Shown piece by piece: positions 1 through 49,376 of a stretch of 49,376 nt of DNA. Both the position numbers and the translations under genes were made by a program. How positions within the stretch are numbered: the stretch's first letter is position 1; each line of letters starts with the position of its first letter. Source of the DNA: a virus (taxonomy: Duplodnaviria > Caudoviricetes); IMG/VR virus record IMGVR_UViG_3300030606_000010, positions 1 through 49,376 of that record; one strand, given 5' to 3'. The notes beneath the pieces were generated by a model, which was not told where the DNA came from, ran no database searches, and saw nothing but the letters and a program-made list of their open reading frames with translations.

Positions 1-127
1 TACGATCGGTCCGAATCTCTGGCGGTCGTGGCGCCGGCGTCGGGGTAGGGGTCGGTCTCGGGGTCGGGGTGGGTTCCGGCTCTCGCTGCCCCCATACATT
101 GAACGTCACCGCGAGCACCAGGATTGC
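1..127. repeat. Terminal direct repeat, left copy (circularisation overlap)
   Basis: 1-127 is identical to 49250-49376; a gene reads straight through the join. Confidence 0.95.
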
Positions 128-142
128 TAGCTTGATCCGCAT
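1..142 (-). CDS. 5' part of the join-spanning signal-peptide protein (continues at 49249 down to 48705)
   Basis: GGGAGGAG RBS then ATG at 142: MRIKLAILVLAVTFNVWGQREPEPTPTP, in frame with ORF 48705..49367. Confidence 0.85.
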   Translation of the reverse strand, partial: MRIKLAILVLAVTFNVWGQREPEPTPTPRPTPTPTPAPRPPEIRTDR

Positions 143-190
143 CGCTCCTCCCTACGCGACCTCGAGTAAACTCGATCCACCTCAAGCATC

Positions 191-520
191 TCACCCACCC
201 AACCCAAGGATGAAAAGCGGGGCACTGAACCCACCCCCAGGATCAACGTCAGCCAGACTGATGATGATCGTGTTTCCTGTTTGCGTGATAACGATACCAG
301 CTCCTGCCTGGATGATGATGTTGCCAGTGATCTCGGGGTAGGTGTCAGCATGAACCGTCGTCGCGAGGATGTCCTCCGGATCGACCCAGGAGCCGCAACC
401 GTTCGCCTGGGCTTGGATCATCTCGCCCAGCGTGCCGAAACAGATCTGCTCCGGAGCCACCTGCGCCTGGGCGATGCCGCTGAACCCCAGGAATGCCACG
501 GCGAGAAGAAGACGCCTCAT
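191..520 (-). CDS. Small signal-peptide protein in tail-fibre region (109 aa)
   Basis: ATG at 520 overlaps the upstream TGA (ATGA). MRRLLLAVAFLGFSGIAQA-QV is a Sec signal with an AQA cleavage site; beta-rich ITGNIIIQAGAGIVITQTGNTIII segment. Confidence 0.8.
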   Translation of the reverse strand: MRRLLLAVAFLGFSGIAQAQVAPEQICFGTLGEMIQAQANGCGSWVDPEDILATTVHADTYPEITGNIIIQAGAGIVITQTGNTIIISLADVDPGGGFSAPLFILGLGG

Positions 521-1167
521 GCTGTCCTGTAGTACGCCCTCAGGAGCGTCCCGGCCGGTGGCGTCGGAACGCCAGCTGCCAGTGTAATGGTATCCGAAAC
601 CAGGGTGTAGTGGGCAGTCTGAACCCACAAACTCAGAGCGCCGAGACCGGCAAAGCTCACGAAGAGCAAGAGGGACACGGCTGGCGACGGCGGCTCTGAA
701 AGCGTGAAGACGCGAGCCAGACCGTTACACTGACCATCCAGAGACTCGCTGTCCGTGAACATGTCCGGACTGGCACCGGCGTGGACATGGTCGCGCCTTG
801 CGTAGTTCGAAGCCGTACCCTCGGCGTTGACCGTCCCAATGGACACGGGCACCCCGACGTCAAGGGCGTCTGATTCGCCCTGGTTGTGACTCGGGGCATG
901 CGGCTTCGGCTCATGGAGGTCCGCCCCCGTGAGATCACGGTGCAGCATGGCCTCTTCGAGGCCGTCCGGGATCGTATCCCCATGAAGGACGATATTGACG
1001 TCTACCGCAACCGTGGCCTTGCCGCCAGTGAACGCCTCGAGCTCCTCTTCGAGGAAGTTGATCCGCTTGCCCAGGAGCTCGGCCAGCTGCTTTCGATCCC
1101 TGAGCTCGACAGCCTCATCAACGAGCTCACCGCCCACCCGGAAGCGTCGGACTTGCACCGATGGCAT
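517..1167 (-). CDS. Putative tail fibre / fibre-anchor protein
   Basis: Directly after the nozzle gene; N-terminal coiled coil, His motifs HAPSH and ARRDHVH typical of trimeric phage fibres; no signal peptide. Confidence 0.55.
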   Translation of the reverse strand: MPSVQVRRFRVGGELVDEAVELRDRKQLAELLGKRINFLEEELEAFTGGKATVAVDVNIVLHGDTIPDGLEEAMLHRDLTGADLHEPKPHAPSHNQGESDALDVGVPVSIGTVNAEGTASNYARRDHVHAGASPDMFTDSESLDGQCNGLARVFTLSEPPSPAVSLLLFVSFAGLGALSLWVQTAHYTLVSDTITLAAGVPTPPAGTLLRAYYRTA

Positions 1168-3071
1168 CAGCCACCTATCCCTGGAAGCCTGAGACCCATG
1201 GGTCTGTACTCGGCCGTCATGCTCGCCAGGCGGAAATCGTAGGTGCCGCTGCCAGAGAAACGGAAGCCATGCCGGCGCCCCGGCGTGCCCCTGAGTCGCC
1301 AGTAGTCATGCTCCGTGGCCCTGGCCCCAAGACCGGCCTGGCCCGTGAACTGACGAGGCCCTGAGGCCTGGAGGCCATCGACGTATTCCGTGCCGTCGAG
1401 CATCGGCACCGGCCCGTCCGAGCGCTCGAGCTCGACGAGCCAGCCAGTGACAAGGCGGTGCTCGTGGATGGGAACCTGCTGAATGCCGATCGAGAGGTCC
1501 GGACTCCGATAGTCGAATCCGATGCCTATCGGCTCAGCATCCGGCGTGTGGTCGTAGTAGAGCTCGTTGCCCTCGGCGTCCACGAAGTGCCTGTAGACAG
1601 CCCCCTCGCGGCCACCAGACCAGACCTCCTGGACATCCTGGAGCCCGCTCATGACGGCCAGGTAGGTCGCCTCCCAGCCGTCGTAGACGTAGACGCCACC
1701 CGTCGTGTCGAGCAGATTGACCCACAGGGGCTTCAGCTCGCCCGTGCGCGGGTCCGGACCCTCAAGGGCTACCCGGTAGTAGGGCCTACTCAGGACGGGC
1801 TCACGGACCGCCACGGCCTCCTTGACGCGAGTCCCACGCCGGGCTTGGTCGAAGAAGTCCACCATGAGGTTCGCGACCCGCTCAAACTGCGCCCCGTTGA
1901 AGCGCCACAACCCCTGGTCGTCGAAGCCGTACCCAAGGTTTCCGACGATGACCAGCGAGTGGTGGCTCAGACACCCGATGTCAGCCGGCAGCTGACTGGA
2001 GGAATAGCCGAAGATGGGGTGGGACCCGACGGCATGGGCGGAACGGCGCTTGAAGACGAAGAGCGTCCCGTGCATGACGAAGCCGCCTATCAGCTCGTCC
2101 CCGTCGTCGAGATTGATGTTGAGGGTGTTCAGGGCGGGCCAAGCCCAGGGTGCATTCACCTTGGAGTTGAGGAGTACGGATGGGGCATCGGGGCCTGAGC
2201 CGAAGAACTGCCCCTCGAAGAGAACGAACCACGAGAGCTTAGGTGGCGGGTCGTTGTCGAACTCGGCGGCCTCGCCGAGGTCAGAGTCGGTACGCACGCC
2301 GACGTCCACTGTGATCGATGCGCCGCTGTAGTCATGCTCCGACTCGAAGAGTGGGAATGCCTCGTCAGCCGGCGTCCTATAGACCCACACTTTGGTGAAG
2401 CGCGGAGGCATCCCGGGGTTCGCCGGGATGATGAGCGCAACCTTCGAGGTGTCCGTGCCCGTCGAGATCGTCACCTCGATGGCCTCGGAGGGATTCGTCT
2501 TCTCGCCGGTCAGTGGATCGACAAGCACATAGACGACACCGTAGACCGAGCCGTCGAAGAGGTGGCCGCCGGTTGCACTCTGCGGACCGAACGATGGGGT
2601 AACAGGCGCAGGCCAACCCCACGGTTGCAGCGTATCGCCGTCCCAGACCTTACCGTCAACGATACCGTCGCCGAACCACATCCGGTTGACGAACTGCAAG
2701 CCGGTCGTGATGCGCTCGGAACTGACCGAGCCTCGAAAGGTCCAGATGCCCGTCGGATCGGGTGGGCCAATGAGCTCGAAGAGATCGTGGCTGTTGATGC
2801 GCAGCGCCTGGCGGGTGACGGAGCCTGCCGCCTCGCGCTTGCGGAACATCCCCAGCCAGTAACAGGTGCTCGACGCGGACGGGAGCCTGTTACCGACGCG
2901 CTGGCGGCCGTAACGAGAGTGCAGCCCGCCCCTCGCCGGGTCCACATTGACAGCCCAGAGCGCCGCGTTGGGTGGGACGTTGCCGGGCGTCAAGCCCGCC
3001 GCCATCCCACCCGAAAAGTCCGCGTACTGCTCGTACAGGGCCTCTTCGGTGTCGGTGCGGCGCTCCGTCAC
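1167..3071 (-). CDS. Putative tail nozzle / DNA-stabilisation protein (P22 gp10 / T7 tubular B-like)
   Basis: 634 aa, beta-propeller-like; N-terminal DFSGG..NVD..G.L.SR.G pattern and GCLSHHS motif; position after adaptors. Confidence 0.6.
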   Translation of the reverse strand: MTERRTDTEEALYEQYADFSGGMAAGLTPGNVPPNAALWAVNVDPARGGLHSRYGRQRVGNRLPSASSTCYWLGMFRKREAAGSVTRQALRINSHDLFELIGPPDPTGIWTFRGSVSSERITTGLQFVNRMWFGDGIVDGKVWDGDTLQPWGWPAPVTPSFGPQSATGGHLFDGSVYGVVYVLVDPLTGEKTNPSEAIEVTISTGTDTSKVALIIPANPGMPPRFTKVWVYRTPADEAFPLFESEHDYSGASITVDVGVRTDSDLGEAAEFDNDPPPKLSWFVLFEGQFFGSGPDAPSVLLNSKVNAPWAWPALNTLNINLDDGDELIGGFVMHGTLFVFKRRSAHAVGSHPIFGYSSSQLPADIGCLSHHSLVIVGNLGYGFDDQGLWRFNGAQFERVANLMVDFFDQARRGTRVKEAVAVREPVLSRPYYRVALEGPDPRTGELKPLWVNLLDTTGGVYVYDGWEATYLAVMSGLQDVQEVWSGGREGAVYRHFVDAEGNELYYDHTPDAEPIGIGFDYRSPDLSIGIQQVPIHEHRLVTGWLVELERSDGPVPMLDGTEYVDGLQASGPRQFTGQAGLGARATEHDYWRLRGTPGRRHGFRFSGSGTYDFRLASMTAEYRPMGLRLPGIGG

Positions 3072-3080
3072 GGCCCCTCG

Positions 3081-3392
3081 CTATCGCTTCTTAGGCTGGC
3101 GCTCTTCCTTCTCGTCGCCCTGAATCCCGAAGGTCTCGAGGGCCTTCGCCGTCCCTGTAATCTGCTGCGTGATGGACTGCCCCTTCTCGCCGTGGAAACC
3201 CATCATCTTGAGACACGGTTCCGTCCTGCACAGGAACTCAGCCTCGGCCATGGATAGGGCCTTCGTCTCTCCCGGCTCGAAGGAGTAGCCGTCGTTCCCG
3301 TTGTACCTGACGACACGGGTGGGCTTTCCATCATCGCCACGAGGCGGGAACTCCCGCCCTGTTATGTTCTTGACGAACGCAATCTGTGCCAT
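3081..3392 (-). CDS. Hypothetical protein, virion module
   Basis: AGGAG RBS, ATG start, fills the gap between structural genes. Confidence 0.7.
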   Translation of the reverse strand: MAQIAFVKNITGREFPPRGDDGKPTRVVRYNGNDGYSFEPGETKALSMAEAEFLCRTEPCLKMMGFHGEKGQSITQQITGTAKALETFGIQGDEKEERQPKKR

Positions 3393-3398
3393 GTTCTC

Positions 3399-4016
3399 CT
3401 ACGGCTCGACAACGATCCTGTCAGGGTAGACGCCCGTTGTCGGCATCTCGATGTACCTCCTCAAGACGGCCTCGGCCCTGACACGCTCCTTGCCGGCCCT
3501 GTCGCGCATCCGCGCGTCCTGAGCCACAGCCTCAACCGAACGCCAGACGATGAACGGCATCGCCTTGTCGCTAATATCGACCTGCGTCTCCGGGTCCGCA
3601 TCGTATGGGATGGCTCTACTCAGGTAGCCCCACACCCTGAGACCGCCCTTCGTGGTTGTGTCTGGAGCCGGATAGATGATAACAGCGTCGTCGAGCGCGG
3701 CCCAATAGCCACCACCGGCTCCACGAATGGCCGCCTGGGCTATCTGCCCTGGCGTCGTCGGCGAAAGCGGCCAGGGAGCTGGCTCCACGTCCAAGCGCTC
3801 TACATGCACCATTCTGGTCATGCCACGCACGGGGTACGTGTCGCGGCCATCGGTCAGGTCGACCAGGACGGCCTCGCGACCCATCGATCCACCGAAGGCC
3901 GACACGAACTCGTCGAACTCGTTGAGGGCCTGATTGATGGCAAAGCGCAACTGCGCCGGAACAGCCGGTGTGCCGGCCTCCTTGGCGATGAACCGCTCGA
4001 GCTCCTCAAGTCTCAC
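3399..4016 (-). CDS. Putative head-tail adaptor (tubular protein A-like)
   Basis: GTG at 4016 overlaps the upstream TGA. INQAL helix, 'LTDGRDTYP' and 'IIYPAPD' are adaptor-like motifs. Confidence 0.55.
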   Translation of the reverse strand: MRLEELERFIAKEAGTPAVPAQLRFAINQALNEFDEFVSAFGGSMGREAVLVDLTDGRDTYPVRGMTRMVHVERLDVEPAPWPLSPTTPGQIAQAAIRGAGGGYWAALDDAVIIYPAPDTTTKGGLRVWGYLSRAIPYDADPETQVDISDKAMPFIVWRSVEAVAQDARMRDRAGKERVRAEAVLRRYIEMPTTGVYPDRIVVEP

Positions 4017-4744
4017 TGTTGCTGACCCTGTTGCGGGTAGATGCCGGCGATGCCTGGCACCTGGGCTTGCCCTAGGCCCAGGTAGGCATCGTACATCTTG
4101 CGCTCCCTGGGAACTGCGTGCGCGCAAGCGTACCAGACGAGCGGATCCATGTAATCCCACGGCCAGCTGAGCGTGTCAGAGATCGTGGCAGCCCTGTCCG
4201 GCAGCTTCACGTAGATGAGCCTGTACGGAAGGCTCTGGGTGGGAATGCCATTATTCCCTGGGTATACGTAGAGCTGGATCTCGAGCGTCCCTGAATCGTT
4301 GATCGGATGCCAGGCCGCAAGCCCTTGCCGTGGACCGTGAATGCGGCTCACATGCATCAGGCCCTCGTCAGCGTTGGCCACGCGCTGCGCGGGCCGCATG
4401 ATGCGCTCACCACTTAGGCCACCAGAGCCCGTGATCGTACCGTCACCCTGAGGTCCAATGAGGACCGTCAGGATCTCTTCCAGATCGTCCGGCACGGCTA
4501 TCGTCGCGTCGTTCGTGGAGAGCGTGTCTGTGCCCGTGCGGATGAAGTGCCGCACGTAGGGGTGACCAGGATCGAGCGGGCCTTGCTGCCTGACGGCAGC
4601 CAAGACGTCCCGATGAAAGTGCAGGCCGCCGCCGTTCAACGCCTGAAGGAGGTTGGCTGGCGTGTCCGTATAGAGCCCAGCCTCGGATTCGTTCAGGACT
4701 TGGCGAACCCTGTCGATGACATCCTGAGCAGTCGGATTCGCCAC
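4013..4744 (-). CDS. Putative head-tail adaptor / gatekeeper
   Basis: TAQDVIDRVRQVLNE...LLQALN N-terminus and Y.KLP...YMDPLVWYA C-terminus resemble adaptor proteins; synteny. Confidence 0.55.
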   Translation of the reverse strand: MANPTAQDVIDRVRQVLNESEAGLYTDTPANLLQALNGGGLHFHRDVLAAVRQQGPLDPGHPYVRHFIRTGTDTLSTNDATIAVPDDLEEILTVLIGPQGDGTITGSGGLSGERIMRPAQRVANADEGLMHVSRIHGPRQGLAAWHPINDSGTLEIQLYVYPGNNGIPTQSLPYRLIYVKLPDRAATISDTLSWPWDYMDPLVWYACAHAVPRERKMYDAYLGLGQAQVPGIAGIYPQQGQQQ

Positions 4745-4747
4745 GGC

Positions 4748-5206
4748 CTACCTCAGTAGATCCCTACGATACTCCCTCGGGACCATGCCTTCATGACGGC
4801 TGCCGTGAACGTGGCCACGGTCACCCTGACTAAAAACCCTGAACGCTAGATTCGCCGCATCCACTTCCCGTGTCACAGCATCCTCAATCGCCTCACGCGC
4901 GACGGCCGCGTTTCGCTCTTCCTCGAGATCCTGAAGCGCCCTTCTCTCCACCATGATCTGACGGATCGAAACACCCTCATCGCGCCTGCGTATCCCCTTC
5001 CTGATAGAACTCAGGAGCATCGAATCAAGCTCGTCTCGCCGGAAGAGCCCATAGGGCACGACCTCGGCCCGATGTGGATCGGTCCCGCGTCGCGACAGAA
5101 GCCAGTAAGCAGCCCGGACATCGTCCCACTCCAACCTGAGGAACGGATCGATAAGCCCCAGCTCGGTTACAAACCAATCCGGTGGGCACGGAGCCTCCAT
5201 CATCAC
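4748..5206 (-). CDS. Hypothetical protein
   Basis: Start overlaps the upstream stop; tight packing. Confidence 0.65.
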   Translation of the reverse strand: MMMEAPCPPDWFVTELGLIDPFLRLEWDDVRAAYWLLSRRGTDPHRAEVVPYGLFRRDELDSMLLSSIRKGIRRRDEGVSIRQIMVERRALQDLEEERNAAVAREAIEDAVTREVDAANLAFRVFSQGDRGHVHGSRHEGMVPREYRRDLLR

Positions 5207-5547
5207 ACCAGGTATGGCGGCGCCAGGATGTAGCAGTTACCCAGTTGGCCGCTCGAGATGGCGACCAGCCGCATGGTCACGAACGGCCACCCACAGGCAC
5301 CCTTGGACTTCCAGCGTACATGAGCATTCGAGCTCTCGTCGCCTATTAGATCTTCAATCCTGTGCCACGCAAAAAGATTCCATGACCCTTCAAGCGCGAT
5401 CGACACCCCGTCCGACGAACCGGCCTCGAAGTATGTCGTGAACGGCCTGCCGTACACCTTAATGGCGCCGCCACGAAGAGGACTCACGGCACCACTGATA
5501 AGGGGTATCCGCGCTACATGATCCCTACCTGAAGATGCGGCCTTCAT
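5203..5547 (-). CDS. Small beta-rich virion-module protein, paralog of 5544-5870
   Basis: Shares V.GRP...Y.E.GS...V.I.L.GSWN...GWPFV...L.AI..GQLG..Y..A with its neighbour. Confidence 0.7.
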   Translation of the reverse strand: MKAASSGRDHVARIPLISGAVSPLRGGAIKVYGRPFTTYFEAGSSDGVSIALEGSWNLFAWHRIEDLIGDESSNAHVRWKSKGACGWPFVTMRLVAISSGQLGNCYILAPPYLV

Positions 5548-5870
5548 TCCGGCGTATATTCGATGGCCATGACGTAGGCTTGCCCAAGCTGACCCAGATC
5601 AATGGCCTCAAGGGCATATCTGACGAATGGCCAACCCATGGATGAGAATACTGTATGAGTAGCCGTAGGTACTAAGCCTATCTCGACAGCGTCTATACCA
5701 TTCCAGCTCCCCTGAAGCTTTATGGTTACGCTGCCTGTTGAGCCTGGCTCGACATAACAGGAGACAGGCCTACCAGACACCTCGACCCAGGAACTGTTGA
5801 TGATGGCCGTGGCGCCGCTGACGCCGGCGGCGGCCACGGCGTGACCGATGGCACCTTGCTGGATGTCCAA
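5544..5870 (-). CDS. Small beta-rich virion-module protein, paralog of 5203-5547
   Basis: Same shared motif; TTG start after AGGGG. Confidence 0.7.
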   Translation of the reverse strand: MDIQQGAIGHAVAAAGVSGATAIINSSWVEVSGRPVSCYVEPGSTGSVTIKLQGSWNGIDAVEIGLVPTATHTVFSSMGWPFVRYALEAIDLGQLGQAYVMAIEYTPE

Positions 5871-5878
5871 GCGGCCCC

Positions 5879-6139
5879 TTACGTCTCGTGACGCCTCGAG
5901 AGGTAGAAGACGAGACGAGCTGAGCAGGTGTCGGTCGCGATGACTGTTGCCTGCGAGTCGTCCGACGAGTCCTTGTCCCAGAAGATGGACACGGCGGACT
6001 CGCCGGTCGCCTGAATGATGATGTACTGCACGAAGCTCGGCTTGCGGCCGAGCCCGTGCGCCACCTCCGTCAGGGTCCCCGACTCCAGATCGACGTCGAC
6101 GTAGCCGGCCGGATTCCCGATCTGCTCGAGGGCGATCAT
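5879..6139 (-). CDS. Small putative virion protein
   Basis: 'VAHGLGRKPSFV' motif common in phage structural beta domains; TGATG coupling. Confidence 0.6.
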   Translation of the reverse strand: MIALEQIGNPAGYVDVDLESGTLTEVAHGLGRKPSFVQYIIIQATGESAVSIFWDKDSSDDSQATVIATDTCSARLVFYLSRRHET

Positions 6140-6390
6140 CAGGTCGCCGCCGGGCCGGTCTCGAGCTCGCTCAGGAAGCCCAGAACGATCTTCCAGTTGC
6201 CGGCGCAGGTGACGACCAGGTGGTCGCTGGCGTGGTCGATGGAGATATCGGCGACGTCGGACTCGTGGTAGGTCATGACCGGCCAGATGCCGTTGACCGT
6301 CCCGAGGCCGCGCCGGTGGTAGACGGTGGTCGTGCCCGAGCCGTGGATGAAGTGCCCCTTCTGCATCGGGGTGATGGGATCATGAGCCAT
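6139..6390 (-). CDS. Putative capsid decoration / minor head protein
   Basis: AAGGAGGT RBS immediately after the capsid stop; strongly biased codons; HRRGLGTV motif. Confidence 0.55.
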   Translation of the reverse strand: MAHDPITPMQKGHFIHGSGTTTVYHRRGLGTVNGIWPVMTYHESDVADISIDHASDHLVVTCAGNWKIVLGFLSELETGPAAT

Positions 6391-6400
6391 CGCTACCTCC

Positions 6401-7708
6401 TTACACCGACTCGGGAATGCCCGAGAGCACTCCCTGGAGGTCCGGCCGCGCACAGACGAGCTGCACGACCCAGTACCACGTCGCCTCGATGAGGAAGGTG
6501 CCGCGCACCCTGTCGAAGACGCCGCCGTAGTCGTCGTACCAGCCGGGGTCCTTCGTCTGGCTCAGGTGCCAGATGTTGTCGTTGAAGAACATGAGGAAGC
6601 CGTATCCCGCCGGGCAGACGGTGTTGGTCTTGGTCTGGAGCGGCCCCGTGACCGGCGTCCACATGTAGGAGTCCGTGTACCCGGCCGGCAGCACGGGGGC
6701 CGCGTTGCGGGTCATGGTCTCGATCATGTAGCGCCTGTCCACCGACAGCTGCTCCCACCAGGTCTGAACGACGCCGGGGGTTGTCAGGAAGATGAAGCCC
6801 GAGCGCTTCCCGAGAGCGCCGTCGAGCCCACCGGCCTCCGACGAGCGGATGCGGTTCGCGAGCTTGATGATCTCGTTCTCGACGCTGCCGCCGGCCGGGA
6901 ACGCCACTTCCTGGCTGGCCCAGAGCGGCTCGGCCGCCCGGCTGACACCGAGATAGGTGTCCTTGACGGACCCGCTGTTGATGATGGACAGGAGGCCGTC
7001 CGTCACCATGTTCTTCGACCCCTCGTAGAAGAGGAAATCGTCGTCAGCGAGATCCGGCATCGGCCCCTTGACCTCGATCTGATTGGTCGCCGGGTACTTC
7101 TTCATGACCTGGACATCGACCGTCCGCTCGAGCGCCGTACCATCCTTGTTGGCCGAGGCCTGAAGGCGCATGTGCTTGCGGATATTGTCGATCCCTGGCG
7201 TGAGCCCCGAGGCAGCCGCATACGGGGCATCGAGCGTGATGAGGCCCAGCGCCATGTCCGGAGCGCCGTTGACGCGGCCGACGGCGGCGGTCCCGTCGCG
7301 GTAGAAGATCTCATTGAACTTGCGCTTGAAGCCCCGGCCCACCTCCTCGATGAGCTTGGTCTTGGCCCTGATGTAGGAGGCCCGCTGCGCCCTGGTCCAG
7401 AGGTCCGTGATGTGCGAGAGCTGGATCGAGCTCGTGTGGATCTTCTTCGGGATCGAGGCCGTGAAGCCGCCGATCACGGTGGGCCGCGCCAGGTTGCCGT
7501 CCTCGGTCGTCGCGCGGAAGCTCTCCACGGTGTCCGTCTGCACCGGGAAGATCATCTCGTCACCCTCAGCACTGAGCTTGGCAGGCTTGCGCGTCATGAG
7601 CGCGTAGAGGGTGTTCTCCTCGAAGATCATCCGTTGCAGCATCGGCTCGTGAATCCGCTTGAGCGCGAACTGCATGTTACTGAGCAGCTGGGTGTCGCTA
7701 TTTGCCAC
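6401..7708 (-). CDS. Major capsid protein
   Basis: 435 aa after portal and scaffold; strongest GC3 codon bias; 'FNEIFYRDGT', 'TDGLLSII', 'YLGVSRAAEPLW' and C-terminal 'QLVCARP.LQGVLSGI' resemble HK97-fold capsids. Confidence 0.8.
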   Translation of the reverse strand: MANSDTQLLSNMQFALKRIHEPMLQRMIFEENTLYALMTRKPAKLSAEGDEMIFPVQTDTVESFRATTEDGNLARPTVIGGFTASIPKKIHTSSIQLSHITDLWTRAQRASYIRAKTKLIEEVGRGFKRKFNEIFYRDGTAAVGRVNGAPDMALGLITLDAPYAAASGLTPGIDNIRKHMRLQASANKDGTALERTVDVQVMKKYPATNQIEVKGPMPDLADDDFLFYEGSKNMVTDGLLSIINSGSVKDTYLGVSRAAEPLWASQEVAFPAGGSVENEIIKLANRIRSSEAGGLDGALGKRSGFIFLTTPGVVQTWWEQLSVDRRYMIETMTRNAAPVLPAGYTDSYMWTPVTGPLQTKTNTVCPAGYGFLMFFNDNIWHLSQTKDPGWYDDYGGVFDRVRGTFLIEATWYWVVQLVCARPDLQGVLSGIPESV

Positions 7709-7725
7709 TTCTCCCCCTGAGAAGG

Positions 7726-8529
7726 CTACTCGCCGTCAGGCAATCCGTGATTGATGATCTGCTCGAGGAGCCTGTCTCGCTCGTCAGTATCAGTCAACAC
7801 GTCCGTCAGCTTGCGATCTGGACTCACACCCATCCGGTCACTGCGGATGAGACCCGCGCCGGACAGCTCCTGCAACAGGGCGTTCCTGTCCTCTGTCCAC
7901 TCGCCGACGATGCCCTTGACTGCCTTCGCCAGAGCCTGCGGAGAGGCGTCCTCCGGGATCTCCCCGGCCGCGTACCTCCGCATGACCTCGCGCTCCAGCC
8001 GCTCCGCTGGCCACTTGCCACCAACCTGTTTGACGAGACCTCGGACCGTCTCCGTGAACTGCCGCTGGAACCCCGCCATCTCGCTCTGCTTGGTCAGCTG
8101 CTGCCTGACTTGGAGAAGCTCAGCCAGAACCGACTCGTGCGAATCGAGCCTCTTGGCCAGTTCCCCGCGCAGCGTATCAAGCTGCTGAGCGTAGGGGTCG
8201 TCGCTTTGGTTCTGAGACGGCTTGGGAGCCTCCCCACCAAGTGCCTTGGCGAAGTAGTCCCTCAGCCGCTGGTATGTATCAGGGTTCGAGATGTACTCAC
8301 TGATGGCCGTCTTCCGCTGCTCCTCAAGCTGCGCCTTAGTGTAGAGCTCGGACTCACCCCCATACTTGGAGTAGAAGTCGCGAGCGACCCGCACCTCAGA
8401 GGCATCAGGAAGCTGCTTGGCATCGAAGCCGGCCTCAGAAAGCCAACCGTCGTACCCGGTCGATTCAGGTGCGGCGCCACCCGCACCGGCTGCCGATTCC
8501 ACCGGGGCTTGCCCGGCACCTTTTTCCAT
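7726..8529 (-). CDS. Putative scaffolding protein
   Basis: Helical, charged protein immediately upstream of the capsid gene. Confidence 0.55.
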   Translation of the reverse strand: MEKGAGQAPVESAAGAGGAAPESTGYDGWLSEAGFDAKQLPDASEVRVARDFYSKYGGESELYTKAQLEEQRKTAISEYISNPDTYQRLRDYFAKALGGEAPKPSQNQSDDPYAQQLDTLRGELAKRLDSHESVLAELLQVRQQLTKQSEMAGFQRQFTETVRGLVKQVGGKWPAERLEREVMRRYAAGEIPEDASPQALAKAVKGIVGEWTEDRNALLQELSGAGLIRSDRMGVSPDRKLTDVLTDTDERDRLLEQIINHGLPDGE

Positions 8530-8566
8530 GCGCTACCGTATAGCACGGACGCGACGTCCGTTGCAA

Positions 8567-8875
8567 CTACCGAAGGCCTATCAGAGCCTCGAGGTCTTCC
8601 TCTTGACCGCCAACCTGCTGCTGCTGGGCGCGCGCCAACTGCGCCAGCATGTCCCTCACCGTTTGCTCGGAGACCTTGGCCTCACGCGCCTGGGATCCAC
8701 CCAGAATCTGGCCGAGATCCAGGCCGGCAACGCTCTCGAGCGGACGCTGCCTGGTCGCCTGAGCCTGCTGCATCCGGCGCTGCCGCTCATCCTGCTCCAT
8801 GAAGGACGAACCGCCCTTCTCAAGAAGTTGGGCCAGCGCCTCCCGAATCATCTGTCGGCGTTCCTCCTCGTCCAT
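8567..8875 (-). CDS. Hypothetical Gln/Glu-rich protein
   Basis: MDEEERRQMIREALAQLL; ATG lies inside the portal 3' end after a G-rich RBS. Confidence 0.6.
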   Translation of the reverse strand: MDEEERRQMIREALAQLLEKGGSSFMEQDERQRRMQQAQATRQRPLESVAGLDLGQILGGSQAREAKVSEQTVRDMLAQLARAQQQQVGGQEEDLEALIGLR

Positions 8876-11033
8876 TGCCACCCCCCTGAACGGCCCCCTG
8901 CGAGGCCTGAACTTCCATCTGGAGTCGCTCCATGATACCCCGCATGGCAAGAAGCAGGGCCTCGGCATCGCGGAACTTGCCGCGACTGACCGCCTCGAGA
9001 AGCGCTGACATCGTCTGCTGCTCGAACCCGGCCTGCGTGCCGGCGGCCTGCTGGGACTGCAAGAGTGCCTGGGTCTGCTGAATGTGCTCCACCCAGGTCT
9101 TGCGCATCTCGGTCGGCAACCGCTTGTACCCCTCTGTCTTTGTGACCCGAACGTGGTCCTCGATATGGACAGAAAGATCCTCGAGCGGCGAGACCTCCGG
9201 GGGCGTCCCCTCGGTCAGGAACCGCTGCCACTCCATGACGGCATTCTCGTGATCGAGCATCTGCGGCGGCGTGAGATCACCTGGCGTCGGATAGCGCAGC
9301 TGGTCCCTCAACCACTGAAGCTTCTGCGGGTCCTGCATGGCATCAGCATAGAGGCCAACCTGGATGCCCTGCATCAACTCCTGCCTGAGTTGGGTCTTCG
9401 ACTGGACGAGCGCCGAGTCGGCCTGGACCAAGATCTCGTACCTCAGGGGTATCTGCTGGGCGCCGGCCATGAACCCCTCGACGCGCGCCGTTGGACCAGC
9501 CATGGCGAAGAGCCTCCCCTCAGGGTAGAAGCGCCTCACGGTCTCGAGCGCCTTGTAGCCGAAGTCGATCCAGGCATCCGACGAGAGCGCCAGCTGCGGC
9601 TGGCGCGTCTGGTTCTCGGCCTGCTGAAGAAACTCGAGCGCCTGGTTGGCCAAGGGGCTCTTGCCTGGCAGCTCACCACGCGCCGGCCCGAACTGGTTCG
9701 CGATGCGGTCCATATCTGCCAAGCTCTCGGAGAGATCCGCCACGAGCGCCTGCGACAAGGATGGCGGCGAGATCCACTTCGGCTCGGTAACGCCCCTCAG
9801 GCGACGAGGCCCGCTCGTCAGCGCATCCTGTGGAATGCCTGACCCGTGCGGATCCCAGATCCACGGAAGAGCCGTGAGGTCCCTGTTCTGGCTTAAGCGA
9901 AGCCGGTCCTTGTTGTACATCTTCTGAGCCGGCCAGACCTCGGTCATGACGGAGTGGGACCAGAAGCGATTGTGCATCGGGAGCTGAGGAAGATGGACGT
10001 ACTGATAGCCGGCCCGATGTGGGAGCGGCTGCGGCGTCACGCTCACGATCTCATCGTTGACCACCTTGATGACGATGCCCTCTTCGTACCCTTCCTGCAA
10101 CTTCGCCAGCTCGTGATACTCGTAAACGAAGGCCTCATCCTTGGCCCTCGTGTCCACGTAGTAGTTCTCGAGCTTGGCCCCGATGGCTCGACTGAAGTCC
10201 GAAGCCAGCTCGTATGCAGGGTCGCTCGCCGTCGTGTCCGGCTTGGCCTCGTACCTGTACCTGGCCCAGATCTGAGCAAGTGATATTGGCGCCTTCTCGA
10301 TGACCCAATCGCAATCATTCATGAGCGGCGTCTTCGTACCGGGTGGCACATGTATATGGAAGGGCGACGGCGCGTAAATCTCGAGGTCCCCCTCGATGCC
10401 GTAACTCACGTTGGCGGCCAGCTGACCAGTCTCGGGATCGATGACAGGCTGTCCAAGCCCATCAACGATCGGCATCTCCTTCTTCATCACCTGGCCGCCC
10501 ATGGGGTTGAAGCACAACTTCAGGAACCCGTCCGACATGATCACCATGTCGAGGATCGCGAAGAGCCTGCGGACGAAGACCTTGTGCTCATGGTAGATGG
10601 CCCGCAGGATCTTCTCGGCGGTCCGAGCCTTGATCACATCCTCCGAGTCACCGGAAGCCGGGACCACGGCCCAATCTGGGCTCGCGCCGAGAAACGACGA
10701 AGCTAGAGCGAAGGCTGACTTGAGCATCAAGTTGGACGTGTGCTTCTCGTCCTCACCCAGAGCTATCGGATGCCAGCGCCCATCGGCATCCCGCTCGATG
10801 TGCTGGAGACCGTACACGGCCAAAATGTTTCGCGCCCACTCCGAGTGCATGTACTGCGTCTTGTAGTTGTGCGAAGCCTCGGCGAGCTGCGTGATGTACT
10901 TGGCGACGCGCTGCTCCCCGATCTTTTTGACCGTCTTGGCAGGGTCGCCCATCTTGCCGCGCACACCGAGGCGCCGCGACCAGGTTGAGAGTGGACTCGA
11001 ATCAATCGGTTCCTTGTCCATCACTCTCTCCAT
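8820..11033 (-). CDS. Portal protein (P22-like)
   Basis: 737 aa between TerL and scaffold; 'VVPASGDSEDVIKARTAEKIL', 'GFLK', 'SPFHIHV.P', 'FWSHS....WPAQK.YN' and C-terminal 'DLSVHIEDH' patterns. Confidence 0.8.
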   Translation of the reverse strand: MERVMDKEPIDSSPLSTWSRRLGVRGKMGDPAKTVKKIGEQRVAKYITQLAEASHNYKTQYMHSEWARNILAVYGLQHIERDADGRWHPIALGEDEKHTSNLMLKSAFALASSFLGASPDWAVVPASGDSEDVIKARTAEKILRAIYHEHKVFVRRLFAILDMVIMSDGFLKLCFNPMGGQVMKKEMPIVDGLGQPVIDPETGQLAANVSYGIEGDLEIYAPSPFHIHVPPGTKTPLMNDCDWVIEKAPISLAQIWARYRYEAKPDTTASDPAYELASDFSRAIGAKLENYYVDTRAKDEAFVYEYHELAKLQEGYEEGIVIKVVNDEIVSVTPQPLPHRAGYQYVHLPQLPMHNRFWSHSVMTEVWPAQKMYNKDRLRLSQNRDLTALPWIWDPHGSGIPQDALTSGPRRLRGVTEPKWISPPSLSQALVADLSESLADMDRIANQFGPARGELPGKSPLANQALEFLQQAENQTRQPQLALSSDAWIDFGYKALETVRRFYPEGRLFAMAGPTARVEGFMAGAQQIPLRYEILVQADSALVQSKTQLRQELMQGIQVGLYADAMQDPQKLQWLRDQLRYPTPGDLTPPQMLDHENAVMEWQRFLTEGTPPEVSPLEDLSVHIEDHVRVTKTEGYKRLPTEMRKTWVEHIQQTQALLQSQQAAGTQAGFEQQTMSALLEAVSRGKFRDAEALLLAMRGIMERLQMEVQASQGAVQGGGNGRGGTPTDDSGGAGPTS

Positions 11034-11256
11034 GCATCACCGCCTCACGCGCCAGCTCAAGCCTGCGCCTCTTCTCGAGCTCGTACTGACTGAGTAAGTC
11101 GGACTCCTCGTCCGACTGGATGACACGCCCAGCCCTGAGCGACCTGATGGCGATATCTTTCACCTCGAGCATCGCTATCGAAGCTGTCCTGGCCATGAAC
11201 GCCACGGCAATAACGGCCACGACTACCGCGGGAATGACGATCATCAGCTCGGCCAC
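11002..11256 (-). CDS. Small membrane protein upstream of portal
   Basis: N-terminal hydrophobic helix LMIVIPAVVVAVIAVAFMA followed by a charged tail. Confidence 0.6.
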   Translation of the reverse strand: MAELMIVIPAVVVAVIAVAFMARTASIAMLEVKDIAIRSLRAGRVIQSDEESDLLSQYELEKRRRLELAREAVMHGESDGQGTD

Positions 11257-11906
11257 ATCGTCACCATGTCAGCCGGAGACTGCTTCAGCTCGAGCACGTA
11301 AGCGTAATGATCCGTCTGTATGGGAACTCCATTCGCGGTCTGTTCGGAAGACACCTGCGCGACCATCAACTGAATCCGCTCGAGCCCGGGCCTGAACCCA
11401 AGGATGGCAATATCACCGAGATAGAAGATCTGCATCATGTCGGGAAACGCTACAGCCCCAAGCTCACCTGCATCAAGGGCCACCTCGTCCACGAGCTCGT
11501 CGAGATACAGTATCGTCCTGTTAGGAGCGCCGTTACCAGGCACAACGTCACCGTCGGCCTGAAGCTCAATCTGGGGCCTCGTAAGCCACACGCAGAATCT
11601 CCTGTTGCTATCATCCCAGACAAGACCCGTATCGTACCCCTCCCAGCGGAACCTATCGAACATCAGCACAAGAAGACACATCGAGCCGACATCCAGCCCG
11701 TCGAGGTCGGCCTTGCGCCAGTGGACCTGAGGATCCTGGACGGGGCTGTCCTTCGCCGCAAGCGTTAAAGGCCCTATCGCCCTGATGCCCGAGTGAAGCC
11801 CAACAACCCTCCTGTACCGCAGGTACCTCGTTGGCTCAACCACACCGTCAGCGCCAGGACCCTCCGGCACGACCTCGAGCTCCAATCGAATAGTCGCCGT
11901 ATTCAT
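11244..11906 (-). CDS. Hypothetical beta-rich protein
   Basis: ATGA-coupled to the upstream gene; weak N-terminal similarity to 11903-13060. Confidence 0.65.
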   Translation of the reverse strand: MNTATIRLELEVVPEGPGADGVVEPTRYLRYRRVVGLHSGIRAIGPLTLAAKDSPVQDPQVHWRKADLDGLDVGSMCLLVLMFDRFRWEGYDTGLVWDDSNRRFCVWLTRPQIELQADGDVVPGNGAPNRTILYLDELVDEVALDAGELGAVAFPDMMQIFYLGDIAILGFRPGLERIQLMVAQVSSEQTANGVPIQTDHYAYVLELKQSPADMVTMWPS

Positions 11907-13060
11907 ACGATCCCAAAGAAGTACTGCACGCGAGCAGTGTGGCCGGGTGGTGCGCTCAGAACCAGCGTAGCGCCAGTTCGCTCGTAGTAATCCCTATCGT
12001 AGCAATCGTTGATGTCAACAAGGCCGCCGAAGAGAATAGTTTCAACGGCTATCGTGTCCAGCCTTCTCATAACCTGCGCCTCGGACATAAGGAAGACCGG
12101 AGAGAAGTAGAACTCACTGTCCGCATCGATGATGTTCGGATTGCTGAACTCGCACGCGGTGATGCGCGTCCAGTCGATGTCTATATCAGCTGGCGCGGTC
12201 CCCTCCCTGAAGGCCTCCATGTCCTGCTTTCTGACCTGAAAGAGGCGCCAGCGATCTTCGTCGTCCGCATGAGGATTCATGATGTATCTGCGCCCAGCGG
12301 CACCAGCGATATTGACCTCACCGGCACGCATATCCTCAAGCCACCCCAGATCATCCGTCGTCCCGGCTGCCACTGCCACATCGTTGGGATTCGTCAACGA
12401 ATCAAACGGATAACTCAGCAACGTGAACCACACACCCGAAGCTGGGTTCCTGTCGCGCACCCAGAAGCACATGACGAGCGAGTCGTCTACCGAGCCAAGG
12501 TTCTGCGGATTGTCACGACCCCAGATGAGCCTCGAGACCCCGATGTTACCCATCCCTGAGCGAAACGGAATGTGGCCCGTGTAACCACCGTGCTTGACGA
12601 TCTGGTCGGTAACGCGCTGGAACCTGTAACGTCCGGCGGTCCCAGAGCCGGTGTAGTGACGGAACCTCGGCGTCTCGTCGTCAAAGACGGGCGCCAACTC
12701 CGTGGCCGTCTCGAAGGGCTCAGCCGAAAAGTCAAAGAGCATCCTTGGGGTGCTCAAGGCGCCGGCAGCCGGCGCCTGCTGGCCGATGCTGTAGTAGACC
12801 CCCGGCGTATCCGTCGTGAGCACCAGAAGCGACCGCGAGATCTTGTTCTTGTAGGTCTCGCTGACGTCCGGATAGTCCTTCAGCGGATGGGGAATTTGAA
12901 ACTGCCTGTAGAGCTCGCCCGGCTGAAGCTCGACAGTGCCTGGACCAATGAGATGCTGAATGCCGGGGTAGACCTTGTTGACCTCCGGCATAAGGGGGTT
13001 GCCCGACTGGTCCACGACGGACAGCCTCAGCCGGGCCTTCCAGGTCTGGTTGAGCGGCAT
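11903..13060 (-). CDS. Hypothetical protein with possible carbohydrate-binding jelly-roll domain
   Basis: GAGGTGA RBS. Central 'LVMCFWVR...WRLFQV...DIDWTRIT..EF...EFYFSPVFL' resembles galactose-binding-like domains. Confidence 0.6.
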   Translation of the reverse strand: MPLNQTWKARLRLSVVDQSGNPLMPEVNKVYPGIQHLIGPGTVELQPGELYRQFQIPHPLKDYPDVSETYKNKISRSLLVLTTDTPGVYYSIGQQAPAAGALSTPRMLFDFSAEPFETATELAPVFDDETPRFRHYTGSGTAGRYRFQRVTDQIVKHGGYTGHIPFRSGMGNIGVSRLIWGRDNPQNLGSVDDSLVMCFWVRDRNPASGVWFTLLSYPFDSLTNPNDVAVAAGTTDDLGWLEDMRAGEVNIAGAAGRRYIMNPHADDEDRWRLFQVRKQDMEAFREGTAPADIDIDWTRITACEFSNPNIIDADSEFYFSPVFLMSEAQVMRRLDTIAVETILFGGLVDINDCYDRDYYERTGATLVLSAPPGHTARVQYFFGIV

Positions 13061-13061
13061 C

Positions 13062-15017
13062 TCACCTCAGCGGGTAGTAGCGCTCCTGCCATGAGGCTGG
13101 CTTACCCGAAGAGGATTTGAACACGCGCCGGCCTTCCTCGTCAACTTGCCGGCGTGGCCTCGACGGAGCTTCCGGAGCGCGCATGATGGTCCGGAGGAAC
13201 GCGCACAGGTACTGAAAGGCGTCAGCCGAGTGGTCCTCGTCCTTCGAGCGGGCCTCGTCGAGCTGCTTCTGCCCAGGCTCGACCTCCGGCAGCCTGAGCG
13301 TCCTGAGCTGCTGGCGAAGCTGGTGAAGCGAGTAGTCTATGAGAACCCCGGGCTGAAGCTCGATGGGTTTGCCGCACTGGATGCAGCGGTCCACACCGAT
13401 GCTGACGACACGACACCCCTCACAGCACCCGTTGTCGTCGAGGAGAGTTGCCGCCGAGTTCAGCCCGAGCTTGCGCCTGTTGAGTCCCTGGCCATGGTCA
13501 ACGCCACCCGCCGAGAACGTCGTGATGTGCGGCCATGCCGGAGGCTCGGCGTACTCGGCTGCGTAACCTGCGCCCGTTGGATCGCCGATCGTGTACTTGA
13601 TTCTCTCAAAGGTAGCCTCGTCCGACAGCTCTTTCCCGCCGGGAATGACGGTCTTCAGGTAGGCCGAAACCTGCGCCTTGTGCCACTGGACGATACGCTC
13701 CGACTGGTAGTGATTCGCCCAGAGCCTCAGCCAGTGGCCGTTCCAAGAACCGAGCAGGATAGAAGTTGGGTTCTTGAAGCCGTAGTCAACCGAACCGACG
13801 AGCTCCCATGCCGACCCCCACTCCGGCTCGACCGAACGGACGTGCCGGTCTTCACTGTAGGTGGGGAATCGCCTCTCCCCGAAGTCCGCTTCAGGGTTGA
13901 TGTCCATCTCAACCTGAACCTCAGGGCTCGTCGGCGAGAGATTCAGCCTTGAGCAAAGCCTCGAGAGGTAGGTCTCGTTGTCGCGCTCCGGAGTCGAGCG
14001 GTAGTGAATACGGAAGACGTCCCTATCGCCCTGCATCCAGTAATGCAGCCCGCGACAGATCCGGAGGATCATGCCTTCTTGGCCTTCTCCTTGAGCTTGG
14101 CCTCGCGTCGCTTGGCCGACAACTCCAAGCTCTTCTGCCGGATCTCCGCTCTCGCCTTGCGCATGGCTTCCTGCTTCACCCGGTCTACCTCCCCGCCACG
14201 ATTGCCGCGCTTGTTGAATCCGCAGGAACACTCGTAACGCCTCGTCTCCCGTGAAAACTTGAGGCACTTCTGGCGGCACTTCGGACAGTAAAAGCTCGGG
14301 ACCGTCGAATCGCTTGAGTCGCTCAACCCCACACCTCTCTGTGTACCCGGCGTTTTCGTTGATCGTGCCAGAACAAATGAGCCGCCTCGTTGCCGGACCG
14401 ATGTTCTGGAGTAGCTTCCTCCAGCTGCGTTGCGTACCAGCCTCGTCGATCCAAACGAAGCTCGCCCCGAACTGCCTGAAGATGCCACCCTGCGGAAGCG
14501 CCTGAATGGAACTATTGTGGGCCTTACCCATGAAGGTGTGGATGACGATCCTGTCCGGATTCGACTGCCTCTCCACATCCCACAGGCGCCGTATGTCTGG
14601 TACGTCCTCCGCGTCGTCGATACGATCCACCATGTAGGCTATCCGGTCCAGGATTTCCGAGGACTTCATCTCGTTTTCCGACAGGACAAAACCTCTCGTG
14701 TCCGGGAAGAAGAGCGCTTCTTTCCCGGCCATGGCCGCAATGTCCCACGTCACGCGCGTGCGACGACTCTTTGGATAGTCAGCGTTGCCGTCGAGCGCCC
14801 AGCCGCAGCTTACCGCGACTTCCGTTGCGCCGTTCGGCAGGAGCATCGGCGTGCGCTTCTCAGGCGGAAGCTCCGGATCGTAGCTGCGGCAGCGCTCCGA
14901 GAGCCAAAGGAAGTTGGCCTTCGCGTCGTTGCGCATGTAGCGCTCGACAGCCCGCCGCGTCTCGAGGCTTTGTAGGAGCTCAAGGATCTCTTGGAGCTTG
15001 AGCGATACCTCAGGCAT
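13062..15017 (-). CDS. terL: Terminase large subunit, interrupted by an overlapping gene
   Basis: Walker A-like PKSRRTRVTW, Walker B FVWIDEAG, coupling motif ICSGT, nuclease motifs VDYGFKNPT, IGDPTG and DHSADAFQY. Confidence 0.85.
   Translation of the reverse strand: MPEVSLKLQEILELLQSLETRRAVERYMRNDAKANFLWLSERCRSYDPELPPEKRTPMLLPNGATEVAVSCGWALDGNADYPKSRRTRVTWDIAAMAGKEALFFPDTRGFVLSENEMKSSEILDRIAYMVDRIDDAEDVPDIRRLWDVERQSNPDRIVIHTFMGKAHNSSIQALPQGGIFRQFGASFVWIDEAGTQRSWRKLLQNIGPATRRLICSGTINENAGYTERCGVERLKRFDGPELLLSEVPPEVPQVFTGDEALRVFLRIQQARQSWRGGRPGEAGSHAQGESGDPAEELGVVGQATRGQAQGEGQEGMILRICRGLHYWMQGDRDVFRIHYRSTPERDNETYLSRLCSRLNLSPTSPEVQVEMDINPEADFGERRFPTYSEDRHVRSVEPEWGSAWELVGSVDYGFKNPTSILLGSWNGHWLRLWANHYQSERIVQWHKAQVSAYLKTVIPGGKELSDEATFERIKYTIGDPTGAGYAAEYAEPPAWPHITTFSAGGVDHGQGLNRRKLGLNSAATLLDDNGCCEGCRVVSIGVDRCIQCGKPIELQPGVLIDYSLHQLRQQLRTLRLPEVEPGQKQLDEARSKDEDHSADAFQYLCAFLRTIMRAPEAPSRPRRQVDEEGRRVFKSSSGKPASWQERYYPLR
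14069..14326 (-). CDS. Nested zinc-finger protein (85 aa) in the +1 frame within terL
   Basis: GAGGTG RBS then TTG at 14326; CPKC...CSCG followed by a basic helix; codons end mostly in G/C; its TGA overlaps an in-frame terL ATG at 14072. Confidence 0.7.
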   Translation of the reverse strand: MSDSSDSTVPSFYCPKCRQKCLKFSRETRRYECSCGFNKRGNRGGEVDRVKQEAMRKARAEIRQKSLELSAKRREAKLKEKAKKA

Positions 15018-15402
15018 CGCCGGCCTTCACGACGTCCAGGATCTGCGGCGCCTCCGAGATGAGGAGCTCCCTATCCTCCGGCTCGAGCCGCTTGAACTTC
15101 CTGGCGATCTCTGCAACGAGCTCCCGGTTCGACACATGGACGCTGAGCCTCGTCTGCTCGGTCTTGACCTGCTTCGTGACGGGCACGCCACCACGATCGA
15201 GTATCTGGGCTGCGATGGCCCTGAGCTCACGAGCGAGCTTCACCCTGTCGTTGACCGTGAGCCGCCTCTCATCGCCCTCGAACTGACCAGCCCTGAAGGC
15301 CTCGGCGAAGCTCTCGAGAATCTCGCCAAGGGTGTCGGTTGCGTTTGGAAGTAAGAGCTCAAGGCGCGCCCTCGCTGCCTGAGGGCTGAGCTTTACTGCC
15401 AC
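15010..15402 (-). CDS. Putative terminase small subunit
   Basis: AGGGAG RBS and GTG at 15402; helical 130-aa protein overlapping the terL start. Confidence 0.5.
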   Translation of the reverse strand: MAVKLSPQAARARLELLLPNATDTLGEILESFAEAFRAGQFEGDERRLTVNDRVKLARELRAIAAQILDRGGVPVTKQVKTEQTRLSVHVSNRELVAEIARKFKRLEPEDRELLISEAPQILDVVKAGDA

Positions 15403-15772
15403 GCCAGTACTCCCTGGCCCGCTTGTCTGACCGGCCCGGACATGGCTGCATCGTACCATGCTCGTGCCTCGGCTGGCCGTCCACAACGCTCGTGCCGCCT
15501 TCTTCCAGGTGGATCCAGCCTGGCGTCTTCTCGCATCGAATGCAGGAGTGCCTCTTGGCCTGAATGTTACTGAACCTCAGAAGCTGCGCCGGCACAGGGA
15601 AGCGCTCACCGTCCTCGATCCAGCGCGTCACCGCCAACCTGAAGGTCTCGTCGTCCATCCTGCCGGAAAGCGCGAAGTAGAAGGCTTCGGTAACTTTCTC
15701 CGTGAGCTTACGCCCGAAGGCTGCCGCCAGGCGAACTATGCCGTCCTGGAAGCAGGCATCGCTAAGCTTCAT
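15359..15772 (-). CDS. Putative helicase loader/inhibitor-like protein with Zn ribbon
   Basis: Directly after the initiator; 'F..AV..W......FP.PAQL' motif (SPP1 G39P-like N-domain) then CxxC..GW...PC. Confidence 0.55.
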   Translation of the reverse strand: MKLSDACFQDGIVRLAAAFGRKLTEKVTEAFYFALSGRMDDETFRLAVTRWIEDGERFPVPAQLLRFSNIQAKRHSCIRCEKTPGWIHLEEGGTSVVDGQPRHEHGTMQPCPGRSDKRAREYWRGSKAQPSGSEGAP

Positions 15773-16637
15773 GTGACCTCCCGGCCATCCACCTGGCCAT
15801 CACAGCCTCGTTTTCGTCGATGACGCCCTCCACCTCATCCTCCCAACGCTGGCCGTTGAGCCAGGTTGACGGATGGGGAACGACCGAGCGGCCGTCGGAC
15901 GACGACTTGCCCCGCTCGAGCTGAGCGCCGGCAACGGACTGCGCCCTGACAGCAGCGAGAATGACTCCCTGGAGCTCGCGGTCCGGCCTGAGCTTCAGCC
16001 AAGCCTTGCGAGCCTGGCCCTTGCCAACCTTGCGCGGGTAGGCCTCCCAGAAGCTCTCGAAGCCGTTCGAGTTTCGTTCGTGCTTCCCGGGAGGGGGGCC
16101 GCCGGAATTGGGGGTGGCTCCGGATTCGGTCCCGGCTTTGCCGGGCCCGAAGGAGGCATCGAAGGTGAGGTTCCCGGCGGCTTGAGGCTCCGAAGGGGCG
16201 CTTGCAGCCTGCCCTCCCCCCGAGGGGGGATGTCGATGTGCCGTCTTCGGCACAGCGACAGGGGGGTCTTCTTCTCCTGGTGGATTCTTTCTTACTGGAT
16301 CCTCGGGTGGCAACTGGTTGCCAGGGGGGGGTGGCAACTGGTTGCCAGGGGGGGTGGCAACGCTCTGGGCTTCCAGGGCCAGCCTGTAGCCGTTCGAGCT
16401 TTGCGCGCCATTCTGGCGCTGGCGCGCCTCGATGGTCAGGTGCCCCAGGGCTTCCAGGTCGCGCAGGACGTACCTTAGGGCACGATCCTTGATGCCAACG
16501 TCGAGCGCTATCAGCCGATGGCTGGGCCAGCAGTAGCCGTCGTCGTCGGCCGAGTCAGCCAGACGCAGGAGCACCAGCTTCTGGGTGGTGGTCAGGCCCT
16601 GGGCTTGCCAGGCGGCTGCGGTGTAACGCCACGCCAT
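15762..16637 (-). CDS. Phage replication initiator (N-terminal winged HTH)
   Basis: KLVLLRLADSADDDGYCWPS HTH_36-like N-terminus; C-terminal FESFWEAYPRKVGK..A.KAW...PHPSTWLNGQRWEDE; AAGGAGG RBS. Confidence 0.85.
   Translation of the reverse strand: MAWRYTAAAWQAQGLTTTQKLVLLRLADSADDDGYCWPSHRLIALDVGIKDRALRYVLRDLEALGHLTIEARQRQNGAQSSNGYRLALEAQSVATPPGNQLPPPPGNQLPPEDPVRKNPPGEEDPPVAVPKTAHRHPPSGGGQAASAPSEPQAAGNLTFDASFGPGKAGTESGATPNSGGPPPGKHERNSNGFESFWEAYPRKVGKGQARKAWLKLRPDRELQGVILAAVRAQSVAGAQLERGKSSSDGRSVVPHPSTWLNGQRWEDEVEGVIDENEAVMARWMAGRSHEA
16305..16361. repeat. Palindromic iterons inside the initiator gene (probable replication origin)
   Basis: TGGCAACTGGTTGCCA at 16308-16323 and 16332-16347, half site TGGCAAC at 16355-16361, separated by G-runs. 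Confidence 0.65.
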
Positions 16638-16704
16638 CGACGCGCCTCCTTGACTTGGGGCACGCCATTGCGGTACGTTTAATCGGCAATAGCGTGCTGA
16701 CTTC

Positions 16705-16738
16705 GCGGCCCGGTCAGGAACCCTTCCTACCGGGCCGC
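16705..16738. promoter_or_regulatory. GC-rich hairpin in the initiator leader
   Basis: GCGGCCCGGTCAGGAA-CCC-TTCCTACCGGGCCGC, long stem with one bulge. Confidence 0.55.
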
Positions 16739-16742
16739 ACCT

Positions 16743-16771
16743 ATTCTAGGCCGCATGTCGTTGCGGTTCAA
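16743..16771 (-). promoter_or_regulatory. Sigma70-type promoter for the initiator gene
   Basis: TTGAAC-N17-TAGAAT on the minus strand, about 100 nt upstream of the ATG. Confidence 0.6.
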
Positions 16772-16986
16772 GCCTGGTAGGAAGGTTCGCAGGAGAGGTC
16801 ATCGAAGGCCGTCTCGTGGCTCATGAGGTAGTCGCAGAAGGATTCGGGGATGTTCTTGTAGCGGCCAGGCCTTCTTGGCAGCTCGATGCCTTCTGGCCGC
16901 ACGAACGGTACCGGCTCACGTTCTGGCCACGAGTTGACCGCGACAATCAGTGCAACCATGACAGCGAGGAGCTTGAGCTCCCTCAC
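16768..16986 (-). CDS. Small protein with N-terminal hydrophobic helix
   Basis: AAGGAG RBS, GTGA overlap; LLAVMVALIVAV segment. Confidence 0.6.
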   Translation of the reverse strand: MRELKLLAVMVALIVAVNSWPEREPVPFVRPEGIELPRRPGRYKNIPESFCDYLMSHETAFDDLSCEPSYQA

Positions 16987-17396
16987 GGTTTCTCCTTCAT
17001 AACCATCCGCGCTCCTCGTTTGACCATGACAGATACAGCCGCAGCCGCGGCCGTATCTGTCTCGCTGGCGGGCTCGGCCAGGGCCTCGCGGATGAGCTTG
17101 AGCGCGTGACAAGCGGTACACGCCTCAGGCCAATGATCGGTCGGCGGATTGTGCTGATGCATTTCGAGCGCGTGGCGGGCTGCCTCGAGCGCGCGGTCCT
17201 TGCGCGCGATGGCCTCGGCCTGCTCTAGCTCCCGCGCGTCACGTTCGGCGCAGCGGCGCTCGGCGCAGCCAGCGATCGCCTCGTCTCGCCAGGCGCGCAG
17301 CTCGGTCAGCTGCTCGGCCTGGCGCTCGATGAGGTCGGTCAGCAGATAAGCCCTGTAGCGTCGCAGGCGCCGCACGAGGTCCGCGTGGTCGTTCAT
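16983..17396 (-). CDS. Hypothetical coiled-coil protein
   Basis: GGAGGA RBS, ATGA overlap; starts MNDHADLVRRLR; C-terminal CTAC. Confidence 0.65.
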   Translation of the reverse strand: MNDHADLVRRLRRYRAYLLTDLIERQAEQLTELRAWRDEAIAGCAERRCAERDARELEQAEAIARKDRALEAARHALEMHQHNPPTDHWPEACTACHALKLIREALAEPASETDTAAAAAVSVMVKRGARMVMKEKP

Positions 17397-17746
17397 GGCA
17401 TGTCCTCCGCTTCCCCTGGTGTCGGCCCAATGGACAGCGTTCCTACGCGCTTCTCTTTCGATCCCAGCAGGAGCTCGAAGCGGCGCTTCCACTCGGCTAC
17501 CTCAGCCTTGAGACTCCTGATGGTCTCCGCGTGTTGTTGGCAGACCGGTTGCGTCTGCAAGCGATCCTCGACAACAGCACGCTCTCCATCGGTCAGTTGC
17601 GCGCCCCAGCCACTGAAACAGAACGCCGGCGCTTCTCCGGTCAGCTGCTCGTACGCTCTCTGTACGGCCATCCGCATCGGTAAATCGCCAGCCGGCACCT
17701 TGGATGGCCCCATTTCGCCGATCTTGCAGGACCAGGATGTCTTCAC
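17393..17746 (-). CDS. Hypothetical protein
   Basis: GAGGAG RBS, GTGA overlap; carries the shared AEVAEWKRRF module. Confidence 0.65.
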   Translation of the reverse strand: MKTSWSCKIGEMGPSKVPAGDLPMRMAVQRAYEQLTGEAPAFCFSGWGAQLTDGERAVVEDRLQTQPVCQQHAETIRSLKAEVAEWKRRFELLLGSKEKRVGTLSIGPTPGEAEDMP

Positions 17747-17967
17747 CCCTTCGTCTCCTCTCCCGGCAGCCGCTCGAGCACAATGTCGAAGCGGCGCTTC
17801 CACTCGGCTACCTCAGCCTCGAGACGCCCGATGGTCTCCATGTGTTGTCGGCAAGTCACCCGCGCCTTCTGGAGCGCGTCCTCGTTCGTGACCGTCTGCT
17901 CCTTCCAGATTCGCATCTCCCGCTTCAACTCACGGATGATGGTCTCGGGCTTGCGCTCCCTAGGCAC
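17743..17967 (-). CDS. Hypothetical coiled-coil protein
   Basis: GAGGAG RBS, GTG at 17967; carries the shared AEVAEWKRRF module. Confidence 0.65.
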   Translation of the reverse strand: MPRERKPETIIRELKREMRIWKEQTVTNEDALQKARVTCRQHMETIGRLEAEVAEWKRRFDIVLERLPGEETKG

Positions 17968-18277
17968 CGGGCGTCTCCTCTCCCGCCTTAGGAAGCAGCC
18001 GCTCGGCCTCGCCCCAAGCGTCCCGCTCATCGTAGATCTCTTTCCGATAGTCGTAGTCGAGCCTCGTTCTCGCCTTTTGTAGCCGCGCACGCGCCTCCAC
18101 GAGTCGGCGTAGCGCGGCCTCAAGGGCTGCGACGCGGGTATCTGCCTCCGCCAGTTCGCAGTGCGGACACTTGCGCCGCTGGTGGCCGTGCTCGCAGTCG
18201 GCGTTGTCTCGCATCTGAAGTTCAGCTGCCCCCGTGTGCGCGTTGATGCGCCTTATCTCAGGCAGACTTTTCATCAC
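17960..18277 (-). CDS. Hypothetical Zn-finger / coiled-coil protein
   Basis: CEHGHQRRKCPHC then RVAALEAALRRL. Confidence 0.65.
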   Translation of the reverse strand: MMKSLPEIRRINAHTGAAELQMRDNADCEHGHQRRKCPHCELAEADTRVAALEAALRRLVEARARLQKARTRLDYDYRKEIYDERDAWGEAERLLPKAGEETPGA

Positions 18278-18735
18278 GCCTCCCGCTTGAGCGCCGCCTC
18301 GGCTGCGGCGATGGCGCCCACTATGTCGTCACCCTTTCTCCAGGCGTCCACCAGCTCTTCGAGCGCGGCGCGCACCGCCTGGGCGTCAGTCTCACTGACT
18401 ATGTACCGGACGCCTCGACGGTCCAGCGCGTCTCGAATGTCGCTCGCCGACATGCGCTTGAAGTCGATCCCACAATTTCCACACTGCTGCTCTCCGTCGT
18501 CTCCGTACTTACCCATGCATGGGTGCTGGCTCCACAGCAGCTCGCGCAGTAGAGCTTGGGCGTCGGACTCCTGAGTATCGTCGCGGCGCGGCAGCGCTTG
18601 CCAGGCGTCCTCGCGGAGGTCGCCAGCCTTACCCAGGCACTCGCCTTTGCAGCCGACGTACCGCCAGCCTGATACGCCGGTAGCAATGTCCAGGTCGGTC
18701 CCACCACACCACGGGCACGGCTTCAGCTCAGTCAT
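18274..18735 (-). CDS. Lar-like (restriction alleviation) zinc-finger protein
   Basis: N-terminal ELKPCPWCGG...YVGC.GEC matches the Lar family pattern. Confidence 0.6.
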   Translation of the reverse strand: MTELKPCPWCGGTDLDIATGVSGWRYVGCKGECLGKAGDLREDAWQALPRRDDTQESDAQALLRELLWSQHPCMGKYGDDGEQQCGNCGIDFKRMSASDIRDALDRRGVRYIVSETDAQAVRAALEELVDAWRKGDDIVGAIAAAEAALKREA

Positions 18736-18799
18736 CGCTCGCCTCCCGTTCCTCTAGCCAACAACGCACGAGGTCCGCGTGGTCGGTCATGGCATGTCC

Positions 18800-19108
18800 T
18801 CAGCTTTCCCCTGGTGTCGGCTCCGTGGACAGCCGGCGCAGGGCGGCCTCGAGCGCGGCGACGCGTTGATGATCGTCCTTCGTGCCTTCGTGATAGCGGC
18901 ACTCCTCGATGGGGTCGTTCAGGTCGCCGTAGTCGTCGGGGAACTTGCACCGGCAGCGGTGTGCTAGTTCGGCCTCCAGCGTCTCGACGCGCGCCTCGGC
19001 CTTCTCCCGCTGGATGCGCTTCTCGACGTGCCAGCCGCATTCGCTCACCACCTCCAATGTTTCGTAGCTGATGATGCAGGCGCAGTGCCCGCAGTCTCTG
19101 GCCATCAC
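18800..19108 (-). CDS. Hypothetical Cys-rich protein
   Basis: CGHCAC...ECGWH and CRC...ECRYH modules; RVAALEAALRRL. Confidence 0.65.
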   Translation of the reverse strand: MMARDCGHCACIISYETLEVVSECGWHVEKRIQREKAEARVETLEAELAHRCRCKFPDDYGDLNDPIEECRYHEGTKDDHQRVAALEAALRRLSTEPTPGES

Positions 19109-19461
19109 GCCTCCCGCTTGAGCGCCGCCGAGGCAGCAGCGATGTCCCGGTCCAGTCGTAGAGCTACATCGCAGTCGAGGATGTGGTCCCGCTCTTTGCA
19201 GTCCGCTGCGGTGTGCTCAGTATCGTGGCCAGCTCTCCTGTGAACCTGCGTCGCCCAATACGCAGCCTCCATGAGCCGCTCGAGCGCGGCGCGCACGTCC
19301 TGGGCGTCGTCGCGGCGCGGCAGCGCGCTCACCATCGCGCGCAGCTCGTCGGCATCGGTGTAGAAGAAGTCGCCGTCGCCCATGCAGAGCTTGAGCAAGC
19401 CGTCCTCGGCCGTCTCGAGCCACATCTCGCCGTCTTCGCGCTCCCATAGTCGGTCAGCCAT
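19105..19461 (-). CDS. Hypothetical protein, first gene of the leftward unit
   Basis: AGGAGGG RBS, ATG at 19461; shares ALPRRDD, VRAALE and AALKREA with 18274-18735. Confidence 0.7.
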   Translation of the reverse strand: MADRLWEREDGEMWLETAEDGLLKLCMGDGDFFYTDADELRAMVSALPRRDDAQDVRAALERLMEAAYWATQVHRRAGHDTEHTAADCKERDHILDCDVALRLDRDIAAASAALKREA

Positions 19462-19499
19462 CGGCCCTCCTAGCAACACGGTAAGCAATCAGCAGGCCA

Positions 19500-19528
19500 A
19501 GCTTGTCACAGCCGATGACAGCAGTCAA
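19500..19528 (-). promoter_or_regulatory. Candidate leftward promoter
   Basis: TTGACT-N17-CAAGCT with an extended TG, about 40 nt before ATG 19461; the -10 is weak. Confidence 0.35.
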
Positions 19529-19568
19529 CCACGACAGAAGGCCATTGACCACATCAATCCCCGTCACT

Positions 19569-19684
19569 TTCTCAATAAGGCGTCTAAAGATTAGACGAAC
19601 GATAATCGAACACGAGCACCGGAGGGCACTTAGATGCGTCTACTTTCTGGACGCATACCCCTTCGCTTGCTTCCTTATTGAGAA
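19569..19684. repeat. 12-bp inverted repeat enclosing two hairpins
   Basis: TTCTCAATAAGG 19569-19580 / CCTTATTGAGAA 19673-19684; internal stems at 19581-19597 and 19634-19656. Confidence 0.7.
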
Positions 19685-20184
19685 TGGTATATGGTAGGCA
19701 AGCCGCGCGTGTGCGTAAGACTACACTCTACGAGTGCAATAAGCGCTCCCGACGCGAGCCACCTAAGCCGCATCATGAGAGCCCCAACACTCGCGTGGAG
19801 AGCGCAAGGCCAAATCTCCCCCCGGGGGCCCCGCCAGCCCCATTTTGGGATGGGGCTGGGCGGACCCCAAAAGGGGTCCCGACGGGTTGATCATGGCGTG
19901 AGCGGGAGCCCCACCAAAACTTGACCTCACGCGAGTCCACATACCCACCCGTACCTACCTGGCACAGGCCTACCCACGGGCTCTAAGGCATACCCTGCCT
20001 TCTACCTGGGTTTGACGGGTCAGCCCGGAAGTGACAGCAGTTTTCGGCTGTCACTTGCAGCTTGCGCCTGTCACACGCTGCTCGTAACTCCTTGCCTGCT
20101 GTCCACCCTACCCTGGCATGGACTTGGCAATGGTTATCCTGTGTCGAGCCTAGCCAAACGGCCCGGGCTCGGACGGGGGATCAC

Positions 20185-20364
20185 ATGAGCGAAACCTACC
20201 ATATCCACGTCTGTCCAGACACCGACGAAGCTCTGGCTTCGGTCATACGGGCGCTGGACCCGTTCAATGCCGGACGCGCCACTCTGAGCGATCGCGCGTG
20301 GGCTACTCTCGCCGCCTTCGCCCAGCGAGCCCGGGCTCGCGAGCTCGACACGGTGTGTCCGTGA
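20185..20364 (+). CDS. Small early hypothetical protein
   Basis: GGGGGATCACATG RBS and start; first gene of the rightward unit. Confidence 0.6.
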   Translation: MSETYHIHVCPDTDEALASVIRALDPFNAGRATLSDRAWATLAAFAQRARARELDTVCP

Positions 20365-20588
20365 GCTGCTCACGACTCGTCGTCACATACGAGGCACCGT
20401 GCGGCTCGCGGCCTGGCGGCGGCTGCCGCATTGACCTCTGCGAGCGCCACGCGCACCAAGCGTCGCAGCACGGGCACGAGCGCTGCCAGCACGGCCAGGA
20501 GTACTGTCAGGTCGCCCGCGGCTTGCACCGCGGCCTGTGCCTGAGTGAGGTCTACCGTGGCGCGCACAGCGCGGAGATAACATCATGA
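20361..20588 (+). CDS. Small Cys/His-rich early protein
   Basis: GTGA and ATGA overlaps at both ends. Confidence 0.55.
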   Translation: MSCSRLVVTYEAPCGSRPGGGCRIDLCERHAHQASQHGHERCQHGQEYCQVARGLHRGLCLSEVYRGAHSAEITS

Positions 20589-21013
20589 AATTCTACCTTT
20601 TCGAAGTCAGAGACTGCGATGGCAACGATGTCACTGCGTACGATGCCATCGTACCTGGCGCGTCCAAGGCCGAAGCTTCAGAGAAGCTCTGGGCTTACCT
20701 GGAAGAGCTATACCCGGATGACGAGCATGACGGCGGCTTCGGTACGTACCACGCTTGCGATTGTGAGCCACCACCGTGTGAGCATGAGGATGCGGAGAGC
20801 TACGAAGGCCCTTGCGACTGCGCCGATGAGTGGCGTCAGACATGGGAATGCAGCCACGGCGGGTTGCTCACGGATGAGGACTCCGACCCTGGCCCGCAGG
20901 TCTTCTCAAGCTACGAAGACGCCAAGGCATCCCGGGCTACCTACCACTGTCTCATCGACTTGACAGACAGGGATGGTTATTGCATGCATATCACGGGCGC
21001 AGTCAGACACTAG
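20585..21013 (+). CDS. Highly acidic Cys-rich early protein
   Basis: GGAG RBS; Asp/Glu-rich with two CDC motifs. Confidence 0.7.
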   Translation: MKFYLFEVRDCDGNDVTAYDAIVPGASKAEASEKLWAYLEELYPDDEHDGGFGTYHACDCEPPPCEHEDAESYEGPCDCADEWRQTWECSHGGLLTDEDSDPGPQVFSSYEDAKASRATYHCLIDLTDRDGYCMHITGAVRH

Positions 21014-21024
21014 GCCATTGCGGC

Positions 21025-21047
21025 TCAGGGCCCGCGTGCCGGGCCCT
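21025..21047 (+). promoter_or_regulatory. Repeated hairpin motif, copy 1
   Basis: AGGGCCCG-CGTGC-CGGGCCCT; 21 bp identical to 22258-22278. Confidence 0.55.
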
Positions 21048-21084
21048 GTCCGGAGCGGCTTAAGCTCCAAACGGAAGGATTCAC

Positions 21085-21375
21085 ATGAGAATCGAAATCG
21101 GACCGCAAGGCTTCGACTTGTGGCTGTCGGCCAGAGATACCGAAGCATGGGCATCAAGGCCCGGCGAGGTCTGGCCTTGCAGCGAGCTCGCCGGCCGGCG
21201 GGTTTACGTCTGCTTCGATAGCAACGGCTTGTGCAACCTGGCCGTCGACGGCAAGGACTGGGACGGAGACTCAAACGAGCTCTCGGCCCTCGTCTCGGAC
21301 CGTGTCGAGTCGAAGCTCAACAAGGAATATCCGTGCTACTTCGTGGCCGTCGGCCAATTCCGGGAGGGCTCATGA
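21085..21375 (+). CDS. Early hypothetical protein
   Basis: GGAAGGATTCACATG start; WASRPGEVWPCSELAG motif. Confidence 0.7.
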   Translation: MRIEIGPQGFDLWLSARDTEAWASRPGEVWPCSELAGRRVYVCFDSNGLCNLAVDGKDWDGDSNELSALVSDRVESKLNKEYPCYFVAVGQFREGS

Positions 21376-22094
21376 GCTACATGGAAAAGCTTGACGAGCT
21401 CGAGCGGGAATGGACGATCGGCTACGGTCTGGACGGCGGAGGCTACGCATTCGAGAAAGCTGAGTCCATCGGTGGCATCGAGCCACTCTTAATGTGGGAC
21501 GATCCTGACTGGGGCTACATCCTCGGCGAGACGCCTGAAGGCCTCGATCGTGGGGATACGTCAGTCCTCTACGTCGCCCCAGGTCCGGCGAGCTCGCGCG
21601 ACGACTGGCCCGAGCTCCTGGAAGACGACGACGGAGATAGTCTCTGGGAGCTCGCCTGCAACGGCTGGCTGGCCGAGACGGATCGCGAATGCGATTGGTG
21701 CGGTCCGGGGACGGACGCTACAGACGAAGAGAAAGCCAGCTGCAAGCATTGCGACGGGGACGGCTACGTTGTGAGCCCGGGTGGTGGGTGGGCAGCATAC
21801 AAGGCCGTCTATCGTCTCACTTGGCACAGCTCACTCCACGGGTTCAGTCTCGAGCTTGACGTTGCCGATGTCTACGCTTGCAACGCTCAGGGTGATGTCA
21901 GTGAGGCCGTCAAGTCCGCTGTCTCTCGCGAACGCTTCCGGCTGGACGGCCTCAACCCGGCAGACATCATCGCAGAGCTTCGGGAGACCGGCGCATGGGA
22001 TGACTTCGAAGATGAGGATGAGAATCTCGAAAGGCTCATCTTCATCGCTGCCGGCGAGCTCATGGCGGACATAAACGTAAGGCTCGAGAGTTAG
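21372..22094 (+). CDS. Highly acidic early protein with DnaJ-like Zn knuckle
   Basis: GGAGG RBS, ATGA overlap; CDWCG...CKHCDGDG. Confidence 0.7.
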   Translation: MSYMEKLDELEREWTIGYGLDGGGYAFEKAESIGGIEPLLMWDDPDWGYILGETPEGLDRGDTSVLYVAPGPASSRDDWPELLEDDDGDSLWELACNGWLAETDRECDWCGPGTDATDEEKASCKHCDGDGYVVSPGGGWAAYKAVYRLTWHSSLHGFSLELDVADVYACNAQGDVSEAVKSAVSRERFRLDGLNPADIIAELRETGAWDDFEDEDENLERLIFIAAGELMADINVRLES

Positions 22095-22097
22095 GTT

Positions 22098-22316
22098 ATG
22101 CATCCACTACAGAAAGCGAAACCTGGACATAGGGTTACTGTCGAGCTGGGGCCTTACAAGGGCACATGGGTTAAGGTTGACGACAGGCTAGATAGGGTGT
22201 TGCTTGGGACTTACTGCAACATCAAGACTGGCCAAATCCTGCATTTTTCCTGGCTGTTCAGGGCCCGCGTGCCGGGCCTTGCTCCGAAAGGGGATTCACA
22301 TGACGAGAACGCTTAA
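22098..22316 (+). CDS. Small early hypothetical protein
   Basis: ATG just after the upstream stop. Confidence 0.5.
   Translation: MHPLQKAKPGHRVTVELGPYKGTWVKVDDRLDRVLLGTYCNIKTGQILHFSWLFRARVPGLAPKGDSHDENA
22258..22280 (+). promoter_or_regulatory. Repeated hairpin motif, copy 2
   Basis: AGGGCCCG-CGTGC-CGGGCCTT followed by GCTCC...GGATTCACATG. Confidence 0.55.
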
Positions 22317-22674
22317 GGGCCTGTGTCAGCGCGTCCGTTGTGACGCACGTATGACGGACAAGCCGATGCCTGAGGGTTTCGACCCGCACGGCTACACTTG
22401 GTCCGTAACTCTCAGGTACAAGGGCCGTCAGCTCACGGTGCCCTTCTACACGGGCAGCCTTGCCGGCGAGCCCGATGCAGAAGGCGTTCTGGATTGCCTT
22501 CTGTCCGATACCTCAAGCGGTGAGCTTGACTTCGAAAGCTTCTGCTCGGAGCTCGGTTACGATGCGGACAGCCGCAAAGCCGAACGCACGTGGAAGGCCT
22601 GCCAGACCATGGCGCCGCGCGTGCGCCGCTTCTTGGGAGACGACTTCGAGACGTTCCTTCACGCTAAGCGCTAA
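22300..22674 (+). CDS. Early hypothetical protein
   Basis: GGGGATTCACATG start; 'FYTGS....P....VLDCLLSD...FESFCSELGYD.DSRKA' pattern. Confidence 0.7.
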   Translation: MTRTLKGLCQRVRCDARMTDKPMPEGFDPHGYTWSVTLRYKGRQLTVPFYTGSLAGEPDAEGVLDCLLSDTSSGELDFESFCSELGYDADSRKAERTWKACQTMAPRVRRFLGDDFETFLHAKR

Positions 22675-22688
22675 AGGGGGGATTCAAT

Positions 22689-22907
22689 ATGTCTCCATGT
22701 CTGCCGCCCAGTGCAGCGGAAAGGTGGGACACCATGACCGAGAAGCAACGGCGGCGTGCTGCCCAGCGACACTACAACGGCACATGCATTTGCTATGGGC
22801 CTACCGGTGCCGTGCGGCCAGGCAGCCGCGAGTCAGGTCGCGACTGCCTGGTTTCCTGCCTGGTAGGACTCAGACGAGACATGGCGGACGCTACAGTCAA
22901 AAAGTAG
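22689..22907 (+). CDS. Small Cys-containing early protein
   Basis: G-rich RBS GGGGATTCAATATG; start may instead be 22734. Confidence 0.5.
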   Translation: MSPCLPPSAAERWDTMTEKQRRRAAQRHYNGTCICYGPTGAVRPGSRESGRDCLVSCLVGLRRDMADATVKK

Positions 22908-23018
22908 AACACACGGCGCTCCGGTCCTCAGCTCAGACCCCGTGCCGGTCGCGCCGTTCATGTGACATGGGGTCTGGCCCGGGCCGGCCGGGGATACAGG
23001 CCGGCAACGAGGATATGC

Positions 23019-23363
23019 ATGACCACGGTAACGCTCAGAATCACAGTGCAAGAAGACGTGCGCGCCGATGCCTTGGGCCGCTGGCTCGAGGGTTGGATCC
23101 GCGACCAGTGGAGCGGCCACGGCGAGCCATCTGGGATTGCCGAGGCCCCGGAGATTCACCTGCTCGTGACGGAAGCCAGGCCGCCGGCCTCGGGCTCGAG
23201 GCTTCAGCCGCCGCCGGCCTCGGGCTCGAGGCTTCAGCCGCCGCCGGCCTCGGGCTCGAGGCTTCTATGCTCCGTCTGTCAGATCCCCTTCAGGGTCCTG
23301 TCAGGCGATGCTTACGGCTGTCCGGTCCACGGCATCCGGCGGCCCTTCACGGTGGAAGCGTGA
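23019..23363 (+). CDS. Hypothetical protein with tandem-repeat linker and C-terminal CxxC..CPxH
   Basis: GAGG RBS; PPASGSRLQP repeats. Confidence 0.6.
   Translation: MTTVTLRITVQEDVRADALGRWLEGWIRDQWSGHGEPSGIAEAPEIHLLVTEARPPASGSRLQPPPASGSRLQPPPASGSRLLCSVCQIPFRVLSGDAYGCPVHGIRRPFTVEA
23180..23265 (+). repeat. 30-bp tandem repeat, about 2.8 copies
   Basis: CCGCCGGCCTCGGGCTCGAGGCTTCAGCCG at 23181, 23211 and partial at 23241. Confidence 0.9.
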
Positions 23364-23566
23364 GCGACCACGACCGTGAATACTTCGACCGTGAATACTT
23401 GGGTGACGGTGTCTACGCCCACTTCGATGGTTACGGCGTCTGGCTTACCACCGGAAACCACGACAGAAGGCTTGCGGATAACGAGATCTACCTCGAGCCC
23501 AAAGTCTTGCTAGCTCTCAGGCTTTTCACAGCCGCGCTTGGCAAGAAGCGGAAGAACGCGCCGTGA
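23360..23566 (+). CDS. Small hypothetical protein
   Basis: GTGA overlap; YLGDGVYA.FDGY..WL...IYLEP motif; 15-bp tandem duplication at 23371-23400. Confidence 0.7.
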   Translation: MSDHDREYFDREYLGDGVYAHFDGYGVWLTTGNHDRRLADNEIYLEPKVLLALRLFTAALGKKRKNAP

Positions 23567-23847
23567 GCAGGCCGCAAGCCCCGGTGTGCGTTCCTTGCGG
23601 GCTCATGATGCACTGCGCTCGCAATGACCAGCTCATCCGCGACCATGCCATGGGCCAGCTTCGCGAGACTTACTGGAGGTGCGACGTCTACCGATGCGAC
23701 CACTGCGAGAGCATGGTTGCCGTGGGCTTCTCGGCTCCAGTGAGAGACGGTCAGAACATCGGCGATGCGCTGGTCTTCGACTACGAAGATAGGCTGTCGC
23801 CGGACTTGACAGCTGTCAATGGAGGTGACAGACTATGCGAACCATGA
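23563..23847 (+). CDS. Small Zn-ribbon protein
   Basis: CVPC...YRCDHC. Confidence 0.65.
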   Translation: MSRPQAPVCVPCGLMMHCARNDQLIRDHAMGQLRETYWRCDVYRCDHCESMVAVGFSAPVRDGQNIGDALVFDYEDRLSPDLTAVNGGDRLCEP

Positions 23848-23990
23848 AGAGACTCGTCTCAGCGCCAGGCTTGTACCTGGCCGTGGGGCTTACGGGCCTC
23901 GCCCTCATCGGGGATATGAAGGCCCTGGGCCTTGCGGCCATTCTCATCGCGTGCGCGACCTTGACGGAGGTGTTCCGTGCTCAGGGATGA
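23835..23990 (+). CDS. 51-aa two-helix membrane protein (absent from the ORF track)
   Basis: GGAGGTG RBS; MRTMKRLVSAPGLYLAVGLTGLALIGDMKALGLAAILIACATLTEVFRAQG. Confidence 0.6.
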   Translation: MRTMKRLVSAPGLYLAVGLTGLALIGDMKALGLAAILIACATLTEVFRAQG

Positions 23991-24210
23991 CGAGATGGGC
24001 TCGATGCTCGCCGAGGCGATGCTCATGCTCGAATCCGTTCGCGTGGAGCTCAACCTGAGGGCTCAGAGCCGGCCGGACTCCGAGCTGCCCTTTCACGCGA
24101 ACTTCGTGCCCGAGCCCGAGGAGCGGCTCATACAGCCTGGCGACCTCGTGACGAGCTTCCAGCTCCCGGACGGTACGCTGCTCATTCTCGACGGCGAGGA
24201 GGAACGCTGA
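23977..24210 (+). CDS. Hypothetical acidic protein
   Basis: GGAGGTG RBS; stop overlaps the next start. Confidence 0.6.
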   Translation: MLRDDEMGSMLAEAMLMLESVRVELNLRAQSRPDSELPFHANFVPEPEERLIQPGDLVTSFQLPDGTLLILDGEEER

Positions 24211-24779
24211 TGGCATTCGTCGTCAAGGAACCCGAAGGCGCGGATGATTACGAACCGGCGCCAGCCGGCATTTGGCCCGCCGTCTGCGTTGACGTCGTGG
24301 ACCTGGGCCTCGTCAAAGGGTTCTACGCTGGCAAGGAGACCATAAAGCACAAGGTGCTCCTCGTCTGGCAAATCACCGAGACGAACGAGCGTGGCTACCG
24401 TTACGCCGTCTCGAAGCGCTACACGGCGAGCCTTCACCCAAAGGCAACGCTGACCGCTGACCTCGAGTCGTGGATGGGTCGGTCGCTCACGGACGAAGAG
24501 AAGGCTGGCTTCGACCTTGAGCTCCTCGTCGGCTGGAATTGCCAGCTCCAGGTCATCCGCAAGGCGGGCCAGGGCAAGGATGGGAAGGCCCGCACCTGGG
24601 TCAACATCAGGGCCGTGGTCCCCGTAGCCAAGGGTCAACCCAAGCTCGCGCCGCTCGGCTACACCCGCCGCGCTGACCGTAAGGACAAGACGGACTTCCC
24701 GTTCGGCGCCAACGCTCCGGCGGGTGGCGATATCAAAGACGACGATATCGACGAGCACAACCGCAGCTTGGAGGAGTGA
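24210..24779 (+). CDS. Putative phage ssDNA-binding (OB-fold) protein
   Basis: 'YEPAPAG...AVC..VVDLG', 'YTASLHPKATL..DLESW.GR', 'FDLE.LVG..CQL.V'; acidic C-terminal tail. Confidence 0.6.
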   Translation: MAFVVKEPEGADDYEPAPAGIWPAVCVDVVDLGLVKGFYAGKETIKHKVLLVWQITETNERGYRYAVSKRYTASLHPKATLTADLESWMGRSLTDEEKAGFDLELLVGWNCQLQVIRKAGQGKDGKARTWVNIRAVVPVAKGQPKLAPLGYTRRADRKDKTDFPFGANAPAGGDIKDDDIDEHNRSLEE

Positions 24780-25633
24780 TGCCACTCGAAGGCCTCATCG
24801 ACTGTTTCGGCAATACCGTGCCATGGAGCAAGCTCGCGGAGACCTACACCCGGGGGCACTGGGTCATTCCGACCGACATAGCGCCCGGCGGCGGGAGCTG
24901 GCCCCTGGCCTTCCTCCTGGCCCTTGGCAGCGGCCGTGAGCAGCCGGACGGCATCAGGGTCAGCTCGCTCCTGGAATCGCCCCTAAGGGCTGGGCTGAAG
25001 CGCTCGCAGCCCTTCTGGTCGAAGCCTCACGAGCTCCTCTACATGGTGGACGGGACGGCCGTCCACTGGTGGCTGGCCCAGGCTGGTCCATCGGGCGCCG
25101 AGGAGCGCGTCCACATGCAGATTGGGACCTTCGACCTGGCCAGCCCGGTCGTCGTATCGGGTCAGCCCGATAGCTTCAATGCGAAGACTGGCACCTTGAG
25201 CGACTACAAGCGCATGACGTCTTTCGGGCTCAAGAAGCTTCTCGAGAACGGGCTCGAGGCCGAGCGGCCGGAGTATGTCTGGCAGCTACGCTTCTACGCG
25301 GTCCTGCTCGCCGAGAACGGCCACAAGGTCGTGCCGCCATACCAGCTCCTCGTCTGGGCCTCGGACTGGCGAAAGCCCATGCGCGGCCAGCCTCGCGACC
25401 CGCGCTTCGGGGTCTTCGAGGTCATGCCAGGTGAGAATGACAGGGCCGAGCTCGTCACCAGGGTTGAGGCGCTCATGTCACTTGAGGCGAGGGCCCTTCG
25501 ACTCGATGATGCCTGTGAGGATCGCGAGAAATTCGGGGTCGTGAGCTACGGAGGCCTCGGGGTCCCGAGGCGTTGCGCCGAGTACTGCTCGGTCAACAGG
25601 TACTGCCCATGGTGGCAGATGGCGACGAAGTGA
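24776..25633 (+). CDS. Cas4-like PD-(D/E)xK exonuclease
   Basis: GTAVH, SGQPD, DYK, WQLRFY and C-terminal RCAEYC.V..YC cluster. Confidence 0.75.
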   Translation: MMPLEGLIDCFGNTVPWSKLAETYTRGHWVIPTDIAPGGGSWPLAFLLALGSGREQPDGIRVSSLLESPLRAGLKRSQPFWSKPHELLYMVDGTAVHWWLAQAGPSGAEERVHMQIGTFDLASPVVVSGQPDSFNAKTGTLSDYKRMTSFGLKKLLENGLEAERPEYVWQLRFYAVLLAENGHKVVPPYQLLVWASDWRKPMRGQPRDPRFGVFEVMPGENDRAELVTRVEALMSLEARALRLDDACEDREKFGVVSYGGLGVPRRCAEYCSVNRYCPWWQMATK

Positions 25634-25884
25634 AGATCGGCCAGACCCTTGGAGGTTGCCTGACAGGAGCTATGGAGCTCCGCGTGCTGGCCGAGCTGGG
25701 CGCGGAGAACGTCACCCTCGAGATCGTCACGACTGACTTGCGCTTGATCGTGCGGGTCGACATGAATCCACGGGAAGTTGAGTTACTCGCTTCACGGCTC
25801 ATGGAATCAGCCGGGGCCGTCAAGGAGTACAAGGAGAAAACGCTTGGCAAACGGAAAGCCGAAAAAGACAGTGACCGTGCGTGA
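25630..25884 (+). CDS. Hypothetical protein
   Basis: GTGA overlap with the nuclease gene. Confidence 0.55.
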   Translation: MKIGQTLGGCLTGAMELRVLAELGAENVTLEIVTTDLRLIVRVDMNPREVELLASRLMESAGAVKEYKEKTLGKRKAEKDSDRA

Positions 25885-26143
25885 GCCCAAGCCTAAGGGT
25901 GAGCGCAAGAAGCCTCAGTACAAGGACACAACCGTGCTCTCGAGACGCCAGGGGACGCTCCTGTCCGAGTACGAGCGCATCGAGGCTCGCGTCAAGGTCG
26001 TGCGCGAGGAGCTGACCGAGCTCGCCCAGAGGCGCGACAAGGTGGCTGACGAGCTACGCTCGATTGCCACGAGCTTGAGCTCGAAGCTCGAGGGAGTGCT
26101 CGGGGTAGAGAGTCCACCAGCGCCTGAGACCAGCGAGAGCTAG
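25844..26143 (+). CDS. Basic / coiled-coil protein, last gene of the rightward unit
   Basis: AAGGAG RBS, TTG at 25844. Confidence 0.6.
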   Translation: MANGKPKKTVTVREPKPKGERKKPQYKDTTVLSRRQGTLLSEYERIEARVKVVREELTELAQRRDKVADELRSIATSLSSKLEGVLGVESPPAPETSES

Positions 26144-26620
26144 AGCGGCTGCGTCGCGCTCGTGCTCATTCGGGAGGCGATCGAAGCCCTCTAGAAAGGG
26201 TCCGGTCGCCTCCCACACCTTGTACTTCGAGGCGTCATGAGCTGCCCCAAGCTCGGCCCTCACCTGGCTCGGCATGAGCGTAACCCAGGGTATCCCGGCG
26301 CTCGCGAGGCAGGCCCTGATGACGCCATGACCCATGAGCGTCGCCTTCTGCTCGAAGACCATACCTGGACTCTCAACGACAGCAACGACACTGGCCGGCA
26401 ACGTCGTTGCCTGCTGCGCCAAGCGTAGTGCATCGTCCAGGTAGCGCGAGACCGTGAGGTAGAGCTCGCGGGACAGCGCGTCAGTCGTCTCCCAGCTCTT
26501 CCAGCCCTTCGTCCTTTTCGTCTGCCCTTTGAGCGAGTGGCTTGCGCTGAGCAACGGATCCCACCGTACCTCGACGGTAGCTAGGCCACATGTAGCTAGG
26601 CCCGGGTCGATTCCAATCAC
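26054..26620 (-). CDS. ruvC: RuvC-like Holliday junction resolvase (start uncertain; frame open to 26821)
   Basis: VIGIDPGLATCG, VVES, GVIR, PSQVR, ASKYKV and HERDAAALA catalytic pattern. Confidence 0.8.
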   Translation of the reverse strand: MIGIDPGLATCGLATVEVRWDPLLSASHSLKGQTKRTKGWKSWETTDALSRELYLTVSRYLDDALRLAQQATTLPASVVAVVESPGMVFEQKATLMGHGVIRACLASAGIPWVTLMPSQVRAELGAAHDASKYKVWEATGPFLEGFDRLPNEHERDAAALALAGLRRWWTLYPEHSLELRAQARGNRA

Positions 26621-27032
26621 GTATGCTGGGCGGGCTGTACCCAGCCAGATCGATTCGGTGCTCTTCGTCGGAGAGGAGCCAGTCTTCCTTCGCTGCGATC
26701 TTCGTGAGATTGTAGAGCTGGATGAACTGGTGGAGGATTTTCGTTTCCCACCTGAAGACAAGCCCAACCTCGTAAGCCAGGAGCTTCCGCGCACCCTGAT
26801 TGGGCGTCCCCCTACCGACATACGTCAGCTTCCGTATCGGCGGAATCCTCAGCGCCGTCTTCGTCCACGCTTGAGCCGCGCTCTTGAGACAGCTCCGGAG
26901 TGTCTCTATCTGGGAGCCCACCCTCAAGGCGAGGCCTATCCCAGAGCTTTCTAGGCTCTCCGAAGTAGAGGGCCGGGTCTTCCACGGCTGAAGGTCCAGC
27001 ACTTCCAACTGGCCGTAGAGCACAATCGTCAA
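26481..27032 (-). CDS. Hypothetical protein overlapping both neighbours
   Basis: TTG at 27032; this frame has the genome-typical GC3 bias across 27032-26620. Confidence 0.5.
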   Translation of the reverse strand: MTIVLYGQLEVLDLQPWKTRPSTSESLESSGIGLALRVGSQIETLRSCLKSAAQAWTKTALRIPPIRKLTYVGRGTPNQGARKLLAYEVGLVFRWETKILHQFIQLYNLTKIAAKEDWLLSDEEHRIDLAGYSPPSIRDWNRPGPSYMWPSYRRGTVGSVAQRKPLAQRADEKDEGLEELGDD

Positions 27033-27675
27033 CCCCCATGGTGCTGGGAAAAGGCACGCCGAGGGCTTTGGCACACGCCCAGAGAAACAGGCGGCTCTGG
27101 TCAACTTCTCTGCCCAGCTCTTCCTGCGCGAGCTTTTTAGCAGGCTTGACCAGCTTCTGGTAGTCCTCTGAGAGGACGCCAAGGACGATGAGCGAAGAGG
27201 CGTATCCAGAGCGTCCCGCCCTCAGCGCCTGCCTGTAGGCGTCGATGATGCGAAGGAACTCCTTCTGGTGCGTGAACCGAGCAAGCCTCGCCCACCATAC
27301 GAAGTCCTCCCTCGACTCGACGAGCGGAAGAAAGAGCGTGAGCCTGTAGAGAGAAAGGGCGCCCGGGTAGAGGGCCGCCATGACGTCAGGCCACTTCTCC
27401 CAGGCTGGGCTTGCGAGAGCGAACTGATGGACGAGCTTGCGGCGCGGACCCCAGCGCGAGAGGTATGCATCCCAGGTCTCATCTCCGATGTCCTTGTAGA
27501 CTTCAAGACGCCTTAGCTCAGCCAGGGCCATGGCGACCTTGGCTGGATGCTTGTGACGCTGCATCCAGAGCCTGACGGCCCTTCTGTGGAGCTGGTCTCC
27601 GAGCTTATTCCAGGCCGGGACCGTCGAGACCGTCTTGCTGGGGTTGCGGACCTTGTAAGTACGTGTACCCCGCAT
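26812..27675 (-). CDS. Hypothetical basic protein
   Basis: Long ORF following the upstream stop; the last ~70 codons look like run-on through the next gene. Confidence 0.65.
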   Translation of the reverse strand: MRGTRTYKVRNPSKTVSTVPAWNKLGDQLHRRAVRLWMQRHKHPAKVAMALAELRRLEVYKDIGDETWDAYLSRWGPRRKLVHQFALASPAWEKWPDVMAALYPGALSLYRLTLFLPLVESREDFVWWARLARFTHQKEFLRIIDAYRQALRAGRSGYASSLIVLGVLSEDYQKLVKPAKKLAQEELGREVDQSRLFLWACAKALGVPFPSTMGVDDCALRPVGSAGPSAVEDPALYFGEPRKLWDRPRLEGGLPDRDTPELSQERGSSVDEDGAEDSADTEADVCR

Positions 27676-27679
27676 CCGG

Positions 27680-28171
27680 CTACAGAGCTCCTGGCGTACC
27701 CATCTGACGCATGCCGCCAGCTCCGAGCATCTGGGCGATGGCGGATCTCCGAGCCCCGCCCTGCATTCCGCCCTGCATCATCCGACCAGGGCCAGCGCCC
27801 TGACCGCCACCACCTTGCATCATGACGCGCTGTCCGAGGCCTTGGCTCTGGGGGGCGCCGAACGGGACCTGGTGATCGATACCAGGACCCTGAGCCCTTG
27901 TGCGTGCGCCCTGGAGCATGGCCATGATCTCCTGCATGCGCTCGGGCCCACCGGCGAAGCCGCCGCCACCCCGGAGATCCCCACGCCCTTTGTGGGTGTG
28001 GAGGTTGCTACTGGCCGAGCCGCCACCACTGAGCTGAGCCAGTAGGGCCCCGACCGAGCCTTGAGCACCACCGCCGCCGCCGCCGCCGCCCCTGAGCCAG
28101 CCGCTGCCCTTCGGAATGCCGTGCGCGCGACCGCCTTCGCCAATCAAGATTGGATCGCCCCCATAGGTCAT
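27680..28171 (-). CDS. Gly/Met/Gln-rich low-complexity protein
   Basis: ATGA-coupled; poly-Gly and MMQGG repeats. Confidence 0.6.
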   Translation of the reverse strand: MTYGGDPILIGEGGRAHGIPKGSGWLRGGGGGGGGAQGSVGALLAQLSGGGSASSNLHTHKGRGDLRGGGGFAGGPERMQEIMAMLQGARTRAQGPGIDHQVPFGAPQSQGLGQRVMMQGGGGQGAGPGRMMQGGMQGGARRSAIAQMLGAGGMRQMGTPGAL

Positions 28172-28926
28172 TTCTCAGCCCTCCACATCCAGCTGTCCTT
28201 GAGCCATTGTAGCATCCGGGGTGGGTGCTGACCCGTGAACTCACGTGCCCGCTTGAGCGGGCCTGGAGCCCATGCGGCCTCGCCACCCAGGGCGATCTTT
28301 TTGTCGACCTCCCCGAACGCATGGCCCACGTAGAGCGATTGCTGAAAGTCCGTCTCCTTGGTCTGCCACTGCGCCTCGCTCTTGAGGCCGTGGTAGTGAA
28401 AAATCGGAAAGTTACTCAGGTAGAGGGCTGGTACATCGAGGGTCACAGGCCCGAGGTGCATGGCGTCGTCGAGCGCTCTGAGTTGTGGAAAGAGCCGTCC
28501 CGGCATCGAGCGCACGACGGGGGGCTCGCCCTCGAAGACCGGAGTCACATGGGTCATGTCGAGCGTGAAGTCGAGGCGTGGAAAGGCGAGGAGCTGCTTG
28601 GGTCCGTGCCGCTGAAGCGTTAACAGGAGAGCTGGCGAAGCCTCAAGGTGCTCATCGCCCTGGACGTGAAGCACGACCTCGCCGCTCGCAATGGCGATAC
28701 CCTTGTTCACTGCGTCCGAGATGCCCTGGTAGTGGCTGAACGCCGGGACACCGAGACGCTCAACGTCAGGGTAGTCCTTGCGAATGAGGTAGAACATGTC
28801 GTCCTGGTCCTGACCCGGAATCACGGCCACGACCTGAACGCCGGCAGCAAGCCACTCCTCGATGAGCGGTCTCCACGGGAAGCCGTGGCGCTCGCCGTTC
28901 CAGATGATAGTGACGAGCGAGATCAC
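28168..28926 (-). CDS. GT-A fold (GT2-like) glycosyltransferase
   Basis: GTGA overlap; ISLVTIIWNGE, NKGIAIASGEVVLHVQGDE, IFHYHG. Confidence 0.75.
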   Translation of the reverse strand: MISLVTIIWNGERHGFPWRPLIEEWLAAGVQVVAVIPGQDQDDMFYLIRKDYPDVERLGVPAFSHYQGISDAVNKGIAIASGEVVLHVQGDEHLEASPALLLTLQRHGPKQLLAFPRLDFTLDMTHVTPVFEGEPPVVRSMPGRLFPQLRALDDAMHLGPVTLDVPALYLSNFPIFHYHGLKSEAQWQTKETDFQQSLYVGHAFGEVDKKIALGGEAAWAPGPLKRAREFTGQHPPRMLQWLKDSWMWRAEK

Positions 28927-29564
28927 GTGAGCCTCGAGCGCTTGGGTATGAAGAGGCCCAGGAGCTCGCGCGTGTCGAGAATGGTCTTGCCCAACAGCTT
29001 GATGAATGCCCATGGAGGCTCGCGCCAGACCATCCAGAGGAGTCCGCTCCACGCTTCAGGTGCTTCGAAGGGCGCGTAGTTATAGGCGAGGCGACCCCAG
29101 ATGCGCACCCGGCCCCAGTAGGCCCAGGTAATGAAGAAGACGAAGATCGAACCCATGGTTGGCAGGACCCTGAAGAGCTTGGCAACGCTCTGCACGAGCC
29201 GCAGACGCCAGCGGTCGCGCAGGATAGCGCCCGGCAAGAGAGCGTTGTCGATGGACCATTCGAGGATGATTCCAGTCGCCACCCTGAAGCGCCTGTCAGC
29301 CTCCATGCGGCCCGTCCAGTTGCCGCCAAGCTCCTGGGCAGATTGGTAGTCCCAATCGTGAAAGAGACACGCGAGGTCCACGCAAAAGCCGAATGGCGTC
29401 TGAGGCACGAGCCAGAGGAGCCCCCTGACTCCACAGCCGTTGAATCCACTCCAGTCTCGAGGTGGCGTCGTTGCATCGACTGGACGCGAGTCCTCTACAA
29501 GCTCGAAGAGCTTCTCGGGCCAGAAGCGGATCCTGCCCGTCGCCAGGTGGTAGGCGACGCTCAC
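28923..29564 (-). CDS. Phospholipase A2-like / DUF1353-like membrane protein
   Basis: NGCG...ACLFHDWDY...R.EADRRF motif plus hydrophobic C-terminal segments; GGAAGAA RBS-like sequence and GTGA overlap. Confidence 0.6.
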   Translation of the reverse strand: MSVAYHLATGRIRFWPEKLFELVEDSRPVDATTPPRDWSGFNGCGVRGLLWLVPQTPFGFCVDLACLFHDWDYQSAQELGGNWTGRMEADRRFRVATGIILEWSIDNALLPGAILRDRWRLRLVQSVAKLFRVLPTMGSIFVFFITWAYWGRVRIWGRLAYNYAPFEAPEAWSGLLWMVWREPPWAFIKLLGKTILDTRELLGLFIPKRSRLT

Positions 29565-30061
29565 TTCTTCGCGAGGACCGCCGTCGCCTGTGACTCGGCC
29601 ATCCTGAGCTCGCTCAAGAGCATCCCAGGGCCTGGCTGGACGCTCAACCCGAAGCCGCCGAAGGCACGCACGTCGCCAGGCTCGGGCTTGGGCAGCGTCA
29701 CGACCTGGTGCAGCTCCACGAGGTCTCCAAGAGCCCTGGCAGCCTGCTGGGTGCCGTAAGCCATGAGGAGCTTGTCCTGCCCGTCGCCGGCAGCCTGGGC
29801 CGCGCAGGCGGCCGCCAGGCGCGGCCCAATGGCCTCGAGAGCTCCCTTGGCGAGACCGTAGCGCAGGAGCCAGGCGCTGTCCTGAGCCGAGGCGTCGAGA
29901 GCCGGGATGACAACGGAGCTCACGAAGGCCTGACCCTTCGTGAAGGTCGTGCACCAGTTGTCGACGGTCGTGTCCTTGAAGGGGTTCGTGAACGGCGACT
30001 GGAGCGAGGCACAGCTCAGTGGTAGCGCCAGGAAGGCGGACAGGATGGCCAGGCGGCGCAT
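29561..30061 (-). CDS. Putative lipoprotein
   Basis: TGATG coupling; MRRLAILSAFLALPLSC lipobox-like; helical mature region. Confidence 0.65.
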   Translation of the reverse strand: MRRLAILSAFLALPLSCASLQSPFTNPFKDTTVDNWCTTFTKGQAFVSSVVIPALDASAQDSAWLLRYGLAKGALEAIGPRLAAACAAQAAGDGQDKLLMAYGTQQAARALGDLVELHQVVTLPKPEPGDVRAFGGFGLSVQPGPGMLLSELRMAESQATAVLAKK

Positions 30062-30441
30062 CAGGGCACCAGGACGCTGGCCGAGTCGGACTTGGACCCT
30101 GAGGCCTCGTGGACGCACTGGAAGACGTAGGGCAAGGGGTCTGACGGCAGGACAAGTGTGAAGGTTGTACCGAAGAGCGTCGAGCCGACGTTGCCGCCGT
30201 CGACACTCAACTTGTAGATGCAGCCGCCGCCGCAGCTCGCATGCTGCTGAGGCGAGCAGGACACCTCGATCGTCCCGTTCGTACCGATGACACCGCCTAC
30301 GTAGCGGGCCTGGATATCCACGAAGAACAGGAAGTCTTCGGGCGTGAGGACCGGCGGGATGACCGGATCGTCCTCCCACCACTCGCACGCCGAGAACGTG
30401 AGCACCAGCATGGCCGCGACCAGCAGAAGCAGTCGCTTCAT
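30061..30441 (-). CDS. Putative lipoprotein
   Basis: MKRLLLLVAAMLVLTFSAC lipobox; beta-rich mature region with four further Cys. Confidence 0.7.
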   Translation of the reverse strand: MKRLLLLVAAMLVLTFSACEWWEDDPVIPPVLTPEDFLFFVDIQARYVGGVIGTNGTIEVSCSPQQHASCGGGCIYKLSVDGGNVGSTLFGTTFTLVLPSDPLPYVFQCVHEASGSKSDSASVLVP

Positions 30442-32432
30442 GGCTTCACCCCCACCCCGAGGATCGAGTACTTCTCGCCCTCTTGGTCATCAACGATTTG
30501 GATCTGCTCGAAGCCTGAGCGCTTGAGCAGGTGTAGTAGTTGCGGCTCATCGAAGACCCGCACGTGGTCCTCGTTGTAGCCACCCTGTTCGTCGTACTTC
30601 TTCGTGGGCACGTAGGCCAGGATGCGCCCGCCGGGCTTCAGGATGCGCAGGATCTCTCGACAGGTCCAGTCGGGGACAGGGAGGTCTTCGAGGTTGTGCG
30701 AGGTGAGGACCCAATTGTAGCTGTCCGTGGCGTAGGGCAAGCGCTCGCGCACGTCGCCGGTCTTGTCGGCCCACATGTAGGGCGTCCTGTCGAAGGTATC
30801 GCCGAAGCCCCTGTCCAAGCCGCAGGCCAGGTTAAGGCCTCTCGCGCCGAGCATGAGGCGCTCCCAAAGACCCGGGCTCTTTGACACCTCGGAGGGCATC
30901 GTCTTGCGCCAGCCCGTGACCTTCTCGATGGCCTGAAGGACGTGATCGGCGCTCAGCTCCGTCATACACGGGGCCGAGATGCCCGTGTGGACGTCTATCC
31001 TCAGGCGCGCACAGCCGGAGTAGAGACGCGGCTGTGGGCCTTCGAGGTGGCAGCCAAGGCAGGCCAGGTGCTCGGCACGTACCGGCTCGGCGAAGGCTCG
31101 CTCAACGATGACCCGCTCGGGAGGCACGGCTCCAAAGAGGACGACGGCCGGCGTCCGCATGGCGTAGGCCAGGTGCGCCGGGAAGGAGTCGACGCCAACG
31201 AAGAGCTTGGCCCCACCGATGAAGGCACCGACTCGACGGAATCCCACTTTCCTTAGATCGATGTCCCCGATCATCGGCGTGAGTTGATCGCCCACGACAC
31301 CGATGGGACCAAGGCTCCTCGCTCGCAGCTCGAAGATAAGCATCTCCCAGAAGTCTCTCGGTGCGTCCTTGCCGGGCCAGCCCGTGAACCCTGGGTGGAC
31401 GATAACCTGCGGCACCTCGTCACCCTGGGCCGGTGCCAGGAGCTTCTCCTCATCGGTCAGGTAGAGCTCCGGCATCCTGAGTGGGATGGGCTGCGGCACG
31501 CCGATGGCCTGGGCGTAGGCGATGGCGATGGGCACGTTCGGCCGCGACTCGTAGGCGCCATCGAGGTCCACGTAGTCGGCGGGGCCAGCGAGGTCAGATA
31601 CCGGCAGGATGAGCGGATTGTTCTCGAAAAGCTCTGGCCACGGGGTATCCGCGTAGAGCTTCCAGTGCGGTACCCTGTCCGCCACGATGCGGGCCAGTGC
31701 CGTCAACTGGAAGACGTCGCCCCGGGCCGCCTTGCGGCTCACAACGATGCGGCGCTTGAAGCCACCACGGATGACGTGGCCCCAGCGGGCCAGGAGCCGC
31801 ATGTTGTTGATAGTCGCGAGGCCCTTGATGTCGATGATACCTTCGGCCTCGACGACCTTCGACGTCACGGCCCGCTCGTGCTGGTAGCCCGGCACGTCGA
31901 CTTCAACCACCTTCCAACCCAGCTCACGGATGCGTAGGCAGAAGTCCGCGTCCTCGGCATAGGCGAAACGGAAGGTCTCCGTGTCGAAGCCGCCCATCTT
32001 CATGAAGAGATGCTTCGGGACCATCATGCACGAGCCTTCGATGTAGTCGATGCGCTCGCCAGCCGCTCCGTCGCCTGTTTGCGTGAGCGTGCGGCAGCCG
32101 CCCTTTGGTCCTGTCACCCCCACCCGAGGGATGGTAACGAAGGGCTCGAAGAGCGCCTCGAGCCAGCCAGGGCCGACCACCGCATCCGAGTTGAGGAAGA
32201 CGATGTAATCCGTGTCAGCCTTGGCGGCGAGCCTGTTGGCGGGCTCGCTGAAGCCGAGGTTCTCACTGGAATACCAGATTCGTGCAGCATCGACTCGTTG
32301 GACGAGGGCTTTAGTCCCGTTAATCCATACGATCACATCGCAATCATCGCCTGCGGCGCTGATGGAATCACAGCAACGTTCGAGAAGCTTCTCATCGCCG
32401 TAGTGAACGATGCAGACCGTGAAGAGCTTCAC
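30438..32432 (-). CDS. Fusion of GT2, GT9 (heptosyltransferase-like) and SAM methyltransferase domains
   Basis: NLGFS..AN, FLNSD, IEGSCMM, GGFD..F..EDAD (GT2); ARGDV, HPG..WPGK, FVGVDSFPAHLA (GT9); LNLACG, SHNLED, RILKPGG (methyltransferase). Confidence 0.85.
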   Translation of the reverse strand: MKLFTVCIVHYGDEKLLERCCDSISAAGDDCDVIVWINGTKALVQRVDAARIWYSSENLGFSEPANRLAAKADTDYIVFLNSDAVVGPGWLEALFEPFVTIPRVGVTGPKGGCRTLTQTGDGAAGERIDYIEGSCMMVPKHLFMKMGGFDTETFRFAYAEDADFCLRIRELGWKVVEVDVPGYQHERAVTSKVVEAEGIIDIKGLATINNMRLLARWGHVIRGGFKRRIVVSRKAARGDVFQLTALARIVADRVPHWKLYADTPWPELFENNPLILPVSDLAGPADYVDLDGAYESRPNVPIAIAYAQAIGVPQPIPLRMPELYLTDEEKLLAPAQGDEVPQVIVHPGFTGWPGKDAPRDFWEMLIFELRARSLGPIGVVGDQLTPMIGDIDLRKVGFRRVGAFIGGAKLFVGVDSFPAHLAYAMRTPAVVLFGAVPPERVIVERAFAEPVRAEHLACLGCHLEGPQPRLYSGCARLRIDVHTGISAPCMTELSADHVLQAIEKVTGWRKTMPSEVSKSPGLWERLMLGARGLNLACGLDRGFGDTFDRTPYMWADKTGDVRERLPYATDSYNWVLTSHNLEDLPVPDWTCREILRILKPGGRILAYVPTKKYDEQGGYNEDHVRVFDEPQLLHLLKRSGFEQIQIVDDQEGEKYSILGVGVKP

Positions 32433-32563
32433 TGCGGCCAGGCCTGAAGGAGCATGGCCATAGCGATGAGGCCCACAGCGAATGAGACGAAGCGAATGCG
32501 CTCGACAACGCATCCGATGCCAGCGGATATGACCGCTATCAGAAGAAGGGCGAAGACGATCAT
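32429..32563 (-). CDS. 44-aa two-helix membrane protein, holin candidate
   Basis: ATGA-coupled to the endolysin; two hydrophobic segments. Confidence 0.5.
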   Translation of the reverse strand: MIVFALLLIAVISAGIGCVVERIRFVSFAVGLIAMAMLLQAWPQ

Positions 32564-32895
32564 TGGACCCCCTGCCACTCGAACGAGTAGTGGTTCCCGT
32601 CCGGCCTTGTGAAGTCGCCGCCCCAGCGGGCAAGCGGATGGAGCGTCTTCCAGTACTCGCCGAGCGGACGATGGCTCTCGCTGTCGCGCTGGTAGACGCC
32701 GTTTATGAAGAGGTTCAAGTCCTGGGCAAGCCGGTAGACGTGGGTCGAGCGTGGGTGGCCACCAATGAGGTTGTTGACCTCTGGGCTGCGGTAGCTCCAG
32801 GCCAATGTCACGACCCACCCTTGCGAGTAGGCGTTTATGATTAACTTCGACAGCGCCCTGGCGAACTCGCCCTGAAGTATGACCAGATCACTCAT
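32560..32895 (-). CDS. Endolysin, M15-family (L-Ala-D-Glu type) peptidase
   Basis: YRS, STH..RLAQDLNLF, WGGDF..PDGNHYS motifs. Confidence 0.85.
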   Translation of the reverse strand: MSDLVILQGEFARALSKLIINAYSQGWVVTLAWSYRSPEVNNLIGGHPRSTHVYRLAQDLNLFINGVYQRDSESHRPLGEYWKTLHPLARWGGDFTRPDGNHYSFEWQGVQ

Positions 32896-33107
32896 TGCAC
32901 GTTCTTCGCTTTCCGCTTTGTCGGGAGTTGCCTGAAGAGGGCAGACAATTGAGCTTTAAGCTCGAGCGTTGCCTCGTCGAACTCCGTGTCAAGAACGCTC
33001 AATTCAGATGGCTCGATACCGACGAGCAACCGCTGCGTCTCGGCCATGGCGAACCGCATCTCAATTTCCATGGGACTACGATTCCTCGTCAGGCGATCTT
33101 TCGCCAC
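32892..33107 (-). CDS. Small hypothetical protein
   Basis: GAGG RBS; coupled to the endolysin. Confidence 0.5.
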   Translation of the reverse strand: MAKDRLTRNRSPMEIEMRFAMAETQRLLVGIEPSELSVLDTEFDEATLELKAQLSALFRQLPTKRKAKNVQ

Positions 33108-33459
33108 GGCGCCTCAATTCGCGGAGCTGCTCATTGATCTTGGTGAGCTGGACGAGCATGCTACGAAGCTGGTCCTCTCGCCGCTCCCACATGCTCCTGA
33201 GCTCTCCGAGTTGGCGGTTGAGATCGTCTCGCGGCACATACCCGGAGAGCTGCTGTCTCAGAAGGGAAAACTCGCGAGTCGCCTCCCTGCTCTGCTCAGC
33301 TATCTGCACCCTGAGGTTGCTGACTGCGGTATCGAGCTTGTCTTGAGCTTCTTGCAGTGGTGACGTCATGTCCCCGCGCACATTGCGATGCACCCCATAC
33401 AGAACGCCGACCGCCACGATCAAGCCGACGACGATCTGCACCCACACATCGGGACTCAA
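33076..33459 (-). CDS. Single-TM coiled-coil protein (holin/antiholin or i-spanin candidate)
   Basis: N-terminal TM VWVQIVVGLIVAVGVLYGV then coiled coil, upstream of the endolysin. Confidence 0.55.
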   Translation of the reverse strand: MSPDVWVQIVVGLIVAVGVLYGVHRNVRGDMTSPLQEAQDKLDTAVSNLRVQIAEQSREATREFSLLRQQLSGYVPRDDLNRQLGELRSMWERREDQLRSMLVQLTKINEQLRELRRRGERSPDEES

Positions 33460-33472
33460 GGTGCCTCACCGC

Positions 33473-35386
33473 TTACGCTCCGTGCCACTTGTGGTTGTAC
33501 CACTGCCTGTGCTCCGCGAGCATGTTGCCGAGCTCGGCCTTCGTGTAGAGCTTATCGAAGGTCGAGCCGGCGTGGTGGACACACTTGGCCGAGAGGATGA
33601 CCCCGGCCTTATAGCCGTGCGCAACGACCCTGCGCACGAAATCGGCGTCCTCATAGTAGCCGGGCGAGAAGCGCTCGTCAAACCCGGAAAGCCTTTGCCA
33701 GACGTCAGCTCTCACGAGAAATAGGCTCTGGTAGAAGGGCCCTCCGAGCGGGTAGTACCTGCCGCCCTGAGCTGCATCCTCCCAGACCTCGCGCACGCCA
33801 CCTGAGTAGACCTCCCAGGCCAGCTCAACCTGTGATTTCTCGCCCGACACGCGGAGTACGACCGGGGCCACCAGTTGAAGCGCGTTCGCTCTCGCCTCGG
33901 CCAAGAGGTACTTCACCATGCGATCGTCGGGCAGCGCGTCGTCGTTCCAGATGAGAAGCCACTCCGGATGCAGGCGTTCGATGGCCATGGCGGCAGCCGT
34001 ATTCACGTTGCGCGGGTATCCGGCCTCCACGTCGTCCTTGGCGAAGACCACCTCTACCCCCTGCTCCCGGAGGGCCGCCTCGAGCTGCTCACGGTCAACT
34101 GGCCTTGGCCACTCGCGTGGGACGTAAGGCACGATAGCTGCCACCTGTACCCGTGCCTCAGCGTCCATGCGGATGAGGGCCTGGGGTTTCGCGATGCAAC
34201 CTTCGAGGTGCCTGACGAGCTTGGTCCACTGGCGGTGAACGACACTGTACGAGTAGCGCGAGATGGCCCGCGCACGAGCCTCAACACCCATCGCTACGAG
34301 CAGCTCACGGCCGCGCAGGTAGGCGTCATGGAGAGCTTCGAAGACGTCCTCAGGTGAAACGTAGGACCACTGGCTCAACTTCCAACTGAGAAAACTCCCG
34401 CGAGGCGCTACCTTCCAGGCCCCATCAGCCGTCTCCTGAAGAGCGTGAGCGCTGGTCACGATGGTCGGTGTACCGCACAGCTCGGCTTCGACGGCTGTCA
34501 GACCAAAGCCCTCGCTTTTCGATGGAAGAAGGAGGACATCCATGGCCGAGTAGAGGTCGGCCATGTAGCTCGTGGGACGTCCGACTATCGTGTGGTAGTC
34601 AGTCTCCTGCGCCCAGCTCTGGCGCGGAATGCCGCAAACCTCGCGCACCTGGTCAAGCACCATCGGCGGGTGTTCGATCGTGGGCTTCGTGTGGGCCAGG
34701 AAGAGTAAGTCGGCGAATCCCACGGTCTGACCGAGGCGGGAGAAGGCTTCAACCGCCTCGAAGAGGCCCTTTCTAGAGGGCCATCCCTCCCAATCCCCGA
34801 CGAAGCCGACAATGAAAGCGTCCTGGCTCAGGTTCAGCCGGCGGCGAGCAGCCGCCTTGGGCTGCGGCCTGAAGACGACCGGGTCCACGGTGTGCGGCAC
34901 GTAGAAGGCATTGGGACAGCCGTGCCACTGCTCGAGTTGACCTAAAGCCCACTCGGTTAGAGTGAGGACAGTATGCGCACCAGCCAGGGAATGTCGGTGG
35001 TAGTCGGCCAACGGCGGTCCATCATCGACCATGGCGTATGGAACCCACCTGAAATTGAAACGGCCCCAACCGGAAAGGAAGGGACCGCCAGGCACGCGGG
35101 AGTGGAGGCCGCAGGCGTCGTAAAGAGTGAGAACATAGTCGGGCCTGGTCTCGTAAACGTGCCCCTCGATGACGGAAGTTCCAGAGTCATCCGGTCCTCC
35201 CGGCAGCACCGTGATCGGCGGACCGCCCTGCCACAGCGGAATCTTGAGGCTCGTCTGGTAGTGGCCCACGTTGACCGACATGGCGACCTCGACGCCAAGG
35301 TCAACGAGGTGGCGCACGATGAAGCGTGCCTGCTGTCCATAGCCCGTCGCCATCCACGGAGCGTTACTGTGGACGAGGACACGCAT
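33473..35386 (-). CDS. GT4 + GT2 glycosyltransferase fusion
   Basis: HSNAPW..TGYGQQ, RKG, LYSAMDVLLLPSKSEGFGL..VEA..CGTP (GT4); LIWNDD, GFDERF..GYYEDAD, HHAGST (GT2). Confidence 0.85.
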   Translation of the reverse strand: MRVLVHSNAPWMATGYGQQARFIVRHLVDLGVEVAMSVNVGHYQTSLKIPLWQGGPPITVLPGGPDDSGTSVIEGHVYETRPDYVLTLYDACGLHSRVPGGPFLSGWGRFNFRWVPYAMVDDGPPLADYHRHSLAGAHTVLTLTEWALGQLEQWHGCPNAFYVPHTVDPVVFRPQPKAAARRRLNLSQDAFIVGFVGDWEGWPSRKGLFEAVEAFSRLGQTVGFADLLFLAHTKPTIEHPPMVLDQVREVCGIPRQSWAQETDYHTIVGRPTSYMADLYSAMDVLLLPSKSEGFGLTAVEAELCGTPTIVTSAHALQETADGAWKVAPRGSFLSWKLSQWSYVSPEDVFEALHDAYLRGRELLVAMGVEARARAISRYSYSVVHRQWTKLVRHLEGCIAKPQALIRMDAEARVQVAAIVPYVPREWPRPVDREQLEAALREQGVEVVFAKDDVEAGYPRNVNTAAAMAIERLHPEWLLIWNDDALPDDRMVKYLLAEARANALQLVAPVVLRVSGEKSQVELAWEVYSGGVREVWEDAAQGGRYYPLGGPFYQSLFLVRADVWQRLSGFDERFSPGYYEDADFVRRVVAHGYKAGVILSAKCVHHAGSTFDKLYTKAELGNMLAEHRQWYNHKWHGA

Positions 35387-35629
35387 CTAGCACTTCAGCT
35401 CCCTGAGGAGATCGGAGAGCTTCACTTCGAGCGCACTGGCCATGGCGAGGTAGCCCGACAGGCTCATGCTCTTGCCGCGCTCGAGGAGGAAGATGCTTCC
35501 ATGGGACTTGAACCCAGCCTTCTTCGCCACCCCCTGTAGGGTCTCTGACTGAGCCTGACGGATCCGACGTAAGCGTATGCCCAGACGACGGACCACCGCG
35601 TCGTACTTCGTGCTGTCAGCTCTTTTCAC
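35387..35629 (-). CDS. XRE-family HTH regulator
   Basis: LGIRLRRIR....TLQGVAKKAG..H.SIFLLERG...MASALEV.LSDL; GTG at 35629. Confidence 0.75.
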   Translation of the reverse strand: MKRADSTKYDAVVRRLGIRLRRIRQAQSETLQGVAKKAGFKSHGSIFLLERGKSMSLSGYLAMASALEVKLSDLLRELKC

Positions 35630-35933
35630 GGGACCCTTGCCAGATTGAATCGTTATAAGCCTTGACCCGTTCCCGAAAAGCAGCTTCCTTCCTCTCGGTA
35701 ATGGGCTGAGTGCAGGTGTGGATCTTGTGGCGGGCACTGACATACGTCTTGTCGTATGGCGCTACCGTCGCTTGATCGACTAGTACGTAGTAGTCGAGGG
35801 CAACGGTTCCGAAGCGCACGACCAGCTTTCCGCAGCTGCACTTCTTGGCATGGGGTGGAGCTTTTTCTGGCAAACGAAAAAGCGGGGTGGCGAGCTCAGA
35901 ACTTGCGTTACGGTCAGGTTCGTCCATCGCCAC
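35616..35933 (-). CDS. Small putative Zn-binding protein
   Basis: CSCG...H..HTC; G-rich RBS. Confidence 0.55.
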   Translation of the reverse strand: MAMDEPDRNASSELATPLFRLPEKAPPHAKKCSCGKLVVRFGTVALDYYVLVDQATVAPYDKTYVSARHKIHTCTQPITERKEAAFRERVKAYNDSIWQGSREKS

Positions 35934-36003
35934 CCCCGTCCGATTCGCATAAAGGAAAGAGGGTCCGTCCCTTCCCAGGGTTGGCCCGGACGGCAGTATC
36001 CTC

Positions 36004-39000
36004 CTACCTGCCGGCCGTTGTCAAGCTTGGTGACTGCCTCAGCTCCATGAGGAAGAGACCGATGAGGTAGAGCTGCTGGCGTTCGACCTCGTCGCGGGGT
36101 TTACCTTTGAGGGTCACTCGCGCGAACCGCTCGAGGGCCTGCTCGTCGCCGGTGTCGGCGATGCGCTGGAGGACCATCATGTCCTTGTCGAGCTGGCCCT
36201 GATACGTCCCTGTCGAGAAGGCCTTGAAGAGCTCGGCCTGGGGCTCTGGATCCGGTACCTCCCGGAGGTCGGCGGCGAGGCTCGCCTGAAGCGCCCTGGC
36301 CTTCTGCGGGTCGCGGCTCCGCATGACGTCCTCTATCTGGGCTCCATAGAAGCTGCGGCGCGTCTTGAGGAAGGTCGCCATAACGGCGGCCGCCGACTGC
36401 TCGTTGCCGGTCTCCCTGGCCGTGTCATAGGCCTCGATGAGCTTCTCGCGCAGGCCCTCGAGCTGGTAGAGATCGCGCTTGGCCTGCGTCGAGAGTGAGG
36501 CCGCGAAGCGCCCGATGAGCGGATTGCTCCTGGCGAAGACCTGACCCCTGACCACGGCCGGCGTCACGCCTTCCCAGCTCTGGGCCGTCATGTGATCGGC
36601 GATCTCGGTGGGCGTTGCGCGCCGGCCCTCCTCGCGGCTTCTGGGTGTGCCGTGCTCGATCATGGAGGCGATGGCGCCCTGCCTGGCCTTATCCGCTACC
36701 TCGGCCTTGCGGCTCATGGAGCGGACGAGGATCCTCTCGGCAACGTCCTCGGTCGGCGTGAGGCCGATGGCCTGGGCGAGCTCGTTGCCGCGCTGGGTAA
36801 TTGTGCCGACACGACCCCGCCTGACGGTTGCGCCTTCAGCCAAGCGCGAGCCGCGCACGAGGTCGCGCATCATACCCGACGTTGCCAGGATCCTGTCGCC
36901 CGGCAGCTCGACGTAGTTCTCGCGGGCCGAGGGACGGAACTGGATGGACTCCCCAAGGACGCCCGCGTAGCTGGCCATGCCCGAGGCGCCGGCATCCTCG
37001 AAGAGCTGAGCCAGACTCACGAGGCCCTTGCCCGGCAGGTTCGCCACGGCCTGAGCGCCAGGGTGAGCCATGGCGGCGCCAGAGACACCCCAGCGGCCGA
37101 CGTCCGATGACTTGACCTCCTGGCGCAGCTCCGCGCGCGGCGCCTGGGCCTGTGCCTGGGCCGCCTCCGTCACGGGGACGCCCAGGCGCTCGGCCATGTA
37201 GCGCGCCTGCTCGGCGGCCTCGGAGACACCGGCGTGGATCTCGACGAAGGGCGCCACGGGGGGCCCGCCCAAGACGGCCATGATGCGCTGACCGATGGTC
37301 TGGTCGGACTTACCTGCCGTGAGTCCCGAGAACGGCAGGTTCGGCTTCAGGCGTCCGGCAACGTCGACGCCAGCGGCAGGCCCAGCGCCCGCCCAGACGC
37401 CATCCTTCGTCTCGAAGTCGATGAGCGCCCGCTCCCAATCCTCTCCTGTCTTTGGCGCGACAAAGCCGACTGTGTCGATGGCCCACTCGATCATCGGCAG
37501 CGCGCGCGGCCCGCCGATGGCATAGAGCATCCCCAGGAAGGCCAGCTTCTGACCGAAGCTCAGGCGCTGCGCGAACATCTCGATCTGGTGGCGGCTGAAG
37601 TCCAGGAACTGCGTGGCGCTCTCGGCCCAGGGCGCATACTCCTGGATGAAGACGGGCCTGTTCATGCGGTTGTAGGTGCCCTGCGTCTCCTGCATCGCCG
37701 CGACCGCACGGTCCTTGATCCAGCGCGTCGGGTCATCCGAGGCGAGCGCTTCCCGGATGCCGCGCTCCGGGTCAAACCACGCCTTGGCCTTGTCGAGGTC
37801 TCCGGCATCCGACGCCTCGAGCGCCTTGAGCCTTGCGAGCGACGCCTCGTCCAGCATGCCGGGACCAACGTCACCGCCGGCCGCGACGGCGCGCTCCATC
37901 TCTGGAATGCGTGCCCTGAGCGTCTTCCAGTCGGAGATGAGGTCCCGCTCGGTGGGAGCTATCCAGCCATCGTAGAAGGCGCTCGAGATCTTGCCTGTTG
38001 TCCGGAACTCCTCGAGAGCATCGAAGCCCCTGAGCGCCTGAGCGTAGAAGGTGGCGCCCCTGTTGACGCCTTCGGTCGAACGGAACATTACTCCGGCCGC
38101 CTCAAAGGCCGCCTCTTCCGCACCCTTGACCATGCGCCTCAGAAGACCAGGATCGAGATCGCCCTCACCGAGCTCCCACCAGTGGATGTTTATGCCGGCG
38201 ACAGCCTCATCGTAGAGCGGGCGAACGTGGCTCAAGCCGCGCCCATAGATGGCGCCTGCGTCGGCAAAGAACCCCTGCATGCCAGGAATGTTCCTCATGG
38301 CCTGCCCGGACATGCCCTGGTCATAGAGGAAAGCCGCAAGACCCCTGGGCGTGTCCTTGGGTCGCATCCTAAGAGCTGTGTGCAGGGGGATCGTCGTCAG
38401 GTTCACGAGCGCTGTCGAGGCCCGGCCGCCAATGTGCATCATGAAGCCGACACGCCTCGCGAAGTGGCTCACCTGGTCAAGCAGGTGGCTGTCGATGAGC
38501 TTGGCTACGGGGCGGCCGAATGGCCGCTGCATCGTCTCGGCCACGAGCCGCCTGAAGGCCGTGTTCATGGCGCCCGGCGGCTCCCAGAGCGCGCGCCTTC
38601 CCTCGACGAGACGGTCGATGACATTGGCGAAACGCTCGGACTTGATGACGCCCGTCTCGGTCAGGCGCCCGCCTGCCCGCTCGATGGCGCGGTTCCAGTG
38701 CGGCAGCGTGTCCTTGAGGAATCGGTAGCGCGCGGCCTGGGCCTCGGCCATGCCGAGCATCTTCTCTGGGTCCTTCACGTAGTCGAAGACCTTGTCCAGC
38801 CGCTCCTCGAGTGGCCCGTAGCGGAGCATCGAATCCGGGATCCAGTCCTGGTCGTAGGCGTTGAGGTAGCGCACCTCGCTTTTGGCCCAGAGATCCATCT
38901 CGCGTTCGAGCGTCTTGACGACCGCTGCGTCTCCGGCCTTCCGCGCTTCCGTGATCTGGCTTGCGATGAGCTTTCTCACCCCGGCCGAGTTGTGCAGCTT

Positions 39001-42000
39001 GTAGTGAGCGAAGTAGTCTCGCAAGCGCCTGAAGACCGGCACCTGAGCGTGGTCGGCAACGCGCTTGGTCGCATCCTGGATCATGGCCGTGTACTTCTTG
39101 ACGGCCTGGGCGCGCGGCGTCTGTCCGTCGAGCACCTCATCGAGCCACTGGCGCGGGATGGCGGCGGCGTCGTTCTCGAGGAGCCTGCCGGCAAGGAAAC
39201 GGTCCGTGGGGTCGGACAGGAGCCTGCGCCTCAAGACCCCTTGCTGCATCGAGCGCTCCGCGAACCTGAGCTTCGATTCGACGTTGACGATCGTGCGCGT
39301 CGCCAGCTCCTGCCGCATGCCGAGGCTTCGCGGAATGGAGTTGAGCGGCGAGCGAAGGGACCGCGCAATGGCCTTCCAGCGCGTGACGCCGCTCAGCTCC
39401 TTGTCCATTCGAAGCAGCTCCCCCGAGTCCATGGCGTCGCCACCCCAGGCCGCCTCATGCATCCTTGGGCTATTCGGTCCGATTGGCGCCTCCGGCGGAA
39501 TGGCCACGGACCAGCCAGGGTCCTGCGACAGCCTGAACTCGGCCCTCGCTATGGCCTCCGTCTTGCCCTCGTTGATGCGAGCCGCAGCGACATAGGTCTC
39601 CTCACCGATCGCGTAGCGCGCCATCTCAGGCGACGAGCTTGACCGGGCCGCGAGCGCTGTCACCTCATCGAGACCGAGCTCCTGCTGGGCGCGGCCCGCC
39701 CGCTCGAGAGCCTGCTTTTCGGCCTGCGTGATAGCACCGTCCAGCTCGAGCGCCTTCTGCCTCAGGGCCATCATCTCCGGCGCGATGGCGTCCATCTGAG
39801 CCTGAAGAGCGTCGATGGCCGCGTCGTCCCGCCGGCCAAGGGCATCCCACATGTCGCGGTCGAGCCCTTGCAGCCGCTCTGAGAGCTGCATGCGACGCCC
39901 CTGCACGTCGCCCAGCTCGACAGCCGCCTCGAGCCGGCCATTCTCGAGGGCGTGGAGCTCGTCGGCGGCGAGCTTGGCCCTGACCATGGGGTTGGCTTCG
40001 TACTCGGCCCTGAGCGCCTTACGCAACTCGAAGGCCTGCTCCTGCATGGCCTGGATGGCAGCGCCGTGCTGACCGGGGGCGACACCTGTCGGCTGGACGG
40101 CATCAATCCCCACGCGCCTCAACTCGGCTCTGAGCACGGCCTGCGGATCCGGACCGAAGAGGAACTCCCTGGTCGCCTCCAGCGAAACAGCCTCACCCAC
40201 CTCGGCCCTGAAGCGCGCCACGGCCGTGTCCTCGGCCGCGCGGACCTGAGCGTTGACCGTCTCCTCGGACTGCCCGGTCAGCTTGCGGGCGATGGTCCCG
40301 GCCGGTGTCTCCGCCGGCACGGCCGGGTGCTTGTGCCCATGGCGCACGAGGTTTTCGGCCTCGGCCGGCGAGACCGTGTGGAGCGGGATGCCCTTGACTT
40401 CCACCGGCTGTCCGGCCTTGGCCGGGTCGCGGACGGCGTAGCCGGGCGGTGGGATGTCCGGTTGGACAGGCCTGTAACGTCGTTCGACCGGGTCGTAGTA
40501 GACCTCGCCCTTGAGCATCCGCTGCCGGAGCACGACGGGCGCCGGCACTTGCTGGCCCTCGAAGCGGAAAAACCGTGCCCGCTCGGGCAGCTCGGCCGAG
40601 ATCTCGTCGAGCGTCTGGCGCAGCGCCTGGGCGGCGTCCTGGACGGTCGGGAACTTCCTGGGCTTGGCGGCGCGGACGGTCCTGGCCGCCTCGATGAGGA
40701 TGGACTTCCTGGCCAGCTCATCGGCATGACCCGAGAGCGTCCCGGCCAAGGTCGTTGCCTCAAGGTGAGTCAGGCCAAGGTCGGCCAAGCGCGTCTGAAC
40801 CATCCTGAGGTGGTCGGTCGTGAGACCGGAGATGGCGGCCAGCTGCTCGATGGGCTGCCCTTCGAAGCGGATGCCGAGCTTCCCGACCTGGGAGCGCACC
40901 AGGAAGGCCTCCTCATCGGCCAGAGATGCCCCTGGTAGCGCCCTTCCAAGGTCGCCGGCACCTTGGGCCGCCGTGCGCGCGGCCGCCCCCCTGGCGGCCT
41001 TGGCTTGGTCCAGGAGCGCCCTGGCCGTGGGCACGAGGTCCGCCCCGTTGACCGTGCGGCTCGCCACTTCCTGGCCGCCGATCGTGAGCTTCACGCCAGC
41101 AAGGCCCGCGTAGTCTGACTGCAAGCCCCCGGCCGAGAGCACGGTCAGCTGACGCGGGTTCTTCCTGGCTAGGGTCCGCACGAACTCGTCCGGGGTCTTA
41201 CCGAACTCAGCCAGACTCCGGAGGCCCGGAATAGGGCTCGAGCGCAACCCCTCTTGGATGGCGCCTACGAGCTCCGAGTCGTAGATGAGCCTCACGCGAT
41301 CCTGACCCTTCGGCAGATCGGCCACGTTGATGGTAGCGACCGTGAGCCCGCGCTGCTTGAGGGCTTCCTTCTGGGCTGTCGATAGCTCCCGGCCGACAAT
41401 CGTTGCCGCCTTCTGCCGGGTGGAGGCGAGCATTACCTCGGAGTCGAGATCGTTGGTCGAGACGAGCTCGACGAGCTGCTCACGCTCGCGGGCCTGCGCA
41501 CGCTCAAGGCGCTGAATGCGCGTGCCGAAATCGGAAGGTACGGCATCGCCGAGGGCGGCCTTGAGGGTCAGCCCCTCCTCCGGCGAGAGCTTGAAGAGCC
41601 CTCGCTCGACTGTCTTTTCGAGGCCGTGCTTCTCGACGTAGGCAGCGAGCACGTCCGGGTTGCCGCCCTTCTTCACGAAGGCCGTATCCTCGAGAGCGTC
41701 CACCCAGGCTGCGACGTGGCTCGGATCGATCGATTCCTTCGATGCCCTGAGCGTTGCCTGCGCGAACTCGCTCGCCTCATTGGCGGCCTCACCCAGGAGC
41801 TGGCGCCTGACAGCACGACTGCCCTTGAGCGCGCGCGCGGCTGCAAAGAGGCCGCCCTTGACCGCGAGGCTCGCGAGCGCCCCGGCCGCATCTGGGTCGA
41901 TGAGCGAGTAGATCTCGGTCGCAACTTCCTGGCCGACACCCTCCTCGGGATAGAGCACCTGGGCCGCCTTGCGCTCCGTCACGTCCTCGGGACCAAGGAG

Positions 42001-42678
42001 ACCCAGAGAACGCGAGAGCTCCTGAGCCTCCTTACGGCGAGCCTCCCACGCCGCACGGCCCTGGGCCTCGGCAGCTACAGGGTCTTCGCCGACCATGGCG
42101 CCCAGAAGCCCCGTCCCGCCTTTGAGCGCCCTGAAGCCCGTCTCCTCGAGCCCGGCCACGAGAGCCGAACTGCCCCGCTTGAGAGCCTCGCCGGTCTCTT
42201 TGGTCGGCAGCTCGGTCATCGTCAGCGGCTCAGGCTGAGTAAGGGCGGCGAACGGACTCAGCCCCGCCAGGCCCTCGGCCAGACGGCGCTCGCGCTCCTC
42301 GGCCGTAACGCGCTGACCTTCCTGGACGCTAGGCGTTTTGGTCAGCTCATCCATGGCCACCGTCAGGGCCGGGAATATGGTCGTCGTCGTCTGGGCCAGC
42401 TCACCCAGAGACGGCAGGCTGGCCATGGCGCGGCGCTGGACCTCCGGGTTGAGAAGCGGGGCCAGGCCAGGTGGGGCAAGGGCGCCAAGAGTGAAGTCAG
42501 CCGCCTTGCGGGCCAGGCTGGGCCCTTCCCCTTCCGGCTCACGTCCGGGCAGCGTGATGCCGATCGGTTCACCACGAAGGAAGCGCGCCATGGCCTGGCG
42601 CTTCTCTTCCTGGGTCAGGTCAAGCCGCTCGGAGAGGAGCCTCTGCAAGAGGCCTGCGCGCTCGAAGTCTCCGAGCAC
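36004..42678 (-). CDS. Very large internal virion (DNA ejection) protein, 2224 aa
   Basis: Largest gene, Ala-rich and helical, last of the ejection-protein series as in T7/P22-like podoviruses. Confidence 0.65.
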   Translation of the reverse strand: MLGDFERAGLLQRLLSERLDLTQEEKRQAMARFLRGEPIGITLPGREPEGEGPSLARKAADFTLGALAPPGLAPLLNPEVQRRAMASLPSLGELAQTTTTIFPALTVAMDELTKTPSVQEGQRVTAEERERRLAEGLAGLSPFAALTQPEPLTMTELPTKETGEALKRGSSALVAGLEETGFRALKGGTGLLGAMVGEDPVAAEAQGRAAWEARRKEAQELSRSLGLLGPEDVTERKAAQVLYPEEGVGQEVATEIYSLIDPDAAGALASLAVKGGLFAAARALKGSRAVRRQLLGEAANEASEFAQATLRASKESIDPSHVAAWVDALEDTAFVKKGGNPDVLAAYVEKHGLEKTVERGLFKLSPEEGLTLKAALGDAVPSDFGTRIQRLERAQAREREQLVELVSTNDLDSEVMLASTRQKAATIVGRELSTAQKEALKQRGLTVATINVADLPKGQDRVRLIYDSELVGAIQEGLRSSPIPGLRSLAEFGKTPDEFVRTLARKNPRQLTVLSAGGLQSDYAGLAGVKLTIGGQEVASRTVNGADLVPTARALLDQAKAARGAAARTAAQGAGDLGRALPGASLADEEAFLVRSQVGKLGIRFEGQPIEQLAAISGLTTDHLRMVQTRLADLGLTHLEATTLAGTLSGHADELARKSILIEAARTVRAAKPRKFPTVQDAAQALRQTLDEISAELPERARFFRFEGQQVPAPVVLRQRMLKGEVYYDPVERRYRPVQPDIPPPGYAVRDPAKAGQPVEVKGIPLHTVSPAEAENLVRHGHKHPAVPAETPAGTIARKLTGQSEETVNAQVRAAEDTAVARFRAEVGEAVSLEATREFLFGPDPQAVLRAELRRVGIDAVQPTGVAPGQHGAAIQAMQEQAFELRKALRAEYEANPMVRAKLAADELHALENGRLEAAVELGDVQGRRMQLSERLQGLDRDMWDALGRRDDAAIDALQAQMDAIAPEMMALRQKALELDGAITQAEKQALERAGRAQQELGLDEVTALAARSSSSPEMARYAIGEETYVAAARINEGKTEAIARAEFRLSQDPGWSVAIPPEAPIGPNSPRMHEAAWGGDAMDSGELLRMDKELSGVTRWKAIARSLRSPLNSIPRSLGMRQELATRTIVNVESKLRFAERSMQQGVLRRRLLSDPTDRFLAGRLLENDAAAIPRQWLDEVLDGQTPRAQAVKKYTAMIQDATKRVADHAQVPVFRRLRDYFAHYKLHNSAGVRKLIASQITEARKAGDAAVVKTLEREMDLWAKSEVRYLNAYDQDWIPDSMLRYGPLEERLDKVFDYVKDPEKMLGMAEAQAARYRFLKDTLPHWNRAIERAGGRLTETGVIKSERFANVIDRLVEGRRALWEPPGAMNTAFRRLVAETMQRPFGRPVAKLIDSHLLDQVSHFARRVGFMMHIGGRASTALVNLTTIPLHTALRMRPKDTPRGLAAFLYDQGMSGQAMRNIPGMQGFFADAGAIYGRGLSHVRPLYDEAVAGINIHWWELGEGDLDPGLLRRMVKGAEEAAFEAAGVMFRSTEGVNRGATFYAQALRGFDALEEFRTTGKISSAFYDGWIAPTERDLISDWKTLRARIPEMERAVAAGGDVGPGMLDEASLARLKALEASDAGDLDKAKAWFDPERGIREALASDDPTRWIKDRAVAAMQETQGTYNRMNRPVFIQEYAPWAESATQFLDFSRHQIEMFAQRLSFGQKLAFLGMLYAIGGPRALPMIEWAIDTVGFVAPKTGEDWERALIDFETKDGVWAGAGPAAGVDVAGRLKPNLPFSGLTAGKSDQTIGQRIMAVLGGPPVAPFVEIHAGVSEAAEQARYMAERLGVPVTEAAQAQAQAPRAELRQEVKSSDVGRWGVSGAAMAHPGAQAVANLPGKGLVSLAQLFEDAGASGMASYAGVLGESIQFRPSARENYVELPGDRILATSGMMRDLVRGSRLAEGATVRRGRVGTITQRGNELAQAIGLTPTEDVAERILVRSMSRKAEVADKARQGAIASMIEHGTPRSREEGRRATPTEIADHMTAQSWEGVTPAVVRGQVFARSNPLIGRFAASLSTQAKRDLYQLEGLREKLIEAYDTARETGNEQSAAAVMATFLKTRRSFYGAQIEDVMRSRDPQKARALQASLAADLREVPDPEPQAELFKAFSTGTYQGQLDKDMMVLQRIADTGDEQALERFARVTLKGKPRDEVERQQLYLIGLFLMELRQSPSLTTAGR

Positions 42679-42684
42679 GGAGCG

Positions 42685-43722
42685 CTACCTGCCTTGCTGC
42701 ATGGCCTGAGCAGCAAGACCCTGGATTCTGGTAGCGAAGACCTCGATCTGCATCGGCGTCGGAGGCGGGCTCTGCGAGAGGAACTCCTCCATCTGAGCCA
42801 AAAGCTCCTGAGCATCCCTTGGGGCGAAGACCGACAAGACATTGACGGCCTCACGAGCCTTATCGAGCCCCTTGGCGCTCGTCGCCGGCTTGCCGCCACC
42901 CTCCATCGCCTTCACGGTCCCAGCGTAGGAGCCACCCGCCCGAGCCGCGCTCTTCTTCTCTTCGATCGCGAGGTAGCGCGCGAGGGTCTCAGGATCCATC
43001 TCCATCACGTTGGGAGACTGGTCACGCTGGAGCTGCTTCTGGCGGCCGAAGATGATGTCCTGCTGCTTACGGAACTCGTCCACCTTCCGGCCCGACTCGA
43101 TTCCGTAGAGCTTCTGCCCGGCGGGGCTCTCGATGAGACCAAGTTCCTCGGCCAGCTTCTCCTCGGGGCTCTTCGCGCGGGCTGCTTCCAGGTACTCGGG
43201 CGGGAGCCCCAGGGCTTCAGCGAAGCCTGGCGGCATACCCCTCCCGGTTCCAAGGATCTTCTCGGCGAGTCCGGCCAGAAGACCGCGCTGGCTCGTCTCC
43301 TTGGCACGACGCTCCGATTCGCCGGCTGCCGCCTGAGCCTGACGCTCGTCGAGCAGATCCTGGAAGAGCGACCACTTGCGCTCGTCGGCCTTCTGGGCGA
43401 GCTGCGCCTCCTGAGCGCGCAGGTAGTCTTCGAGTTGCTGTTGGCGGCCACGACGCTGAACGGCACCCGGAACGAAGGCCCCAAGGATGTGCTTGAGCCG
43501 ACCCCAGAAGCCCTCGTGCTTCATGCGGTCCAGCTCCTCGCGGACGGACTCCAGGTCTTTACGGTCCTGGCCGAGGCTGCCGCCGGTCAGATCGATGCCA
43601 AGCGCCTGACCCAGTCCGTAAAGCGGATCGGCTGAACGGCTCGAGCCGAGGTCAAGATCCTGAAGGAGGTCCGTCCCCGGATTCGCTCCCGATAGAAAGG
43701 GTACCCGCATCAAGCCTGGCAC
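42685..43722 (-). CDS. Putative ejection protein
   Basis: GGAGG RBS; helical, Gln/Glu/Ala-rich; synteny. Confidence 0.55.
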   Translation of the reverse strand: MPGLMRVPFLSGANPGTDLLQDLDLGSSRSADPLYGLGQALGIDLTGGSLGQDRKDLESVREELDRMKHEGFWGRLKHILGAFVPGAVQRRGRQQQLEDYLRAQEAQLAQKADERKWSLFQDLLDERQAQAAAGESERRAKETSQRGLLAGLAEKILGTGRGMPPGFAEALGLPPEYLEAARAKSPEEKLAEELGLIESPAGQKLYGIESGRKVDEFRKQQDIIFGRQKQLQRDQSPNVMEMDPETLARYLAIEEKKSAARAGGSYAGTVKAMEGGGKPATSAKGLDKAREAVNVLSVFAPRDAQELLAQMEEFLSQSPPPTPMQIEVFATRIQGLAAQAMQQGR

Positions 43723-44026
43723 TGAGATCCTCCATCAGCTCACCCACCGTGCCGCGCTGAGCGAGCGAAGGTGCGAAGCGCTGCAAAGCCTCCTCGGCCG
43801 CCTCTGGTCCCATGAGCTCCGGAAAGGCTGGCGTGTACGTAAGGCCCAGCTCGTGGCCTATTGCCGCCCTCCTGTCACCAGAGATGGCCGACTGCGAAGC
43901 TTTGATGAGAGCCTTGAGCATCGGCGTGTTCCCGAGGCTTTCCGGCTCAGCCGCCACGTCACCCAGCCAGCGCGATTCCGGCTTTTGGTTTCCGAAGAAG
44001 CTGACAGCTGGACTACCCAAAGCCAA
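43652..44026 (-). CDS. Hypothetical protein in the ejection module
   Basis: Coding-like codon usage; TTG start uncertain. Confidence 0.5.
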   Translation of the reverse strand: MALGSPAVSFFGNQKPESRWLGDVAAEPESLGNTPMLKALIKASQSAISGDRRAAIGHELGLTYTPAFPELMGPEAAEEALQRFAPSLAQRGTVGELMEDLSARLDAGTLSIGSESGDGPPSGS

Positions 44027-44086
44027 TACCCATGCTACTCATGAAGGCCGCCCAAAGCCCATACCCATGCTACTCATGAAGCCGCC
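44016..44086. repeat. Imperfect ~35-bp tandem duplication at a gene junction
   Basis: CCCAAAGCC(A/C)ATACCCATGCTACTCATGAAG(G)CCG occurs twice. Confidence 0.85.
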
Positions 44087-44863
44087 GATATTCGCCAGGC
44101 CCTGGGTGAACGGTAGGAAGCCGCTGGTCCGCTGCGTTGTCGTCGTCGGCGTCATGCTACCGAAGTTGACGGCGTATGGGCTGAAGGCCTTCATGAACTC
44201 GAGCGGCGCCATTTGGCGCTCGAGGTTCAGCCGACCCCAGGCAGGTCCGGCGCTCGCGTTGGCCGCAGCCAGAGCGCCCGAAGCGCCGATGCGAGCCGAC
44301 GTCGTCTGAGCCGACGCTCCGATACGCACCTGCTCGAGTGCAGTATTGAGCTGGGCGATAGCCTCGTCGCGCGCCTCCTTGCGCTTCTGGAGATCCAGCT
44401 CGAAGTCCTTGCGGCCCTCAGCCTCGGCCTGAGCTCCCTCCATGCGGCGCTCGCGGAACGCCGAGAGTGCCCGGCCACCGAGCCCTCCGACACGCGCCGC
44501 CTCCATCTCGAGCTGGCGCACGTCGTCTTCGGTCCCAGCCCGGATGCCGCGCTTCGACCGCATGAGACCGGCCTGGACGTAGGGATCGCTGAAGTTCAGG
44601 GTGGCGAGATCGACCGGCCCACCCATGTAGGAGCCGCCACCGTAGATGCCTCCACCCCCACCGCCCCCACCCCCGCCGCCTCCACCCCCGCCGCCGCCAC
44701 CGCGAAGGCCGCGCAGCGAGCCACGCAAGGCGCCCAGCATCTCTTGCCCGAACTGCGATCGCTGGCCCTGACCGATGCCGGCCTGAGAGAAGAAGTCAAC
44801 GACCTGAGGATCGAGCCTGGTGTCGCGGAAGCCACCAACAGTTGTCGTCTGCTTCGAACCCAT
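44039..44863 (-). CDS. Putative ejection / pilot protein, Gly-rich
   Basis: MGSKQTTT N-terminus, poly-Gly run, coiled coil, C-terminal TTTT..SG and Gly-rich hydrophobic tail. Confidence 0.6.
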   Translation of the reverse strand: MGSKQTTTVGGFRDTRLDPQVVDFFSQAGIGQGQRSQFGQEMLGALRGSLRGLRGGGGGGGGGGGGGGGGGGIYGGGSYMGGPVDLATLNFSDPYVQAGLMRSKRGIRAGTEDDVRQLEMEAARVGGLGGRALSAFRERRMEGAQAEAEGRKDFELDLQKRKEARDEAIAQLNTALEQVRIGASAQTTSARIGASGALAAANASAGPAWGRLNLERQMAPLEFMKAFSPYAVNFGSMTPTTTTQRTSGFLPFTQGLANIGGFMSSMGMGFGRPS

Positions 44864-44864
44864 T

Positions 44865-45410
44865 TCACCCCCACTCGATCTCGGCGACGAGCTTGGCCCA
44901 CTTCTTCCTGAGCTCCCGCCAGGACGCTCCGAGCACCAGTATATCCTCGCGCTGCCCGGCCCTCAAGGCATGCCCTGAAAGCCTACCCTCTTCCTGGAAG
45001 CCCACATAGCGGGACAGCCCCTCGAGCCCTGGTCTGACCATCGTCCAGAATCGCTCGACACCCAAGAGATCCCCGAGGTATGCAGCTACGATGGTCAGAC
45101 CCCTCAGGGCCACCATGCCGCATAGCGCATCATCAACACCGTGTATCGGCATCAAATGCAGTGCGGCCCGCCTCTGCACGAGGTCGAAGTCCGTCATGTA
45201 AATCGCGCACGACTGGACCTGGGCCAACCCAGTCGCAACGAACATCTGGCAAGTCTGCGGCAGCTCGACGAACTCCTGGCCATCGACCCACAAGCGCGGC
45301 GGCCCGCCATGCTGCCCAGCCGCCCTAGGCCCCTCGAAGAGCGAGATGTACTGCACCGGACATGGGCTGACCGGCGTCACGGACGTGCTCCTGATGGAGC
45401 CAAGGATCAC
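44865..45410 (-). CDS. GNAT-fold protein preceding the ejection genes
   Basis: 'YVGFQEEGRL..HA..G..EDILVLG' RimJ/RimL-like C-terminus; position comparable to T7 gp13. Confidence 0.55.
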   Translation of the reverse strand: MILGSIRSTSVTPVSPCPVQYISLFEGPRAAGQHGGPPRLWVDGQEFVELPQTCQMFVATGLAQVQSCAIYMTDFDLVQRRAALHLMPIHGVDDALCGMVALRGLTIVAAYLGDLLGVERFWTMVRPGLEGLSRYVGFQEEGRLSGHALRAGQREDILVLGASWRELRKKWAKLVAEIEWG

Positions 45411-47320
45411 GGGTCAACCGCCGTCACCGGGTCCACGCCGGGCGTCGCCGTGATTGTCGCTGTCCACGCATCGGTGGTGTCATCTTCCTTCTCGACAGTG
45501 AGGGTCGTGCCGCTGATGTGCCACCTGTTCCTGAGGAACCTCAGCGCATTAAGCACGGAACGTGCGGACTCGCCACTCACTGAGGTCCAGTCGCGCTTGA
45601 GCAGCTCGTCGGCGTTCTCCGTGGCGGTTGGCACCGCCGCTATGTCGTCCGACACGGTGACGGCCGGCGTCCCGAGACGACTCTCGAGGTCGTCTACGAA
45701 GTCATCCACGACGGCGACAGCCGCAATGAGGGCTGCCGTGTCAGCCAGGATGGTCGTGAACGGAGGAGCTTCTGACACGCCAATCGCTGAAGCGGCAATC
45801 TTCTGATTCGTGATGAAGTTGTCGGCGACGGCGGCGTTATCAATGGCACCAGCGGTGAAGTCGCCGACCTCGATGCCGGTCGTGGCGATCTCGACACCGC
45901 CGGTCGTTGTGACTGGATCGGTCTGGGTGCCCGACATGGAAAGACGGAAGCGAATCTCTTCCTTCTCTCCTGAAGTCCAGTCGGTCGCTCCAGCCCCGCT
46001 CGGTGCTTCCTCCAGAGCATTGGCCGTGAAGCGCTGCGTTCCGCCATCGTCCTCGGTCAGTTCGGCGTAAAGCGACCCAGCCGCCGGAGCTGAGAGCGAA
46101 GCCGAGAGCAACTCACCAAGGCGATAGGCAGCGAGTCTCGCGAAAGAATCCCCGGTCTGCGGGACAGTCGTGCCGCCAGTCGAGGTTATGTTGGCCGCTC
46201 CGGTCAGCTCGCGTGTACCCACAGCCCAGACGTCGGCCGCTGTGTGCGTACTGAATCCTGTGGCCGTGATCCAGGCAGCGTCACCACGGGCACGCAGCGC
46301 CTCGAGCGAGTCGTCCGTGCGCGCAAAGCTCCAGGCTGTGCCGTCGTCGAAGAGCTGGCCGAAGACGGAACCGAGAGCGACACCCGTCGAGAGCGTAACG
46401 CTACGATGCGTGAGACCGCTCAGGACAAGGCCTGCCGTGTCTGCGGTACCGTGCGCGGCCACAATGTCCTCGTCCCAAACGCCATCCACGATATCGGCCA
46501 CGGTTAGGCTCGAGCCACCTGCGTTGTCGACGATCTCCTTGACCACCGAACCGGCAACGGCAGCCCCGTAGACCGTGCCGCTATCGGTATCAAACAAATC
46601 GGCGAGCGCCAGCGCAGTCAGGCCGCCGATCTTACCCAAGACCGACCCAACCGATCCAGACAGATTGCCAGTGATATCCATGGTCTGGTTCGGCAGATCG
46701 ATCGCGGTCAGGTGGTCGCCGGTCCCGCCGGCCTCTGTCAGGCCAGCGCCCGCCGCGCCGATGCGCGCGAAGCTGTCGCCGGTCTGGGGCGTATGCCCGG
46801 TCAGGGTCGTCACGGTCGCGACAGTGTCCGCCGTCGGGTCGAAGTAGCTGGCCGCCGCGAGCGTCCGGCCTTCGATGTAATCAGTCGCATCGACAGTCTC
46901 GATGGTCGCGACGTCATAGCCGGTCTTGTCGGACACGACGTTGGCATCCACCTCCGCCTCGAGCTGGAACGTATGCGAGGTCGTACCTGTCACGCTGTTT
47001 ACTGCGGCGCTCACGTATACGGTATAGCTCTTGCCCTTCTCGAAGCCGTTGGCCGCGCTCAGGGTTAGCTGCTCGGAGTAGAAGCCAGCCGTGTTGGCGT
47101 CGTCCAGAAGCGCCATGCTGCCGGTCAGGATGGCGGTCCCGGTCTCGTCCTCGTAGACGCGATAGCTCGGGACCGAATCCGCATCTGTCGCCTGGCCTGT
47201 GTCGAAGCGGTGCGTGTTCGCGGCGAAGGTGAGGAGGTCGTCGATCTTCCAGCTGCCGAGGTAGGCGGCGTGGGCTGCGGTGGAGAACAAGCAGAGCAGA
47301 ACCGTGAGCAGCTTTCTCAT
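45407..47320 (-). CDS. Signal-peptide-bearing tail-fibre-like protein (637 aa)
   Basis: GGAGG RBS, ATGA overlap; MRKLLTVLLCLFSTAAHA-AY; Thr/Ala/Gly/Asp-rich; repeated PQTGDSFAR and IVDGVWDE/ADVWAV helical motifs. Confidence 0.75.
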   Translation of the reverse strand: MRKLLTVLLCLFSTAAHAAYLGSWKIDDLLTFAANTHRFDTGQATDADSVPSYRVYEDETGTAILTGSMALLDDANTAGFYSEQLTLSAANGFEKGKSYTVYVSAAVNSVTGTTSHTFQLEAEVDANVVSDKTGYDVATIETVDATDYIEGRTLAAASYFDPTADTVATVTTLTGHTPQTGDSFARIGAAGAGLTEAGGTGDHLTAIDLPNQTMDITGNLSGSVGSVLGKIGGLTALALADLFDTDSGTVYGAAVAGSVVKEIVDNAGGSSLTVADIVDGVWDEDIVAAHGTADTAGLVLSGLTHRSVTLSTGVALGSVFGQLFDDGTAWSFARTDDSLEALRARGDAAWITATGFSTHTAADVWAVGTRELTGAANITSTGGTTVPQTGDSFARLAAYRLGELLSASLSAPAAGSLYAELTEDDGGTQRFTANALEEAPSGAGATDWTSGEKEEIRFRLSMSGTQTDPVTTTGGVEIATTGIEVGDFTAGAIDNAAVADNFITNQKIAASAIGVSEAPPFTTILADTAALIAAVAVVDDFVDDLESRLGTPAVTVSDDIAAVPTATENADELLKRDWTSVSGESARSVLNALRFLRNRWHISGTTLTVEKEDDTTDAWTATITATPGVDPVTAVDP

Positions 47321-48708
47321 CGCACAACCCCTCCTCCGATGACCGGCACACCGCCACCACCACCTCCGGCCGGTTCCTCGCGCTGGAACGCGCCGAGATC
47401 TATGTAACTCTGACCGGCGTGTAACGTTCCCGGCGCACCGATCGCCTTCATGTTCGCGCCGACCTCGAAGTTGTTTCCAGCGGCATCGACGTACTGCGGG
47501 TCCAGCACCGTTACTAGATCGTGCGCATCGTCGTCCATCAGCGAAAGGCATGCTGTCGTGTTGTTGTAGCAGTTGGTGGCTAGCAACACGTTAGCCCCGC
47601 CGGAACTCGATGTCCCGCCGACAAAGCCTACGGTGCCGTTGTTGGAGGCGATGTTGTTGACGTAAAACGGCTGCCGCGTGTTGTTCAGCTGCCGAAAGCC
47701 CGCGTCGCCGTTCCCATCCGCCGTGCAGTTGATAGCTTCGTCGATCAGCTCGAACCCGTTTCCCGTGTTGCCTTCGGAGATGGTGAAGCTTACCTTCAGG
47801 CCACCCGTGACATTGAAGCCATCGCCGCCATTGTCGGCAGCCACGCATCCATGGCATCGCTGGATAGCGCTGGAGCCGCCGTCCGTCTGGAACCCAGCGC
47901 CGGTGTTCACCATTGACTCACAGTCTATGTAAGCCGTATTAAAACTATTCGCCAACCGGAACCCGGCGCCGCCACAGGCGCTTGCCTGCACGTTGAACCA
48001 TGTGACACTGTTGACGCCGGTGTTGTTGAAGCAGTGCGAGGTCGCGCCTGTCGCCCTAAGGTGGGCGAAGTAGTTGTACTGGTGGCCGACTACAATGCAG
48101 TTCGCCCGCGTACTCTCTCCGTCTATCAGGGGCCGATCCGTCCCCGCTGGGGCGTCGCCATGACTGGACAGGTAGCCACGCCACTGGATCCATAGCTGGC
48201 GCGACGAAGCCGCCACAGTCGTGGTGAGCGTCTCCGTGTAGGTGCCGCTCTTGATCCAAACGATGTGGTTATTGGCGACCAGCGCCGCAACCTTGGTCAG
48301 CGTCGCTAGGCCTCCACCCATCGCACCGGCGCATGTCTGCCCGCTGGTTCCGAGCGCACGATCAACCGTCCAGCGGTTGTTCCCCACGTCGGCCGCCGTG
48401 ATCTCGTAGAAACCGGCCGTGCAGTCGCCGCTCGTGGCCTGGAACAGATTACCTACATCGTCCGCCGAGACGGTGTAGTCACCGGAATCAACGTTCAACT
48501 GCGTGGTCGTCGTATGAACTGCGGAGGCGGTCGTCAAAGTCGCGAAGGCCGCGTCAGCCTGTGAACGATCGACTCCGGCGGATGCTGTGTTGAAGCCGCC
48601 ACCGTTGCCGTCGTTGCCCGTCGTCCTGACCTCCCACTCCGTGTCATCAGACAACGCTCCTGTCGCAACTCTGGTGCAGAGCATCAAGAGTAGGATAAGG
48701 CGCTTCAT
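47317..48708 (-). CDS. Signal-peptide-bearing right-handed beta-helix (tailspike-like) protein
   Basis: GGAGGAG RBS, ATGA overlap; MKRLILLLMLCTRVATG-AL; IVWIKSGTY cap and repeated N.G.GF rungs; C-terminal DLGAFQ. Confidence 0.8.
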   Translation of the reverse strand: MKRLILLLMLCTRVATGALSDDTEWEVRTTGNDGNGGGFNTASAGVDRSQADAAFATLTTASAVHTTTTQLNVDSGDYTVSADDVGNLFQATSGDCTAGFYEITAADVGNNRWTVDRALGTSGQTCAGAMGGGLATLTKVAALVANNHIVWIKSGTYTETLTTTVAASSRQLWIQWRGYLSSHGDAPAGTDRPLIDGESTRANCIVVGHQYNYFAHLRATGATSHCFNNTGVNSVTWFNVQASACGGAGFRLANSFNTAYIDCESMVNTGAGFQTDGGSSAIQRCHGCVAADNGGDGFNVTGGLKVSFTISEGNTGNGFELIDEAINCTADGNGDAGFRQLNNTRQPFYVNNIASNNGTVGFVGGTSSSGGANVLLATNCYNNTTACLSLMDDDAHDLVTVLDPQYVDAAGNNFEVGANMKAIGAPGTLHAGQSYIDLGAFQREEPAGGGGGGVPVIGGGVVR

Positions 48709-49376
48709 TCAGTCTCCTCCGGAACGTCCCCCTGAAAGTACAGGCTGGCCGCGAGGCTTGGTTGATTGCTGCTGGTAAGCCAGACGTTGCGGAGGTTGCA
48801 GCCCATGAATTCATAGCCCGTGAAGTCCTGGACTGGACACCACAGCTCCCACGTCGAGCTGGCGCCGTTCCGGCCAGGCGACCTGTCGAATATCCAGGCC
48901 GCACCGTTCGTGCCGGTCACGCGATAGATGCCGCGCGTCACGTCAGTGGCTGGAGCTATGCGCACGAGACAACCGATGTCCGCAGACGTGACAGCGTGGC
49001 CTACCGGCGTGCCGCGCCCAGCAGCTCCGATGTTCAGCACATCGGACCCGACCTCGCGCCAGAACGCAACCGTATCGCTCCACAGCTGCGAGAAGTTCCC
49101 GTCCTGGATCGTTAGCGGCGGCGGCGGCAACAGCACCCGGTGCCATGCGTAGTTACGCCGCGTGGCCTCGTAGTGGACCGTCCCGCGATGCCACCGCTCA
49201 GAGTGATAGTCCTCGGGTGCGTACCTCGCAGTCACGAGCGGACCGCCACTACGATCGGTCCGAATCTCTGGCGGTCGTGGCGCCGGCGTCGGGGTAGGGG
49301 TCGGTCTCGGGGTCGGGGTGGGTTCCGGCTCTCGCTGCCCCCATACATTGAACGTCACCGCGAGCACCAGGATTGC
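48705..49376 (-). CDS. Signal-peptide protein with Pro/Thr linker (228 aa; starts at 142 across the join)
   Basis: EPEPTPTPRPTPTPTPAPRP linker; 'SADIG.LV.I......G.Y.VT.....W..DR..G' domain shared with 47317-48708. Confidence 0.8.
   Translation of the reverse strand, partial: AILVLAVTFNVWGQREPEPTPTPRPTPTPTPAPRPPEIRTDRSGGPLVTARYAPEDYHSERWHRGTVHYEATRRNYAWHRVLLPPPPLTIQDGNFSQLWSDTVAFWREVGSDVLNIGAAGRGTPVGHAVTSADIGCLVRIAPATDVTRGIYRVTGTNGAAWIFDRSPGRNGASSTWELWCPVQDFTGYEFMGCNLRNVWLTSSNQPSLAASLYFQGDVPEETE
49250..49376. repeat. Terminal direct repeat, right copy (circularisation overlap)
   Basis: Identical to 1-127. Confidence 0.95.

What the first reader, a model, noticed from the sequence alone, without database searches (positions are those of the whole stretch)
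14069..14326. A complete zinc-finger gene is nested out of frame inside the terminase large subunit
Seen: just after the ATPase coupling motif (ICSGT), TerL has ~85 residues of low-complexity sequence with A/T-ending and rare codons such as TTA. The +1 frame over the same span has an RBS (GAGGTG), TTG at 14326, normal GC3, a CPKC..CSCG finger and a Lys/Arg-rich helix. Its TGA overlaps an ATG at 14072 (ATGA) exactly where TerL-like sequence resumes (MILRICRGLH...RIHYRS). None of the eight T-ending codons of the inner gene is followed by AA/AG/GA, so terL stays open. Inference: either full-length TerL tolerates a looped-out insert, or the locus gives up to three products (full TerL, the Zn finger, and a translationally coupled C-terminal nuclease fragment), or the insert is skipped by splicing or ribosomal bypass.
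Basis: partly seen in the sequence, partly recalled or inferred. Interest (0 to 1): 0.75.

Follow-up and report, generated by a model that had tools for sequence, protein, structure and literature searches.

The report
Zinc-finger gene nested inside phage terminase
A soil phage's DNA-packaging enzyme gene contains a small zinc-finger reading frame shifted by one base, whose cysteine pattern can be traced in distant relatives; the enzyme gene likely swallowed it when two normally separate halves of the enzyme gene fused across it, so one stretch of DNA would make both a floppy loop and a separate small protein.

Summary
The nested ORF is real. Over 14069-14326 codon usage switches to the +1 frame (adaptation index 0.65 against 0.34-0.37), and contigs from three other studies agree base for base. 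Every full-length relative carrying the insert (TerL cores 39-50% identical) can encode CxxC-x15-CxCGF[N/K] in +1 at one site only, so their likeness in the TerL frame is a shadow of the inner gene. Two corrections: TerL core continues to GPEL (residue 242), and the ATG at 14072 lies inside the ATPase domain. In the wider family TerL is two genes split at this junction (59 of 65 scored loci, query biased to split forms), often with passenger genes between. One close relative is fused without the insert; two or three end inside it. Best reading: a split terL re-fused by reading through a zinc-ribbon passenger, giving full-length TerL with a loop plus a separately initiated zinc ribbon. Splicing, intein and homing are unsupported. 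No DNA of close relatives and no expression data were obtained. The scan has noted split terminases with passengers, and a zinc ribbon nested in mazZ, on other DNA, but not this locus. Closest published case: the ShiLan insertion, which is a nuclease.

The parts
13062..15017 (-). terL, 651 aa, one open frame
   Evidence: PHROG 2 E 4e-9; Foldseek to T4 gp17, D6E, Sf6, HK97 TerL; homologues
14292..15017 (-). TerL N-half, residues 1-242 (Walker A-like PKSRR 82-86, Walker B-like WIDE 189-192, coupling motif CSGT 215-218, then ERCG...FDGPEL); matches the first gene of split relatives
   Evidence: alignments; profile mapping; motif names are recalled
14073..14291 (-). TerL-frame insert, residues 243-315; absent in P0009, net 48-52 aa in four relatives; partly disordered in the model
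14069..14326 (-). nested +1-frame ORF, 85 aa: zinc-ribbon-type CxxC-x15-CxCGFN plus basic tail; first 11-12 codons overlap conserved TerL core
   Evidence: codon statistics; pattern test in homologues
14222..14287 (-). four-cysteine module C14, C17, C33, C35
   Evidence: sequence; compatible at one site in each insert-bearing homologue
14332..14337 (-). Shine-Dalgarno-like GAGGTG, 5 nt before TTG 14326
14069..14072 (-). ATGA: stop of the nested ORF overlapping Met316, possible coupled start of the C-half
   Evidence: Met lies 7 residues before the conserved Gly, 2-17 in 36 of 42 split relatives
13062..14072 (-). TerL C-half, residues 316-651 (last ATPase strands, lid, RNase H-like nuclease with D411, D479, D595-H-x-x-D599); matches the second gene of split relatives
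   Evidence: domain naming from established TerL knowledge
15010..15486 (-). context: upstream ORF in the small-terminase position, overlapping the terL start by 8 nt; unassigned, start uncertain
   Evidence: no family match of note
8820..11033 (-). context: portal protein gene
   Evidence: PHROG 156 E 4e-8

Best explanation
terL is one open frame that contains a +1-frame zinc-ribbon ORF at the point where related terminases are split into two genes; it likely arose when a split terL re-fused by reading through a passenger gene, so ribosomes would make full-length TerL with the shadow sequence as a predicted loop and, from an internal start, a separate 85-aa zinc-ribbon protein. Shown: both frames, the codon switch, the cysteine pattern compatible in relatives, the split site in the wider family. 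Inferred: internal initiation at TTG 14326, zinc binding, a working TerL with the loop, and the order of events. In this genome the nested gene's stop may also re-initiate a spare C-half at 14072. The small protein is most likely a non-catalytic nucleic-acid binder (zinc ribbon plus basic helix) acting late, in packaging or late-gene control; that function is a guess from anatomy and position.
For: Codon adaptation follows the +1 frame only in this span. CxxC-x15-CxCGF[N/K] is compatible at 7 of 13,536 positions in all proteins held, one in each insert-bearing full-length protein, and in 0 of 2000 shuffles for each of 5 inserts. Columns V/V/V/V/M, L/L/L/V/M and R/W/W/R/R share only TG, TG, GG at codon positions 2-3, which spells C-x-C-G in +1. 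The TerL frame stays open in 1.3-2.8% of synonymous recodings of the inner protein, yet it is open here and in P0003/5/6, P0004, P0007, P0008. The model is TerL with well-ordered flanks. 59 of 65 scored wider-family loci are split at this junction, 33 with more than 100 nt between, holding HNH, glutaredoxin, kinase and unknown genes. The nearest outgroups in both half-trees are stand-alone halves.
Against: No DNA of any close relative was obtained, so the +1 frame in relatives is inferred from protein only, and stops there cannot be excluded. The inner protein has no detected homologue or family. The tree does not order P0009 (fused, no insert) against the rest: insert-bearing forms as one clade are not rejected (p-AU 0.37 and 0.43), which allows insertion into a fused gene. 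Open frames among relatives from the length-unbiased search are 3 of 6, which is not significant if the chance of staying open is 0.25 (P 0.17) but is at 0.1 (P 0.016); ordinary gene windows give 0.16-0.36. The split count comes from a query built of stand-alone C-halves. Residues 250-275 form a confident helix in the model, so part of the shadow may be structured. The TTG start cannot be formed at the same place in P0003, P0007 or P0008.
Confidence: 0.6

Rival explanations
1. Insertion into an already fused terL, as for the ShiLan domain: a small gene landed in a tolerant loop, in frame and stop-free; some lineages later picked up stops and fell back on two halves. Products are the same as in the best explanation; only the history differs.
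For: P0009 is fused with a 9-residue link and lies at the unresolved base of the N-half tree. Insert-bearing forms can be one clade. Distant fused relatives P0029 and P0034 carry other long inserts at this site. Precedent in PMC11855218.
Against: Nearest outgroups are split. Met316 matches the natural second start. A foreign Lys/Glu-rich gene would seldom be stop-free in the host frame on arrival (1.3-2.8%). No nuclease to drive it: the 85 aa hold no His. The quick C-half tree joins P0009 with insert-bearing P0008 (SH-aLRT 98), though the careful smaller tree does not.
Confidence: 0.2
2. Recoding restores a two-chain terminase: ribosomes shift +1 near CTT TTA (14294-14289), making an N-half fused to the zinc ribbon that stops at 14069, and re-initiate at ATG 14072; the open TerL frame is then incidental.
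For: CTT-T followed by a rare TTA codon (6 of 7823 codons) lies right at the end of TerL core. The family works as two chains. Fused forms are rejected as one clade in the N-half tree (p-AU 0.009, simpler model), so open and closed states switch.
Against: The site cannot be conserved: after GPEL/DAEL relatives have G, A, V or S, and the distance to the first Cys varies. The codon switch begins near codon 231, at the TTG with its ribosome site, before the putative shift. No downstream structure stands out. P0004 and P0008 lack a Met, Val or coupled start just before the conserved I-x-x-[IL]-x-x-G strand.
Confidence: 0.1
3. The insert is removed by RNA splicing, protein splicing or ribosomal bypass.
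For: Inteins and introns are common in terL (passages of 10.1101/2025.01.02.630785; PMC7156551); one wider-family locus, L136, has an intein-like insert.
Against: No Pfam match for TerL, so no intein domain. No Cys/Ser start or His-Asn end at the borders set by P0009. No Rfam match at gathering score. Fold z -0.74. No joint in laid contigs, which are DNA only. Borders vary between relatives.
Confidence: 0.04
4. The +1 ORF is a chance shadow of a variable TerL linker and is not a gene.
For: Long open +1 frames are common in this GC-rich genome; Val/Leu-TG codons readily give Cys in +1; no homologue found; Atlas recognition 2255, below its 2300 mark.
Against: Largest codon switch among 2372 windows; exact spacing compatible in all insert-bearing relatives and in no shuffle; R/W and I/L/V exchanges that are silent in +1.
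Confidence: 0.05

Closest known systems
ShiLan domain and Pacc40 gp60 insertion (Arsenault, Gosselin, Gogarten 2025, PMC11855218; read: abstract, introduction, part 3 of 6, passages)
   Same: Stop-free, in-frame, non-spliced insert in a phage gene; a second gene hidden in another frame with a non-ATG start; host-frame product predicted to loop out.
   Different: Those encode HNH-type endonucleases (160-195 aa) with patchy spread, in a non-essential methylase, with no ribosome site found. Here: an 85-aa zinc ribbon with no His, a ribosome site, an essential gene, deep divergence, and a site that is a natural gene boundary in the family.
[quoted passage not shown]
   Same: Second reading frame inside a terL insert.
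   Different: No splicing domain and no nuclease here; the shadow would stay in the mature protein.
Naturally split large terminases (the wider family found here; Arthrobacter cluster AY 'ATPase domain' and 'nuclease domain' genes, from an earlier scan note and recall, not checked in print)
   Same: Same junction, same place of the second start, small passenger gene between the halves.
   Different: Here the first half has no stop and runs through the passenger into the second half. None of the 5 fused loci among 65 has room for a gene (18-96 nt). The junction lies inside the ATPase domain.
Nested phage genes by overprinting, such as lambda Rz1 within Rz (recalled; review PMC8227390 seen as search listing only)
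   Same: A complete small gene within another gene's open frame.
   Different: In overprinting the inner gene is new; here the inner frame has the normal codon usage and the outer frame is the derived, low-complexity one.
T4 gp17-like large terminases (PDB 3CPE, 5OE8, 4IDH, 6Z6D)
   Same: Fold and domain order (Foldseek E 3e-12 to 4e-7).
   Different: About 10% identity; a 66-aa insert after the coupling-motif helix and a Cys-rich insertion in the nuclease.

Membership tests
Large terminase (TerL) | N-terminal ATPase plus RNase H-like nuclease fold | tested here: met
   PHROG 2; model pLDDT 86 and Foldseek
Large terminase (TerL) | Position upstream of portal and capsid genes | tested here: met
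Large terminase (TerL) | Packaging activity with the insert in place | not testable with these tools
   needs biochemistry
ShiLan-type hidden-endonuclease insertion | Stop-free in the host frame, second ORF in another frame | tested here: met
ShiLan-type hidden-endonuclease insertion | Second ORF encodes an HNH endonuclease | tested here: not met
   no His in the 85 aa; no HNH match
ShiLan-type hidden-endonuclease insertion | Near-identical inserts in divergent hosts (homing) | tested here: inconclusive
   motif block 4-15 of 27 identical, no more conserved than the host core; only five lineages
Intein | Hint domain, Cys/Ser at the start, His-Asn before Cys/Ser/Thr | tested here: not met
Group I/II intron | Catalytic RNA core | tested here: not met
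   insert about 200 nt and almost wholly coding
Two-gene (split) TerL | Stop after the N-half | tested here: not met
Two-gene (split) TerL | Start codon 2-17 residues before the conserved Gly of the C-half | tested here: met
   Met316 is 7 residues before it; its use is untested
Zinc ribbon | Two Cys knuckles about 15 residues apart | tested here: met
Zinc ribbon | Match to a named family | tested here: inconclusive
   sub-threshold only: PF14768 E 0.005, NF011481 E 0.03, Atlas 0.86-0.87 to several zinc-ribbon clusters
Zinc ribbon | Zinc binding and fold | not tested
Programmed +1 frameshift | Conserved slippery site and stimulator | tested here: inconclusive
   CTT TTA in the window only; relatives' residues differ; no DNA of relatives

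The most novel reading that the evidence does not exclude
A nested gene born by engulfment: a two-gene terminase re-fused across a conserved zinc-ribbon passenger, and the clade still toggles between one-chain and two-chain TerL, with this genome making three products from one message (full TerL, the zinc ribbon, a coupled C-half), the zinc ribbon being a new packaging cofactor held at this spot.
Probability: 0.3. Interest if true: 0.78.

Novelty: new variant of a known kind. Interest (0 to 1): 0.62.

Why it matters
It shows a route to nested genes that is neither overprinting nor selfish insertion: an essential gene closing over its neighbour. It marks a point inside the TerL ATPase domain that tolerates a break, passengers, reversed order or a 50-70 residue loop, which bears on how the packaging motor is assembled. 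It also shows that a gene missed by gene callers can be traced in relatives from the outer protein alone, through exchanges such as Arg/Trp and Val/Leu/Met that are silent in the +1 frame. A small non-nuclease protein kept at this site across TerL lineages about 40% identical is a testable candidate for a new late function.

Tried and rejected
DNA of close relatives was sought and not found: viral contigs with P0001, A1, P0005, P0012, A6 and a WNGHWLR pattern, metagenome contigs (only this phage), genome contigs, GenBank phages (none for P0003; 12 records at 22-31% for P0009). A pattern scan for the zinc-finger spacing gave 85 loci, mostly antisense chance matches, none nested in a terL; L054 holds a free-standing ORF with the same spacing but is not shown to be related. 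Searches with the inner protein found nothing significant. The 'shorter' homologue search covered only 30-66 residues and was uninformative. The three-sequence fold failed (pLDDT 30). No RNA holder listed. Low-share runs X8-X11 gave no useful cover of the insert. No promoter or terminator consensus in 13000-16000. No prediction of a TerL-zinc ribbon complex was obtained, so binding is open. The substitution-class test over the whole 27-column block is only modest (77 of 192 against 783 of 2638, pairs not independent; 8 of 26 variable columns against 74 of 383); the weight rests on the motif columns. P0014 was left out of the trees as a chimera with ribosomal protein L25 on a 1132-bp contig. 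Rows dropped from the split count: 15 of 80 loci with only a C-half hit, and L136 (N hit ends at an intein-like insert); three loci first labelled fused were re-scored as split with reversed order. Literature searches with no hit; some searches gave listings with no evident match by title, and PMC7156551 proved to be about inteins. The library lacks most subscription papers, and I saw no supplements or repositories of the two Gogarten-group papers, which could list similar elements.

Full report
Setting. The window is a whole virus record with direct terminal repeats, held in soil metagenome runs. The minus strand carries a replication initiator, a gene in the small-terminase position, terL (13062-15017), two unknown genes, portal and major capsid. 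TerL is confirmed by PHROG 2 and by a model of mean pLDDT 86 that matches T4, D6E, Sf6 and HK97 terminases.

Observation. The +1 ORF 14326-14069, its GAGGTG site, cysteines, basic tail and ATGA overlap are as described. Codon adaptation, measured on 13 other genes of this genome, is 0.65 for the inner frame and 0.34-0.37 for the TerL frame over the same bases, against 0.62-0.66 on either side. The switch begins near codon 231, where the TTG lies, ends at codon 315, and is three times larger than in any of 2372 control windows. Contigs from three studies other than the possible source match without a change over 13924-14146 and 14166-14743; 19 bases rest on the possible source alone. Two of those three studies share year and habitat with the source and may be one campaign; X5 is from 2025.

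Relatives. Two searches gave the close clade (cluster members). P0003/5/6, P0004, P0007 and P0008 are full length with an insert; P0009 is full length without one; P0010, P0012 and P0014 end 4-11 residues after the first cysteine-pair position; P0011 is a C-half. P0009 shows that TerL core continues to GPEL (242) and resumes at ILRICRG (317), so the insert is net 66 residues here and 48-52 in relatives. But a Cys in the +1 frame needs an xTG codon (Val, Leu, Met) followed by a codon beginning with C or T. I asked where each protein could encode the window's motif CxxC-x15-CxCGF[N/K] in +1. It is possible at 7 of 13,536 positions, once in each insert-bearing protein and at the same place, never in P0009, and in 0 of 2000 shuffles of each of five inserts. 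Three columns vary as V/M, L/V/M and R/W and share only TG, TG and GG at codon positions 2-3, which reads C-x-C-G; P0008 has Met-Pro-Met-Arg there, where TG is forced. This is inference from protein: it shows compatibility, not the codons, and shared ancestry in the TerL frame contributes. No DNA of these relatives could be reached.

Is the TerL frame kept open? In this genome there is no stop, so translating the ATPase half gives full-length TerL unless recoding intervenes. Staying open is unlikely for this inner protein: 1.3-2.8% of synonymous recodings, P 0.018 by direct count, though this locus was picked for that feature. In ordinary genes the same frame is open in 16-36% of windows of 85-50 codons. 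Among relatives from the length-unbiased search 3 of 6 insert-bearing ones are open, which is significant at a chance of 0.1 and not at 0.25. Whether P0010, P0012 and P0014 end at stops or at contig edges cannot be seen; P0011 and P0012 share a contig length of 7616 and are likely one split gene, P0010 is on a 10 kb contig, P0014 is a chimera. In the model the flanks are well ordered, residues 240-246 and 283-313 are below pLDDT 50, and 257-275 is a helix.

The site. Distant hits were often N-halves of about 230 aa or C-halves of about 330 aa. A scan with a C-half alignment found 355 relatives, of which the best 80 were kept. Of 65 loci with both halves, 59 are split at this junction (19 adjacent, 33 with over 100 nt between, 7 with the N-half downstream), 5 are fused with short links and 1 was not scored; after removing near-duplicates 45 of 51 are split. 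The query favours split forms. Passengers include HNH endonucleases, glutaredoxin, a kinase, and small Cys-rich genes (11 of the 56 candidate ORFs were scanned, 5 matched a family); none resembles the inner protein. Split C-halves have a Met 2-17 residues before a conserved Gly in 36 of 42 cases; Met316 is 7 before it. By the model's strand order and established TerL anatomy, this start is inside the ATPase domain, before its last strands and the lid. Three neighbouring gene junctions use the same ATGA/GTGA overlap, but any TGA in a +1 frame makes an xTG codon in the outer frame, so the overlap alone is weak; P0003 and P0005 allow one, P0004, P0007 and P0008 do not at this place.

History. The nearest outgroups of the close clade are stand-alone N-halves (P0033, P0038, on 44 and 20 kb contigs) and stand-alone C-halves. 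Inside the clade the base is unresolved. All fused forms as one clade are rejected in the N-half tree (p-AU 0.009, LG+G4) but not in the C-half tree (0.26); insert-bearing forms as one clade are rejected in neither. Re-fusion of a split gene across a passenger is therefore the simpler reading, with later switching between open and closed, but insertion into a fused gene remains possible.

Mechanism. Most likely the ribosome reads terL straight through and the shadow peptide loops out, while a second ribosome site starts the zinc-ribbon protein, and its stop may restart a spare C-half. Frameshifting at CTT TTA is possible but not conserved. Splicing and intein models fail their tests. The inner protein has no His, no nuclease match and no detected homologue; weak matches point to zinc ribbons. 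A non-catalytic nucleic-acid binder with a late role is my guess.

Comparison. The layout works like the ShiLan domain (PMC11855218) but is not a member, since no HNH is encoded. It differs from inteins with out-of-frame nucleases in having no splicing domain. Six literature searches for nested genes in terL, split terminases or read-through fusion returned nothing, within a library that lacks most subscription papers. Earlier notes of this scan describe a split terminase with a passenger slot and a zinc ribbon nested in a mazZ linker on other DNA; they are unchecked leads, and none covers this sequence.

Verdict. A real, conserved nested gene in an essential phage gene, best read as a passenger engulfed by re-fusion of a split terminase. 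New variant of a known kind; interest 0.62.

Noticed in passing
window 13374-13424 (-), TerL residues 532-548: A Cys-rich insertion (CC..C / C..C) in the nuclease domain is conserved in the close clade and in many split C-halves; possibly a zinc site of TerL itself.
   Followed up: no
L151, L152, L156, L163, L165, L167, L176: Split terL with the N-half gene about 3 kb downstream of the C-half gene.
   Followed up: partly
L145:1343-3462: The slot between the terL halves holds five genes, including a cytidylyltransferase-like gene and an adenylylsulphate kinase-like gene.
   Followed up: partly
L136, terL region: An intein-like insert in the N-half, followed by a NUMOD3-HNH gene and another passenger before the C-half.
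   Followed up: no
protein P0014: Ribosomal protein L25 N-terminus joined to a TerL fragment on a 1132-bp contig; chimera or integration junction.
   Followed up: partly
window 30438-35386 and 36004-42684 (-): Two large glycosyltransferase-like genes beside a 2226-codon ORF with no PHROG match.
   Followed up: no
window 11244-13060 (-): Two unknown genes (385 and 220 aa) separate terL from portal.
   Followed up: no
L054:2447-2674: Free-standing phage ORF with CxxC-x15-CxCGFK and a charged tail, the same spacing as the nested gene; kinship not shown.
   Followed up: partly

Follow-up and report, generated by a model that had tools for sequence, protein, structure and literature searches.

Four adjoining tail-region genes of a short-tailed soil phage begin with predicted Sec leaders: candidate exported virion appendages

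An uncultured, short-tailed soil phage carries in its tail region four adjoining genes—D, A, B, and C, all on the minus strand—whose products each begin with what is likely a cleavable Sec signal, as predicted from the protein sequence. On balance, it is probable that these proteins are fibre- and spike-type appendages that are exported through Sec, fold outside the cytoplasm, and dock on finished virions at lysis. The window referred to throughout is the whole stretch of viral DNA that was analysed, 49,376 nucleotides in length.

Gene D (191..520) encodes 109 amino acids with two cysteines in the mature protein, and gene A (228 amino acids, three mature cysteines) runs from 142 across the contig join to 48705, thereby comprising 1..142 and 48705..49376. 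These are followed by gene B (47317..48708; 463 amino acids, 11 mature cysteines) and gene C (45407..47320; 637 amino acids, none). D, B, and C each start in an ATGA stop-start overlap with the upstream gene, and GGAGG-type motifs precede the starts of A, B, and C. A sequence-only reading of this DNA had quoted four leader-type N termini, all of which are present as quoted on the minus strand; it was also correct that three of the genes are hidden in the list of open reading frames, in which D is listed from 628, C is listed from 47551, and A is split. The ends of the window share a 127-nucleotide direct repeat, with positions 1–127 duplicating 49250–49376. A second assembly (L111; 49,420 nucleotides) crosses the join with 0 mismatches over 13,889 nucleotides to the circularised window and carries D, A, B, and C in a row, with A whole; gene A is likewise found whole in the protein database (P0243). 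The start of B (contig X4) and the start of C (contigs X5 and X6) are covered by contigs from three other soil studies, with 0–1 differing letters. A join artefact or sequencing error is rejected on the strength of these three lines of evidence. Scans of the window for promoters and terminators returned matches at chance level only, and no tRNA genes were found in it.

The leaders were called with a rule-based scorer applying criteria for Sec signals cleaved by signal peptidase I (SPI). Their predicted extents are residues 1–19 in D, 1–18 in A, 1–17 in B, and 1–18 in C. Each contains two basic residues among the first five, an uncharged h-region, and small residues at −3 and −1, with 8-residue hydropathy peaks of 3.1–3.5 across the four; a twin-arginine motif and a lipobox are absent from all of them. 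The scorer passes only 18 of the 1,304 possible starts in the window, 46 of 8,000 composition shuffles, and none of 1,137 internal pseudo-starts, so four leaders in a row lie far beyond chance. The claim of four consecutive Sec-type leaders thus holds, both by the scorer and in the second assembly across the join.

Homologues of B (148) and C (1,412) allow the leaders to be set against proteins that do without them. Among the matches listed, 111 of 120 relatives of B and 107 of 119 relatives of C start at the predicted mature N terminus. Since leaderless relatives begin exactly at the proposed mature ends, the B and C leaders behave as real cleavable Sec signals, and since most homologues begin there, the predicted leaders are add-ons to the B and C proteins. 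Leaders hidden upstream of the annotated starts were considered and rejected, as an in-frame upstream start is possible in 0 of 61 leaderless viral loci.

Leaders also tend to occur together. Across 66 dereplicated loci, immediate neighbours bear a leader in 15 of 27 cases if B has one and in 2 of 89 if it does not; for C (42 loci), the corresponding values are 4 of 7 and 2 of 60, although Fisher p-values for this co-occurrence overstate independence because related phages share labels. Exceptions to the block pattern are two loci (L055 and L076) in which B alone has a leader and its neighbours have none. On the B tree, leaders have been gained or lost at least 10 times, with well-supported branches requiring seven of these changes; the window's B belongs to a supported group of 74 rows in which leaderless proteins account for 72. 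Judged from these loci, the predicted leaders are gained or lost repeatedly, and as blocks. When 16 leaderless B loci were drawn at random, 9 had head, connector, or tail PHROG hits within four genes, and non-structural PHROG hits were found within that distance in none. Leaders are also seen on other tail proteins, with a tail-protein N-domain (phrog_1640, E 3.6e-14) preceded by a leader at one locus (L071) and the nozzle homologue itself carrying a leader in another lineage. A host scan of genomes recovered six B loci on assorted metagenome-assembled genome (MAG) contigs, and as B is leaderless in all six, no host is assigned for the phage.

B comprises its leader, an N-terminal beta domain containing Cys96 and Cys126, a right-handed beta-helix, and a Gly-rich C-terminal tail. 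The monomer model (pLDDT 88.9, pTM 0.89) bears out the beta-helix anticipated from sequence, which is right-handed and parallel; residues 1–15 have pLDDT below 50. Together with the leaderless relatives of B and C that start at the cleavage site, this indicates for these two proteins that the leader is dispensable for the fold. The top structural match in the PDB is the pectate lyase Pel9A (E 2.7e-6, TMq 0.44), with phage depolymerases and tailspikes ranking lower, and in this model B is spike-like. The N-terminal domain has no PHROG or Pfam match. The 11 cysteines of B had been counted correctly, but their use as a sign of disulfides does not stand: leaderless relatives average more cysteines (10.4) than leader-bearing ones (8.1), and the total is even in 12 of 20 leader-bearing and 66 of 147 leaderless proteins (p 0.24). 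With no excess in leader-bearing B, both total count and parity are rejected as disulfide evidence, and the high cysteine content is, as far as the relatives indicate, a family trait unrelated to export. The one cysteine pair that tracks with the leader is Cys96/Cys126, of which both members are present in 8 of 22 leader-bearing proteins versus 0 of 163 leaderless proteins; the number of cysteines in the N-terminal domain is even in 21 of 22 and 109 of 163, respectively.

C consists of its leader, a conserved Ig-like N-domain (residues 19–124), a helical or repeat body modelled with low confidence, and a small C-terminal domain; the protein is fibre- or whisker-like. Leaderless relatives match the N-domain at up to 87% identity. 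A leader-linked cysteine signal is not seen in the C family, and mature C itself has no cysteines. The Ig fold is predicted with confidence, but the structural matches are generic, and in a wide search phage collar proteins do not rise above unrelated Ig domains. PDB sequence searches with the C domain gave no match. The window's C has no hit to PF10651 (BppU N-terminal), a family that one relative matches below threshold (E 0.008) and to which another is linked by its UniRef name.

In A, the leader is followed by a Pro/Thr linker, and the protein carries a module related to the N-terminal domain of B, as seen by a B-family profile match. The only homologue of A other than itself (P0244; 48% identity) likewise starts with a short hydrophobic leader. 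In D, the leader is followed by a short module of fibre type, and the C-terminal tail is hydrophobic and rich in Gly; the module matches a leaderless fibre protein (P0246; 42% over 53 amino acids, pairwise E 6e-7), and the last 13 residues match the end of another leaderless protein (P0256; pairwise E 0.003). D itself has no Pfam or PHROG hit, and its modules recur in leaderless relatives of gene E (517..1167, minus strand; 216 amino acids). E is a leaderless short fibre with a conserved N-terminal region, a His-containing fibre repeat, and a C-terminal beta domain, and a profile of its family finds a weak match in gp42, the tail fibre of HFTV1 (E 0.0043). The modules shared between D and the leaderless relatives of E are indirect evidence for E as a candidate anchor of the exported parts. 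The E and D family rows in the Atlas are below the threshold for naming a family.

The flanking genes, likewise on the minus strand, lack leaders. A likely tail nozzle of 634 amino acids (1167..3071; phrog_511, E 6e-8), so labelled from its position and having no PDB sequence match, is followed by two SU10-type adaptor genes (3399..4744; matching PF24175 at E 4e-9 in one case and, slightly below the Pfam threshold, at E 2.5e-5 in the other). The major capsid protein (6401–7708), portal (8820–11033), and terminase large subunit (13062–15017) all have PHROG hits and no leader by the scorer. Genes in the acetyltransferase and ejection-protein slot (36004..45410), in which the scorer finds no leaders, are labelled from position only and have no Pfam or PHROG hit. 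The earlier labels 'nozzle', 'GNAT', and 'ejection' derive from position together with weak PHROG hits; no Pfam or PDB sequence match confirms them. A lysis-type region with inferred holin and spanin roles (29561..33459, minus strand) holds a protein with one transmembrane segment (33076–33459), an M15 peptidase (32560–32895), and two lipoprotein or signal-bearing genes (30061–30441 and 29561–30061). E is short, and the tail slot contains no other long fibre gene. Scans with the nozzle and E for close relatives turned up, besides two partial hits, only the other assembly of this genome, and among cultured phages B and E have no match, C has one match of 38 amino acids, and no full homologue of B, C, or E was found.

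The position of A to D in a morphogenesis operon, together with relatives that lie in virion modules, makes it likely that they are virion appendages. Under the export model, the four leaders would direct the proteins to Sec and be removed by signal peptidase I, after which the mature proteins would fold in an oxidising compartment, where Cys96 and Cys126 of B could form a disulfide. The exported parts would accumulate outside the membrane as heads and core tails assemble inside. Once the membrane fails, they would attach non-covalently to leaderless sites, for example E, the nozzle, or the adaptor rings, with the Ig-like domain of C and the C-terminal tails of B and D, which are Gly-linked, making the contacts, and at the next infection host surface polysaccharide would be bound or cut. 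Support for export comes from the cleavable-signal behaviour, virion-module relatives, block-wise leaders, and a precedent in Cellulophaga phage phi18:3; of the original case, the general disulfide argument has fallen away. Attachment after lysis must also compete with dilution, which is a point against docking at that stage.

It is rather unlikely, though the strongest of the rival readings, that exported A to D target the infected cell or what surrounds it and not the virion, with B as a polysaccharide lyase or lectin, either free or held at the surface, for which A, C, and D form the scaffold, and which either clears capsule or biofilm for the progeny or masks receptors against superinfection. 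The top fold match of B is a secreted bacterial lyase, and this modelled match fits a free enzyme equally well; a Pro/Thr linker such as that of A is, moreover, typical of secreted modular proteins. Free-depolymerase halos are described in the parts of one report available (PMC6116005), and excerpts of two others read Sec-signal genes of Porphyromonas prophages as host-surface modifiers (PMC10367356) and describe signal-peptide, phage-like fibres displayed on the surface of Bdellovibrio (PMC10769870). However, the four genes are flanked by tail genes on one side and ejection-slot genes on the other, and three of the four have ATGA overlaps; leaderless relatives are found in virion modules; and E is short, with no further long fibre gene in the tail slot. 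Furthermore, the leader on a nozzle homologue in another lineage has no obvious cell-surface role, and the leader-bearing proteins of phi18:3 are annotated as structural.

A role for the leaders as membrane anchors or transient tethers, with tails being finished at the inner membrane before lysis, would avoid dilution and suit lineages with a leader on the nozzle, the protein that seals DNA in P22 and T7. This is nevertheless improbable, as short hydrophobic cores, basic N-ends, and small-X-small sites located exactly at the start of the relatives together match cleaved signals, which leave the C-terminal part outside. Lower still is the probability that the leaders are vestigial or bypassed, through origin from host secreted proteins or through internal starts, and that the working proteins are cytoplasmic. 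Export is not required for the folds, given that the majority of relatives have no leader, and codon 19 of B is an in-frame TTG; this TTG, however, lies only 2 nucleotides after an AGGAG, and there is no start codon at the mature end of C or A. The 87% identity of the C N-domain to leaderless phage proteins points, in addition, to a phage origin. Four different adjacent leaders, recurring in many lineages with a co-gained cysteine pair, imply selection.

Tailed virions are generally regarded as being built wholly in the cytoplasm, export being confined to proteins for lysis and host modification, and no account of exported tailed-phage tail appendages was found in the mostly non-subscription literature on signal peptides in phage virion proteins. 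The chances are about even that tailed phages possess an unrecognised extracytoplasmic stage of morphogenesis, in which blocks of appendages—and sometimes the podovirus nozzle—switch repeatedly between cytoplasmic and Sec-exported states, the virion is completed only when lysis mixes the compartments, and host-recognition parts gain periplasmic disulfides and possibly glycosylation. If receptor-binding parts are indeed exported and joined on at lysis, the final assembly steps would depend on the lysis sequence, the secretion and folding machinery of the host would become a host-range factor, and signal peptides on phage genes could no longer be taken by default to mark host-surface modifiers. 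The locus provides a clean natural experiment, given near-identical domains in leaderless and leader-bearing form and a single cysteine pair that is gained together with the leader.

The closest known systems are families of leaderless B and C proteins from uncultured tailed phages (P0003–P0122 and P0124–P0242; loci L001–L101 and L112–L158), which lie in virion gene modules and have the same mature proteins, with about 30%–43% identity for B and up to 87% for the C N-domain. B adjoins C at some of these loci (e.g., L003, L009, L120, and L131). Unlike the window's proteins, they start at the mature N terminus, and the Cys96/Cys126 pair is found in 0 of 163.

Classical tailspikes dock through an N-terminal head-binding domain and are assembled in the cytoplasm. 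B resembles beta-helix tailspikes and depolymerases (Klebsiella K64-1 S2-4, CBA120 TSP3, and Det7-like) as well as Pel9A in fold, but at 8%–17% identity and a TMq of at most 0.44, and differs from classical tailspikes in having a leader and a Gly-linked C-terminal tail. C, whose Ig-like domain leads into a helical extension, is like the Ig collar and whisker proteins (the Bas63 and Sf14 connectors, XM1 gp40, and podophage GP4) treated in the portions of PMC12609058 available; Foldseek ranks 9mt4 second and 9c39 eleventh, but identity is about 12% and the match is not above unrelated Ig folds. Those portions do not mention export signals. Disulfides can arise in virions without export, putative ones being reported for the Bas63 connector (PMC12609058). 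The available part of a preprint on a 'processed' decoration protein of phi24B likewise does not mention export. The MAT fibres of Bdellovibrio, as described in excerpts of PMC10769870, resemble phage fibres, have a signal peptide at the N terminus, and reside on the cell surface; in contrast to the virion parts proposed here, they are cellular proteins with a conserved 130-amino-acid beta domain and often an S74 chaperone, and the window's genes have no S74 or related Pfam hit.

In the cultured Cellulophaga phage phi18:3 (KC821620; Pachyviridae), gp085–gp087 are three consecutive leader-bearing genes whose GenBank note reads 'structural protein ... experimental MS/MS proteomics', and they make up 3 of the 12 such coding sequences in the stretch examined. 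By PHROG, gp086 and gp087 are related to families of pectate lyases and tail proteins. The three proteins differ from those of the window in having no detectable homology to them, 0, 1, and 3 cysteines, and a Bacteroidota host. No text commenting on their leaders was found in the literature searched, mostly outside subscription journals. By analogy, and as known here from its GenBank annotation, phi18:3 offers a cultured precedent for leader-bearing structural proteins, and being cultured, it makes the general idea testable now.

The window contig is a circular assembly from soil metagenomes (63% GC, with a terminal overlap of 127 nt), and its minus strand carries the terminase, portal, and major capsid protein genes, two SU10-type adaptors, and a probable nozzle (phrog_511, named from its position). 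On the same strand lie E (517-1167), a short protein without a leader, the four adjacent genes with predicted Sec leaders, D (520-191), A (142 across the join to 48705), B (48708-47317), and C (47320-45407), and, downstream of these, genes in what is by position only the podovirus ejection-protein slot. This combination of head genes, SU10-type adaptors, probable nozzle, and ejection-slot genes makes a short-tailed phage most likely. The starts of D, B, and C form an ATGA overlap with the preceding stop, and those of B and C are backed by contigs from three other studies. The N-termini quoted in the sequence-only reading were recovered for all four proteins, the join being confirmed by a second assembly that spans it (L111; 0 mismatches in 13,889 nt) and A by its presence, whole, in the protein database as P0243.

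Elsewhere in the window, a pair of uncharacterized genes (385 and 220 aa; 11244-13060) sits between terminase and portal and gave no match in Pfam or PHROG. Two multi-domain glycosyltransferase genes (GT4+GT2; GT2+GT9+methyltransferase) flank the lysis genes at 28168-35386, with a third GT-like gene there lacking a Pfam match; these could modify the virion or host surface, and might conceivably be connected with the Pro/Thr linker of A. A pair with lipoprotein- or signal-type N-termini adjoins the M15 peptidase gene (29561-30441) and possibly encodes spanins, and a 72-aa gene of the early/middle region (16768-16986) also has a signal-like N-terminus. Segments repeated among several short neighbouring genes at 17393-19488 (17393-17803 with its neighbours; 18274-18735 with 19105-19488) suggest local duplications.

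D, A, B, and C all pass a rule-based signal scorer, whose overall pass counts are 18 among 1,304 possible window starts, 46 among 8,000 shuffles, and none among 1,137 internal positions; no head, portal, adaptor, nozzle, E, or downstream protein passes. The leaders on the four genes are real and selected, and the mechanism that they serve is a proposal.

Homologues show where the mature proteins begin. Among the 120 listed of 148 B homologues found, 111 have their start methionine directly before the position of Ala18 in the window and seven bear a leader, while an automatic rule excluded two, one of which (P0098) is leader-bearing by eye. For C, 107 of the 119 non-self homologues listed (1,412 found) begin at the mature position, six are extended, five of these by leaders, and six lack an N-domain match; leaderless relatives of the C N-domain are up to 87% identical. 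These starts mark the same cleavage sites in B and C as had been proposed from the sequence. Most listed homologues of B and C lack the signal. A usable gene could be taken from 78 of 80 B loci in viral contigs; 17 of these genes are extended, 16 of them passing the scorer, and none of the 61 unextended genes passes or has a hidden upstream leader. By these comparisons, the predicted leaders of B and C are additions to known mature proteins. A has a single homologue, which also carries a hydrophobic leader.

Leaders tend to occur in blocks. Across 66 dereplicated B loci, 15 of 27 immediate neighbours of leader-bearing B carry a leader versus 2 of 89 beside leaderless B, and at least one such neighbour is found at 12 of 14 versus 2 of 52 loci. 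For neighbours in the C family the proportions are 4 of 7 versus 2 of 60. The p-values are optimistic because labels are common to related phages. At L055:10001-12909 and L076:8972-11389, B has a predicted leader and the next gene has none, so export of B alone would occur too. A fast, unrooted tree of 185 B N-domains, in which gain and loss are not separable, requires at least 10 changes in leader state, seven of them forced by well-supported branches, and places the window's B in a set of 74 rows of which 72 are leaderless; the simplest reading would be leader gain in the window's lineage, in four genes together.

The B model is confident (pLDDT 88.9), with an N-terminal beta domain followed by a beta-helix whose nearest fold is the pectate lyase Pel9A, phage depolymerases and tailspikes ranking below. 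Leaderless B genes belong to virion modules: at 16 loci randomly drawn from 35 (70 neighbour proteins, one truncated second B copy excluded), head, connector, or tail matches occur at nine and matches in non-structural categories at none. A includes a Pro/Thr linker and a module matched by the B profile. In C, an Ig-like domain (19-124) is confidently modelled and the helical body poorly; Foldseek places phage connector chains near the top, whereas a wide search gives generic Ig matches only. E is a short fibre whose central repeat occurs many times in long proteins, and it weakly resembles the fibre of HFTV1. Since the internal module and C-terminal tail of D are found within leaderless relatives of E, D appears to be a leader-bearing fragment split off from that fibre family. 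B (47317-47360) and D (191-230) both end in a Gly-rich linker and a short hydrophobic tail, which may be a docking strand; by raw count, 125 of 167 full-length B proteins have GG within the last 25 residues.

The 11 cysteines of B, previously offered as an argument for disulfides, do not serve as one: leaderless full-length B proteins average 10.4 cysteines and leader-bearing ones 8.1, with no difference in parity. One pair, Cys96 plus Cys126, is informative: both residues are present in 8 of 22 leader-bearing B proteins and in 0 of 163 leaderless ones; neither occurs alone in the former, and Cys126 alone is seen in 12 of the 163. The N-domain cysteine count is even in 21 of the 22, and the Cys96/Cys126 pattern fits a disulfide formed after export. 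Mature C is free of cysteine, and the Bas63 connector is described as having putative disulfides (PMC12609058); disulfides are thus not the whole reason for export.

We consider it somewhat probable that the appendages would be exported via Sec with cleavage of the leader, fold outside the cytoplasm, and dock on particles at lysis. A role at the cell surface or as free enzymes is rather unlikely; a cell-surface role is hard to picture for the nozzle homologue of a low-GC phage family (L084:14439-18385, L159-L171), which shares 25% identity over 408 aa with the window's probable nozzle and bears a leader itself; late completion of the virion is thereby favoured. Across 13 loci, some near-identical, 11 of these nozzle leaders pass as called, L166 has a leader by inspection, and L170 is ambiguous; the anchor and fibre genes that follow are mostly leader-bearing, and the adaptor and ejection-slot genes have no leader. 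That the leaders are uncleaved membrane tethers is improbable, and that they are simply bypassed is slightly more so. Leader-bearing genes also directly follow the major capsid gene, the usual position of decoration proteins, in leader-rich phages (L088:5579-6349, L084:2718-4901).

The proteins themselves are members of widespread phage families, and the novelty is the proposed export route; the literature searched, with most subscription journals outside its coverage, yielded no paper on exported tail appendages. L071 has a leader in front of the N-terminal domain of a tail protein. In the cultured Cellulophaga phage phi18:3, the consecutive gp085-087 all score as leader-bearing, and their annotation names them structural proteins on the basis of MS/MS proteomics (3 of 12 so annotated in the stretch examined). 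As to docking, P22 tailspikes or T4 long fibres can be taken up by finished particles in vitro.
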